Assembly (NCBI GenBank): GCA_030141605.1 | Contig: JAQGDQ010000554.1 | Span: forward strand, 1-64,000 | Source: Tubiluchus corallicola | Lineage: Eukaryota > Animalia > Priapulida | Length of the DNA: 64,000 bases | Direction of reading: 5' to 3' | In this document: one piece after another, positions 1-64,000 of the stretch | How the letters are laid out: each line of letters begins with the position of its first letter | Numbering within the stretch: the stretch's first letter is position 1 | The notes under the pieces: model-generated | What the model was told of the DNA's origin: nothing | The model's database searches: none | The model's input: only the letters and a program-made list of their open reading frames with translations | Program-made: the position numbers and the translations under genes

Positions 1-855
1 TCATTTAACATCCCTATCTGAATGCATACCAAAACCTGCACAAAATATGTCGTTAATTATTCATGATGTTCTTCAACAATTTAAAAATTCACGAAAACTT
101 GGAAAATATTTTGAGATACTCTAGAGAAAGCTGCGATGATTTTGCGACTATTTTTCAATATTTTGGAAACATTTCTTTCAGCGAAAATTCTGTGAAATGG
201 TAGTGAAGTGATCACAATATAAGCCTACTCGTGCGAATGACGCGCAACATTCGTCTTGTCGCATGAGTGTCACAGAAATTTACACAAATATGTTGTCCAA
301 ATACTGTGTGACATTTTTGCAACTTTCACCTAAGAAAAAAGCTCAAAATTTGCAGAAAAGTGACGAAAATTGTACAAAATTATTTAGATGTCACAACCTG
401 GGCAACAAGACATAGTTGAATGAAATTTTTGACTGTTGCACAGAGAATTTTTAGGGGTTGCATCCCCATGTAACCTTCAAAGTCAAATTAAACCTTCACT
501 ATAATATAAGCTTTTACAACTTAAAATCCTACTCTCATTATGAATATTCAGTTTATTTTATTATAAACCTACTATAAAATTTGTTTCTATTGATTTTTTT
601 CACTTTATTGTTAACAGTATTAATTTGAAGAACAGCTATTTTTCATTGTGTGCGACGAACGATGTAATGAGTATAGTCTCAAGGTCACCAAAGATAGGTA
701 AACACTAAACAAACAACAGTAACCAGAGACGCTTTCTGTACTATGTATGTCATTCTCGTGTTAACAATAACTATGCATTCTTAGTGTAATCATAATAATG
801 TGTTAAAAATCTTCAATGTCTGTTGGGGTTATATAGGCCTTTAAGTATATTTTAC

Positions 856-3290
856 CTGGGTGGTAAACGGCTTGAAGTATGCATATATCCTGTTTTCCAC
901 AGCATCTTGTGCACTGCATGGTATTCATCCTTAATGTACGTATTAATGCTCTGTATCATATCCCAATACTGACGTTGATTACGAGACAGTTTAAAGTACG
1001 TGGGTTCCTCTTTGAGCGTGCCAAACTTGCTGGCACTTTGATGAGTCAGATCCAGAATGTCAGCTCCTATAACTACAAAAAACAATATGTCAGTAATTAA
1101 GTATAAGTAAGCAGCTGGAGAAATTAAGAGTGCACTCCTATAAGAACACGCATGCAACACTAAGTTAGAAAATCTAAAAAATTTTGTACTTCCACTAGAA
1201 TTCGAACCCAAGATCTTTAGCTTTCTGGGTAGCATTGCTAGGCATTACACCAGGAAGGCACTCGACTTTTCAGATTCGGAACATTACTGAGTATCTGACG
1301 CGGTATTCTGAAAGTGTCTAGCTGATTTGGCATGACTCAGACTCAGTCTTAGTTCTCAAACTTAAAAATTTATTTCAAAAAAACCTGTTAAATACTAAAA
1401 CCATGTCTCACTTCTTTTGTATTCACCATTGGAAACTTGTACCATCTTTAGTTTATGCATAATTATTCATTTGTTTTAGTTTTAGTAAAAACATGTACTT
1501 AACAGTATTACAGTTAATACATATATGGTAAGCACTTGGAAGTTTCAATAAGCACTGTGCCCAAAAACAAGCGAAATTTTGTAGGGCGATTAAAATTTGC
1601 CTTTCTTCAAGTCAATTGCCCATAACTTAATATATCAGAGCCCAAAAATCATTTGTTCTTCCGGCAAATTATCTTTCTCGCATTGTTGTTACATATTAAT
1701 GTTTTATAGTTATGATTTGAATCACTTTTGTAGAGAATGAATTGGGACAATGGGGTTGTAATGAAGCTAAATGTTCTGTAAAAAATTGTTCGCATTTTGC
1801 AGAAGCACTAACATGTTTGACAAATTAATAATCTGTGGTCTAAGCATATGCAAAAAAGGCCTAATAAATAATTTACTATCCTGGATAACAGCATTGAAGC
1901 CTGCATTCATTTGGATACAGTCATGTAGTAGTTACGAAAATATCAGTTATTAATGCAATTATTATTTTATTAATAAAAATTACTTGACACACACCTGCAC
2001 ATGGTGATGCCACTGTGATGTCTACATGAATTTCCAGCCTACTGGTGAAATCCTGGTCTACTTCGTATTCATAATGCATTTCAGTTTCAGTATAGTAACT
2101 AAACTCAGTAACAACCAATACGGCAATGATGATAAAACATAGAATAGTTACTGAAAAAAAAGCATATTCATTACTCACTTTTAGTCAGTCAGTTATAAAC
2201 CAAAGGCCTGATTAAAACCTTGAGAGGCCCTAAGCAATGAAAAGATTATGCTGCCCCATGTATGCGTAATTCAGAATAAAGACAATACTAAACCGTAAAA
2301 TGATATTCTATCTTTCAAAATGAAAAAAAGATTTATTTATAGTAAATGCTAATGCATCAGTTTGCACTTCATAAAAAAGTGATATTAGACTATTTTTATT
2401 TAGAAATGACTATATGCTCAGTAGCAAGAATCTCGACACTCATCCCTACTGTCATACTGTAAACAAACACAGAAACTGCCACACATATTCCATTATATTT
2501 TACTTTTGAGAAATTATTCGATTTAAAAAACTGTGTGGGTCCTTCTTCCCCGAAAGCATTAAGCACATGCTTACTTTAATTTTATTGGTTAATTCTGGGA
2601 TGTATAAATACTAGGTACTGAAGTACTGCAAGGTTTAAAAATTGCATTATATATTTAAAAAATAACACCTTGAAGCACCAACAAAAGAAATAAGACAAAA
2701 GACAGACAAAAAGACAAAGGCAACATTTATTTACCATCCATCATTTTAACAGACAACATTAGCACTAAAGGCTGTTTAGTGACTGACACTATTTGTCAAC
2801 ACTATAGGTAAGGATGCAATAGACAAATAATGAATGTCCAAACTCAAGACTGCATAGCTGCAGTCTAAAACCTAGACCACTTGGCCATTCAACCCAGGAC
2901 AGAGACTGAAACTGGGTATATTGAATCTAAAATTGAAGCCCTGGTCAATACAAGCTTGTTGACAATATTGTTTATCAAGAGAATTGCGCATTAGTTGACC
3001 ATCGCATACAAATATTATTCTAAGCAAGTAATAAACAGTATTTTGATTTGCTAAATTCGTTCATAGAACCACAACAAAGCTTATATTTGTTACTTCAGTG
3101 TGGTAATGGAATGAAGTAGTGTATATAGCTGTGTAATTGTTTCATTTACAAAGAAATCAATTAAATAACATGAGTGGTACTCACAGCCTCCCCCTGCAGG
3201 AGTAGTCTCTTGGTAACTATCTGGTACTTTAGGGAAGGCATCTAACTCTTTCACAGCTTTCAAAGTGGATTTCTTGTTTAATCTTCTCAT
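856..3290 (-). CDS. ERGIC2: ER-Golgi intermediate compartment protein 2 (Erv41 family), first three coding exons; gene continues beyond the left edge
   Basis: Coding exons 3290-3185 (MRRLNKKSTLKAVKELDAFPKVPDSY), 2150-1995 (TM helix, YEYEVD, IHVDITVASPC) and 1072-856 (IGADILDL...LPPR). All have AG/GT boundaries and compatible phases (1,1,2). A splice acceptor lies just upstream of the ATG. Confidence 0.92.
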
Positions 3291-3409
3291 TGCAACTGTA
3301 CTAAGTCCTACACATATACATAAAATACCAACACAAGTTAACATGTATTATGATTATGATTGTCATAAAGTTCACAAACGTTTATTATGAATGTACATGC
3401 CATTTCTCA

Positions 3410-3803
3410 CTTATCATATGTTGCAAGACTTAGGATTCTGGGCTTTACAACTCTGAAGTACAGGCGCAAAAGACAAGATTTAATCCAAACATTTCGTATT
3501 CTTAAAGGTATAGAAACCATCAACAGTGAAATATTTTTCCATCGACAGACATATCATGGTACCAGAGGTCACTCCTACAAAATCAAGAAGAGAACAATTC
3601 CCCAAAAGTGGAGTAGAAGAAGATTCACATTCGCAAGGCGAGTAATTAATGAGTGGAACACGCTGCCTGACCATGTAGTTCAAGCCTCCAATCCTGCCCA
3701 GTTTAAGTCTCGTCTAGATAGATATTGGAAAAACAATGCTGAAAAATATATAGACCCCAGGTTGCCACAATGGCAACAAGAAACCCTGTGTTACACTTCA
3801 TGA
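3410..3803 (+). mobile_element. 3'-end fragment of a CR1/L2-clade LINE (ORF2 C-terminus)
   Basis: ORF 3387-3803 has TLKYRR..DLIQTFRILKG, TRGH.YK and FARRVINEWNTLP..VV...FKSRLD, the typical C-terminal signature of CR1-group ORF2. Confidence 0.8.
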
Positions 3804-4479
3804 GCGCACTGTGGCCACCTATTATGTTCATTTTTTTATATTGATAAAGTAAACAAGGAAGAGTGGAGAGGTCCAAAAGCTATTTCCTCTTAACCTCTAT
3901 CCTTCGACAGTGACGGTAATGATTATGCTTTGCTTATGTACAGCAAACAAATTTACCATAAAATGGGTAAATATCAAACATGTAATTAGTCATTTAAAAA
4001 CCATTATTTGGTACATGCACATTAATTAATTAATTATATTATTATAATATTAGTAACAATTCTGAGAATGTAGCTGACCATGATAACTCATACTCATACT
4101 CATAGTCTTTTGCCACTCTAACCAATAATCACTTAACATTTTCCGCATACCGAACTATTCTAAAAATAATTCATATTATTGAATGTTGTACAGAATTATA
4201 AATCACGTATTTACTTACTTAGTTATGTATTTTGCTATTAAGTATTATTATAAACCGTGGCTTTGCACTCAGCGAATATGGGATAGCTTTAGAATCGTTG
4301 TTTCGTTTAACTGATTCCTTGGTGTACGCGACATCGGGCACTACTTGAAGAAGCAGTCTCTTTAGTTTCCTATGCGATAGATAACTCACTTTGATATTAT
4401 CAAATCGTGTATTTATGGAGGAAAATAAATTACTATTACTATATTATTACTATTATTATTGGGAATAGAGTTGCTGCTG

Positions 4480-4830
4480 CGCGGTAAAAATTGCACAGGA
4501 AAAAATGGCACAAATGGAAAATAGGTAAAAATTGTACACAAATTGCTTTGATACAGATAATTTCAATAATAACAAATTAACAGAAATAATTATGGTGCAA
4601 CATGTATCATAATTTATGTAGAAGCTACTTAATAATTATTAAGCTACCTTCGGATGAAGTGTTTTCATGATTGTAGACAAAAATGACACAAGTAAAAATG
4701 TCACACGAAAAATGGCACAGGAAAAAATGGTACGTGAAAAAATGGCACAAATGGAAAAGTAGGTAAAAATGGCTAAAATGGCACAGGAAAAGTTACAGGC
4801 TTAGTAAAATATGAGTTTAGGGTTAGGATG
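4480..4830. repeat. Cluster of short AAAAATGGCACA-like repeats followed by GGGTTAGG, probably the end of a non-autonomous element
   Basis: The motif aaaaatggcaca/aaaaattgcaca occurs about 8 times. An inverted copy (ctgtgccatttt) lies near 5616. Confidence 0.45.
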
Positions 4831-6499
4831 ATTGTAATGGATAATTATTTTAGTTATGCCATTAGTTTACCTTTGCCAAGGAAGTCCTGCTTCAATACTG
4901 TTTGTTTCGTTGTTTTTATCTGTTAGAGCAGTAAACCTATTATGCAAAAATACCTAACTGCAATCAGATGTCCACGAAACTTTGTGGAGATGGCATAGAG
5001 TGCCAAAATGGAAATTTTTTGCCTGTTCTTTTATTCCAAATTTTTTCCCCCAAACACCGTGTACTAAAAACGTTTCCATAGATTACCACAGATCGACAGG
5101 ATGAAGTTTATAAGTAGGCTTTTTGCCCATAGTTGTCTCTCTTGATAAACCTCTGTTAATTGTTTTATCACAAGTTTTCTCTCTCGCATTGTATATGTGT
5201 GTTGCCTCTCTAAATGTATCTCTCAAGTAGAAGTGCCGCCTAGCGGCTGTTGTCATGGTATGGTGAGGAAGCAATGTCAGTGGTCAGATGTGCTGATTTA
5301 TAGTAAACAGGAATGGTGTTGCAGAGGCATTTCTCGAAGCTTTTCGCGGATGTGCTTAATATCCGTCTATTCTTTATTATCTCTGCCAGGACAAACAACT
5401 AGGAGTCTAAGAGTTAGTTTTAGGATTTATTTACGGAAATTCTGGTTTGCAGAACTGCGTAACGCTATCTATATAACTCTTGGTTATTAATGTGCATAGC
5501 TTTATAAGTTGACTTAGTATGTTGTAAGTGCATTAATTTTGTCAGTCTATTACTGTGGCCAAATGGTTAAAGGAATGCAGACAAACACCATGTGGAATGT
5601 TCGTGCTATTCTTACCTGTGCCATTTTAACCTTCATTACGGAGTTGCTACATAACATTTTTTCATTTTTCTTTTATTCTTCTTTACGTAGCTTTATTTCT
5701 AGTACTGTTATCGTTTATCTATGCACCGGCGTTTTCTTCGAATGTTGCTGTCAAAGAGTTTTCATATTGCTCCAAGTATTTTATATACAAAATAGAAAAA
5801 TGTTTTTGTCTTGAAAAATTTTGTAAGTATTTGTTATTATTTTGTTGTTTCGCGATTCGTTTTAGTTGCTGCAAAACGCACAAAATACGTATTATATAAT
5901 ATATTTTATACACGAATATAACATACCCTGTAAGATATAATTATTAATTTCATTCAATAGAATTACATGGCAAACACTACATAGTACATAAATATGCTTA
6001 TTATATCAACATCAGGTTTAACAATAGAAATGCTAAGCTTTGGTAATACTTTGCTAAGTATTGATGCAAAAAATGTAAGCGATCATAATTCAGAGTTTTT
6101 CAAGTTAGCTTGATAGTACCTTGACAGAGTACAATACTTCCTGATTATATACACCCATTATTATGACATAATATAAAAATTGATTAATGGTAGTTAATAA
6201 ATTCAGAACTGCTGAATCATATTGCAGTTGGAAGAAAGTGTTGCATAAGTGATGTATATGTTGTGGAGACGTTTATGTGAGGAAAATATTGAAACAGTTA
6301 ATGGGTTGGGTAGCCAGAGTCATCAGTAATATTTTAAATTCTGATATTCAAATAGGTAGTGGGCTGGGTAGCTAGAGTTATTAACAATATTTAAAATTCT
6401 GATGTGTGATGTCAGGCAAGCATGGAATAGCTCTTTTAGCAAGGCCTCTTGAGTTTGTACAGTGAAATTCCAGAATTAATTTCTGCGAATGACCTCATT

Positions 6500-7330
6500 T
6501 TTGACAATTGGTATGAAAAAATCGTCTTGATCAAATATAGATAAACTATTTGAAATCTTATAACAGTGAAGAAGATTATCCTTTCTCACATCTCAAGTGT
6601 AAAGCCGTAATAACCTCCCTTTGGCCGTGAGTTATGATGTGAACAGTACGAAAGACACCTCCTTCTGCACCTGTTGTAAGAGTGATGTAACTGCAGTGAC
6701 CAACTAGCTGCTGCATATTTAAGTTTGTGTCATGCTAGAGCATAATAACTTAATGTGATCTCGAAGCAACAGCTCGTTTACTTAAGCCAGTGACATATTT
6801 GCTGAGTTTTCTACTTTAGTTATGTGTTTATTCCATTTTAACTCATTGGAGACCGAAACACTTAGATCCTTCACATCTGTTGGCTGCTGAATTTCTGAAC
6901 TGCACAGTTCATACTTGAGTTCTTGCTTTGGTCTTAAGCGAAGAACTGAAAACTTGGCCGGTTTAGGAGCTAATGTGTATGTAGCACACCACTGTTCCAC
7001 AGTGTGGAAGTCCAAAACATACTCAATATACTTGTGTATATATTTACTTGCACATTTTAATTTCATCAGTATATAGTGTTGAAATCGCATTTAGACATCA
7101 TAGAAGATCACTGGTGTAGTTTAAAAAAATATAGTTCCTTAAGGAATTCCACTAACCATGCATCTAGCTAAATAGCTAAATGGGTTTCCAGTAATGATAG
7201 CTCTCTGGAAATGATAAAAAAGAAAGTTCTTAAATTTATAGTTTAATAACTTTCCACTGATACCAGTAAACTCCAGCTTAAGCTTCATTGTGTTGGATGG
7301 AACTGAATCAAAATTAACAAATACATGTGC
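6500..7330 (-). mobile_element. Degraded LINE reverse-transcriptase fragment
   Basis: Minus-strand remnants in correct RT order, broken by stops and frameshifts: FDSVP (~7290-7310), VSGIP*G (SGVPQG motif, ~7140-7160) and VKDLSV..NELKWNKHI...AN (ORF 6782-7090). Confidence 0.7.
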
Positions 7331-7986
7331 AGAATTGTCAATATATCAATATGAACATTGGGATAATCGTATGCCTTTATCCAGTCATTGTAGCTATAGT
7401 CCTCCCAGGCAGTGACTTACGTTGATTAGTGCAAATGCGATTCTTGTCGATTAGAAAGGGGTGCACACACTGGAGATTAGATCGTCGACTATTTTTACCA
7501 TGACCAACATATATAATATTTGTCTCAAATCACTGACATTCTTTATCAAAGCTGAAATTGAGAAAAAACTCCTCAGTTTTGGTGACTTAAATTCACGATT
7601 GGCTCTGCGGGAGAAAAGGAGTTTCAAAGTAAGTCATTGTCTGAATATGCAGCAATTGAAATGAAACCATTTGTTGTTTTGGTTGCTCAAGAATGAAGAA
7701 ACTAAGAGAAAATCGTGTTCTTGGGTACTCGCGATTTTGTAACAAAATCGGCAAATACTCATAGGTGAATATCATCAAATGTTAACTTAATTTTGCAGAA
7801 GTGAACGGGGACAAAGAGAAAGTACAACATGACTGATTGACAGCCCAAACTGCCCAAGCATGTGTGTGATGCATATAAGAACATTGATACTGTTTGCTTT
7901 TAAAACCTTAATTGAACTTTGCTATTTTTGTTATTCATTATTCAAATTTTTGTTTTGCAGCATGTAGGTTTAAGATTGGACTCAGG

Positions 7987-10900
7987 ATGGACCTGACGTC
8001 AAGTAATAAAGAAAATGAAGAGGAAAACCCTCTTCAAACTCCTGATTCGAATGTGGAGTCTGTAACTGATCCTCCTGTGAGTTTATAGTGTTGTCTTGCA
8101 GAGAAATGTGTTAAGTGCTCCTGATATGTGTACTCGTAATAAAAAATTGATAATAAAATTTATTAGAGACATAGATTTGCAGTTAACTACATTTTAGATT
8201 AACAAGGCGTATTGTATTATGAAGACTTATCAAAACCTTCTGCTTTTTTGTTTGTGCTGTTGTTGTGTTTAGTTTTCTCAAGTTTAGTTGTTGTGTTTCA
8301 GGTGAGATTTAGAACGCCACCTTTGCGAACTTCCTCTCCGAGAACAAATAAAGTCCTGTCTGCAGGTGACTATGAAGCTGAAAAAATTGAGAAACAGCTG
8401 CAACGACAATCTGCAGCCGAACCGAAAGCTTTTGTGTCGTATCATGATGTGGTTGATGAGCTTGCTGCAAAGCTGGGTGTGGCAAAATCACCTCGAAGGG
8501 CTCTGATGAGCCAAAGCACAGACGAAGATGAGGAGGGTGAAGAATTAGGGAAGCCTGTACCATCTCCTATTACGTGCGCGAAAGCTACTGACGATAACTT
8601 GCATGCAAAACCAGGCGTGGAAACACTAGTCCAAAAACAAGGCATGCCTATCCATGGAACCATTCCTCTAATTGAGGACATGGAAAGTGGGCGAAAGAGT
8701 TTTGGTGAAGTCATCGATATTCCCTTGTCTCCTGAGGAGGATACCCTGCCGTCTCACGAAGAACCTGTTTTGCCCGATGCTGTTGATGTCATAGATGCGC
8801 AAGAATTCACTAAACTTCGAGAACCAGAAAATGTTAGTGAATCGTCCTACTACATGAAGAAAACTTTTCAGTATTATTTTCAGCACCCGTGGTTTCGATT
8901 GTTAGTCGCATATCTTGTTATATTTCTTAATTTTCTCATCTTTGCTGAAGATCCAGTGTCGCATAGTTATAGGGAGTGTGCTATACCAGTCGTTGGGCAT
9001 GGCTTTTCCTTTCTTTTTATGCAATATCCACCGAATGCGTGGTCCTGCTTGAAGGTATGATATCTTGGCTGAACGTAAAGGAATGGACACACCATTTATC
9101 ATGTTGGGTTCATTTTACTGCTATCATTTAAAGTTAGAAAGATATAACGAAGAAATCTGCAAGAAACTGTCTGTAAAGCATAAAGCTAATATGTACTACC
9201 GTTGTAAAGAAATTGTAAAGTGTGGTGGTAGTCACCATTCACTTGAAAATTATGACATAACTGTTGGACTTATTGACTTTTCTTAAGCGCATCGTGGCTT
9301 TCCGTAAGCATACTCTGCTTAAACTAATTCAAACTTCTGCAGCTTACTTTTATCTTTAGGCAAAAATATCACAAAATTAGTTATCTGATTTTTTGTGTAA
9401 GATTATTGTACTTTTGATGAAAATTGACAGTGCACTGCTTCCCTTTAGTTGAAGAATGACATCATTGACAGAAAAATGGGCGTTTAAAATGGGAGCTCCC
9501 AAGTGCGAAATGATCGCAACTTTAAAAAATTGTTTTACCAATTATGCGAGGCATTTATAACACTTTCATTACTAAATCCCTCTAACATTTTTTGCGAATG
9601 TTGAAATAAGCGTAACTAGCTAGAAGGCTTGACCTTTCCTTTAATAAGAATGATTTAAGTCATTGAGCTGTCTTATCAAGTATTTGACTTTAAGATTCTT
9701 TATGTGTGTCATCTGCAGGGCCGCAGCAACTGAGACGGATGTAAATAATTAATATAAATCGCTGTACCTTTTACAACTAACTAATGTACACCCAAACTGG
9801 CTTTCAAACATTGTTGGTTGTATCATTATTTGACTTAGGTTTCAAGTTTGCATCAGGATACTTAATGTTCATGCACTAAACCTGTAATTGAAGATGTTAG
9901 GGTTAAATTTTTTGTTAATTTACAAGGAGATATTGGTGCTGCCTCCAAAAATGCAAATATGAAGTTGTGTCAACGCAGAAAGTTCATTGCGCTAAATGCA
10001 AACTTATACACTGCCCTATATTTTTATGTAATTTTAATACATAAGCAGTTGAAGCTAAATTGTTGCAAATATGGACTGTTAAAATAGTATGCAAATTTAA
10101 TTAGACTATGACCTAAAGATTTTTTGTTATTTTTCACAGGTTGTACTTTGGCTTTCTGGTATTATCTGTGGCATGGTAGTTGGGAAGCTAGTTATTCACA
10201 AACAGGTGCTAAGTAAGTTTTTTATTTGTTTACACTTTATTTTCTAAAAATCTTTGTATTTCATCTAAGGAACCATTACACAAAAAATAAATAAATATTA
10301 TTAATGTAATGAAAGGTTATTATAAAATATTTTATCAAATGAATTTTGTTTATTGATGGTTCTTGACTTTGTTTGGAAAATTTTGTGTTGGATTCAAGAG
10401 CTATTTGGTTACAAATTATTTATTTAGAGTTTTTGTCAACTGCGTGAATTCGCTCACAGAAATGTTTATTTAACGCCTTGCAAGTTTTCACCTATTTTTA
10501 GTTGCCAATCTGCAACCTTTTAAGCATTATTAGCGTTTTACATCTAAAATTAAAACATTTTGAATTTTGCATATAGATCGGTTGCTGCGACTCAGCATGT
10601 TTCAAGGCGACAACGGATCATGGATGATAATGTTTTTGTTCACTGTTATCAGCATATTTGTTTTCACGCATGTTTACAACGCTTTTCTTCTTGCTGGTGC
10701 ACCAGACACCGATTCGTATCGCATCACGAGTGCCATGGGCATACCGTACGAGTACTTCATGAAAATGGCAGCTTGCGGTACGTGGTTAGGCGATTTTGTG
10801 ACGGCTTGGATGGTATGTATGAGCACATTGTGGTGATTGTATCACTACTCTTTACAAATGTTTATTAGTTACTTGGTGCTGGCCTCAAAAGTTCAAATAA

Positions 10901-13900
10901 TTATTTAACGTAACTCAAAAAGTCTTCTCGCGGTATTTTGCTGCATAACCTTTCGCTCGATTGCCTAGAATTTTGGTGTAAGCCGGGGGTGTGCAAATTA
11001 TCTGACTAGCCGGGCCACATTAAACTTTCCCGCAATTCCTGCGGGCCACGAGCAGTTTGATCAAGGAGCCAGGTACAGTAGGATCTAATAACGATTTTTT
11101 GCATGCGATCTGCGCACATCATTACTACTGCACTACTACACTCAAAAACTATTTTAGAAGTTATTAAATTTTATATTAAAAACCATATATTTCTACTTTC
11201 ACGACAGATAGTGGTAATTTCATTACAATGCATATTAGTAATGTGTATCACACAGTCTGTGTAGTACAGTGCATATTAATCTGTTTTGACTCGATGTTCT
11301 TCTTCAATCTTCCTCTTTTTTCTTATCCATGTTTCTGATCTATAAGAACACTACCCCTGGTGAAACGATGAAACAACCACTAGTGAAGCGTGTACCACTG
11401 AGCCTAAGCTGAAACTAAAATCTGGGAATCCCCCCTAAATTAGCGGTGACCACACTTTTTCAGCTTGCTGGCTACTTACAAATTGATCTGCCCAGTCATC
11501 TTCTTGGTCATAGTAGGTAGATCATTTTTACTTGTTTATTTTATATTTTTTATAATTTATTTTGCAAAAAAATAACCAAGTCAAAATGATCTACCTGTTG
11601 TGACCAAAAAGACAACCGGGCAGATCAACAGCCTCGATAATAAAAGCCTAGAGATTGGCTGGTTGGTCTTCCTGCCAGCCAATCAGATTGCTTTTCGCAT
11701 TTCTTGCACGTTCGAGTGTTTCAATGGCGGCTTCCATGATAGTGTGCTGTGTTCTATGATTACATCGCTTTTTTGTGTTCTAAGTGAGCAACGTGTAATT
11801 TCGTCATGTCCGACAGTGACATTAAGTGACAACCGTCTTGTAAGGGTTAATGCCATCCGTTCTAGTGGAAAAAACTACCCGCACTATCTTTCCAATCGTG
11901 GCGCGGACTTCAGCTGGATACACTCAATTCATCGCCCGGGCCGCACTTTCATTAGGTTGACAAATCTCTTCGCGGGCCGCACAAAATCTCTCGGCGGGCC
12001 GCACTTTGCACGCCCCTGGTGTAAGCCATTAAAGAAAAGTAAATAGCAAAAGTATAAAAGTAATATTTTCAAATTATAGAAACTGATTGGTGATGGGAAA
12101 ACTCATTCTTAAAATGAAAAGAATATCCAGCACCCACTCAAGCAAAGATATGGCTTTTATTCAGACACAAACATCTGCAATGTTTCGCCCAGGCATGGTC
12201 GTGTTCACACAACAACTTACCGAAATAAAAATACAGTGTATATTCCGAGATTATTAAGAGGCATTATTTAGAGAATGAATTGTGTTTGAGTAACATAAGT
12301 TCATTTTTTCTGTCATTTGGTTTTGTATCATACGATCTGTAAGTTTACAATTTAATACTTGTTTGCTTCCCCCAATGTTGACTTTTGTAATTTTATACAC
12401 CGTGTTTTTATTTAAGCGGATTGTTGCTTGGTCGAAACGTCGAGATGTTTGTGTCTAAATAAAAGCCATGGCTTTGCTAAAGCGGGTCCTGGTTGTTATT
12501 TTCATTTTAAGAATTTATTTTCCCCAGTCAGTTTCTCATATAATATTTTGTCTGAATATTATAATCATCGAGTTTGCTTGTAATTACAAAAATAAATTCT
12601 ATAACAGATTTGAGTTAAACAAACAGAAGTCCGTTGTGTTAAATTTTAATTTCTTCCATAAACCAGGTAGGACTTAATAAGTATTTGGTGGTTTTGCGTA
12701 AAATTTTGATGCCTGCTAATGTCGCTTCTGATAAGGTACAATTGCAAATTAATGGTAGTCTAAAGAAAGGCAGTGACGGCAATCAATGTATTTTGTTTAT
12801 TTTTTTATTGATTTTTTACTATAGTCAACATAATGTAATATAAATCTGATTTGAAAAAACATGCATTTGCTTTGAAATATTTTTAAGCATTGCTGTTGCT
12901 AGGTAACCGATTTGATGCTACAAGACAGACTGTATCCCCATTGGGCAATAGCTGTAAGAGCATTCTGGAAACGAGGACGGAATAGAATTGTCATCTTCTG
13001 GACCGTAAGTTTTTAGTTTACTTTTTTCGTATGTTCGATTTTGAGAACAGTATGGCGGACTGTTGAAAACATCTTGGAAATATTGTTGGTTGAGTTAAGT
13101 GTTTTCCTTTTAGGTGTGGACGCTCATGACAGCTGCTGTGTTACTAGTCATTATCCCAAACTGGATCAGCTGGGACTCTATGAATCGCGGACTTTTGCCT
13201 ACCAGTGAACTTAGCCGTGCTTTCCTTGCATCATTTATTCTAGTCTTGGATCTTCTCATTCTGATGCAGGTAACGAAATAACCCTGTTCTTAGTGGTCAC
13301 TTAGTAGTTGCATTATTTAACTTTGGTCGTAGAGCATACTGTGTGACAAATCAGCTATTTATCGCTCAGTAATGTAATAATAGCACAGCAAAAATTGTAA
13401 ATGTATACGCTTCAAAATCAACTTTTCATTCAACTCTGCATTAAAGGTTTTGCAAGATAATCTGCCTTATCTCTTACAGATGGCCTACTATTTGTCAAAC
13501 GATAATAAATGCTTCCATTTTTATTAATACATTATTTTTGTCATGTATTTTTTACTTTCTTTTGTTAGTTGTTCTTGCTTATATTTTTTAGGATTGGGAT
13601 TTTCCACACTTTGAGTCAATTAACCTTGACATTAAGCTTCCTGGCTTAAATGTGACAAGTATAGAGTTCAAAATACCTGCAATTTTGCGCAAGAAGTTTT
13701 GGATTGTTCACGTGTCTGGTATGTACTTCTATTTTCTAGTAATGGTGGGCACTTAGCGATTCGATTTTGAATGGAATTTGATTTGGTAATTTTGAACCAA
13801 ATTGAATTTTAGATTTTTGAATTCGAACCAAATTCGGACAAAAACCATACTTTAATAATGTATTATATATTTTGATATAAAAATGTAATTGTCTAATATT

Positions 13901-16900
13901 CAAGCATACTAAAGTGAATAAGTCAAATGACAACAAATAATTATGGTGATTATATGTAAACAAACACTTTATTAAGGCAACTGTACTCCTGAACTTACTA
14001 TGTATATTCTTGCAACTCTGGAGTGTATAATTAAGCTACCAGTACCCTTATGGCATACTATTGGCCTTTTGTTTTTTGCTACTTATACTGTATCCAAGTA
14101 CTGTTTTAAATTCGTTGTTGGTTTATTATGTTTATAATATTTGTTGCAAGCCTTATATTTAGCTAATTCACTACCAAAATTGAATTAAGTACAATACTTG
14201 CTTCGTAAAGCCATTTTTACTGACGATTACATTTCAGATGCTTTGGAAAATTGTTCTCTGGGAATGTGTGCATTGTGATAATTTGCACAGTTTGCTGTCC
14301 TTCACACAGTAGCACTGGCACACAGCTACTGAAAGACTTGTGCTATTGCGATTTCTGCATTGCTGTTATACAGCATAGTGATGCCATTATTTTGGTGAAA
14401 ATGAAAAATTTCCTTTATAACTACAGTCGGAAGTTGTGTTATTTTGCAGGAGCATTAGTTTAGAGAATTTATTTTTAGCTTTTTTCTGTGTAAACACAAA
14501 AATCTTTTGCTAATTAATAGGCGTGACTCGTGTGCACTAACTGAAAGCGGTTTGAACCCGACTGAAATGAGGAGAAATGCGTTTCTGAGTGGAAAATTTG
14601 AATCAAATGTTGGAACTCAAATGTTTGATTCCCAGTCCAAATTTCGTTTTTGTTTTTATTAAAGACATACTTAAATCTTACTAATTAACTTGCTCTCAGA
14701 GAGCTGTCACCTTTAAATTTTTATCTTTTTTACTTTGCGTATATGAAGGTTACTCTTGTTCAAGCTGAAAACACCACAGCTCAGTTTCGTATTTTACCTA
14801 TATACATTGAATAAGGATATGGTAGGCATTTTTGGCTAACATTTACTAGCATTTTGACTTGTTTCTAAGCTAATAAAACTTTTTAGAAGTTACTACTGGT
14901 CATCATTCCGCTTCCTTTTAGAACAAGGCTAGAAATGTTGCACAGTATATTACAGTTTTAGTCGATGTAATTTTTAGCTATGCGTATGTGTAGAATTCGT
15001 ATGCTTTGGATAGTAGCAATTCAACACAAAATTTCTGATTTTTACAGGAAAATGGCTGAACTATGGCATTATTGTGCTCGTCATGTGTCTGGATCTAAAC
15101 ATGTGGTTGAATCAAGTTCTTTATTATCCATACAAGTTTGGTCAGTACACCGATCCACACCATCGAATTCACACGGTTTCTGATCAGGTATTATGAAGAT
15201 TTAAAGTTTAATTTTTTATGTGCAAACCATGTTATGTTTTGCAATAACTTGCATTGAGAAACCAGTCAAACCACCCAGCATTTGAATTTAGGGGGCCATT
15301 TTGGTTTAATGAATTGCTATTGTCTTCTACATTCTCGATTGTACAATACAAATATCTAGACTTTATATTGAATTTTTGTTAAACATAGCGTCCAAACGAT
15401 GCCAGCGGTCACTCGACATAAGGGGCTACAATAAGAACATGATGTGAATATATATCCATATAATTAAATTGCTAATGGTAGAAGTTACCTGTTGATAACT
15501 GCTGAAGTGTTGTAGTTTTTAGGGAAACAATTTTCAGGGAGAGAGTTCTGTGTAGAAGAAGCTCAAAGAAAAAAGCTGGATTTATTAGGAATTGTTCTAC
15601 ATCTAGCAATGATTGTTCTACATATAGGAACCAATAATTATTTATTAGTAGAGATGACATGCACTCCGTAATCTGTATTGACGAGAATTTTCCCGGCATA
15701 GTGAAGTAGAAGTCAATAAGTTATTGAGAAGCCATGGTTTTCTTTAATCTGCACATATTTTCAGTTTGACTTTTGTAGTTTGAATGAGCATTATAAGTAA
15801 ATTGTGGCATTTCTAGTAGTTTGATCTAATGCAGTGAAAGTGTTATTACTCTTTTTTATATTACTTATCAAGGATAAGCTACAAATGGTGTAATGCTGTA
15901 TAGTGCTGTTGAAGCTTGAAATATTTTTGATATGTAGATATCTCTTGAAAGTGCGTCAGAGTGGGAATTGTCTTATGCATGGCGCAGCTCGCAGATAAAC
16001 AATGAAACAGATCGTCTGTATATTGATGACGATGGTCAAATGAATTCAAAATATTTAGGTAAGATAACAAATAAGCATGATAACACTCTTTCTGAAAATT
16101 TATGCATTCTTTACATGTATATGGACTTAGAATGTTTGCATTTTACGAAATTAAAAAACTTAAGTGAACAACAAACTTGAAATGTAAGCTGTTTAAGAGG
16201 AATGCATGCCGTTTTCTTAGTTCTATATGTATGTCTGTGTTTATTAAATGCTCTCAGCAAATTGTTGTCATTGTAACGATTTTAAAACCAATGTACTTCT
16301 GTACATAATTAGCTTTCTTTAGAACTTCAACAACTTACTGTCATTAACAAATCTATCTAGTTGCTATTTCTGTCAAGAATGAACAGCGAATTAAGTGAAG
16401 TATGGTTTATGTGATAGTATGTTTATGGGTAGGAGTCCATTTTGATTTGAGATTAATTAGGAAATCTGAGTTAAGCAGAGCTGTTTGTATTACAGTCAAG
16501 CTGCGTTATAATGTCCCTCTTTATAATGCCAACCTCGCTTAGCGCCAATGCTTTTGGTAAAACAAAATGTCTATATTTGTGTAGACATGCATTTATTAAT
16601 GCACCTTGTTGTAATGGCATACTTGCTATAAAGCCTTTTTATTCTGCAGTCCTAAAGCAGGTGGTGTAAAGAGATTTGGCTGTAAATCCTTTTCTTTTAA
16701 AGTAATAAATATTATTACTGAAGTAGAAATATTTTGGTAATAAAAAGATATTCCTGTGACAGTCCACTTTATAACAATCACATTTTAATGCTAATTTAAC
16801 ATTTCTTGTAAAAACTATAGCTTTTACAATTTCTGCTTTTGAAATTTAATAACTATGTATTTATCAACTAATAATTTTGAAATTTAGATAGCAAATACCT

Positions 16901-19900
16901 AAGTAAATATTCATTGATTATTTTATGCTCTAAATTAATTTAAATTAATATAATAGTTAGCAATTATGTTAGCATGAACAGGCTAATAATTCGCGAATAG
17001 ATTTTAATTAGTTTAATTTTTTACAAGTCAAATTGATTGAGCTATATGGAATTAAGAGTCATTCCACGAGAAAACCATGCAAAAGTCAAAAAATAGTGGA
17101 AGGTGACAAATCACCGATTTTGTTCATATTCACAGGGTTGAATGATCCCCTCAGATGTACCCCACAGCCAAAATATTAGATATCAAAAATGAGCCGTTTC
17201 GGAGATAGGCCGCCATTTTGATTTTTTTCGGATTTTGGCCATTTTGACGTAAAAAAATGACCTATATTTGTCACATCATTACACGCAGTAAATGAATGAT
17301 CCAGGACTAGTTGCTGGGTGGTATATATAGTAGGGGTATTGCCCTATTGCCACATTGAGTTTGATGAATTGAGATTCTCTTTCAGTAGGTATGATGAGCT
17401 CATGAAAGATGCGTGTCTGCTACAGTCTGAATGACACCCTGTTTTAAAATTCTCATAACTCCACTGGGGCGGGTATTTGAAGTATAATTAATATATGTTT
17501 ATTTACAGCTTGACCAGGCATACTTAGATCATTAATAAAATTTTGGCCAGCTCGTCCATAAATTGACGAGATTCGATCTTGAATGTGACCTAAATCGGAA
17601 AAAAATTAGTACGAATTATTCATAATTCTGAATAAAAAAAATGAAAATTTCAAAAAGAAACGATAAATTACAATTTCTGTCTCTCTGTCTCTCTCTGTCT
17701 CTCTTTGTCTCTCTCTGTCTCTGTCTCTCTGTGTCTCTCTGTGTCTCTCTGTGTCTCTCTCTGTCTCTCTGTGACTCTCTCTGTCTCTCTCTGTCTCTCT
17801 CTGTCTCTCTGTGTCTCTTTTGATAAGGAGGTTACCATAGCAACACATAGTAGCAGCTTACTGTATGTATTATCAATTATTAGCTTATTATTATTTACTA
17901 TAGTGCGACTTTTCATTGAATATTGGCGAATAAAAAATAGTCGTGGACGTAAAGAATTTGTTGTTGTCTTTTTGTTATTTTGAAAATTTGCGATTATAAG
18001 CATCGCTGAATATGGTAGTCGTGTATATGCGTATATCTTTACGAGACGGTGGAAACCTGGCGGTTAAATACAATATGAGCGAATGGCTTGAAACACACGT
18101 TGCACAGAGTCGGAATTAGTATGTAACGGCCGAGGCAGGGTCGTACTGGCCTTTGCTGCGTTTCTTAACCAGTTTTTTTGTTAATGCCCGTTGTTAGTAA
18201 GCAGAAGTCTGGTTGTCGAAGCTGCGAAAGTTGCCACACCAGGGTATTAGTAACTAAGTAACTATTAACTCGAATTGATTTGAGGAAAAATATCAGGGAC
18301 TGACAACTATTCGCCTGTTGAATACAAGACCACACAAAGCTGTGCACGTTTTATAAATTGGCTCGCAACATGTTATATTCGATGCTCGCTGCGGTTTCAA
18401 CACAATTTCACAAATAGTGCCTTGCCTCGCCTTGTCCGCCTTACTTTAGAATCTTGTTTAGCAAAGCTACACTAAACCCTTTTGACTGAAGTCTATTTTT
18501 CAGTCAAGACAGTGGGGCCCTCCCGAGGCCCCCGTATTGATCCACGGGCCATAGGTATATAGCCCGAGCACTTGTACACGAAACTGTTATTATGTACATG
18601 AAACTATTCCGTGTTTTATACAGATTATAGAAATCACTATGTTGTAATCGTCACAGGGGCCCTTCGAAGGGAATGCGGCCCCCTGATGAGGGGCCTGGTT
18701 GCTAGGAGTGCCCAGACATCTAAAGCCAGTCCATTACTACTATAAACATTGACGTTGCTGCACTTTGTATCGATTCTAATGGCAACACCGTCATCCAAAG
18801 GCGAATAGCTAAATATAGGTCAAGGTTGTGAAAATGGCAAAAAAGAGCAACTTTGGCTAAAAATTCTGGACTCTTGGGAGATCGCTGGCCAAAATTTTAT
18901 TTCATGCATTTGTAGGACTAGTCAAGCTGCAAATAAAAATATATTGATTAGTCCCCCAATACCCGCCCCAGTGGAGTTATGGGGATTTCAAAATGGCGTC
19001 TAAATTCAGCAGCAGCAGACACGTATCTTTTGCAATCTGATGACACCAACTGAAAAGGAGGTTCAATTTGGCAACGATAATGGTACGGTAGGGTAAGACC
19101 CCTACTATATATATCACCAATTAACTAGTGCTGGATCGCTCATCTACTGTCTGTAATAACGTGAGAAATAATGGGCAAATTTTTACTCCAAAATGGCCAA
19201 AATCCGAAAAAAATCAAAATGGCGGCTTTTCTCAGAAACGGCTCATTTCTGAAATCTAATATTATGGCTGTGGGGTACATCTGAGGGGACCATCAAACCC
19301 TGTGAATATGAACAAAATCGGTGATTTGTCACCTTCCACTATTTTGCTGATTTTCTCATGGAATGACTCTTAAGTGGTTTCAAATGATGGACTTGTAATC
19401 CAACCATCCATGGTTCAAATCCAGACTTCTGGGTTTTCGCTTTTTTTGGTTGAATTTAGTTTTAAAGTTTAAATCTTTTCATTTATTTCACTTTTAATGC
19501 ATATTGTTTCTTGGTTTTACAGACTTTTTACTTTCATTAAATTTTGCTGATTGTTTAGGTTATAGTCTGGCAGTCAAGTCAGTTGCTCTAATTCCTTCCA
19601 TTCTTGCCTTCCTGGGTTTCTTCATACTCATTGGAGTTTATGGCCGGATACACCCTGACTCTGACAACCGGTTTCGGAGAAACAGCCGCATGAAGATGTA
19701 TCGAAAAGACATTTCTAGAGGCGATGCTGTACCTCTAAATGATGTTTGCGATACTCCGGAAACGAAAAGATTAACCCCGATTGCAGAAGAAGATCACGGA
19801 AGCTATGATGGTGATACGGTGAATAAAAGAAAATTGCAGGAGGAGTTATTAGAAGAGTTAACTGACCAGGCAAAGGCAAAGGAGTCGGATCGTGAAGGCA

Positions 19901-19932
19901 AAGAGAGCGATGATACTACTGTGCAGAGTTGA
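7987..19932 (+). CDS. TMEM117: Transmembrane protein 117 homologue, about 723 aa, 10 coding exons
   Basis: Exons 7987-8076, 8302-9054, 10140-10212, 10577-10812, 12903-13004, 13114-13269, 13592-13718, 15048-15187, 15938-16058 and 19559-19932 (sum 2172 nt, phases consistent). Motifs include YYFQHPWFRL.VAYLVIFLNFLIFAEDPVSHS, MAACGTWLGDFVTAWMVTD.MLQD, QDWDFPHF and GKWLNYGII. The first exon is the least certain. Confidence 0.9.
10984..12018. mobile_element. Non-autonomous hAT-like element (1035 bp) in a TMEM117 intron
   Basis: 14-bp TIRs (CGGGGGTGTGCAAA vs reverse complement CAGGGGCGTGCAAA) with subterminal GCGGGCC motifs. Perfect 8-bp TSD GTGTAAGC at 10976-10983 and 12019-12026. Confidence 0.88.
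12078..12537. repeat. Inverted repeat of about 115 bp (12078-12197 vs 12424-12537), resembling Penelope-type terminal repeats
   Basis: Both arms read ttcttaaaatgaaaa...agcaaag..atggcttttatt.agacacaaacatct...gtttcg in opposite orientation. A CGAAACGTCG...AATAAA motif is present. Confidence 0.55.
16493..16682. mobile_element. Short Tc1/mariner (Tigger/pogo-like) MITE
   Basis: Ends TA|CAGTCAAGCTGCGTTATAA ... GAGATTTGGCTG|TA, with internal ttataatg repeats. Confidence 0.55.
17056..19369. mobile_element. Non-autonomous DNA transposon with ~500-bp TIRs, Sola3-like (2314 bp)
   Basis: Ends TTAA|GAGTCATTCCA ... TGGAATGACTC|TTAA. The arms 17056-~17555 and ~18878-19369 are clearly reverse complementary. 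A TTAA TSD, GAG..CTC termini and long TIRs fit Sola3. No transposase ORF inside. Confidence 0.85.
17676..17818. repeat. Compound (CT/GT)n microsatellite inside the Sola3-like element
   Basis: Direct reading of ctgtctctct repeats; it explains the spurious ER- and SL-rich ORFs at 17606-18003. Confidence 0.95.
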
Positions 19933-20308
19933 TATGTAGTGACCAAAGAATACAGTGGTATTACGTTAACCTTTATGTGTCACAAGTGCTACATTATTTA
20001 TCTATTTTTGTGCTGAACCTTTTATATGCTTTATTATGAAGTGTACTTGCAATATTTTTGGTACGTGTTCAATTATGTGATTTGCTATATGGAACACATG
20101 TCAATTGTTTTTTGTCCACTGTTTTTTTTTGATGTGTTCATTATTTTACAGTTTTTTGGTTATTTTGAAGCTACATGCAAGAAATTCTTCTAGTCACTTA
20201 CCTTGCAAATTATTTTTATCTTTGTGATATTACTACATGTTGCTTTTAGGCCTTCATGTGTAATAATATGATCATGCTTGTATGATACCCATTTTTACTT
20301 ACATTATA

Positions 20309-20714
20309 CAGTGTAGTCCGGTAAACGTTTCTCCAAACTAACTCGTAATTCTTCATCCGGGTAAAGACATTTGTTTATCTTCACATCGCCATGTAGCTCG
20401 GTTTCTTTTATTTTCAAAGGGTTATAGGTTTCCCTTCAAGACTCGACCAACCACAGTAGACTGTTGTTTCTACACTGTTCCAGCAATGAGCAAAAATGGC
20501 CATTTTTGGAGGTTTTCACTTGTCATTCCTAGCAGGAATATGGTGTAGAAAGAATATCCAAGCAGCACTTGTTGGGTGGTTATGAGAAAAATTTATAGCT
20601 CTTTGAAAAGAAAAGAAACGGAGTGCCATGATGATGTTGGTCTCTTTTACAATTACCACTACCAGGATTCAGGGTTATGAGTTAGTTAAGGAAATGTTTT
20701 TTTGGAATGCCCCA
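20309..20714. mobile_element. Degenerate Tc1/mariner-like MITE in the probable TMEM117 3' UTR
   Basis: Left end TA|CAGTGTAGTCC..aaacgtttctccaaactaactcgtaa matches the reverse complement of ttatgagttagttaaggaaatgttt near 20675-20700. Confidence 0.45.
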
Positions 20715-22110
20715 TATTTCATTACAGTACATCATGCAATTCAAGAATACCAGTCTTGCTGTTCAAAATGTGACTGGAGTATGTGTTTACAATAAAGAAT
20801 TTGCAGTTTCAATATGCATACGTATCAGAAGCATAATATAACCTCTTTAAATAGAACAAGTTTTTATATAATAGTTTTTTCTAAATACTGTGCTCAGTTA
20901 TTTACTAGTTTTAGAATGCTTCGATTCTGAAGTAATACATTTTATTTACTTTCATATGGGTCTCAAATTCTCTCTGCTTGAATTTTGAGTAAAATCACTT
21001 ACTTTATGCTGAATAATTAATCACGTTGAAAAATGAGACAAGTGATGCTGTAAAAAAGCTCTGTTTACTACTGTATGCACACAGGTACAAACCCTGGCAT
21101 CGGCAGATTTGTATTGTGTGTGGAAAGTATGACGTGAAAAATGATCATTGGTGCAACCCTAATCAAGATCATGGTAGAAAGTTTGTGCTGACTAGAATAG
21201 TAACCATACATAACTGTTAACTTTAGTAACAACTTAGTTATGTATGGCACATCGCACTAGCATTTAATTTCTTATAAATGTATTACATTTGTTAAGTTCA
21301 TCTACTGTGTGTTTTTTCATTGCTAAATTAACGCTTTATTGTGACTGAATTTTGCCATTTTTAATTGCACACGTCATTTACGCAAGACGTGTGAGTATCA
21401 CATTTTCTTTAATAATATTTATAATTTTTTGGTGATTGTATAAAATTGTGAATTTATTACAAAGGTATTGCATGACGTGGATGATTTTTTTAATTCAGTA
21501 CGGTGCTCATTTACTTGATATTATAAATAGTGTGTACAATACGTAATCTAGTCACTAACATTTTAGGTTGTACAATACAATTTTGTCCACCATTGCATTT
21601 ATTACATGCTGAATGTCATGGTTTTGACTATTTATTAAAAGCCAAAAAGGTAGTTACTAGCTATATTTTGATTATTGATTGTTATTTTTGCTGGTACACT
21701 TATAATTGTGGACATTTTTCTAAGGTCATATTAAGGAGATTTTTTGGAGATTATTGTACTGTGTGCAAATCTGTGTACTTTTCTCAGTTGTCTAATTGAA
21801 TATTAGAAGCAAGCATAATATGTGAGTATTTTCTGAGATTTTACTCTCTATATGACCTTCACGTCTGCTTACGACGTCTTGCTATCAACGCCACTTTGTC
21901 TGCAATTACAGTGGCGTTATGTAATAACACTCAGTTTAGTGATTTAACAGAAATGCTTGTTATTAAGCTGTTGTCTTTTTTGCAATAGTTGCCGTTTTTT
22001 CTTTATGTTTTATTCGTTATTTTGATAAATTATGTGTGGAATGCAAGCATGTTAGAAGATGTTGGTATTTAGAAACTGATTTCTTTTACAACATGTAGGC
22101 TAATGGTGCA

Positions 22111-22116
<6 letters not shown>

Positions 22117-22146
<30 letters not shown>
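22117..22146. repeat. (TA)n microsatellite
   Basis: Direct reading. Confidence 0.95.
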
Positions 22147-22149
<3 letters not shown>

Positions 22150-23439
22150 AATGTATGTGAGTTGTCCAATATATTAAAAAACTGAATTATTTTATAATAA
22201 TTATTAAGTTAATGTGTTCTATTTGTTCATGGAATGGTATATTTTTTCTAAACTAATGTTGGAAGATAATTCTGATGCTATGTACCTTTCTCCTATGACA
22301 CGTCTGAGAGCTCAGAATAGTCAGTTAATAGTGACAACCATAACAACAACAACAACAGTAATAATCAATAATGATGATGATGGAGGTGATTATGATGATG
22401 GTGATAATCTGTTAATTATAATTATTAATAGCTTTGCTTACAATGTTTTTTTAAAATATCACTGTCTACAACAATGACCAGAAACCTGTCAAGAAAGCAT
22501 AAATTTTTGGATTTTAGTCGCATCCAAGTGGAGGTGCAAAATTTTTCAGATTTCACATTAAATTTATGAGATTGTTATTGTATTTTTTTGGATGATCTGT
22601 CTTTTGTCAAGTTGTCTTTTAAAGTGGTCTGAACGTCTTGCAATTCTAACGTGTGCCCAATCGTGGCACCTTAACTGTTGCACTTACCAAGGAAAAAATG
22701 AGACTGCCAGAGCACCCCGAAGCACCTTGACCTAGGTAAACTTTGATTTTCTATCACTTTTGTTATATTTTGTGTAACAGTGTGTGCTTGCTTGACATTA
22801 CATCTAAAGCGACCAATATCATGCCAATTTGCTAATGTACCGAAAAGCATTGTGTAAATAAAACTGGATAAAATTGAATGAGGCGGGTGCCGAAACGAAA
22901 TTGTGTTTTGAAGATTTGATCCCTTGCTGAAGGAAGTCTGTATAAATTGCGTATAAATTTTGTTTTAATTCTCCATATTTTTACAAATTTTTAACCAATT
23001 TCTAGATTACATTAAGTTTAATTTCGCCTTTAGTGTTTTTAAGTAATGCAATTAAGGTCTAGAATAAATGTTTCATTAAGTTGGTGAGTTAAACTTTTCT
23101 TTATAACCTAATATTTGTAGTTACTTGCTGTACCATAAAAATGAATGATTACGTTCCATACCACGTAAATGTTATTAACACTCCTCTTGACTGAATCATC
23201 CAGCCACTTGATTGTAGATTGCAGATTTCAGACCCATCAATAAAAACATTGGTAATATTCGCACTGTAGATGCAGAATTAAACAGAGTTCTCTGAAAACA
23301 TTCGTAGAGAGTTAGATTCATTTTTTATTCTTTTTTATTTTATTTTCCCTTTTGTACATATCACACTTATAGTTATTACTAAATTAAAAATACAATTCAA
23401 GGAAAAGGTGGCGAAACATGCTCTGCTCTGAGCAAAAAC

Positions 23440-23825
23440 TGTGTAACATGTTCAGTATTCATGTTCAAATATAACTTATCTGGGTTACACTTTCTCTAAC
23501 CGTGTTGTGCAGAAATGGAACAATCTAGACAGTGATATTGTTAATTTTGCCAATGCTGAGTCTTTCAAACAAAAGTACTGAGAGGAGCTGCGCCAAAGGC
23601 ATTTTTTATATGCTAGCACTCTTGTAACTTTTGAGGTAAGGATTTTGCATGCCACTTACTTGGTACTTACTCGACAGGTTTTACATTTTAGATAACAGTC
23701 ATGGAACTCTATCTGTTTTTGAATTTTCCCACTTTATTTACTGTGACTTATTAACATGGTGACAACGTCTTCTGACAGAGTATTCCAAATAACAATGATT
23801 CGATGAGATAACAGGAGTCTTATTA
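23440..23825. mobile_element. Two short CR1-like LINE 3' remnants in opposite orientation
   Basis: The + strand at ~23485-23575 encodes YTFSNRVVQKWNNLDSDIV...ESFKQK. The - strand at ~23760-23820 encodes RLLLSHRIIVIWNTLSEDVV. Confidence 0.6.
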
Positions 23826-24674
23826 TGTCAGTTTATTTTATCTTATTTATTATTATTATTATTATTTATATAATCTTATGATTGTACTACTTAAAGTTAC
23901 TAGCCAAACAGGACTATGACACTTGACAGGTACTACAACTAACCAAAGCGGCAGTGCAGTGTGCACAGAGGAATTCACGGAAAGTTAAGAGCTTATTTCT
24001 GCTATGGTCCTGAAAAATAAAAATCCCGTGCTGCCACCCTCTCAGTCCAGCAAATGTCAAGAAAATAAGTGACATCAAATCTACAATACATAGATCGCAG
24101 AACGTCAATCAGTTAGTGGGGGTCCACCTCGCAATGGCCTATCAGATGCTGTATTTTCGCTCTAATTGCTTTTCTATTGATGAGGCCTGGAACTTACTCC
24201 CAACCTCAAGGGTATTTGCACGTGAAGCACACAATAATATACAGAGAATCTGTGTGTTCATGATTGTTTTTACTTATTAAATTCATTAGATAGCAGTGAA
24301 AGAGAGTATAGAATGGTGAAGTGTTGTTCTTAGGGCACATGTATCGTGGATGCTCGGTACCCAGAAGGGTTAGAAGTCCAGCTCATTTGTTTCCCCAATC
24401 CAAAAATATGCACTTAGACAAGTATCACCAATGGATCGAAGCATGCGGGAGCCACAAGAACAACTCAACCCATTCAAAATTAATAAACATCCTGCTCTCT
24501 GCTCAAAGTTTCCTAATGTTTTACTGTTACTACTGGCTACATGTAGAAATGTGGCGTGCTAATGCTACTAATGAAGCCACACATTTTTTATTCAAAATTA
24601 AATACATTGTCCATCATTCCAAATTATGTTTCAATTGGAATTTATATTTTTTTCAGATTACTAAAGCTATTTTA

Positions 24675-26579
24675 ATGGATGAAGGTGCAAGTGTGTGCTG
24701 GGTGCCAGACTCCTTACTATTACATATCTTCAAGAACTTACAAGCTAAGCATCTTCTTAATGCTGGTCAAGTGTGTAAGCGTTGGTATATTGTTAGCCTA
24801 GACGAACTGTTATGGAAAGATCTATTCTACAGAAATTTCCACATAAGTCGCAATGTTGGCATGGCACCAGGAAAGTTTTCCTGGTACAGCGAATACAAGC
24901 GTTTATATTACCGTACACCTTTAATTCAGACCGAGGTGTTGAAAGCTCATACAGATCAAGTACTTCACGTATCATTTTCACGTAATGGCAAATATTTTGC
25001 CACGAGTTCTAAAGATGGTTTTGTGAAATTGTGGAATGCGGTCACCCCCAGTACAGTTAAGTACAGCCAAGACATGAAAACGTTCTGCTGGAAGTATACA
25101 CAGTTTTCCCAGTTTAACGAAAGTGACACAAAACTACTTGTATCAGGCGTCTACTTTGGTTCACATAGCACTTCAGGAGAAATAGCTGTTTTTAGCATCG
25201 AAGAGGGTGAGTTAGTTTTGCAGTGCAGAGTCATTAATAGACCGTATGACATATTTGGTACGTGGTATAATGACGAGTATTTATTTTCTGGTAATTTACA
25301 CTGGATGGGACATCTCGTTTCATGCTCTGCATTGTGGATAAACAGGGCTTCCCAAGTAACAGAGTCAGAGTGGGAGTGTGTTGTAAAACGAGTTTATAAA
25401 TTTTGTAATGTGAATGCTAGTTCTATCAGGACAGTAATGGTTGCCACCCCTTCCCAGTTCTCTACTTCGGATGTTGACGTAACTGAAGAAGATCTGACAG
25501 AGCAGGCAACAGCCGAAAAGGCATGTTCTAATAAAGTGAGACTCAAAGAAACAAGGGTGTTCGTAAATGGGATGTATCGAACGCGGCTTGTCCCAGAAGA
25601 TGTCAGTACAAATAATTCGTTGAGAGAAAGTCGATCCACTAGTCAGCTGAGTGCCAAAATTGAATATGATGAACATTATAGGAATGCAGAAAGTCGTCTG
25701 TCCTACACTTTGGATGAAGAAGAAGAAAGTACTGCTCTAACGAGTGATGCCGCTGCCACTTTTTCTACAGCTGAATCTTCTTCTTCTCTACAAACAGGAA
25801 GCATCGATTTTGAATCAGAAGATGACCTTGATGAACCACCATTTAGGCGATTCTCTGGTGAGCTGCAGCTGCTCGATCAACGGGATAAACTACTAATTTT
25901 TACAACCGGTTCTAAGACTTATACGCCCCACCAGATAGGAATAAAGGTCATCCAAAATCTGGCCATGGAGAAAACGCATGCTGCAAGACCCCCAAGACTA
26001 ACAGATCTAGGCGTTCGGATGCTACCTAATGATGGAGAAGAACATGGAGGACATCACTTGCCAGGTAACTTTGACCTGGAAAATTTAGAACAATCTTTTG
26101 ATGATATTGATTACTTGATCGATCTAAATGGCCATATTATTGGAATGGGTCTTTCTCCAGATAACCGTTTTCTTTATGTAAATGTAAGGCCATGGCCGGA
26201 AGGATGCGAGATAGAGAATCCTTTGGATCCGCCCCCAATTGCACAAGAAATTGACATCCGCGTTATCGACTTGTTGACAATGCGGCAGGTTGGTACGATG
26301 CACAGATGTCATAAAGCGTATACGCCAAATAATGAATGCTTCTTCATCTTTCTTGATGTGTGCAAGGAGTATGTTGCTAGTGGAGCAGAAAATAAGAATG
26401 GGCACTTGTGGGACAGGCATTATGGCACGTGCATTGCAAAGTATCCTCATCAAGACGTAGTTAACTGTGTGGCATTCAACCCCGTGGACAATGAAATGTT
26501 AGTTACTGCTAGTGATGATAACACAGTCAAAGTCTGGCTGTCTCGACATCATGTGGCAAAGTTGAAGCGAAAGTCTTAA
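24675..26579 (+). CDS. FBXW5: F-box/WD repeat protein 5, 634 aa, single coding exon
   Basis: N-terminal F-box (PDSLLLHIF...GQVCKRW...DELLWK) and WD40 repeats (HTDQVLHVSFS..G.YFATSSKDG; H.DVVNCVAFNP.DNEMLVTASDD.TVKVW). FBXW5-type motifs: YTQFSQFN.SD, NRPYDIFG.W and PPPIAQEID. Acceptor ttttttcag ends at 24656, so the first 118 codons of ORF 24321 are probably not coding. Confidence 0.93.
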   Translation: MDEGASVCWVPDSLLLHIFKNLQAKHLLNAGQVCKRWYIVSLDELLWKDLFYRNFHISRNVGMAPGKFSWYSEYKRLYYRTPLIQTEVLKAHTDQVLHVSFSRNGKYFATSSKDGFVKLWNAVTPSTVKYSQDMKTFCWKYTQFSQFNESDTKLLVSGVYFGSHSTSGEIAVFSIEEGELVLQCRVINRPYDIFGTWYNDEYLFSGNLHWMGHLVSCSALWINRASQVTESEWECVVKRVYKFCNVNASSIRTVMVATPSQFSTSDVDVTEEDLTEQATAEKACSNKVRLKETRVFVNGMYRTRLVPEDVSTNNSLRESRSTSQLSAKIEYDEHYRNAESRLSYTLDEEEESTALTSDAAATFSTAESSSSLQTGSIDFESEDDLDEPPFRRFSGELQLLDQRDKLLIFTTGSKTYTPHQIGIKVIQNLAMEKTHAARPPRLTDLGVRMLPNDGEEHGGHHLPGNFDLENLEQSFDDIDYLIDLNGHIIGMGLSPDNRFLYVNVRPWPEGCEIENPLDPPPIAQEIDIRVIDLLTMRQVGTMHRCHKAYTPNNECFFIFLDVCKEYVASGAENKNGHLWDRHYGTCIAKYPHQDVVNCVAFNPVDNEMLVTASDDNTVKVWLSRHHVAKLKRKS

Positions 26580-28085
26580 TAGAATGTTTGTAATTGTGCT
26601 AGCAGCCTTTGCTATTTTGCTACTTTTGCTTGGACAAAACTGTCACTAGTGCAGTCTTATTTATGCGCTATTATAGTTGTTGTAATCTTCCATTTCATTT
26701 TTATAATGTGATAAGGTGAATCAGAAATGCCACAGATGGCTATTGAAGAGATGTGTTTGACGACTAAAATAAATTACCTTGTTCTTTGTTGCAGTGTGGA
26801 ATAAAAATAAGCCCAAACATCCGAAACAGTTATTCATTATAATGAGCATATAACATTATCCTAGAATAATGTGGTTCAGTTTTTTTGCACCTACTTTTCT
26901 GGTGACTTTAAGATGAGACTTGCATGTCAATGGAGACTTGCATGTTTATCTGGAGACAATTACGTTATTTCTTTCACGATTTTAATAGCATTTTTAGCTG
27001 CACTTCAAGTCAAGTTTACTTTATTTCAGGAAGGGTCTTTTCAAATACTTATACATAGATCTGTCAATAACTCAGGATCAATAATTAAAGAATTTTAAGC
27101 TGTTTGGTCTGCTCCATCTATTTGTATTTAGGATGGCAAGTCCTGGTGTAATATATCAACGTGTAATATGTATTTGAATCTGGGTCTGTTACCGTTAAGT
27201 TTTATTATCAATATTGACTTACGTCTTGCAGTTTTAGCAAAAAGTATGAACACGAGTTGTTGCTTTTCTGTTTTATTAACTACTATGTTATGTGTACTAT
27301 GAAATTTTATTATTGTCGATGTCAGTGGTGAAGTGTACAAAGTATTTTAAGCATGCATTAAACACAGTGTGTTTTAGTTTTCTTTAAATTGAGCAAGCAA
27401 AATTATAAGCTTAGGAGTAGACTACTGTGCAGAAGTTGAATCTTGTCAACTGTGGTTTGTTACGTATTAATAGTTTTAAAACTGCCAGTACAGCCTTTTT
27501 TGAAAACCATTGAGTTTGTTGATGTCACTTCAAAGCTTAAGGTTGTGAAGATTGTAACAGCTTTGCACCATCAAGGCTCAATAGTGATTATGGTTTTTAG
27601 TTTGGTTGCTCTACCTCTCTTGTTTATCATTGTTTTTAACCCTTTGTGGTAATAAACTTGTTTTATGCAAAAGATATTTGTTGTTTTTGAGCATTGTAAA
27701 TTTTGCACTGCTTCATTAATGATTGATTACTTTATTACAAAATTATGTTCCAGTGGGGTATTGTAAGAAAAGTTTATATGAACAAATTATTCTATTAACT
27801 ATGAACACGCATAATATAACAACAGTCAAAGTATAAATTAATGTCATAAAACCATAAATCCTGGTTGCTGTTAAATTTCTAAGATGGCAAAGATGGACTT
27901 TACAAACCTAAAGAGCATGTGTGACTTGTTTTATGTACAAATACATGTAAACTGCTTTTAAGCCGTGTACTCTGTTTAAAACTTCATTAATTGAATCTTA
28001 GTGAACTGTGTATCTGTTTACCTGCAGTACTGGTAAAAATAATAAATTCCAATCACATTGGTGAAACACTAACAACAAAACATCT

Positions 28086-28190
28086 GTTATTATTATTATT
28101 ATTACTCCTGCTATTATTATTATTATTTTTATTATTAGTAGTATTAATATTGTTGTTATTATTACTACTGCTATAATAAAAATTATTATT
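28086..28190. repeat. Degenerate (TAT)n low-complexity tract
   Basis: Direct reading; gives the spurious poly-Leu ORF 27991-28176. Confidence 0.85.
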
Positions 28191-29269
28191 AAAACAACTA
28201 AATTACTCTGATTTACTCAACTACGATACCAAATGCTAAAGTAGCAGAAGTCAAAAAGTTTGTTTACTACAAAAAAGGGTAGGGCTATTGCTTAAGCGTG
28301 CTTGCGTGAAATGTGTTCTTCTACTGCTAAAGAATTTAGAGTAACTTCTGACTTAGTAACTTAAGGGTAATTAAGGGTATGGATATCGCTAAATATCAGT
28401 TCGTTGAAACTTTTATCGTTGCTTGCACTTTATTTTGCTTTAGTGAATAAAGAAAGCCTTACCAAGTAGGAACTTTCTCATTAATTTCTACTCTAGTTAG
28501 CATGATGCTGAAAACTTGTGTGTTTATGAAAATAATTTTTATTATTTGCTTTCTATGCCATAAACGAGTTTGTGTAATTTGTTTAGTGATTTCTTATGTG
28601 CTTTATTAATTTATGGGTTAGTCTGTGTTGTTATTTTGTGTTTGTTGCGTTTGGGTTATTAACATATACTAGTTACTACATAAAACTTTTAAAAGTACAT
28701 TACGTGATTAGCTCTAAATGCCTATGTCTTAGGCCTACGTGCGTTACGATGCTTATTTGTGTTTGACTGTATTATCATAATGATAATGTTCATTGCATTA
28801 TTTGCTCTGCCATTAATTGCTTATTGTCTTTGCTGATTATGGTGTTTGGCTCATTGAGTTATTATTGGCTGATTTCCATATGTTTATTAGAGTAATATTT
28901 TATGCTTATTCAACTTGTTTATTGCAAGTTACTGACTTAGTGGCTTTCTCTGTTTGTTAAGTGCTTGTTACTTATTATGTTTGTCTATTTTATTGTATAT
29001 CATTTTTTACTTTATATTTTTAAATTTCAATTTTTCAATTAAATTCAGTTTTACTTTCTTAACATGAGTTAAAATATTAATTGTTATGTAAGAATTTCAA
29101 CGTAACTAAGAAGTAGGGGTGAACATTGAACGACTGTATATTATATAAAGGAGAGTGCTCTAGTTACATAGATCTAATTACTAGTGCTTTTGTAAATTAG
29201 TAACATTGTTAAAAAGCCACCAGTAGATTTGTCAGTACAACGATTTCGCTCTGATTGTTGTTTCTAGCC

Positions 29270-32200
29270 ATGCTAAGACTCTCATTACTGACGTCGCGTT
29301 CAGTTTCCTGCTTTGTAAATTACACAGAACAGCTGATGTCCTACAGTTTTCCCAGAGCAAATGTCTGCATGCAGCAGATTCGCGCCATGTCAACTTCAAA
29401 AAATGACCATCGGTCAAAGTACAAGGCGGTGATATTTGACATGGGAGGAGTGATGCTTCCTCAGCCTCAACGGTATTTTAAAGGTACATGTATCGTCATC
29501 ATCATTCAGGCTGAGTTCGACTTTTGGTGATACATTTTTATTTATATAAAACATGGTGATATAATTAAAAGGTTAATGATGTTTACAGCATAAATTACAA
29601 GAACTATTAAAGTGAATTTCTCTTTACTGTTGTGCATAATGAACTTACATTAATGTGATCACAATGATTTTTTATAATTTGGCAGAATTTGAGGAAAGAC
29701 ATGGACTTCCAAATGGCTTTATAGAAATGGTCATCATGGCTAAAGGTGACGGAGGGTCTTTCCGACAACTCGAAAGAGGGGAAATTAATTTACAGGAATT
29801 CATGCCATTATTCGACAAGGAATGTTCGGAAATGGTAAGTCTAGGATACCTGGCTGAATGTAGTATCTGGTTTGGTATGCTTGAAGAACTTGTTTCTCTT
29901 TAAATTGCCTGGTTTGCATATCACCTTTTGTCTCTCAAGAAAATAAAACATGGTTAAACAATTTAGCATCCGTTATTGAAAATATCAATACATCAAAAAT
30001 TATAGCAGATTCATGGGTGGTAAAGTTTTATTCTTTCTTACAAAAAACAAAAAACAGATATTTCAAAGTCCGTTATCACGGTTTTCATCATCAGTGTTAC
30101 GTAGGCAATATTGCAAGCCTAGAAATGGTAGATAGAAGAAAAAGCCCTAACAAAAATACAGAAAAAGTGCCCTCCCTACTACCAGCATCATCGCCCCAAT
30201 GACCCCAAAAATCCCAACGACCAATTACATTAATCGAAGAGCATTATACACATAAATAATAATTTAACTGATATATCTAACCGTGTTTTTTGTTTTTTTT
30301 TGTAAGAAAGAATAAAAGTTTACCATCCATGAATCCATCTATGATTTTTGTCGTGTTGAAAAAGTGTCTCTTTAATTAATACAGACTTGTTTTCGTTATT
30401 GTAATTTACACACGCGTGTTATTGAAGAAAAACTGCAGCATTCAGTGAATTTACCGTTGTTTGATTGCATTTATTTCACACCTGTTTTCTTTCATTTCAT
30501 TTATAACTTGGTTTGCAAGTATTAAAAAAAGCTAAATATTTTTGCCTAGTACTTTGGACATAGTTGACAAGTTTCATGTGCATTGCTGTACTAACATAGT
30601 TACAGTTTAGATTTAGATTTATTTATTCATCCATTTAGTACAATACAACAAAATACAAGTTACATAATTACAAATTCACAATGCATTGCAGTACTATGAG
30701 CGTCGCAGAAGAAATTAACTTATGAGCTACGCTCATCATGGATAAGACATAAACAACAATAAAAAATACGTTAAATGGAGCGAAGATAAGCTCACAATTG
30801 ATGCAGCAGCTGGATTCTGGCTATGTCTATCGTATAAATACTTTGAATGGTTTTGGACTGGGTTAGTATCCAGGCATGTGTTTATACATTGCAAAGATAG
30901 TTGCAAATACATTGGGTGGGGCTTAATAGACTCACAATGGATGGAAATGTTTTCAATTGTTGTCATCCATTTCTATTAGTCGAATGAATCTATTAGCCAA
31001 CAGATGTAATATTACTAGTATAGAAGTATGAGTCATTACTGCTCACTTTAGTGCTGAAGTGTATGCTCTACTCAAAGTTAAGCCAATGTTATTAGTTGCT
31101 CTGTGATGTTTATGCTTGTAAAGTCACAAAAAATAATGGCAATTTATTGTCGATGCATCGCCATAACAGCAACAGTTAACTGACTAACCGTTTTGTGAAA
31201 AGTAGCAAGAGCTGCAAAAGGAAACAGCTAACAACGAGGTTAATTGCAGCAGATGAGTGGGTGAGAGATTCAAAAGCAAAACTGCTGTGCTGATGTATTA
31301 ATGCATGACAAACGAAACTGTACTTAATAAGATTGTTTCTACTTAAATGTTAGTGTATAAAGGTGACGTAAAAGTAGTAAAAGCTCTTTCGTAATGCACA
31401 ATTCTTATTTTATTTTATTCACTTATTTATTTTAAGTATGTGAAGGAAAAATATTGAGTCAATAATTTGGAGCCATTTGCATCAATTGTTGACAGGTTTT
31501 ATATACATTTGAATAGGAGTGGCTTGTACAAACGTTTTTGAGTCAATTACGCGACATTATATGAACCGTGAGTCCGTAAATGGCACCTGCTGTAGCAAAA
31601 TTGATTGTGAGTTATATAGAAAAACAAAATTTTTCTTTGTAACTATACAAGTGGAAGGTGGATGAGCATGTAGATAGAAAAAAATTTACATTGATAGTCA
31701 TTTCTTTCCTTGTTTACAGTTTGGCAAGGAGGTAAACGTTTCTGTTGTGATGGCCCAATTGGAAGAAAACAGACATCGAGAGCCTCGTCCTGAGATGGTC
31801 GACGCTGTACAGTGCATACGAGCTCAGGGACTGAAAACTGCCTTACTTACTAATAATTGGTTCTATAAAGACAGAGAAGCTTATATACCAATAGACCAGA
31901 GTTTATTTGATGTGGTGAGTAAGGAAAGTGTGTACTGTGTACTAATGTAGGGTACATAATAATGATCTCCAGATTATACTGGGCCGTTCTGTCCACAGGA
32001 GGTTGGCTAGGTATTGTGATTTTCTTGGCTATCATATTGAAGGCTTTAAAATGGCACCTGCTATGTTTATGTAAAGCACGCAAAATTAATTGTGTCCATC
32101 CATGTTGCCTGTGTGGTCTTGCACCTCAGGTGGTGGTGGTGGTATAGTTGTACTTTAGTAAACATCACAGAAATCATTTTCCTTCAGGACGTTTGCAAGA

Positions 32201-35200
32201 ACTTGTAGAATGGCCTTCATGGTTTACATGTTCAATTATGCCCTTGTCTCATCGTGAAAGAGAGATTTTGTTGAAATCATAATTTTACACTCCTTCAGTG
32301 GTTCATTGTTGAACACCTAACCCGGGTAACTAACAATTAGATTTAGCAAATTAGTCCTGTACACATATTTTTCAGCTGTTGTAATGAGTACTGTGACTTT
32401 GATAAAATTGCTTGCAGTGAATTACACACAAGCTATTGTCCTTATTAGCATAATTACATTTCTAGGTTGTACAGTCTTGCTTAGTTGGTGTGTGCAAACC
32501 TAATCCACAGATTTACCATCACACACTAGATCTACTAGATGTTAAGCCATCTGAGGCTGTATTTTTGGATGACATTGGTCAAAACTTGAAACCAGCTGCA
32601 CAATTGGGCATACATACAATAAAAGTAATGTCAGTTTCTACTGTTTAGTTCAGTTGCATTTTTTGAGTAGATGTCACCATACTAAAAGTTGAAGGAATTA
32701 TCCCAGCATATTAATGAAATGAGTAATAATCTACTATATTTTTTTCATACGAAATTTTTATCGAGAGAAATTAGGTGATGTGGTTCTTTTAAGTTATGAT
32801 GGGCAAAAATTTGTGACTTTTAAGTATTACACGTGTTTTGATGATAAATGCAAATTGAAGAAACTAAATTTTTATATATATAAATTATCTGTTCATTTCA
32901 TATTTATAATAATTTTTAAAATTGTGAGATTTTTCTCTAATTATTGCTTTCAGGTTGAGATTTGCTTAATTTCAAATGTTTACACTAAATTCCTTTAAAG
33001 AGTAGGTGTCTGGATAAATTGGTCAGTGCATGAATGAATGAATCAATCAATCAACAGCTGAACAAATGAGCGAACATATATACGTATCTGTATGCGAATT
33101 TTGCAGTATATTGATACTTATTTAATGATTTTAAGAACAACTATTCTTTTGATGTGCTTCATGCCTTCCTTGTTAAAAAAATGTAAGAAGTGCTTATTGA
33201 TCTTTACAAGGTTTTATGTTTTCAAATTTGTAGAAATATAGCTGCAGTTTGTGTAGACTGTACACATTTGCTGACATCAGCTTTGTTGTTTCATGCTATC
33301 CATAGTGTGAATCATTTTGTTGAAGCACTTAGAATTTTTTTGCCTATCATTTTATGCATATTACTTTATTTTTAAAGACTCAATGTGTTTAACATGGTTA
33401 TACATCTTAATTGTTTAGGTGCTTAATCCGACTCAAGCATTGTCTGCTTTATCGGAATTACTTGATTTTTCACTGAGCGGTTATTTTCGTGATACAGTGG
33501 CAATTAGACGACACCATCAGATTGATTTAGATAAACTTTTGTCCTATCTGCGAAATGTTCATCACATGTCAACAGATGGTATAGTATACTTTTGTAGACC
33601 CTTGTTTCATTGTGAAGACATATTTTGCTGAAGTTCTAATTTTACACTCCTTTAATGGCAAAATGTTGTTAGCACAGCAATTGTTTGCTTAAGAATGCAA
33701 AAATAGAGTTTGTTCGATTTTGAAGAGAAGACGCTTGCCAAACTTTTTTGAGAAGATTTTCAAAACTATTTTAAGAAATGCAATCAAATTATGTGGCCTT
33801 AACCCAATGATAGATTTTCATATATGGAGCTGTGGTCGAGTCAGAATTAATAACATAAAGATTTATTTGAAATCAGTAATTTATTGAAGGAGGAATTACT
33901 AGTATAAGAATTCAGACCTGTTCTTCCACATGAGTTGGTAGGCCAATTGGGGGAGCATCTTCTTTGTAAGTGGGAGGTTAATCATTCGAATCTTGGTCGA
34001 TTTGCAATTTTTAGTACCTTCCTCCATTTAGTTAATTAAGTGAAGTATTACATAGTATTGGTGGACATTTTAAAAACCTAAAGCTTTGTGTTGAAAGTTC
34101 ACTGTTTCTGAGTGTTTTTGGTTGAGTGACAAATTATCTTTTTTTTAATCAAAGGCCTAGTACCCAAATGAAATACAGCAAAAAGTCCCATTAACTGACT
34201 TTAGTAACTAATACTGTTACTGTTGGATTTCAGTTTCTGCTTTAGATAAAGCTATATCTTGCATTATGTTTAATCTGTTTTATATGTGAATTTTAATCTT
34301 GTCTTGAAGAGCAAAAATCTGATCTTTCAGTCCTAATTTCATAAATTTTGGTTGTCATACTTGTAGTTATATCTACCACTTTCTTGGTTTTTATAGATAT
34401 AATTAGATATGGATTAGATATAATCTAGCATAAGTGTATGTATTTCGTTCTTTTTTCCATTCAAGTTTGTTCTTAGAATAATTACGTTGTGGATGATTTG
34501 TCAATAAGGTTTTGGCAGTTTTGATTTTTAATAATTGAGTGATTTAGTCAGATTTTTACTCATTTATTTGATGCAGGACCTGTAAATTTACGGCAGTTTG
34601 CTCACGGTCAGTCTAATCCTACATATCTACTATCTTGTGGTGGGAAGAACTATGTGCTAAGGAAGAAACCGGTATGCTTTTTAGCCACTAATTTACAAAC
34701 AAGATCAGCATTAGATTTGCTAGTTATAAATTTCAATGGCTAAGGGCTCAGTTGTTTTTCTATATAGTTCTATTTTGTTCTGTTTGGCGGCCATTAATAT
34801 TTAATCATAATAGCCTAGCATATTTTCAAAATTTATTCACCATTCTGTTCATAGAAATTTCCGGCATTTCATAGAAATAGCTACAACTATGCTAATTAGC
34901 CATTTTATGTTATAGGTGTTACTAATTTATTTTTGTCGAAGATAATGCATACGATTATGTTATTTAGCCATTTTCTGTTACATATGTTACAAAGTTATTT
35001 TTGCCAAATATACCCAGATTTCTTTCCTTTCTAGCCAGGAAAGCTGTTGCCATCAGCTCATGCAATAGAAAGAGAGTTTCGCATCATGACAGCCGTGGGA
35101 AATCAGGGTGTGCCAGTGCCAAAATGCCATTTTCTCTGTGAAGATAATACGTATGTCCATTTCTTATGTTGATACTTTGTTGTACATCCATTTTTAATGA

Positions 35201-38200
35201 TGGCACCAACCAACAATTAGTTAAATTTGAAGCCGAACTTGTAAATAATGTGAAATGTAAAAAGTTGGAACAGCCAGTTTAAACAAGGGATGTTCTGCAT
35301 TCAAGGCAGATGCCATGATCACTAGACTATCATGTCCTCTGCAATAATGACAGCCCAAACTCATCTCTTATAGCTGGCCAACCAATTCAGCATTTCTAAT
35401 GTTAAGTTGTTTATGCTAGAGCGATTCTAACTATTCAGATTGTTTTTTAATTTTGGTTAATTTTGAGTGCAAAAGTCATGCCTGGTGAGCACATTTCAAA
35501 TCCAGGCTGTGTTCCATTTTTTCATATTTTGTGTTTCAAGTTTAGCTTCATCATTAACTGTGTTTGTACCATCATTAATAATTACCTGGATATTAAATTT
35601 ATAAATTATTAATTAATCAATTTTTAATGTCCACAGGTTAGTCAAAATGACTAGCACAATGGTTTTTTAATCATACTTAAATATGTGCTCAATGAAAATG
35701 TACGTCTGCATATATGGTGGTTTATATTCAGTGTGATAGGCACACCATTCTATCTTATGGACTACGTTCCTGGCCGATTGTTCAAGGATCCATTTCTTCC
35801 TGACATGACACCAGAGGAACGTGGCGCCATCTATTCCGCAGTGTGCGACGTTCTGGCCATGATTCATCGGGTAGACATTCAGCGAGCGGGTCTAGAAGAT
35901 TTTGGCAAATCGGGTATGCAGGTGGTTATGTATTTTGTTTTTCTGTTAAGTTAAGTTACTGGTGTTTTACTATGTGAAATATGACAGCATTTGTGGTATG
36001 AAGCGCTATTTGGAAAAAGGTAGTGTGCAGTGAAGACTGCTTCTGCCTCAATTTATAAAATAACTCTATTTAGCTATAATATTGCAATATTTACCTATCA
36101 AGTGAAAGGACGGGTAAAATCATGCAGGTTGCTGCTATATACAGCTACGAATATCTTCTATTTCTTGCATGGATTAGCATCCTGAATGGTCATTTTATCT
36201 TTCGTAGTTGTATTTGGTTTAATGAGAACTACTTGAAATGCTGCTCAACTTTTTTTAATAAAAACTACTTGAAATGTTGCTCAACTTTTTTTCATGAGAA
36301 TTACTTGAAATGTTGCTCAATTTTTTTAATGAGAACTACTTGAAATGTTGCTCAACTTTTCTTCAAGAGAACTACTTGAAATGTTGCTCAACTTTTTTAA
36401 TGAGAACTACTTGAAATGTTGCTCAACTTTTTTAATGAAAACTACTTGAAATGTTGCTCAACTTTTTTAATGAGAACTACTTGAAATGTTGCTCAACTTT
36501 TTTAATGAGAACTACTTGAAATGTTGCTTAACTTTTCTTCAAGAGAACTACTTGAAATATTGCTCAACTTTTTTTAATGAGAACTACTTGAAATGTTGCT
36601 CAACTTTTTTTCATGAGAACTACTTGAAATGTTGCTCAACTTTTTTGATGAAAACTACTTGAAATGTTGCTCGACTTTTTAATGAAAACTACTTGAAATG
36701 TTGCTCAACTTTCTTTTTAATGAAAACTACTTGAAATGTTGCTCGACTTTTTAATGAAAACTACTTGAAATGTTGCTCAACTTTTTTAATGAAAACTACT
36801 TGAAATGTTGCTCGACTTTTAATGAAAACTACTTGAAATGTTGCTGAACTTTTTTAACGAGAACTACTCGAAATGTTGCTCAACTTTTTTATGTTAGATT
36901 ATAATTTAATTTATTATATTACAGATTACTTCTAATTGGAAATGGCTACAGAAGTGGTCGAAACATTTTTGGATTTTTAGTAAAATGATGTTATTTGAAT
37001 AGGAACCGGAGTTCATTAACAGATTAACCATCAAGTATAGCTACAAAACATAAATGTGAATGTTACTACTATCACCAAGTTTATAATGTACACATTTATC
37101 TGTGGTATTGTTATTAAATACCATAAATACCATAATACCATATTGTTATTAAGTACAATGACAGTGACAATGTACTCTTACAGTTACAGTTATTGTTTGT
37201 CTAGGTTCTTACTGGACTCGGCAGTTAAACACCTGGACACGACAGTTTGAAGCAAGCAAAACACATGAGGTGCCGGAAATGAATGACCTCATTTCCTGGC
37301 TGAGGTCAAATCTTCCAGAAAAGGAAGCCCGTGGAGTTGTGCATGGCGATTTCAGGTACGGCTTCAAATTTTGCAGGCTTTGTTTAATAGTGAATCTGAT
37401 TATCTGGATTTTATTTCTGAATAATCTGATTTTTGGTCAATCTGTACAAGATTTTGCTCGACGAGTTTTGTTTGGCATCTCAGCTAGTTCAGGAGATAAA
37501 ATCTTTTATAGATTTAAAACATATTTTCATTTAGGACAAAAAATTCATCAACGACAGCCATGTGCAGTAACTGGAAATGACAAAATTGTATTGTATTGTA
37601 TTGTATTGTATTGTATTACATTACATTATATTATGTTTATATTAAATAAATTTCTGACAATCCAGCCCGCTTGACTTGTATAATCAACTTAGAGAGCTGT
37701 CTGAATTCTCAAGGGTTGTTACATAAGTATATGGATAGGTTTACTGAAAAGCAAGTTGTAATCTACAGAATTGCTTTGTAGAAGAACTAAAAACAAAATT
37801 AAGATGTCATTAAAGAAATTTGCGTCAATTTATTAGATCGCATTAAGCGAAATTTAGCTACAGTAATGCGTGAAATAAAATTGTAGATCAATGTGAGATC
37901 ACAATTAAAAATAGGCAAAAATTAAACAATGGATTGAAAAGAAAAAGCTCACTTTTATCTATCTATTAGCTAGTATCAGGTCTCTACCATTAATAATATA
38001 TTAATTATTACAGTCGTCAAGCGTTAGTGTTACTTAAAGCTAAATACATCATCTTGAAATTTTGGTGTGTTGCCTACATGCTGTCTTATTGCACGTAGAG
38101 CTTGCATAAGCAGCAACTCTATATAAAACCTGTAAATTTAACCTCCCATGGTAACCATTAGGCACAGTCATTTTAACAGTAAGTCTAAGTGGTTTGAAAT

Positions 38201-41200
38201 AAGTTTAGATAACATTGCACGTAGGTAAAAAAATAATCAGAGCATTTGTAGCGCACACTTCGCTACTCTAATTAAGCAAAAGCATAAATAATAACACGTA
38301 TTTTTGGCAAGTCAGTGACATATTTTGGTGCACGTTGGAATAGTGAAACAGGGATTTTTTTTCCTTTTACCAGGTGCCACAAGCATTTTAAATTATTAAG
38401 AATTTTCTTTTTCAGTTAGATATGTTTTTTCAAACCTGCAAGCTTATTGCAAAGTAACATAACTTTGAATGGAAGGTTTTTATGCAAACTTTAAAATTTT
38501 CTTTTCTTCCCCTCTAAACAACATAATTACATATATTTACATACTAGGTAAACAATATTACTATGGTACTTTAGTGCAATCTTTTTACATTGCTGTCTTC
38601 TGTTAAATCTCTGAAACCATTTAGTATTACCACAGATTGGACAATCTTATCTTCCACCCATCTAAACCGGAAGTTGTGGCAGTTTTAGACTGGGAACTAT
38701 CGACTTTGGGCGATCCGCTTGCTGATCTTGTCAATTGTTGCATTGTGTACCATTCCACTCCAGATTCCCCGCTTCTTATTGGTAGGTAACAAAATTGCTG
38801 TCATTTTGTGTTTGTACATATTATCTTAGAACTCAATGTAAGTTATTGTTCTTGTTTCTTCTAGAAACGTTTCCAGACAAGAACGTAATGTCAGTCTTTT
38901 GTATGTTATTTTATTTGCTTATACATTTTTATATATAATATGTTTTTTGTTTGTCTAATTATCAGCTACTAATTATTTTTGATGAGCAAGCAATTCGTAG
39001 CATGTTCTTCTACCATTTATCTTAATGTTTTGCAAGATTAGAATATGGAAAACTCCAGTACACTGTGATTGTCAGAAGCAGGTAGTTTTTCATTTTGATT
39101 ATTAACAGAATAAACCATTGTGGTTACCTAGTTTGTTGTGGCTAAGTGAAGAATGAACGTTTGGAAAGTTTAAGAATTGGTGAAAAACCAGGTATTTTTC
39201 GAAGCCGTTTCACCGATTCACATTTCTTATTTGGTATTAGTCAAATGGCTGGAGCCGAGGTTAAGGTTTTTTCATCCTAGTCTTTTGTTTAATAATATTG
39301 CAGAACTTCTGTAATTAATTAACAATTCTAAGAAGAGGCTTTCGGTGTAGTGTGGCATTGATGCATTGGCTAGGCAGTGAAAACTGGAAGGCATTTGGTC
39401 TGAGTGAGTGGCTAGTACAACAATTTCAAAAAAATTTACTTCACAGCAAAGTACACCGCTACCAGGAAATGGTATCATTCCAGTTAGTAAAGTAAAAGAA
39501 AAGAAGAGCAAATTTGTCATTAACCTGTAATTAAGCAAAATATGTAATTAATCACTCTGAGATTATTTTTTACAGGTTTTGGCGACGCAAACTTACCTGA
39601 GTTGGGAATACCGTCCGAAAGTGAGTTCTTGGACATGTATTGCAGGCGAATGGGTTTACCGCCAATAGAAACTTGGAACTTCTGCCTGGCTAACCTGTTC
39701 TTCAGATTTGCAGCTATAACACAGGGCATTTACAAACGTGCTTTGCAAGGTACATAATGAATGTTGTACACTTATTCAAATCTTTCTGTATTTTTTTTAA
39801 ATTGTTTTTGTTCTCTTTCTGCTTGTTCTCATTTTTACAATTTCATTAGTATATGTTTGAGGAATATATTAAATCGAGGGTGTTTGTTCATCTGCATCTT
39901 ACATACTGTGAATTTTTTATGTTTGAAATATTAATAATGCTGTATAACTGTGTATATGGCTTATGAAAATAGGCAGTAACACAATTGTTTCTGGATGTCT
40001 TGTCAAATGTGCATCATATCATTAGGATCATTCACGTATATATCATCTTTATTCGCATATGAATTCAAGAATTACGTGGTACACGTGAAAATTTAAAACT
40101 ACAAAAAGTGTTTACAACAAAAACATGTGCACTCAATAAAAAAAAATAAAAAATACGTTTAGAGAAGAACATATATTGATCTGTTGATTTTTTGTACGGT
40201 TTGCATGCTTTGAGCCACTTCCCAGCATTTATTAATAGAGGCTACTATTGGTTCTAAATGGATGTGGCGGGACTGGAACATGACTATTTACTAATAATAA
40301 TTCTATAAAATGAAATACTTGACCTCCAAGAGATGTCTTATGTAAACATACACATTCCAAAATGCACACAGCCTTCATTGAGAGGTAATAGCCAGTGATA
40401 TCACAAAATAACCGGCAGTCATCTGTTAATTTACTAACCGTGCCCAGTGCTGACTAACTTTCATAGCAAACACACTCTGTCACAAATTAGCTTCTCCTCT
40501 GCGGAATTGCTTTCCGAATAGTAGTGTTTACTATTTACAGTTAAGTCAGCAGAATGTTTGAAATTTCTTTCAAGTATAAGTTGATTTGAGTTTAATGTGT
40601 TTTGAATGACAACCCAAGTTTCGTATTTGTGCTGTCTTAAGTGCTACCATGTTCAGAAGCTCTTTCACACAGTAGATGGTGTTATTTGTTTGCTTTGTAC
40701 TTTGAACTTCTAATGTTGTCTCATCACAGTCTGGGCAAAAACTGAATAGCTCATGCCGGTGCCCTGGTGTTGTTATGCTGTATTTATTGTGCTGATAGCA
40801 TAGAAGTTAAGGTGGTTGGGTATAAATTTGTGTGAATCTATGCAGATTTATGTATGTGTTGAAACATTTACATTGTATGTACACTTACATACTTACATAC
40901 TAAACTTTTATATTACCATCATATCGTTTGGATCATTCACGTATATATCATCTTTATTAGCACATGAATTCAAGAATTACGTGATACAGTTCTTTTGTTT
41001 CGAGACTTACAAAGATGCCTATATTTAGTTTTACTGATAAATATTCGTTATCCACTATTGTGTGATACTTTGCTATAGTAGTTAATTTATTTCCACTACT
41101 GCAGTGCAAAGTTGAAGGTCTTTCCTGTAATTGAGTTGCGCATTTTGGTTAGGAACTTAGGATAACCCTTGCTTATGTACAAAGGTTCTGTCTGGGTATA

Positions 41201-44200
41201 ACCAACGTAAATACTAGGTAAACAATTGAGCCCGGCCTTGCAGGTCAGTTTTAGTGTTGGGTTAAAGCTCTTATAATTGTGAGTGACTGTGAATAACTGA
41301 GTGCAGCTTATAAATTCAGGGAATTGTTTCATAAGGCTAATTTCAGAAAGGTTCTAAAATTGAGTACGTTTTTGTTGTTAGTTTTTGCTGGTTTACACTA
41401 TAACCTGCAGTGTGTTATTAATTTCAATATATATACATAAGTGATTAAAACAACACAGCTATTATAGTTGGTCTACTTGATCTTTAACTAAATGAATTCC
41501 TTTTTTACTATTTCTGCATTTACGTTCAACCAAAAGAACCGATGCAACATTTTAACATTTTTGCTCAAGTCCTTCCTTATTCTGACTGAGAATTACCTTG
41601 GTTCGGTTTTTTAGTAAACATATTTTGTATGGTAACTGTGAAACATTTGCAGTGGCCACTGGTCAGCTCTCATATAGACTAATAGAGGACCTAAATGTCA
41701 GAAACGAAGTTTGAAGTACATATAACTACAGTAAGTAATTTAAACTAACATTCTCGCTGAAAAATAACCGAATACTGATTTTTTTTAAATTATTCCATTT
41801 CAGGTCAGGCTAGTGGTGCAAATGCTGAATTTTTAGGACTTTTGTCATCCCAACTTGCTCAGAAAGGTTTAGAATTTTCACAGAAGCGAAGTTTTTCGAC
41901 GGTGTCACTATCAAATACAGCTAGCCAGTCAGCTACAACAATGTCAGCAGGTAAAGACCTAGAGAAGCATTTCAAAAATTTGCCATCATTTACGTCTTAA
42001 ATTCAAAACGAGTGGCGCTTCCATGACTTGGTTCACTGTACACTTTAGAGAGTTTGCATAGCTGCTAGTAGTGCACTGTGAGTCTTCCAAGCTAGATAAG
42101 AAAGCCCTGGGATGTTTTACACGGATAGCTGATTTATGATAATTTGTAGCTATATTTTTTCTCATACATTACTAATTGACCTACATTGTTATGACGCTTA
42201 TTTAGTATATTACAAAGAAAAGTATCGTGAAGTTCAAAGATGCTGTTTTAGGTTGATTATGTCGCACACAGATTACCTGTGACCTATAGTAAAGTTGTGT
42301 ACATATGTATTCCTTTGTGGTCATTCTTTTCTAAGCAGAGTAAGCTGTCAACACACTGTTACTAATAAAATTTATTGACTGCTCTTATGCTTGGTCACAA
42401 ATTTTTTTCACTAAATGACCACCAAATTCAACTCATTTCAATCCCACGACAAGTACCACATTACACAAAATTTAATCAAAATCGAACAATTTTTTTTTAT
42501 TTTATGCAGAACTGCAAAAAACACAAAGGTCTTGTTGAAATACTCACATATCATTACTTTCCCACTATAATTTACTTTCTTTTAGAATGCATAACACACT
42601 CGCTTGAACTTGGTTGATTATGTCATCAACAGCAAGACAATCAATAATTTTGTGGAATTGTTCATGCAGTGTGAAAGTATATATGCAGCATTGATTAGTC
42701 TTGTTATTTATAAAAGTGTTAGTCTTACAAGTAATTGTTGTAGTATTTGTGGTTGGAACACGTTTTCGCTGAAGGGAAGTTGTATGCCTTATTGCAAGAA
42801 AATATCATTTACGAAACAAAACGAAATGTATTATTAAAATATAGTCTACTGACAGGTAAAAATTAAGTGTGTATTAAGTCTCTATATTTGCACAGGTCAT
42901 GTTCCATCTACTATCGAAGCCTTGTCACCGAAAGCACAGAACTATTACCAGCGAGTAAAAGATTTTATTCAAAAAAATGTAGTACCACTGGAACGCGAGT
43001 GGGCAGAATTTCACCAGCCAGGAAACAAAGATCGGTGGACGGACTATCCTCGATTAAAACAACTTAGGGTATGCAGTTAGTAATGTACATTATCAACTGT
43101 GAATAGTCTGCTTATTGTGGTGGTTCTAACCATCCCTATCATTGTATTTGTAATATGAGCTAATCTTCCACTGCTTGTTACAGGCCAGTGCAAAGTCTGA
43201 AGGATTATGGAACATGTTTATACCCCTTGAGTCAGATCCTGAACAGAAGTATGGTTGTGGCCTCACTAATGCAGAGTACGCACATATATGCGAGTTAATG
43301 GGACAATACTTTGGTGCACCTATCGTAAGTATGTCTGTCAGTCTTTCAGTTGAACCAGATGTATATCCTCTATGTTTTTTTATAGTTGTAAAATATAAAC
43401 ATTTTCAAGTTTAATTTTCACAGATGAATTATCAAGTTTCTTTTTAACAACTGTCCAAACAAATGGGAACGAAGTTTACTAGACGTAACTTAAGCATCTC
43501 TTTGAAGTTACAAGTTTTATTACAGTTTATCTGACAGGTTTATCAAAAGAGATGATTAAAAAAATGTTTTTTTAAGTGAGTTTGCTCTAATCTGTATGCT
43601 GGTAAGCAGCCATGCTTCCAGATGTATTGAGATCATTTTCTGATGGATCCACTATAGTCTTGTCCCTAGAATATTTTAACTACTCAGTTATAATATACGA
43701 TATATTTAGTTCACACAGTATAACTACACCAAGTTACATGGTAAATAGAAGCAGAAATTTATTTATTTGTGCTGAAAAGCCTAAAAATGCTGCTTTTATA
43801 TGCACAACACATTTGCAAAACTTTATGAATTTGCAGGTTGTTAGACAGGAGCAGTTTTGTTTACTCTTTATTTTTTTATCACCCTGCAAATTTATGTGAA
43901 TCAGTTAAACAGTATAATAATTATAATTGTGCCAGACCAAACAGAGTTATCAGAAATTGATATGTAGGACTTTGTGGTGAAATTATTGTGATCTCATTGC
44001 TTAAATAGGAATGATAGCTATTTCAATATCAGGTAGCTTACCAAACATAGAAATAAGTTGTGTTGATATTTATAGGAATACGTGGTGCTCATATTGAGGT
44101 TGTCTGAACCGCTTTCCGTAAAAGTTGACTTTTAATACCCGCTAATGGTGATACAGCAGGAGTAGTAAAACTGACTTAGTTACTCGATGGATGGTGTTAG

Positions 44201-47200
44201 TGTTCTTAGCCATGCACAGTGGACTGAAAGAAGAGAAAATTTTGATTATCAATGATTTAGAACAAATGCAATTTTACTATAGCTTAGCTTTAGGTGATGA
44301 GTCTCAGTAAACTGTGCCTTTTTAAATATGAAGTAAAATAAATTACAATATCAAGTACTAAACTACCTTAGAGTGCAAATCAATGAGTTAATGAGTTTTC
44401 ATACCCACTTACCTTGATGTGTCATTTAGAACATCATTCAGCATTGTCATTGATCCGTTTTTTTCGTACAAATTTCGAACACAGAGTAATCCTATTGCGA
44501 TGTCACACTATTGAAAACTAATAAAAGAGCTTATAACATGAATAGTTACAACAAGGATGAGAACAGCATCATGGCAGAACGGACGTTGTTATAGAGGTAC
44601 TTTGCAAGTAAATCAAAAATTGATGCTCATTGTTTTTCTTGCCAAGGTATTCAACTGTCAGCCACCTGATTCAGGCAACATTGAGGTGTTGGTAAAATAT
44701 GGAACAGAAGAACAGAAGGAACGTTGGTTAAAACCAATGCTCAACGGCGAGATCAGATCATGTTTCGGCATGACAGAACCAAATGTGGCTTCATCTGATG
44801 CCACTAATATTCGTTCATCAATCGTTCGTGATGGCAACCAATATGTGGTCAACGGAACCAAGTGGTGGACGTCCAGTAAGTAGTAGGATAGCTGTTTGTA
44901 TTTTTTACATTAATCCTCACAGATTGGATAAGGGAGTAGTAATGTGCAGCGGAAGTGGAATCGATGTTTTTTGCAACGCTGCATTGCCATTAGGCCTATG
45001 TTGCCATGTCTGACTAAAGCATATCCATTGTGTGGGAATAGTTGCTCGTCTGACAACACTGATCTACTGCCTGTGTTTCTTGTTTTCTGTTAAATGATTT
45101 ACACATATGGTGTCACTGGTTAATCAGCTAAACTATTTGCCTGTATGGCTGCTTTGGAGCCAAATTTAATAGAGCTTTGCAGCTCAGAGTATGAAAGTTT
45201 GAATATTGTTAAATTTGAAATTCGAAGTAAGTAATACCATACCAGGGCTGGCTGTAAAAACACGTTGTTTGCATAAAGTTTCGTTTTCTTGCTTTATTTT
45301 GCTGGTTTTAATTTGTTTTCTTGTGATTATCATTATTTTCTGTTTGCGTTACCAACATTAAATTTTATTTTGCAATTCTGATCTTGCATACATTATTGAT
45401 ATGTAGATGCTCTTCACCCGGATTGTAAACTATGCATTTTCATGGGCAAAACTGATCCAAAAGCTGCTCGACATGTGCAGCAGAGTATGATTCTTGTTCC
45501 CATGGATACGCCAGGTGTGAAGATCAAGCGCTCACTTTACCTATTTGGGTATGATGATGCACCAGGTACTGCTGCTTATAAAGAGTTATTAAAATTTACT
45601 TTCATATTTTGTATGTGCAATCAGTATATACATATTTACCATACATATAATAATTGTGTTGAAACTGTGTTAAAATTAACTTTAATTATTATTACTGACA
45701 GCAAAATAGACTTATCATTATTTGTTTATGCATTGCTAACTAAAATATACAGTTTACGTTTTCTTACCTAATATTAGCAGCAAAAGCTTTCCCACACTAG
45801 ATGTTAGTGTAGTTAAAAAGTGTTAACACTCATTCTGGCATTTTTCATTCAACCACAAAATCAAAAATGATCCATCTAAGTAAATAATCTTATATGGTTA
45901 AAAATACAAAAACTCTTGCACTGCAGTGTAGTGGGATACACATGTCACATTAGACAGATGTTACAGCCTTAACCCACTCTTGCAGAGGGCCATGCTGAGG
46001 TTGAATTTAAAGATGTTCGAGTGCCTGTGAGTAATCTACTATTAGGAGAAGGAAGAGGATTTGAAATTGCTCAAGGTCGCCTAGGACCTGGTCGGATTCA
46101 CCATTGCATGCGACTCATTGGGCAAGCGGAGCGAGCTCTGCATTTGATGATCAAAAGGGTATAAACATATTAAGGGACTTCTTTAACGTGGCATAAAATG
46201 AACGGTTATGTCATAATTAAATGTCTTTAAAGGCCTGTATAACCCCAGCAGTCATTGAAGTTTTTTCAATGCATTACATGATTACATAAAAAATTCAGTT
46301 ATTATTAAACAAAAGAGATTTATAAATTTAGTAACTTAGCCTTTTCTGGTGAATTTTGAACACGTGCATTGTGTTCCTTTGTCTTTATAAAAACAAAAAT
46401 TGACGTTTGACCCAATTTTTTGGCGCATCATACTACTTTGAAGCATCATAGCATAGGTTTAACTAAGCCGATTTGTGGACAGTTTTGGTTTGCAAGCACG
46501 CATATAGTGAGTAGTTGCTATTACTTTATGAAGCTTTTCTTTTTACTTTAGGGAATTTTAATCTTGATCTTTTTCTTTTTGTTTTCTAGAGCTTAGAAAG
46601 GGAGACGTTTGGGAAGAAATTAGCTGAGCATGGCACAATTCAAGCCGATATTGCTAAGAGTCGAATTGAGATTGAACAGACCCGCCTACTTGTGCTAAAA
46701 GCTGCTCATATGATGGACACAGTCGGAAACAAGAAAGCAATGTCAGAAATTGCTATGATCAAGGTTGCTGCACCTAATATGGCTCTGAGGGTGCTGGATA
46801 GATCCATTCAGGTATAGTAATAAAATCTCTTAGGAGCAGCATTTTGAACTTTAAAAATTTGTTATAAGGTGCCATCCACATATAACAATATCTAGTTTAG
46901 GGTAGGTAGCACGATACGTGACAAGGTAGATAGGTGATTTAGCCATGATATCATTATATGACTTGACACTTTGATACGGAATAAGGAATACTGGTTGTAA
47001 ACGGTTGTGAGGAGGAGGAATCTACAGAATGTGTCGATGAGAATGAGTTGGGGCTGCTACCACCGATGCCAGTATAATCCACTGATATTTTCTCATTAAT
47101 TAACACAAATGATGTTGTTGACTGTCTTTGGAGGAGGAAGAATAAAATGTACAAAGAGCTACATGGGTGTGATATCGATATCAGGTAAGGGGTAGGTAGG

Positions 47201-47642
47201 TGGTTGGGTATATGATAGTGCCATTATAACACAAGGTAGGTAAGTCCTCGAAATCGGCCGAAAAGTTGATATCGTTATGTGGATGGCCCCTAGCTGGTAT
47301 GTTAGTGATGGCTATGTGGTCTCAAGGGTCTTGCAGATTCAGCTTATGTTTGTGTGAATTATCTCACAGCCAATTTCCAAAGTTTAGCAAAACAGACTTT
47401 ATTTAATTGGATAAGTGAGCATGTAACCCCAGGAAATGATAAAGTTAATGGAAACATCTAACACAGGAAAATGCTTTTATTTGATTTAGGCTCATGGCGC
47501 AGCCGGAGTAAGTCAAGACTACCCATTAGCGTTTCTTTGGACCTGGGCACGGGCACTGCGATTAGCAGATGGCCCAGACGAGGTGCACCGAAGAGCAATT
47601 GCACGTATAGAAATTGGTAGATACATGAAATCGATGCTTTAA
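29270..47642 (+). CDS. ACAD10: Acyl-CoA dehydrogenase family member 10 (HAD hydrolase + APH-like kinase + ACAD domains), about 1045 aa, 19 coding exons
   Basis: Exons 29270-29483, 29686-29834, 31720-31914, 32466-32624, 33419-33578, 34577-34671, 35035-35150, 35732-35913, 37205-37355, 38636-38781, 39576-39749, 41804-41950, 42896-43068, 43184-43324, 44647-44875, 45407-45565, 45986-46158, 46590-46811 and 47490-47642 (sum 3138 nt, in frame). Motifs: [13 protein letters not shown] and FLDD; kinase [16 protein letters not shown] and [10 protein letters not shown]; [33 protein letters not shown] and [11 protein letters not shown]. Confidence 0.95.
30910..31592. mobile_element. Tc1/mariner-like MITE, older copy of the family at 59850-60796
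   Basis: TA-flanked ends (TA|CA..gcttaatagactca ... ggcacctgctg|TA). Shares gtatagaagtatgagtcat and gtgaaggaaaaatattgagtcaat with the 59.8-60.8 kb element. Confidence 0.7.
36221..36890. repeat. Minisatellite, 19 tandem copies of a ~35-bp unit, in an ACAD10 intron
   Basis: Unit AATGAGAACTACTTGAAATGTTGCTCAACTTTTTT, head to tail, varying mainly in T-run length. No unique spacers. Confidence 0.97.
46868..47290. mobile_element. PIF/Harbinger-like MITE (423 bp) in the last ACAD10 intron
   Basis: TIRs GGTGCCATCCACAT / ATGTGGATGGCCCC, flanked by TAA and TAG. Confidence 0.7.
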
Positions 47643-48160
47643 GATGTGACAATGACAAATTTGCATAATGGTAGCAGCTAATGTGTACAAGGATTATGGC
47701 TCTAAGTTTCTCAGAAAATGATGAAAATCACGTTCATGAATGAACTCTAGATCAGATAACATGGTGTGGTTGAAAAGTGGGCCTTATTTGATAAGTTTTT
47801 AATTAGAAAAATGATGAAATGATATAAAATGTCACTGATATATGGGGTTATGGGCACATTTAAATCAACTCTCCCGCAGTGTTTGTCTGTCATAAGAAAG
47901 GGTTATTTATATCCAACTGATTAAATGCATTTGAGATGGATACTGGTAGTTTTTGTGGGCTGATAAGGGCCATTTTTATCAATGTTTAAGATACATCAAG
48001 ATTTTTTATCATCCTTTAACTGATTCAGCCATCAGTTATATGTATAGTAAATGCATAGAGCTAATAATGTTCAAAATTTCAATGCCACATTGAGATTCAA
48101 TTTTGTAGTGTCAGCTAGTCACTAATGTTATAAGCTCATGTATCCAATATGACCCAATAT

Positions 48161-48176
48161 TTTATTGGTTAATAAA
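48161..48176. promoter_or_regulatory. Back-to-back candidate poly(A) signals (TTTATT-ggtt-AATAAA) between convergent ACAD10 and UreF
   Basis: AATAAA on + at 48171-48176 and on - at 48166-48161. Further minus-strand AATAAA hexamers lie near 48275 and 48327. Confidence 0.4.
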
Positions 48177-48545
48177 ATGTTGATGAAATGTTACTACTGT
48201 AGAGAGTAAAATTTTTCTTTATAATTATACTTGGGAAGAGCAAAATAATGGGATAGGCTGAAAAGATATCTATTTTTATTTATGGTTGATAAAGAAATAA
48301 TTGTTGTCTGTAAATACGAGTCAAATTTTATTGATCATTAAACATATTTGTTTCTGAAGGTTATACAGCTGTCTTCTTTCTTATTACAAAACAGAACTGA
48401 CATCAGTGAAAAATATAGAAATTAGATTACACGTAGATTTGTGTCAACAGATTCAGCAAATTCTCTTAAAGAAAACTGTAGTGAAAGAATACCTCCCTGC
48501 TTTAATTTGTGACTAAAACTTTTTAATGTCAAAGCAAGAACAAGT

Positions 48546-49259
48546 TCAAGAGTAAAAAAGTCTAGCAAACAAAGTATCATGCATATTCTGAACAATATCA
48601 ACAATGGGACAACTAATATGAGCATTTTCAACAGATGATTCGGCATTTCGAGCAATGATACCAGGAATTAGCTGCTGAAGACTGAATAACAGCCTCTGTG
48701 CCTGAAAGCAGCCTATGTGACCTAGGCGCACAGCACCTGACGAAATGGTGCGCAGTACGCCAAACATAAACACGTTCAACACAGCTGACATTTCAAGCTT
48801 TAAATGAGCACAAATGCATCCCAGAACAACAGGGTAGTGTCCAAACATTTTATTGTCATCTATCAGTTCCTGGAGATCGGCAATAAATGAGACGTGAAAG
48901 ATTTCTCTGCTTGTGTTCACCAGAGCTCGACCCTGCCTGACACTCGCCCTGTTTGCAACATGGTTGGTGACACTGGCTTGGTACAAAGCATCAAGTTCCA
49001 TCAGTCGGTCTTCAGACGACGCATTTTTGTAGGCGTCTTGAAGAAACGGCATGCTCAATGAGCCGGCGTTTTCAAGACACGATATAGCAAACTTCTTGAA
49101 ATCCTCGTCACTGTTGTCAACGATGTGCAACTTCACAGCGGCTTCATACCCGATGCTGTGACTGAAACTTCCGGTTGGAAATGCACTGTCAGACAACTGC
49201 AGCAAAAGTAATTCTGCCGACACTGTGTTGTCCGATTCTGTTGAGCAGGCCTTTGCCAT
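48546..49259 (-). CDS. ureF: Urease accessory protein UreF, 237 aa, intronless
   Basis: N-terminal LLQLSDSAFPTGSFSHS.G.EAA, central RAS.RQGRAL, GH.PVV.G and S.AVRLG.IG...AQ, and C-terminal H..L..RLFYS are UreF hallmarks. Start context is ACCATGG. Confidence 0.95.
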   Translation of the reverse strand: MAKACSTESDNTVSAELLLLQLSDSAFPTGSFSHSIGYEAAVKLHIVDNSDEDFKKFAISCLENAGSLSMPFLQDAYKNASSEDRLMELDALYQASVTNHVANRASVRQGRALVNTSREIFHVSFIADLQELIDDNKMFGHYPVVLGCICAHLKLEMSAVLNVFMFGVLRTISSGAVRLGHIGCFQAQRLLFSLQQLIPGIIARNAESSVENAHISCPIVDIVQNMHDTLFARLFYS

Positions 49260-49273
49260 GGTATCTGACGATA

Positions 49274-52200
49274 TCAGGACTTATCCGATGAGGTGGCACC
49301 GCCTTTATCTGAACTACCCGAATGACCAACTACTTTAAAAGCTTTTGATTCGGCACCAGCTCTGACTAACAACTCGGACTCTATGTTTTTGTTTATAGCT
49401 TTTTGCAAATTCTGGAAAATAAGTACAAACAGTAATAAGAAAATATAAATAATGCACTTACAATGATTAAAACTTCATTTTAGGTGATATCAGTACTAAA
49501 AATTTGAAAATCACTTTCACAATGCAGAAATCATTTGATAACAATAATTAAACTTAATAGACTGTAAATCCTATTTAAGTTTAATAGGATGAAAAGCTAT
49601 GTAGGTTTGTTACATACATTTTTTGTACAAGATATTGTTTAGATCAATATTTAAAAGCCAAGCTTCAGATTTTTTGTTATTTCTGAGGTTTCCAATCACT
49701 TGTGCTTGAAAGTTCTAGTACACCACATATACTTCAGTGAAACTGATTAGCTAAACAGAATAGCAAAATGAGGAATACAATTGAAATGAAAAATACATGT
49801 ATATATAAAAAGCAGTGCAAAAAGAGTTTGAATGAATTATATAAACAACCTTACTTTTTTCAGTGTTTCAGATTGAACTTTTTTAGCCTTTTTTGGAGCA
49901 ATATATTTTGCACCTATAAAAAAGAATAATACTACAGTTTGTGTAAGCTACAATGGAAATTGTGGACCCCATAAATTTCTTTGAATTTCAGCATTTTGTG
50001 TATTTCATGTGGGCTTGACCAGCAGTTTGTCCAACGCACTCAAGTTCACATTCGCAACAAAAAATTAAGGGTTATGTGGAAGTTTGCAATTAAGACTCAG
50101 TACAAGTTTATCTCATTTGGGATGCACAGAACAAGTCTGACTTGTTATTTTTACCATTATCAAAAGCATAGTGGCTATTACCATTGCGGCTACGTCAATG
50201 TCGCACTGAGCATTTTGTAGGTTTGGAGATTCTTGTGGACTTGTTAGTCACCGCCATAATTTTTTAAAATGAATAAATCCTTTTCAGAATTAGAACCAAG
50301 GAAAAAAGAAAGAAAGCACAAAGCATTTCAAACTACTACTGTAATTCTGTTCTAAGTGGACAAAAGAAAAAGAAAAATCGTAATGCATTACTAAATTAAT
50401 TTTCTAGGTGAGTTTTTCATTTATATTATTAGCACAAAAAGGATGTCATACGAAAAAGGATACAAGCAATCGCACAGAAAAAACTGTAGCACAGCAGATT
50501 AAAATACAAAGGAGAAACATAGATGCATAAAATCCCTAAGTAGTCGTAGTCACAAAACAGAGTGGGACACAACAGAAACTAACGAAACGTTTAATATAGG
50601 CGGTGGTTTATACGTACAAAAAGTTAACTGGTTACATAGAAGATAAACAGAATGCAACCATGGAGTTCAGAGTGAATAACAAAAGATAAAAACTGCACAA
50701 AGTGATTAATCAGAAGAAATGAGTAAACACACTAGGCTACAGGCAATAGCCAAAAGATCATGGCATCAAGTTAACAAATTACTTGAAAAAGTTGACTATG
50801 GATAATGTAAAAAGTTAACTAAATTTAAGCGGTCCACCTAACACAGACTACGCTAGCAATTTCAGGCATTAGTTAAATCTTATCAGTATTCATAGTTAAG
50901 TTTAACTCAAGTTTGTCCACTTTCTAAGACGTTAGCTGCATTCAAAGTGCTAGTAACGCCTGATTGTTTTCAGTGGATGCCTTAAACTTAATTAAGTTTA
51001 AATAATATCTATAGATGACGGGTTTTAAAAATAATTTGTTAACTTAATATCGCAGGAGTTTTGAACTTTTGGCTCTACCCATATTGTGTTCATACCTTTC
51101 TTCTAATTAATTACTTTAGACAGTTTTGTTTTCTCCTTCAGGGTAGCTTGTATTGCATCCGTCCTCTCTGTTGATTAATCATTTCATAGAGTTTTATTCT
51201 TTTGCCATTCACTCTCCACTCCATGGGCTGTATTCTGTTTATCTTCTACCTAAACTTTGGAACTTTTTCTTGTATACAAGGCATGTCCCTGTTAGACAGT
51301 TTCTGTCATGTTCCACTCTGATTTGTGACTGCTGCTACTAACTGCACATTTGTGCACTTTTCCTCCGTGTCTTTATTTGCAGTACTTCTGCATTTTTTCT
51401 GCATTCTTGTATCCTTTTTAGTGAGATATCATTTTTACATATTAATAATATATAAACAGAAAACTTCCACAAAAGATTATTTAACGGCTCTAGTAATTTC
51501 TTGTGATTTTCTCTGAACTTTTTGTCCTCGTTTGTTCACCTCAACTACAGTGATACTAGGGATGCACCAACGATTTTTTTCTCCGAATATCAGTATAAAA
51601 ATCCGGTCCGGCGAACTTCGGTTATAATCACTGAACGTTCAGTGAACCTTCAGTATACCGAAGTTACTTTTTTAACAGCTATCACATTCCGTAAAAATTA
51701 TATTAAAAGAACCGAAAATTTACCTACAATGCTTAGAAAAATTTATCCGAAAAAAGCTGATAGTAAACAGCAGTCATGGCCCTACTGCCGACATTTGCTT
51801 TCTGTATGATAACTAGAAGAATGCAATGCACCATCAGCACACAATTCGTGTCAATTCAGACGTAGCGTGGCAGTGCAGTAATTGTTTATACACGACGTAT
51901 TGGCTTTTCCACTTCGAAATCAATCAATGAGAACTCGAGCTAGTAAACAATTATACTATTGCAGTTTTGCCAAAATATAGTTTTTATTGATTACACAAAA
52001 TAGTTTGAATACCTTTTGAAAGAATTAGGGCTGCTTATAAAATATTTAATACTTTAATACATAACATTAAACAAACAGATTTACTAATCAAAACAATTTT
52101 TCACAACTTACCAATCATCACTAACTTAAAATGATAAAACATTACAGAGTTTATAATTCATTTAAGCTTTGGTTTGGTGGCACCTGGTTTTGGTTCGGAT

Positions 52201-53720
52201 GGTGAAAATGTGCCGTCGGTGCACCATTAAGTGATACTTTGAAGGCAGTGACTAGAGGTACAGATCCGTATCCAGAACTGCAACAACTAAAAATACGGAT
52301 CCATGTCTAAAAAGCATTCACTAGAAAATACGGAGGATCCGTACTGGGAACCATATTGACGAGAAATACGGTTCGCCATCAGAGAGGGGCAATATATCAT
52401 TTTCTTGTTTATCCGCAACCTCAAAATCCACAATTGTAAATATCCGCATCCGCTAGACCCGCAGATTGAGTGAAATTGAATATCCTCATAGATATCTATA
52501 TTACGTAATCCCTAGATAGGACACGCGGTGAATGCACGCAACACTCCGTCATATTACGGTGAGCGACACATCACCTGAGCAGTGATAAATCACAACTCAA
52601 ACTAAGGAAAATTACAGTTAGTAGGTTATCACATTCACAACACTCTATAGAAAAAAAATACTGGCTGGTAGGTCATCATATTACAACACTCTAAGAAATT
52701 CATAACACACTAAGATTTAAACTCTTGCTAACTGGCCTACTACACATCAAAATACTAAAGTTTTTTGTAACAAATAAACAAAATAAAGCAAACAAACTAT
52801 TAATTGGTAGCTTCTGCAACACCAGCAAAATGGTACCGAAGAAAAACGGTATGGTTACAGGCTGTATAATGCCATATCACCATTTTCATGAAGTAGGCAT
52901 GTACTTTTCAACGATGTGCAGGGCACATGGTCAAACCCCGTATGTCATAAAAATTGTCAAAATCCGTATGTCTTGTAAATGTCACAAAGCGCGGATCCGT
53001 ATTTGTTGCAAAAATAGCTACGAAGACGGATCCGTATCGCAGGAAAGACAAGTACGGATCCGTACCTCTAGCCACTGCCTACTTTGAAATGTTGCACATG
53101 TTCTTTCTTTTTTCTTTGTCTTTTAATTGTGGGATTTTTTTGTTCATTGTTTATTTATTTACTTTATCATATTTATTATTTTCAAAATAGGGTTTTAAAT
53201 GAGGTGACAAAAGACACAGAAGTGCCCAAAATTACTTTCAAATATAATTATTGCTGCTGCCATAATTTGATTATTGTCGCCTGTGCCTCGGTGTTCGGTT
53301 GCAGTGGCTAACTCAAAATTTTAGTTTTTCGTGCATTGTCGGCTTTTCCTGCAATATCGGGAAAGGGCATGTGGCAGAAAGATGTGTGTGAAAGGCTGAG
53401 TGGGGAACGGCACACAGGTTTTTGATGATTGTCTTCATTTCAGGTTATTTGCTATCAATTTGATTTTGGATTAGCTCGTTGTATAATAGCTGGAATAGTA
53501 AATAATTTGTTCCAAGGTCATTTGTTCTTGTGGTCGATCTGATGTTGAATTCGATCCGTTCAAACCACCGTTTCAAAATTTCTGCTACGTTGAGAGCTAT
53601 AGCAGTTACCATTATTAATGTCTCACCTTTCTTTGGACCTAAGACTTTTTTGTGAACAGATGACTTCTTTTTGCTGCCTTCCGGCGGTTTAATTTTCGTC
53701 TTCAATTTACCTTGTGGCAT
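49274..53720 (-). CDS. C19orf53: C19orf53 / Leydig cell tumor 10 kDa protein homologue (UPF0390, DUF2462), 96 aa, 3 exons
   Basis: Exons 53720-53627 (MPQGKLK...LGPKKG, donor GTGAGA), 49913-49855 (AKYIAPKKAKKVQSETLKK; tttatag / GTAAGG) and 49411-49274 (NLQKAINKNIESELLVRAG...DKS*; ttttccag). Phases 1 and 0 are compatible. MxQG, GPKKG..IAPKK and I.K.IE match the family. Confidence 0.9.
51557..52229. mobile_element. Non-autonomous hAT-like element (673 bp)
   Basis: TIRs TAGGGATGCACC / GGTGCACCATTA. Perfect 8-bp TSD AGTGATAC at 51549-51556 and 52230-52237. Confidence 0.85.
52244..53079. mobile_element. Non-autonomous Mutator(MULE)-like element (836 bp)
   Basis: 27-bp TIRs GGCAGTG(A/G)CTAGAGGTAC(A/G)GATCCGTA with multiple subterminal ACGGATCCGT palindromes. 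Perfect 9-bp TSD TACTTTGAA at 52235-52243 and 53080-53088. Confidence 0.85.
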
Positions 53721-53978
53721 AGTCTGCTTGGGTTTGTCAAAGACAGCGAATTCTTAACAGACCTTAGTAGGTCTAATCTAAAACTAGTAAAAGCTTTTAG
53801 AACTCAAAGTCAAAATAAAGCGAGCCTAATGATCTTGCAAATTTCATTCAACAGGTAAACGGAAAGATGAACAATCAGTATTAACAAAAATGAAAGCCTA
53901 ATTTGTTGTTAACAATAGCAATGTTAGTTTTGAAATGTTTAATTAGTAATACTAAATTTTGTAAAGTTCAGTAATACT

Positions 53979-54899
53979 GTGTGTTGGGAGCCGAGTGGAC
54001 CACTGAGCCAAGTAGACCAATTGGTCTACTTGGGCTAGCCCAAGTAGGACACTAGAGACAGGTCGCGAATTGAGTCGTTAAGTGTACTGACCCCGTCCGT
54101 TGTGCTTGTTTATGTAATAATAATAATTAAAAACGTTAGTACGCGTTGAATAATTTATTATACATCTAATAAAATAAAAGAATTTTATTCTGAGCTGGTA
54201 GAACGGACAATATTAAATTTGGTTTCGATATTAATGTTGTTGAAGTGAAAAAAACCCACTTTTTTGCGAATTCAACATTTGTTTAAGGTATATCATTTTG
54301 GATTTTCTCTCACTTCACAAACAGGTGATCCGTTTCACTACCTCTTGGGCAAATAATTGTTTTCTTATAAGTAAACGTTCTAGCGATCTATGTGTCCTAC
54401 ATGGGCTAGCGAGCCATGTAGGACAGTGCCCTACATGTTACAATACTACTGATAATATTAAAACTAATTATCCTTGCTTTTCTTAAATGTTAAAAATTAC
54501 TTTTTGGTGTTGTGAAGGCTTAGCAGCATCTGTCTCATTTTTAAATTTGCAATTATTTCTGTAATAACTGTGTGCAGAATTTCTCTCTTTAAAGCATTAG
54601 ATACTAGGTTTAATGTTATGATATATTAATGGAGTTAATCATAATGATGAAATTATTGTAAGAAATGCATTTGTAAATTGCCAAGGAATATCCATGTCTA
54701 AAAGAAATTTTGTTTTATGCTTTATTATGTCATAACAATACTTATAAACAATGGTAATATAAACTGGAAACAAGTTTTGCCAGAGCAAGTTTCTCGACAA
54801 AAATCGTTAGTGTCCTACTTGGGCTGCCCATGTAGGACACTACTTTTAGCGCATCAAGTGGTCTACTTGGCGCAGTGGTCCACTCGGCTCCCAACACTG
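53979..54899. mobile_element. hAT-like MITE upstream of C19orf53
   Basis: ~40-bp TIRs gtgttgggagccgagtggaccactg.gccaagtagacca at both ends, with internal palindromic ctacttgggct.gccca.gtagga repeats. TSD not recognisable. Confidence 0.75.
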
Positions 54900-55032
54900 T
54901 GGCAGTGTAACACATGCCCGTGTGAATGTGTGTGCTGCCATCTAGGTCTTGTTAGTTTAAATTACTAACTTGAGTCATGTATCAGAGACTATAATATCCG
55001 CCGTTGGAATAATAAAAACAATAATAGCAACA

Positions 55033-55033
<1 letters not shown>

Positions 55034-55116
<83 letters not shown>
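55034..55116. repeat. (TAA)n microsatellite
   Basis: Direct reading, about 27 units. Confidence 0.97.
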
Positions 55117-55118
<2 letters not shown>

Positions 55119-55497
55119 GAGAAGAAGGAGAAGGAGAAGAAATAATAACATATTATTATTTAAGTGATATACATTATAATCCTAAAATGCTTTAATTACA
55201 ACCAAATTAAAGATAAGTTTGAGGATAATTAAGACAGTTTACGATAAGATCGTACGTCAATTAAAGTTAAAAAATTAATTCTGAAAAAGTTACCGCCTTT
55301 ACTATAAATCCTGTAAAAATACTATAGTTAAAGGGCACCAGCATTCAGTTGAGAATTAAGTAATAATAATATTCTGTTGTTTATTTTGCTTATACTATAG
55401 TGTAATAAGTGCAGTTTTACTATACTAAGCTTAAGGCTGATCCTGAGTCAAATACGTGCTTACATATATGTAATGATCAAATCTAAGGAACGTTGGG

Positions 55498-55914
55498 CCT
55501 GCAAAAATACATGTGTGACTGTCAGATCCTGGAAAACCGTTTCTGCCATCATGATTTTATTAGATTAGTTAACCATTGTACCGCTCTGTTTGCATTCATA
55601 CTTTTATAAACTGCATTCGTTTCTGAAAACTTAATGTTAAAATTGTTTATATGGAGTGAACTGTTTCTTCCTAACTGTTTAATTTATTATAACACACTAC
55701 CTGCAAAAATATTTGTGTGACTGCCAGATCCTGGAAAACCGTTTGTGCCATCATGATATTGCATCAAATTTTATTACATTAATTAACTATTGTACCATTC
55801 TGCCTGCATTCATAGTTTTGTAAACTGCATTCGTTTCTGAAAACTTAATGTTAAAATTGTTAATATGGAAAGAGGCTGTTTCTTCCTGATGGCTTTAATT
55901 AATTATTTTATAAC
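55498..55914. repeat. Tandem duplication of a ~200-bp unit (two diverged copies starting at 55498 and 55700)
   Basis: Both copies read cctgcaaaaata..tgtgtgactg.cagatcctggaaaaccgttt.tgccatcatgat...taaactgcattcgtttctgaaaacttaatgttaaaattgtt. Confidence 0.9.
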
Positions 55915-57579
55915 AGAGTAAGTTTTTTCTATAGTTTTATTTTAAAATTCTTCGAATTTTCCTTGTGAAGTTTTACTTTATTTAGCTTTGCAAATCGTCA
56001 TTTTATTATTTTTAGCTTTTTCTGTTCAGTGTTCAAATACGTATTTAGGTGGATTTTATGATATTTGCAAGAAGAAATAAACTTAAACTTAACTTGAACG
56101 CCTGAATTGTCAAGAGAAAATGGATTAATTTGATTTGATTTTGGCAAGACTGGAGCATAACTCATTATGAAAGCTAACCTTCTAAGATGATCCACGATCA
56201 CTAAGCTAGCAGAGGTATCTAAATATTTTAGCCATATTTAGACAGATAGGTACTCAATCAAACGATTCTGGCAGCGGTTAAAGTATTAAACTCAGGCACT
56301 TACAAGTCCTTCTTTGACCAGTCTTAGCCATGGCTTACTTCAGTTGCACTTACGAATTTTGCGGGTTATTCGAAAGGAAAGCTAATTGTGCTAACTATGT
56401 TATGTAGTAATTTGGTACATTAATTTGTTAAACTAATACCAGTAACATTTTCACTCCTGGCTCATTTGAGCAGCTAACGTATCGAAATATCATAATGCTG
56501 ACCATAAACGGTTCTGGCGCGGTACAGGTAAGTTATTGGTTTTGGCTTGCCTGTACTGGGTCATAATGTCAGTAATGGCACCGAAATGGCTCATAATGGC
56601 AATGTTTACTGGATAGTACATTATGTAATACTATTGTTTAAACTGTGCTAATTGTGGTAATATGATGTCATCTTAATGATCAAGTGATCGAAAAGCACCT
56701 GCCTATTGTTACTTCTGGAGCTATTACTTAATCTTCTAACATAGAAGCTTGATCATTGAACAGCACTGTTCGATGAACAACACGCGTTCATTGAACAATA
56801 TACGTCATAATTAAACATTAAATGAAAAACACAATTATGTATCGTATTGTAAAAACAAATGCTGGAAGCAAATTATTATCATTTGGTATGGAGACAGTGT
56901 TAAATTATTTTGATCAATGCTATTCGATTGACCCAACATACCCACACCACAATTACAAAGATTATCAAGTTTTTTGATGATGAAAATGGGAAAAATTATC
57001 GAAAAAAATTCCGCAAAACAGAGATTGAAAAAAGTGAGTCATGTCTTTTCAACCTCTTTACTGTGTTTTTGATTATCATCATGTCTGATGATAGTAGAAT
57101 GGTATGGAACTGTAGCAGGCAGATTATAGGTGATCGAATTTTGCTGATTGTTTAGTTGCAGTTTATATATTCATATACAAATTTTATATGTATTCATACA
57201 TAATTTTCAAGTTATGTAATTGCACATATAATTAAAAATTATAGTTGATATGCACAGTATACAAGAACTCTACCTTTAAAACCACAGTGAAATGTGCTTA
57301 AATTGAATAAAAATGTTTCCCAGAACGGTAATTGGGCATTGATTCTGCTGTTGACAGTTGATGGATATAAGTGAGCACCAAGTTATGAATAACTTCTGCA
57401 TTTATGATTTAATCACATTGTGCATTCATGACTTAACTGCAACTTGTTCATTTGTCGCTTTTATTATTTAACTGCATTGCATTTTGTTCATTTGCTACAC
57501 TTAAGATCTAATCCAACTAATCATGTACTCTGCAGTCCTTTATACTAAAAACGATCAAAATGACTGCAAAGAATCAGAC

Positions 57580-58490
57580 ATTTGGGGGATAAATTTGGGC
57601 TTCCGGTATTTGGCAATATTATGGTATTAGGGGAATTAAAAGAGGTAGGTCTGAATAAAATTTATGATAAATATTTGGGTGAAAGTAAAAAGCATGGGAT
57701 GTGCATATAGTGAAAGCTATAGCTGAAACGGGATTAAAAATGTGGCATGAAAAGTTAAGTAAATGTTCGACAGTAGAAAGATATAGAGATTGCAAAAGTT
57801 GTACATCATTTGAACCCTGGATGAACGATACATGGGGTCAGGAATTGTTTGTCAAAGCTATGGTTGGTGAATTGGAAGTATTGGGAAATCCCTTGTATGC
57901 TTGGAAAGTAGATTGTCGCATAGAAAAAAACACTTTACCACGTAAATGTGGTAAAGATATTGAAACTGCAGAACACGTAACATTGAGTTGTAAATTTTAC
58001 ACACAGATGAGAAACAAAGTCCTTTGGCAAGGAGTAACTGATGAAGAATGCTTGAGATGGCTGTTATTTGGAGAGGGAAAATTTTATGCAGTCTGCCTAC
58101 TGAAGGACATAATGGTCAAAAGAAGAAGCATTGTGAATGTATAACTTTAAAGCTGGAAAGATAGAGTAATATATATTTAGCTGTGCGTAACGGCGGTATG
58201 ACATTTATAAACCCAAATTTGTTTTGCATTGGAGCAAGCATATGTGTGCGCCTTAGCGTTTTTGAGTAGAAAATTAGCCTAGTAGTACCATATACATTGC
58301 TACTCGCCCTGATATAAAAGGGATTTTGGCACTGGACGGATGGACTATTCCTGTTATATAGGGTTGGTTGACTTGATGACCTACTGGTCTTTTGCCATCC
58401 CATCTCTACACACTTTACATAGTTTGTTGTTGTGTTATGAATATTGTATTGGAGATAAATAAATGTTTGAAATGAATTGAATTAAATTGA
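57580..58490 (+). mobile_element. 3' fragment of a non-LTR retrotransposon
   Basis: ORF 57701-58144 has a degenerate zinc-knuckle (KCG..IETAEHVTLSC..Y...R) typical of LINE ORF2 C-termini. It is followed by a 3' UTR ending in AATAAA and a tandem tgaa(a/t)t tail at ~58455-58490. Confidence 0.6.
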
Positions 58491-59849
58491 ATATCGGACA
58501 GCATGAAGTTATTATTGATTTCAATATCGAGAAAATGTTTACATCTATGACGCACTCAAAGTAGTGTTACATTTTTACTTCTAGAGGGCGAAGCAAGCGG
58601 GGCCTTGACGTCACTGTTTACAAAATGAAAAGCCATTTTTGTGTTTTTTGGACATTTAAATTCTTTGAAAGATTAGTTGCTTGGCGGTAGTAATTTTTGA
58701 TACGGACTTTTGAAAGTGAACGTATGCTTGTAAGCTAGAACGAGTCTGTGGTGAGTTTTTTGAAGCACTCTAGTCGAATAGTAGCTAATCAACTGCTTTC
58801 CTTGAATACAACGAATTTTTGAAAACGGCTGCACTAGAATATCTTTTTTAATGAGCGTAATACATACATCGATTATTGATAAAACCCTAGAACAGCAAAT
58901 TAGCAATTGGTTAGGTAGTCAGCTGCCCTTATGTTAATGGTTATTTTTAAATATAGTGCAAAAACTTTGCTTGTTATAATTTATATATAAATATATAAAA
59001 AATTATAAAGCTTTATTTGCTGTATATGTATATACATGCATAGAGCAAAGATAGAACATTTTGAGTAAATTGAGTTCATTTGTTTATTTAATTTCAGTTT
59101 GAAAATAACCAGAGATGTAAACTTGTCAGTTCATTTGAGTTATTCCCATGTTCTGTCTGCTACATTTTTTGAAATTACCATCTAACATCAGAGTTTCAGA
59201 AAAGAATGGCGAAAATATCTTAAGTGATGTAAACTTTATGCACAAAATGTAAATTTTTTCATGTTTAGTGAGACTTGAAAAATTGTTGTTCCTCATTTTT
59301 ATCAAGTCCTCTAGATTTGAAGTTTTAGGTTAAAATGTATTTTAGATCATTTTATTTAGTTTTTAAGTAAATTTTTATTTTATTGACAGTTATTTCAGCG
59401 ATAATAACAAGACACTCCCACATTATATAACCTTGTCGAAAACTAAAATTTAGTCTGTATGACTAAAGAGAGTATCAAGTGACTAAAGTGTTGGTGAATA
59501 AATGTCTTCATATCCTAGCTGGGCTTTACACTGGCTTTACGCTGGCTTTATACTGGTGTAACACAAAAAATGGCTAAAAAAATGGCTATGGCTACAATTT
59601 TGGCTAAAAAATTGGGAAAGGGAACGGCCTTTGGGCTAATAAAGTTGAACATGCAGACAACTGAATTAAAATACTTTAGTCAAAATGATACAAGCCTTTA
59701 GGTAATTATAAAGGACAAATTTATACAGAAGTCGTTTAAAATAGGCAACGTTAATTTTTTAAATATTTATTTAATATGTTATTTATTTGTAACTTGTAAT
59801 ATTCGTGTTAGGAGTTTACACACACATGCATATAAGTTTTAACTATATA

Positions 59850-60796
59850 CAGTAGGCGCCGCTTAATAGACTCACTTTGGTGCCGACGTGTTTTGACCCA
59901 ATTAACCGACTGAACCTATTAACTGATGGGTGTAGTATTACAGGTATAGAAGTATGAGTCATCAGCTTACTATGCACAGCAAATGTTTTTAATGAATTTT
60001 AGAAACGAGTAATGCCTAAATCCCTTTGTGCAGTTAAAAATTAGAGTAATATTTTAAAATATTAATTTATAAAAGTGAATTAGCAATAAATTAAAAAGTA
60101 TACTTTTCTAAATCATGGACTTTTGTTAGCCTGTTTATTTGCAAAAATTACAAAAGTCCTTTAAAGTCGGCTGCTTCATTTTCTTGCAAAGAGGTTGGCC
60201 CACAAAGTTCTTGTAATTATAAAAACGTTGAAAATCTGTTGCTGTGCGTGACTAAAACAGTTCTGAATCATCTGCTCACTTACATTGCTCTTATTTGTTG
60301 TATCATGTTTACTCTTGTAAGTCACAAGGAATACCGGCTGACTACTGTACCTGCATCTTTGACTGTCAATTCATTAAGCCTGAAAGTGTGATTTGCAACG
60401 AGAGCATCAAAAGCAAACTGCTAGGCAAATGATTTAATGTTTAGCTTCCAGAAATTCTTTGGGTAACAGTGGGCGAGCGGGTAACAGATTCAAAGCAAAA
60501 CCGCTATGCTAGCGTATTAGTGCATGATTGTTTCTGTATGTTTTATGTACTTAACATGATTGTTTCTGTATACATAGTGCACAGAAGGGAAGTAAAGATG
60601 ACATAAAAGTAGGAAAGGCTCTTTGGGCACATACAAAAGTCTTATTTTAAGTACGTGAAGGAAAAATATTGAGTCAATTTTGCAGAGTTATTTGAGTCAA
60701 TTAACGATAGTGTTTATGTGTATTTGAAAAGAAGCGGACCATTCCAGGTATTTTTGAGTCTATTAAGCGACTGGGTCTATTAGGCGGCACCTACCT
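59850..60796. mobile_element. Tc1/mariner (pogo/Tigger-like) MITE
   Basis: Ends TA|CAGTAGGCGCCGCTTAATAGAC ... GTCTATTAGGCGGCACCTACCT|TA, with subterminal gagtc(a/t)attaa repeats. Confidence 0.8.
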
Positions 60797-62165
60797 TATT
60801 TATGTAATGTTCTCTTATACCCAAATTTCATGCTGATAATTGGAAAACATTCAACACAATATATTAATTAGAATCAAATATATGAGTAAAGGTGTACACA
60901 AATATCAAAAGATTTATTTGAGTAGCCAAATGTATTAAAATTTGAAATTATAGTATTTTTGCATACTTTGCTGCAATACACTAGCTGGTTTATAGGCTGT
61001 TAAACTGAGTATATATTTGCACATTGGGTAATTTGTAGCTTTTCTGCTGATTCATGTTGGCAAACAGCACAAATGAAAATATTTGTTATCAATAGACACT
61101 TTTTGAATTACATTAATATTGCCCTTTAAATTCATTCAAGGTGTGTATTACTGAATTTTTGAATTACACACCATAAAAATGGTAAAAACAAGAACTGAAA
61201 TTTTTAAGATTAGCAGGGCTAATTGAATTGGATATGCTGTCTGCTGCAGACTTATGCGATATATTTTAGAGGCGAATAATTTTTTTTAAATTTTTTCAGT
61301 GACTTCACTGGCTACTCAGTCAAGAGGTGTCTTCCAGATTTTATTAACTTCCAATTGATTGTGATGGCATAGTTCAGGGTTAAAAAATTACCATGTCTGG
61401 ATACTCAGGACAATCAGTTTTTTCACTGATAAGAAGAGTTTTAAGTGTTAATTTTAAGTCGGGTAGACTGTCAGCCCTGAGCAAATAATATTGCTATAAA
61501 CAAAGGCAATAATGATATTAAGACTGAGTTATTTTAAAAATTATGGCTATGCATACCACTTTTAATTGCTGTGTTAAAAGATAAGAAAGTCAGTAGAAAC
61601 ATTATACTGCATGTGTGATATTGCAGGCACACAAACTGCAAAGTTAGGTGCTGAATGTTGATTGTATACATTAATTTATAGAGTTTCTGTGATCACCTTG
61701 ATATTTGGTAAAAGCCTAACAAGTTTTATTGTCACAATAAAATGGTAGCATGAGCACCAGAGAAAAGGGAAGGTCAATAAAATTAAAGTCAAGTACATTT
61801 TCGTTACAAAACATTAAAATAAATGAGAAATGGTGACTAAAATTAAGAAAAACTGATGAAATCAATTCATAAATTTTGTTCATTTTTTATTTTATTTTTA
61901 GCTAATTTCATCCCGATGTTGTTAATATTTATGCCTCACTTTTGATGATAAAAAAACAGCACGAGATAAATGGCAATTGCTTAGAATATAACTAGCAATA
62001 TTCAACCAATACAACGATGTTAAAATGATAGATATCATTGAGAACAGTGTAAACAAGTTTTTTAAATTTTATTTGCTTCTATGTTCTTAGCATCTTCTTT
62101 ATTTTGATAAAATGTTGCTGAGTTGTCTTTTTTCTGTTTATAGATGATGCAATACTAGCAGCATT

Positions 62166-64000
62166 ATGGTTGTGAAGACTGCAGGAGGAATCATGGAGAA
62201 TAATGAGCTAGAGGAACTCAAACAGCTCATAAACCTTTGGAATGCAAACAGATATGACATGTTTGAAATTAGCGCTCCGGATGAGACCGGTGAATTCCAT
62301 GGTGTCATGAGGTTCTATTTCCAGGAGCATGGAGCAAAAGTGGCCACCAAATGCATTCGAGTTGGCAGTACAGCCACCACCAATGATGTCATAGCTACAC
62401 TTATTGAAAAATTCCGTCCAGATATGCGAATGTTAGATCTGCCTGAGTACTCGCTGTATGAAGTCCACGTGAATGGAGAAGAGAGAAAGTTGGGACCATT
62501 GGAGCAACCTCTTTTTGTTCAGCTGAATTGGGGAGTTGATGATAGAGAAGGCAGATTTTTGTTGAAGACAGAAGGTGATGTGAAAATACCTGCCAGGGAA
62601 CAAACAGATTTGAACAGAAAGTTGTCAAAACGAGAATCAAAGAAGAAAAAGAAACGTGAAAAAGAAGCAGAGAAGAAGAATGAAAAAGACGACGGGCATG
62701 TAGCTGAAAAGCTATATTCTGAGTTGCCAGAAACTAGCTTCACACGAAGTATTTCTAACCCAGAAGCAGTGATGCGTCGTCGTCGACAACAAAAGCTTGA
62801 AAAAAAGTTGCAAGAGTACCGTAGTCAGGATGGGGGCCCTGACACTGGTGGTACATTGAAGATTTATGGTGAATGCTTAGACCCAAAAGTGCCTTATAAA
62901 ACATTACTGTTGTCTATTACTGATCGAGCTTATGGCATAGTGAGACAAACCCTTGATAAATATGGATTTGAGAAAGAAGATGCTGATAATTATTGTTTGT
63001 ATGAGGTACATATACCACAAGATGGTGAATTTCATGGAACCACGTCAAAAGAGAAAGTGTTAGATGATGATGAAGCCCCTCTTGCTATTTTAATGCATCC
63101 ATCCCCTACTAGGGATCAAATTATTTTTCAGATAAGAAAACGGCCTGCCGATCACCCCCCTAGAAGGCGGAGGAAGCAGCAGAAGCCAACAGTCCATGCT
63201 GATGCTACTGATAGTGCACGACTGGATTCACCACAGAATCCAAAGAATACTTTACCATTTTTGCTGCAACTGAATCCTGATGGCTCTGATATAGTAGGCT
63301 CTGTTCCTGTAAGACATAAGCTTTATCCTAATGTAACTGAAGTTGGAAGTGAACGTCCCAATACTAGCGAACAGTGCTTGCAGTTGTTTGGCCCAGATAT
63401 CCATCCTCGGCATTGTTTAATTGCATGTACTGGAGGCATAGTAACAGTGACTCCATCTAATCCGGATGCAGAGACTTGGATAAATAACCAGCGCATTCAA
63501 GAAACAACAATGTTACAAGACGAAATGGTTGTGCGATTTGGTCGTATGCACACTTTTCTTTTTTGCGATTCTTCTTCAAGAGAAGTGTCTGAGGATCAGG
63601 GAGAAGCAGGTAATAAAACAACGTCCGAGCAGCCAAACTATGAGACAACCTTTGATGTAGATGGCCACATCCAAACATCTGTTTCTAGTACACAGTTAAA
63701 TCGTATGGCAGATATGTCAGATGTTATGCGGAATCCTTCTTTGAGAATAGAAGTACTTCCAGCAACACTGGAATTTAGAGAAAATGCAGAAAGTCAACTT
63801 TTGACCCACATAATTGCTCATGCAGATGTGCATCAGTTGCAGTTTAAATTAGCGCCAACCTACACGCTATATATGGCTATACGTTATCGAGCCTCACGTC
63901 AGTACCGTCCTGATGCATCACCTATGGAACGTGCACAAAGGCTAACAGCTTTTGCAAACAGAATTGCTAACATTATTGGAGAAACTGTCCAAGCTGTACA
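62166..64000 (+). CDS. AFDN: Afadin (AF-6/canoe) N-terminal part: RA1, RA2, FHA and the region preceding the DIL domain; open to the window edge
   Basis: WNANRYDMFEIS...EFHGVMRFYFQ, TKCIRV...LIEKFRPDMRML, QLNW..DDREGRFLLK, LPETSFTRSISNPEAVMRRRRQQKLEKKL, GGTLKIYG..L.P.VPYKTLLLS, FHA QLFGPDIHPRHC and FKLAPTYTLYM. An in-frame TGA at 62145 fixes the start at ATG 62166 or 62193. Absent from the ORF track because there is no stop inside the window. Confidence 0.95.
   Translation, partial: MVVKTAGGIMENNELEELKQLINLWNANRYDMFEISAPDETGEFHGVMRFYFQEHGAKVATKCIRVGSTATTNDVIATLIEKFRPDMRMLDLPEYSLYEVHVNGEERKLGPLEQPLFVQLNWGVDDREGRFLLKTEGDVKIPAREQTDLNRKLSKRESKKKKKREKEAEKKNEKDDGHVAEKLYSELPETSFTRSISNPEAVMRRRRQQKLEKKLQEYRSQDGGPDTGGTLKIYGECLDPKVPYKTLLLSITDRAYGIVRQTLDKYGFEKEDADNYCLYEVHIPQDGEFHGTTSKEKVLDDDEAPLAILMHPSPTRDQIIFQIRKRPADHPPRRRRKQQKPTVHADATDSARLDSPQNPKNTLPFLLQLNPDGSDIVGSVPVRHKLYPNVTEVGSERPNTSEQCLQLFGPDIHPRHCLIACTGGIVTVTPSNPDAETWINNQRIQETTMLQDEMVVRFGRMHTFLFCDSSSREVSEDQGEAGNKTTSEQPNYETTFDVDGHIQTSVSSTQLNRMADMSDVMRNPSLRIEVLPATLEFRENAESQLLTHIIAHADVHQLQFKLAPTYTLYMAIRYRASRQYRPDASPMERAQRLTAFANRIANIIGETVQAV

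What the first reader, a model, noticed from the sequence alone, without database searches (positions are those of the whole stretch)
48546..53720. Probable bicistronic animal mRNA: C19orf53 homologue followed 14 nt later by urease accessory protein UreF
Seen: the spliced 3-exon C19orf53 ORF ends with TGA at 49276-49274 and the intact 237-aa UreF ORF starts at 49259. The two are separated only by TATCGTCAGATACC, inside the same terminal exon. That leaves no room for a poly(A) site or promoter between them. The ORFs are in different frames and a TAA in the UreF frame lies 21 nt upstream of its ATG, so they are not a read-through or frameshift fusion. Known: animal mRNAs are nearly always monocistronic, with few exceptions such as MOCS2 and SNURF-SNRPN. 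Inference: UreF is translated as a second cistron of the transcript of a small conserved gene. I am not aware of this pairing having been described.
Basis: partly seen in the sequence, partly recalled or inferred. Interest (0 to 1): 0.9.

Follow-up and report, generated by a model that had tools for sequence, protein, structure and literature searches.

The report
C19orf53-UreF two-protein animal mRNA
In this animal genome the gene for a small conserved protein (C19orf53) stops 14 bases before an intact urease-helper gene (UreF), and both proteins are likely made from one messenger RNA, a known but uncommon layout that the other animals checked do not share.

Summary
Observation confirmed. A three-exon, 96-codon C19orf53/DUF2462 ORF ends 14 nt before an intronless 237-codon UreF ORF in another frame. 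Four stops in the UreF frame of exon 3 rule out readthrough or frameshift fusion. New indirect support for one spliced transcript: the closest database relatives of both proteins (89% and 90% identical) each lie on a Logan contig of exactly 1938 nt, and that C19orf53 is continuous across both introns. I could not read the contig, and no RNA reads were available. The anatomy fits leaky scanning: no ATG in 302 nt between the starts, a better context at UreF, no usable splice acceptor or TURBS motif. The ATG-free state is weak evidence, because 40 of 101 family members also lack internal Met. The pairing is lineage-restricted: the genes lie on different contigs in amphioxus, Ptychodera, Littorina and Liolophura, and two coral-type UreF loci have no C19orf53 upstream. 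Verdict: a new gene pair of a known kind, not found in print.

The parts
53721..53850 (-). Putative promoter and 5' leader of the unit. Cap site unknown; nearest upstream ATG at 53847; high-copy repeat DNA begins about 53800-54000.
   Evidence: Inferred from position. Searches (upstream ATG; summed depth 266-2217 from 53777 on, against 2-8 over the UreF CDS, exon 3 and exon 1).
53627..53720 (-). C19orf53/DUF2462 exon 1 (94 nt). Start context has A at -3 and C at +4.
   Evidence: colinear with P0121.
49914..53626 (-). Intron 1, 3713 nt, GT..AG, holds repeats.
49855..49913 (-). C19orf53 exon 2 (59 nt).
   Evidence: colinear with P0121.
49412..49854 (-). Intron 2, 443 nt, GT..AG, six ATGs (last at 49478), strong T-rich acceptor.
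49274..49411 (-). C19orf53 exon 3, coding part with TGA. No ATG in any frame; four stops in the UreF frame.
49281..49283 (-). TAA in the UreF frame, 21 nt before the UreF ATG.
49260..49273 (-). 14-nt inter-ORF spacer. Holds an AG (49265) without a T-rich tract.
48546..49259 (-). UreF, intronless, 237 aa. Start context has A at -3 and G at +4. Full length against solved UreF; member of the animal UreF clade.
   Evidence: (residues 5-236, E 7e-10).
48849..48854 (-). AATAAA inside the UreF CDS with a GT-rich stretch downstream; possible internal poly(A) signal that would give a C19orf53-only mRNA.
   Evidence: use not tested.
48161..48527 (-). Likely 3' UTR with candidate poly(A) signals at 48527, 48506 (ATTAAA) and 48332, 48280, 48166 (AATAAA).
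   Evidence: use not tested.

Best explanation
The spliced C19orf53 ORF ends 14 nt before the UreF ORF, and the two are likely carried on one mRNA from which UreF is likely made by leaky scanning past the C19orf53 start codon. Most ribosomes would start at the first ATG (A at -3, C at +4) and make the small Lys-rich protein. A minority would scan on, meet no ATG for 302 nt, and start at the better UreF context (A at -3, G at +4). The likely origin is that the intronless UreF gene came to lie in the 3' UTR of C19orf53 in this lineage and uses its promoter. A protein naturally poor in Met, Trp and Cys makes a carrier ORF that scanning ribosomes can cross. Shown: the anatomy, both ORFs intact and conserved, the genes unlinked in other animals. 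Indirect: one spliced contig with both ORFs in a relative. Inferred: translation of UreF from that mRNA, the mechanism, the origin.
For: (1) Anatomy. (2) The best relative of UreF (P0001, 214 of 237 identical) and the best relative of C19orf53 (P0121, 85 of 96 identical, continuous across both introns) each lie on one Logan contig of 1938 nt. (3) No ATG in any frame between the two starts (5.3 expected from base composition, 0.3% of shuffles; 0 of 1336 overlapping 302-nt windows in four other coding stretches of the window are ATG-free); P0121 also has no internal Met. (4) UreF begins MA, ME, MA in the three close relatives, so G at +4 is kept, while ORF1 begins MP in both. (5) The three AGs near the UreF start have a T fraction of 0.20-0.33 against 0.53-0.80 for nine acceptors in the window, seven of them picked by inspection. 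(6) No TGGGA motif. (7) Short ORF1, short spacer and ATG depletion are the features of leaky-scanning bicistrons in green algae (PMC11291117). (8) UreF is under purifying selection: 4 of 4 listed coding differences in a related 160-nt contig are synonymous third positions.
Against: (1) The 1938-nt contig was not read: order, spacer and RNA origin are inferred, and an assembled contig can merge overlapping transcripts. Across all 160 pairs up to about 0.3 chance matches are expected. (2) The second close UreF relative (P0002, 1303-nt contig) had no matching C19orf53. (3) The ATG-free state is not shown to be selected: 40 of 101 full-length family members lack internal Met, and synonymous recoding of this protein gives no out-of-frame ATG in 83% of draws, combined about 0.33; codon shuffling gives 0.15. 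(4) ORF1 has A at -3, so its context is only moderately leaky, and an MP start is not associated with Met-free members (11 of 28 against 29 of 73, Fisher p 1.0). (5) The cap site is unknown. (6) The taxon is unresolved, so spliced-leader trans-splicing cannot be excluded. (7) The FlyBase authors note that most fly dicistrons do not meet the requirements of scanning.
Confidence: 0.6

Rival explanations
1. UreF has its own capped mRNA from a start in intron 2 or exon 3. C19orf53 mRNA overlaps it and ends at the AATAAA inside UreF, or carries UreF as an untranslated 3' UTR.
For: Intron 2 is 443 nt with no ATG after 49478, so a late start would give an ATG-free leader. An AATAAA with GT-rich downstream sequence lies at 48854. 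Many fly dicistrons have monocistronic isoforms (114 of 159). Overlapping transcripts could merge into one contig.
Against: The spliced junctions and UreF appear to sit on one unbroken contig. The internal AATAAA lies in conserved codons and may be incidental. No evidence of a second promoter was seen, though none could be tested.
Confidence: 0.17
2. The unit is an operon resolved by spliced-leader trans-splicing, either at the AG in the spacer or at the strong exon 3 acceptor, which would give UreF a 152-nt ATG-free leader.
For: Ciona operons lack intercistronic DNA and usually lack AATAAA, and unresolved precursors occur among ESTs (PMC1488885). Trans-splicing can use cis-acceptors (PMC11155486). 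Hydra placed a single-exon gene in an operon this way (PMC3273482). A short leader could be clipped from a contig as a tip (inference). The taxon is unknown.
Against: The spacer AG has no T-rich tract (0.33 against 0.53-0.80) and would leave ORF1 a 9-nt 3' UTR; the Hydra case has 417 nt with a T-rich tract. The exon 3 acceptor is paired with a consensus donor. No Rfam match in the window, which says little.
Confidence: 0.12
3. One bicistronic mRNA, but UreF is made by reinitiation after the C19orf53 stop or by internal entry.
For: The stop-to-start distance is only 14 nt. PMC11291117 cites higher reinitiation with very short spacers.
Against: Reinitiation falls with upstream ORF length and 96 codons is long. 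No TGGGA motif (the motif is recalled). The leader is coding sequence with no sign of a dedicated structure (not tested against shuffles).
Confidence: 0.08
4. UreF is made as a spliced fusion: exon 1 joined to the AG at 49280 or 49265, or exon 2 joined to the AG at 49251, each in frame with UreF.
For: All three joins are in frame.
Against: All three AGs are poor acceptors. The 49251 AG is not kept in P0001 or P0002, where that residue is Asn. One AG in three is in frame by chance. None of the 120 listed UreF relatives of 130-415 aa carries DUF2462. Skipping exon 2 alone puts the first ATG in the UreF frame but meets four stops.
Confidence: 0.03

Closest known systems
Drosophila dicistronic loci with a small conserved ORF before an unrelated gene (e.g. 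Snapin/CG9960 18 nt, CG42496/Ppcdc 18 nt, CG42374/CG9666 11 nt; PMC4528330 passages and File S1 part 1 of 6; PMC2276209 passages)
   Same: Two unrelated ORFs, a spacer of 10-20 nt, one small conserved protein.
   Different: Another gene pair and animal group. The fly loci rest on cDNA and RNA-seq; this one rests on genome anatomy and a contig-length match. Whether the fly DUF2462 gene is in that list was not determined.
Green-algal nuclear bicistrons translated by leaky scanning (PMC11291117, passages and section 6)
   Same: ORF1 of 291 nt (the median in Auxenochlorella is 291), short spacer, no ATG before ORF2, better start context at ORF2.
   Different: Animal. No mutational test, cap site unknown, and the ATG depletion is explained largely by the family's composition.
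MOCS2A/MOCS2B bicistronic mRNA (passages in PMC4528330 and PMC2276209; the leaky-scanning mechanism is recalled)
   Same: A small ORF precedes a larger one on one mRNA; the downstream product serves metalloenzyme maturation.
   Different: The MOCS2 products are subunits of one enzyme and the pair is conserved across distant eukaryotes. C19orf53 (Hero11, PMC7067378 passages) has no known link to urease, and this pair is lineage-restricted.
Spliced-leader operons of Ciona and Hydra (PMC1488885, PMC3273482, passages)
   Same: Co-oriented genes with little or no DNA between them; in Hydra a single-exon gene rides on a host promoter.
   Different: Those are resolved into monocistronic mRNAs at a T-rich acceptor; no such acceptor lies between the two ORFs here.
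Plant UreF 5' leaders (PMC3130180 passages, citing Cao et al. 2010, not read)
   Same: Intronless UreF ORF whose translation is tuned by upstream AUGs; excess UreF/UreD is reported to hinder bacterial urease activation.
   Different: In plants a leader intron removes the upstream AUGs; here the upstream AUG opens a full conserved protein.

Membership tests
Bicistronic mRNA (two proteins from one mature transcript) | Two intact, separately conserved ORFs on one strand, close together, not fused | tested here: met
Bicistronic mRNA (two proteins from one mature transcript) | One mature molecule carries both complete ORFs | tested here: inconclusive
   Best relatives of both proteins on contigs of 1938 nt, C19orf53 continuous across the introns; contig not read, no single-molecule data.
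Bicistronic mRNA (two proteins from one mature transcript) | The downstream protein is translated from that molecule | not testable with these tools
   Needs ribosome profiling or reporters.
Leaky-scanning bicistron | No ATG between the first start and the second | tested here: met
   0 in 302 nt; weak as a sign of selection, about 0.33 under a family-aware null.
Leaky-scanning bicistron | First start context weaker than the second | tested here: inconclusive
   A-3/C+4 against A-3/G+4, kept in relatives at +4; judged by the recalled Kozak rule, no organism-specific consensus built.
Leaky-scanning bicistron | Short 5' UTR before ORF1 | not testable with these tools
   Cap site unknown; the nearest upstream ATG is 127 nt away.
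Leaky-scanning bicistron | ORF2 output falls when the ORF1 context is strengthened | not testable with these tools
   Bench test as in PMC11291117.
Spliced-leader operon | Unpaired T-rich splice acceptor between the cistrons | tested here: not met
   T fraction 0.20-0.33 at three candidate AGs against 0.53-0.80 at nine acceptors. Use of the paired exon 3 acceptor is not excluded.
Spliced-leader operon | The organism has spliced leaders and UreF mRNA bears one | not testable with these tools
   Taxon unresolved; no reads.
UreF (PF01730) | Pfam score above cut-off, full length, conserved N-terminal and C-terminal motifs | tested here: met
   106 bits against 23.3; aligns over residues 5-236 with solved UreF; motifs kept.
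C19orf53 / DUF2462 (PF09495) | Small Lys-rich protein matching the family profile | tested here: met
   P0121 carries PF09495, ESM Atlas score 0.95 to DUF2462 clusters, all three exons found by profile.
Deeply conserved animal bicistrons (MOCS2 type) | The pair is linked across phyla | tested here: not met
   Different contigs in 4 of 4 genera where both genes were found; no DUF2462 upstream in 2 of 2 coral-type loci.

The most novel reading that the evidence does not exclude
This is a datable birth of an obligate animal bicistron: UreF lost its own promoter, moved into the 3' UTR of the abundant, Met-free C19orf53 mRNA, and is now dosed by ribosome leak at the low level that urease activation favours. 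C19orf53 may be a recurrent carrier ORF, since Met-free members of its sister clade sit on 1.2-1.7 kb contigs long enough for a second ORF.
Probability: 0.3. Interest if true: 0.62.

Novelty: new member of a known kind. Interest (0 to 1): 0.42.

Why it matters
Animal bicistronic mRNAs are well catalogued only in Drosophila and a few human loci, and how they arise is rarely traceable. Here both partners stand alone in amphioxus, a hemichordate, two molluscs and probably corals, so the joined state is likely derived and can be dated and tested with a simple reporter. It also flags an annotation trap: one-ORF-per-transcript pipelines would drop either C19orf53 or UreF. It would add a translational control point to animal urease maturation, for which my searches found no paper.

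Tried and rejected
Sequencing runs: no RNA holder listed. X1, of unknown kind, covered the stretch in short contigs with no splice joint listed. X2, guessed to be RNA, gave 4-5 short contigs under 90% alike, none on the C19orf53 exons or the junction. Neither bears on expression. No whole genome is held. Scans with a C19orf53 alignment found no relative in prokaryote genomes or viral contigs. Bacterial contamination or recent transfer was rejected: the 21 animal UreF proteins form one side of a fully supported branch among 120, and the window's protein lies within the animal clade. Readthrough and frameshift fusion were rejected (four stops). Placing the taxon by trees failed. An MP start and a Met-free ORF are not associated. 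The bacterial promoter scan and Rfam were empty and are uninformative here. The ESM Atlas search with UreF did not complete. No earlier finding matched either protein by sequence or the pair by words.
Full report
Observation. On the minus strand, exons at 53720-53627, 49913-49855 and 49411 onward, joined at GT..AG introns of 3713 and 443 nt, give a 96-codon ORF ending at 49274. A 14-nt spacer follows, then a 237-codon ORF from 49259 to 48546 in frame +2. Exon 3 holds four stops in the UreF frame, the last 21 nt before the ATG, so readthrough and frameshift fusion are excluded. The second ORF is UreF (Pfam E 2.4e-30; residues 5-236 align with solved UreF). The first is C19orf53/DUF2462: a profile of 114 family members, built without the closest relative, finds all three exons, and a 96-aa database protein, P0121, matches the spliced product at 85 of 96 positions without gaps. 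Human C19orf53 is the abundant, disordered, heat-soluble protein Hero11 (PMC7067378, passages).

Both genes are animal and alive. The window holds ERGIC, TMEM117, F-box/WD40, acyl-CoA dehydrogenase and RA/FHA-domain coding stretches. Its UreF lies in an animal clade with 100/100 support, on its own branch with two unnamed relatives; 21 animal proteins form one side of a branch among 120. The phylum could not be placed. In a related 160-nt contig, the 4 listed differences inside the UreF CDS are all synonymous third positions (11 of its 14 differences were listed).

Is there one transcript? No RNA reads were available. The useful evidence is indirect. The best UreF relative, P0001 (214 of 237 identical), lies on a Logan contig of 1938 nt. 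The only hit for exon 3 among longer proteins, P0121, lies on a Logan contig of 1938 nt too, and it runs through both intron positions, so its template is spliced or retrocopied. This is the only exact match among 160 pairs of lengths (10 animal-type Logan UreF contigs by 16 DUF2462 contigs). The densest part of the length distribution is 0.002 per nt, so a match for a pair named in advance has a chance near 0.2%, while up to about 0.3 matches are expected over all pairs. The two ORFs and spacer need 1019 nt, which leaves 919 nt for UTRs. Limits: I could not read the contig; an assembled contig can merge overlapping transcripts; and the second close UreF relative (P0002, 1303 nt) had no C19orf53 partner.

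How would UreF be read? There is no ATG in any frame in the 302 nt between the starts, against 5.3 expected from composition; none of 1336 overlapping windows of that length in four other coding stretches is ATG-free. This meets the condition for leaky scanning but is weak proof of selection: 40 of 101 full-length family members have no internal Met (of 154 proteins examined), and synonymous recoding of this Lys-rich protein yields no out-of-frame ATG in 83% of draws. The family is thus pre-adapted as a carrier. The first start has A at -3 and C at +4; the UreF start has A at -3 and G at +4, and the +4 letters are kept in the relatives. Short ORF1, short spacer and ATG depletion are the marks of algal bicistrons shown by mutation to use leaky scanning (PMC11291117, passages and section 6). 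Reinitiation is less likely after 96 codons, and the recalled TURBS motif is absent. The three AGs near the UreF start are poor acceptors (T fraction 0.20-0.33 against 0.53-0.80 for nine acceptors, two confirmed by P0121 and seven picked by inspection), which speaks against a spliced fusion and against a spliced-leader site in the spacer.

What remains open. A cap site late in intron 2 or in exon 3 would give UreF its own ATG-free leader, and an AATAAA inside the UreF CDS could end a C19orf53-only mRNA. If the animal has spliced leaders, trans-splicing to the strong exon 3 acceptor would also give a monocistronic UreF mRNA; Ciona operons lack spacers and usually lack AATAAA (PMC1488885), Ciona can trans-splice at cis-acceptors (PMC11155486), and Hydra took up a single-exon gene into an operon (PMC3273482); passages only were read. 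I put leaky scanning on a shared mRNA at 0.6, an own start at 0.17, trans-splicing at 0.12, reinitiation or internal entry at 0.08 and a spliced fusion at 0.03.

Conservation. Of 20 C19orf53 representatives looked up, 4 came from genera whose UreF was found. In all 4 the two genes lie on contigs of different length: Branchiostoma (three species; B. lanceolatum 44.5 and 34.6 Mb against 20.4-20.6 Mb), Ptychodera flava (44.0 against 47.3 Mb), Littorina saxatilis (67.5 against 49.5 Mb) and Liolophura sinensis (36.6 against 37.3 Mb). Only the longest contig is shown per protein and unlisted paralogues are possible. Two coral-type UreF loci (L001, L002) have 359 and 110 nt upstream of their starts with no DUF2462 match. 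The pair is therefore restricted to this lineage and likely derived: the intronless UreF probably came to lie in the C19orf53 3' UTR (inference). A low, leak-set dose would suit UreF: PMC3130180 (passages) reports that excess UreD and UreF hinder bacterial urease activation and that plant UreF leaders tune translation through upstream AUGs. That benefit is untested here.

Novelty. The kind is known. Drosophila has 159 dicistronic pairs, 45 exclusively so (PMC4528330, passages), with 1-20 nt spacers in several (File S1, part 1 of 6); see also PMC2276209 (passages). Searches for this pair returned nothing on it in their listings: C19orf53 with bicistronic (2 unrelated papers), family names with di- or polycistronic, with uORF, UreF in animals and UreF with bicistronic terms. 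The library lacks most subscription papers. The remaining five parts of File S1 and the algal datasets were not read and could list a DUF2462 gene in a dicistron. Earlier notes of this scan describe similar unchecked cases in other genomes, which suggests the layout is not rare. Verdict: a real, probably bicistronic, lineage-restricted C19orf53-UreF unit; new member of a known kind; interest 0.42.

Noticed in passing
P0137, P0141 cluster, P0143, P0146: The sister clade of this C19orf53 (support 95/84) is almost all Met-free (6 of 7 rows with the window's and P0121), and four of its members lie on contigs of 1178-1677 nt, long for a 95-aa ORF. They may carry a second ORF; coral members also have 1.0-1.1 kb contigs, so long UTRs are an equal reading.
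   Followed up: partly
window 47490-47642 (+): Last exon of an ACAD10-like gene (HAD, APH and acyl-CoA dehydrogenase parts from about 31700 on) ends 900 nt from the UreF stop, tail to tail; plus-strand poly(A) signals at 47920, 48171 and 48337 suggest the 3' UTRs may overlap.
   Followed up: partly
window 62148-63998 (+): An open frame of at least 617 codons with two RA domains and an FHA domain, afadin-like by recall; unusually long without an intron for that region.
   Followed up: no
window 24312-26576 (+): A 755-codon open frame with an F-box and WD40 repeats in one stretch.
   Followed up: no
window 53777-54500: High-copy repeat DNA begins within about 100-300 nt upstream of the C19orf53 start, which leaves a short unique promoter; a long (TTA)n run lies near 55030-55115.
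   Followed up: no
window 53627 to 49411 (-): Skipping exon 2 would put the first ATG in the UreF frame and give a shorter upstream ORF that stops early in exon 3, a possible minor isoform better suited to reinitiation.
   Followed up: no
L001:360-1079 and L002:111-821: Coral-type UreF is also intronless, and both loci have the same unidentified ORF converging on it from the other strand.
   Followed up: no
P0297-P0302: Branchiostoma lanceolatum has several near-identical C19orf53 copies on two chromosomes.
   Followed up: no

Follow-up and report, generated by a model that had tools for sequence, protein, structure and literature searches.

C19orf53 and UreF in a putative bicistronic locus of the priapulid Tubiluchus corallicola, with C19orf53 as a possible recurrent lead cistron in animals

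Organization of the locus

The window, i.e., the whole stretch of DNA analyzed here, comprises 64,000 nucleotides of the priapulid Tubiluchus corallicola (contig JAQGDQ010000554.1 of assembly GCA_030141605.1, positions 1 to 64,000), and its minus strand carries the genes C19orf53 and UreF in close succession (Table 1). All exon borders of C19orf53 are GT-AG and the spliced product is 96 aa; UreF starts 14 nt past the C19orf53 TGA, within C19orf53 exon 3, and no intron lies 3' of the C19orf53 stop. The layout is the one that leaky scanning calls for, namely two genuine coding ORFs (PF09495 and PF01730) on the same strand, separated by a 14-nt spacer and both conserved in a relative.

Table 1. 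Features of the C19orf53-UreF locus, in positions of the window.
Feature	Positions	Strand	Description
C19orf53 (DUF2462) coding exon 1	53720-53627	-	94 nt, 91 of them past the ATG
C19orf53 start codon	53720-53718	-	context ACT-ATG-C
Intron 1	49914..53626	-	3,713 nt, GT-AG; 76 sense ATGs; dispersed repeats inside
C19orf53 coding exon 2	49855..49913	-	59 nt
Intron 2	49412..49854	-	443 nt; 26% GC; zero CpG; 6 sense ATGs
C19orf53 coding part of exon 3	49274..49411	-	138 nt, TGA at end; exon continues into UreF
C19orf53-UreF spacer	49260..49273	-	14 nt, ATG-free; weak AG at 49265
UreF	48546..49259	-	intronless ORF, 237 aa; ATG 49259-49257, context ACC-ATG-G
Candidate poly(A) signals past UreF	48275..48527	-	ATTAAA 48527, 48506; AATAAA 48332, 48280; pattern match only
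Closest ATG upstream of C19orf53	53797..53847	-	16-codon ORF, stops before the C19orf53 start

The start contexts given in the earlier note are confirmed, with A at -3 and C at +4 around the first AUG (ACT-ATG-C) and A at -3 and G at +4 around the UreF AUG (ACC-ATG-G), an order that would fit a weaker first and a stronger second start. The same note pointed to the missing G at +4 of the first start; the A at -3 makes this context middling rather than weak. The A at -3 curbs leakage at the C19orf53 AUG and in this respect counts against leaky scanning. A pattern search of exon 3 and the spacer returned no poly(A) hexamers, and local RNA folds around both starts are unremarkable (native sequence only). 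The acceptor of exon 3 scores strong. The spacer AG at 49265 has 10 of 20 pyrimidines compared with 14-15 at the true acceptors, and is too weak to be a strong trans-splice acceptor of the operon type between the first stop and the UreF start. The CpG level gives no sign of a promoter at exon 3, with UreF (0.72) close to the F-box/WD40 ORF (0.70).

The UreF ORF matches PF01730 (E 2.4e-30). Exon 1 of C19orf53 alone gives a weak Pfam match, and the three-exon model is backed by gap-free agreement with the intact C19orf53 of a relative (P0122, 96 aa), which matches PF09495/DUF2462 in its entirety (E 1.7e-17) and differs from the spliced product of the window at 11 of 96 positions. P0122 also has matches in the PDB, to chains that go by the name of Leydig cell tumor 10 kDa protein homolog and come from entries of pre-60S ribosome particles. 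The top outside matches for UreF (P0002, 90%) and for C19orf53 (P0122) are each a single-member Logan entry found on one contig of 1,938 nt; the two are placed on a shared contig by this equality of size and not by DNA sequence, and the remaining UreF and C19orf53 contigs hold no other equal-sized pair. Both ORFs with their spacer need ~1,020 nt of the 1,938 nt, and the 96-aa ORF of P0122, being unbroken, suggests that this contig is spliced. The contig would also be compatible with an additional, shorter mRNA for UreF. UreF begins at the same Met and is 237 aa long in both relatives. A metagenome scan with UreF alone yielded zero relatives among 125 pattern matches. In run X1 the introns are covered as they would be by DNA, and run X2 holds only short, diverged pieces, with zero splice joints at likeness 85 or 80; neither run is counted as evidence.

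The ATG gap ahead of UreF

A recount bears out the observation that led to this analysis: the 302 spliced nt between the C19orf53 and UreF starts (91+59+138+14) contain no ATG in any frame, exon junctions included, and ATG and CCC are the only two of the 64 triplets that are missing. The gap arises only through splicing, given the 76 and 6 sense ATGs of the two introns. The earlier note set it against a naive 1/64 rate, which would give 4-5 ATGs, but this is the wrong null and overstates the surprise. Dinucleotide shuffles give a mean of 3.6 ATGs and none at all in 161 of 20,000 cases (p=0.008), while shuffles of codon order give a mean of 2.0 and none in 8.6% (p ~0.09). Overlapping 302-nt tiles of the window lack ATG in 0 of 1,274 cases on the plus strand and in 6 of 1,274 on the minus strand. 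Met, Cys, and Trp are absent from the protein itself, as is any Tyr, His, Asn, or Asp ahead of a codon that starts with G, and of the 53 sites one step from ATG in the 302 nt, 49 would require a non-synonymous change, one a synonymous change, and three lie in the spacer. Because the protein lacks Met, Cys, Trp, and any dipeptide able to spell ATG, it is the amino acid sequence that determines the gap.

The fair null for the gap is the C19orf53 family. From 62 representatives, two partial or repeat matches and three sequences with odd starts or lengths were removed, and among the 57 diverse homologues left, 24 have no internal Met and 10 are unable to spell ATG, with 25-28% expected to be ATG-free; in a set rich in vertebrates (110 of 114 new rows), Met-free proteins number 25 and the expected share without ATG is 14%. 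The gap in the window alone is weak evidence, since ~20-28% of homologues are expected from their protein sequence to be ATG-free. Taken alone, it changes the odds by a factor of about four to five, and its presence is the reason that this window was selected.

C19orf53 ahead of other genes

Metagenome contigs were scanned with a C19orf53 alignment, which selects loci for their peptide pattern regardless of ATG content, although the members of the alignment are mostly Met-free. Of the 10 loci obtained, half resemble genomic DNA of fungi and the other half transcripts of animals. In four of the latter five, a second long ORF directly follows C19orf53, a proportion that is no estimate of frequency because every contig listed is ~900 nt or longer. 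Three of these contigs (L001, L005, and L010) carry one copy each of the calanoid copepod spliced leader at the 5' end (matching a primer in PMC4664967), which identifies these ends as those of mature mRNAs. Their order is spliced leader, C19orf53, and an SDS22-like leucine-rich repeat ORF, with spacers of 73, 4, and 41 nt, respectively; the SDS22-like ORF of L005 matches human PPP1R7 at E 6e-91. The fourth contig (L002) has BCCIP after C19orf53 with a spacer of 36 nt; it is 5'-truncated and only a putative RNA. The occurrence of SDS22 and BCCIP in the same predicted layout shows that the arrangement is not particular to UreF.

Ahead of the second start, these contigs contain 0 ATGs in 340 nt (L001), 0 in 289 nt (L005), 1 in 311 nt (L010), and 0 in 303 nt (L002), or pooled, one ATG in 1,243 nt compared with 10.1 expected, a value reached by 0 of 10,000 shuffles. 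The single ATG of L010 stands in a poor context (T at -3, C at +4) and opens only 7 codons. For comparison, the animal transcript without a same-strand partner (L003) has one ATG inside C19orf53 and another 4 nt past the stop, and a fungal locus without a same-strand partner (L007) has six. In the copepod contigs the leader is found only ahead of C19orf53, and the spacers of L001 and L005 contain no AG, so trans-splicing cannot cut there. The spacer of L002 does include a site that resembles a strong acceptor (15 of 20 pyrimidines), and this contig may represent an operon cut by trans-splicing.

The clades that include bicistronic contigs are also rich in Met-free proteins, with 8 of 9 representatives Met-free versus 16 of 48 elsewhere (Fisher p 0.003, kinship ignored). 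In the tree, 6 of 7 rows of the L002 clade (100/97) and 7 of 8 rows of the clade of the copepod contigs (87/93, not starred) are Met-free. One internal Met is present in P0235 (BCCIP clade) and likewise in P0149 (SDS22 clade). The four contigs are two lineages only: two draws from the remaining family would give at most one ATG in 10% and none in 4% of cases, and four draws would give at most one ATG in 0.6%. The C19orf53 of the window groups with the BCCIP clade at only 92/71 (99 columns). The earlier note had proposed a comparison with species in which the two genes are unlinked, and here the result is divided: amphioxus C19orf53 has 1-2 internal Met, as that idea predicts, but the 16 Met-free homologues outside the bicistronic clades go against it. 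The C19orf53 of Nematostella, Amphimedon, and several fish, which may or may not have a linked partner, is likewise Met-free. Pro at position 2, which places C at +4, was tried as a signature of bicistrons and rejected; the four bicistronic cases whose start is known all share it, but so do L003 and homologues that contain Met.

Translation of UreF

The combined data make it fairly probable that the locus gives rise to a C19orf53-UreF bicistronic mRNA from which UreF is translated by leaky scanning. One spliced transcript would span both ORFs, and a minority of 43S complexes would pass ACT-AUG-C and initiate at ACC-AUG-G, with no other AUG to be met over the intervening 302 nt. New AUGs in C19orf53 would be purged by selection because they would intercept this scanning traffic. 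The intronless UreF in the last exon would leave no junction past the first stop, and the mRNA would be spared junction-dependent decay. Given its A at -3, the first AUG would be expected to capture the majority of ribosomes, making UreF a minor product whose output would be a small fraction of that of C19orf53. Of the two mechanisms raised in the earlier note, leaky scanning is the one favored by the tight architecture, the size-matched contig of the relative, and the four outside contigs, while reinitiation fares poorly, since the absence of AUG from the first ORF is of use solely to ribosomes that scan across it, i.e., those that leaked past the first AUG or resumed scanning after a very short upstream ORF. 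In the accessible text of bioRxiv 10.1101/2024.07.24.605010, algal bicistrons are assigned to leaky scanning on the basis of AUG depletion in ORF1, a signature that was tested, together with a weaker first context and reporter assays, and the fly loci stoned and Snapin are described as alike; the accessible text of PMC4528330 has the requirements for scanning unmet in most fly dicistronic pairs. As to dosage, the available part of PMC3130180 states that surplus UreD and UreF hinders bacterial urease activation and that soybean urease is equal with one or two gene doses. The upstream AUGs in plant UreF leaders and the harm done by excess UreD and UreF make a low UreF dose plausible by analogy.

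An alternative of limited probability is a separate, shorter UreF mRNA, made from an internal promoter or by joining a spliced leader at the acceptor of exon 3. In that case the need to lack AUG would be confined to exon 3 and the spacer, and exons 1-2 would be AUG-free by chance, as ~55% of homologues are expected to be over these first 51 codons regardless. The strength of the exon 3 acceptor and the acceptor-like site in the L002 spacer fit such an mRNA, as do the fly dicistronic loci, 114 of 159 of which have a monocistronic form of at least one gene according to the accessible text of PMC4528330. The composition of intron 2 (no CpG, 26% GC, versus a CpG o/e of 0.92 above exon 1) argues against an internal promoter, and the copepod contigs argue against a leader-joined form, their leader standing only before C19orf53 and two of their spacers having no AG.

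Reinitiation after a complete C19orf53, with a restart 14 nt downstream at UreF and the AUG-free ORF as an incidental feature, is improbable. The very short spacers (14 nt in the window, 4 nt in L005) and the commonness of the ATG gap in the C19orf53 family are in its favor. Nevertheless, exon 3 and the spacer contain zero UGGGA (TURBS) motifs, the copepod spacers vary from 4 to 73 nt with no fixed coupling of stop and start, and 96 codons exceed the size that usually permits reinitiation; the accessible text of PMC5972666 gives <30 codons as usual for reinitiation-permissive mammalian uORFs and has reinitiation after long ORFs proceed mostly through the UGGGA TURBS motif or a viral transactivator. 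The earlier note's view of the AUG-free ORF as a signature of reinitiation is not supported, because ribosomes that finish 96 codons never scan the inside of the ORF. A short uORF could also capture ribosomes that resume scanning, pass over the C19orf53 start, and initiate anew at the second gene, which would likewise require an AUG-free first ORF. All three copepod contigs do have an out-of-frame ATG 8-10 nt ahead of the C19orf53 start, opening uORFs of 7-8 codons that end inside C19orf53, and the window has its 16-codon ORF (53847-53797); this last, however, may lie outside the transcript and ends 76 nt ahead of the C19orf53 start without overlap, and such a route is very improbable for UreF. 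Equally doubtful is an alternative splice that joins exon 1 to the spacer AG (49265), which would fuse 31 C19orf53 residues in frame to UreF in the manner of the fused MOCS1. The 94 nt of exon 1 and a further 5 nt do keep the frame of the UreF ATG, but such a join is expected by chance one time in three, the acceptor, with 10 of 20 pyrimidines, is a weak one, and the UreF of both relatives begins at the unfused Met (in a UreF search confined to 130-415 aa).

Origin of the gene pair and its significance

In a tree made up of animal rows and 12 presumed prokaryotic ones, UreF of the window falls inside an animal clade (100/100) with corals, amphioxus, hemichordates, molluscs, and chelicerates, and recent horizontal transfer was rejected on this ground. 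C19orf53 and UreF are on different scaffolds in both Branchiostoma lanceolatum (scaffold lengths 44.5 and 34.6 Mb versus 20.4-20.6 Mb) and B. belcheri (3.7 Mb versus 8.2 and 12.3 Mb), and the amphioxus UreF isoforms, compared as protein models, part at three internal points, as expected of introns. Given the unlinked genes and the intron-like isoform breaks of amphioxus, the intronless UreF linked to C19orf53 is likely a derived state, in which UreF would have arrived either as a retroposed copy or through a rearrangement accompanied by loss of its introns. A Limulus protein (P0332, 313 aa) was considered as a C19orf53-UreF fusion and rejected, only the UreF domain being matched.

At first look, the locus suggests possible control of the level of a urease activation protein in an animal. 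The most interesting part lies outside the window, where the same lead gene brings the number of partners to three. Animal bicistronic mRNAs have mostly been seen as one-off oddities, and one conserved lead gene with three partners in three lineages is a natural replicate for the origin of bicistrons. It is conceivable, though short of an even chance, that C19orf53 is a reusable animal lead cistron, i.e., a Met-poor and scanning-transparent ORF behind which UreF, SDS22, and BCCIP settled independently, were expressed by leak-through, and came to depend on an ORF held AUG-free by selection. An AUG-poor ORF may thus invite passengers, and selection may then keep it AUG-free. If this is true, more second cistrons that have escaped annotation would be expected in other Met-free clades (Nematostella, Amphimedon, some fish), and Met-free short ORFs would be a cheap predictor of hidden second genes.

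Comparison with known bicistronic systems

In the open-access literature searched, C19orf53 is unreported as a first cistron with any partner, and nothing was found on animal UreF. The green algal bicistron supplements (PMC7896298, n=7) contain no DUF2462, PF09495, Leydig, UreF, or urease, and the fly polycistronic list (PMC4528330 File S1) contains none of six names sought, two of which were tentative fly gene numbers. The mechanism and its sequence signature are already known, and the locus is likely a new animal bicistronic locus; the papers searched do not describe C19orf53 as a lead cistron that recurs with different partners.

Close parallels are the green algal bicistrons, which, in the accessible text of bioRxiv 10.1101/2024.07.24.605010, share with this locus a short ORF1 (median 291 nt in Auxenochlorella and 291 nt here), a short spacer, depletion of ATG ahead of ORF2, and a second context that here, too, would be the stronger one. 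The present case differs in being an animal locus with a spliced ORF1 and A at -3, and in that its co-transcription and mechanism are deduced. The Drosophila stoned and Snapin loci, as far as the accessible descriptions go, similarly have a first cistron without internal AUGs and a second reached by scanning, but they involve other genes, and here all three frames are AUG-free. The title of the work by Wall et al. (2005) on these Drosophila loci reportedly stresses in-frame AUGs. In plants, the available part of PMC3130180 describes an intronless UreF ORF whose translation is proposed to be limited from upstream, as would be the case here; there, removal of a leader intron discards the upstream AUGs, whereas in T. 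corallicola the upstream element is a whole conserved gene. The MOCS1 and MOCS2 bicistrons, in the partial accounts available, also place two conserved ORFs on one animal mRNA, as is proposed for the pair described here. The MOCS1 and MOCS2 ORF pairs each serve one shared pathway and are widely conserved. C19orf53 and UreF, unlike these, have no known common function and are unlinked in amphioxus.

Genes and repeats around the C19orf53-UreF locus

The acyl-CoA dehydrogenase gene, which we take to be ACAD10/11-like, lies tail to tail with UreF, 904 nt separating its end from the UreF stop codon. The F-box/WD40 gene, presumably FBXW5-like, occupies a single exon, and intron loss may be frequent in this lineage. 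Upstream of C19orf53, two similar short elements are found in opposite orientation (window positions 53990-54060 and 54810-54900), and the very high depth of the mapped sequencing run X1 at 53983-54200 suggests a small mobile repeat. The UreF proteins recovered (P0004-P0020) form a single animal clade (corals, amphioxus, hemichordates, molluscs, ticks, and horseshoe crab), of which no account was among the papers listed by our literature search on animal UreF.

Features of the window and of C19orf53-bearing metagenome contigs
Feature	Position	Strand	Remarks
TMEM117-family gene	window 8203-19932	+	First large ORF is the PF15113 match; end at 19932 inferred from ORF list
F-box/WD40 gene	window 24675-26579	+	One exon, 634 codons
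Acyl-CoA dehydrogenase gene	window about 29255-47642	+	Multi-exon
(AAT)n tract	window about 55035-55120		Beyond the paired short elements
Spliced leader, C19orf53, SDS22/PPP1R7-like ORF	L001:56-1244		Single contig, calanoid copepod mRNA; spacer 73 nt
Same arrangement	L005:64-1432		Single contig, calanoid copepod mRNA; spacer 4 nt
Same arrangement	L010:46-1355		Single contig, calanoid copepod mRNA; spacer 41 nt
C19orf53 (5'-truncated), then BCCIP	L002:1-1128		BCCIP 36 nt downstream
C19orf53, C-5 DNA methylase ORF in downstream part	L003:95-1830		ORFs on opposite strands

C19orf53 with other partners

In all three copepod contigs, an out-of-frame ATG (L001:48, L005:56, L010:36) precedes the C19orf53 start by 8-10 nt and opens an ORF of 7-8 codons that overlaps the start region, an arrangement that may steer ribosomes to SDS22. 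The spacer between C19orf53 and BCCIP in L002 contains an acceptor-like tract. Relatives of this C19orf53 that lack internal Met (the P0133 cluster, P0143, P0132, and P0124) come from contigs of 1,178-1,677 nt, lengths that fit a C19orf53-BCCIP pair. The C19orf53 and methylase ORFs of L003 are convergent, with overlapping 3' ends. Elsewhere, C19orf53 proteins from Nematostella, Amphimedon, and some of fish type (P0128, P0146, P0159, and P0196) contain neither internal Met nor dipeptides whose codons could spell ATG across their junction; these are candidate places to expect hidden second cistrons.
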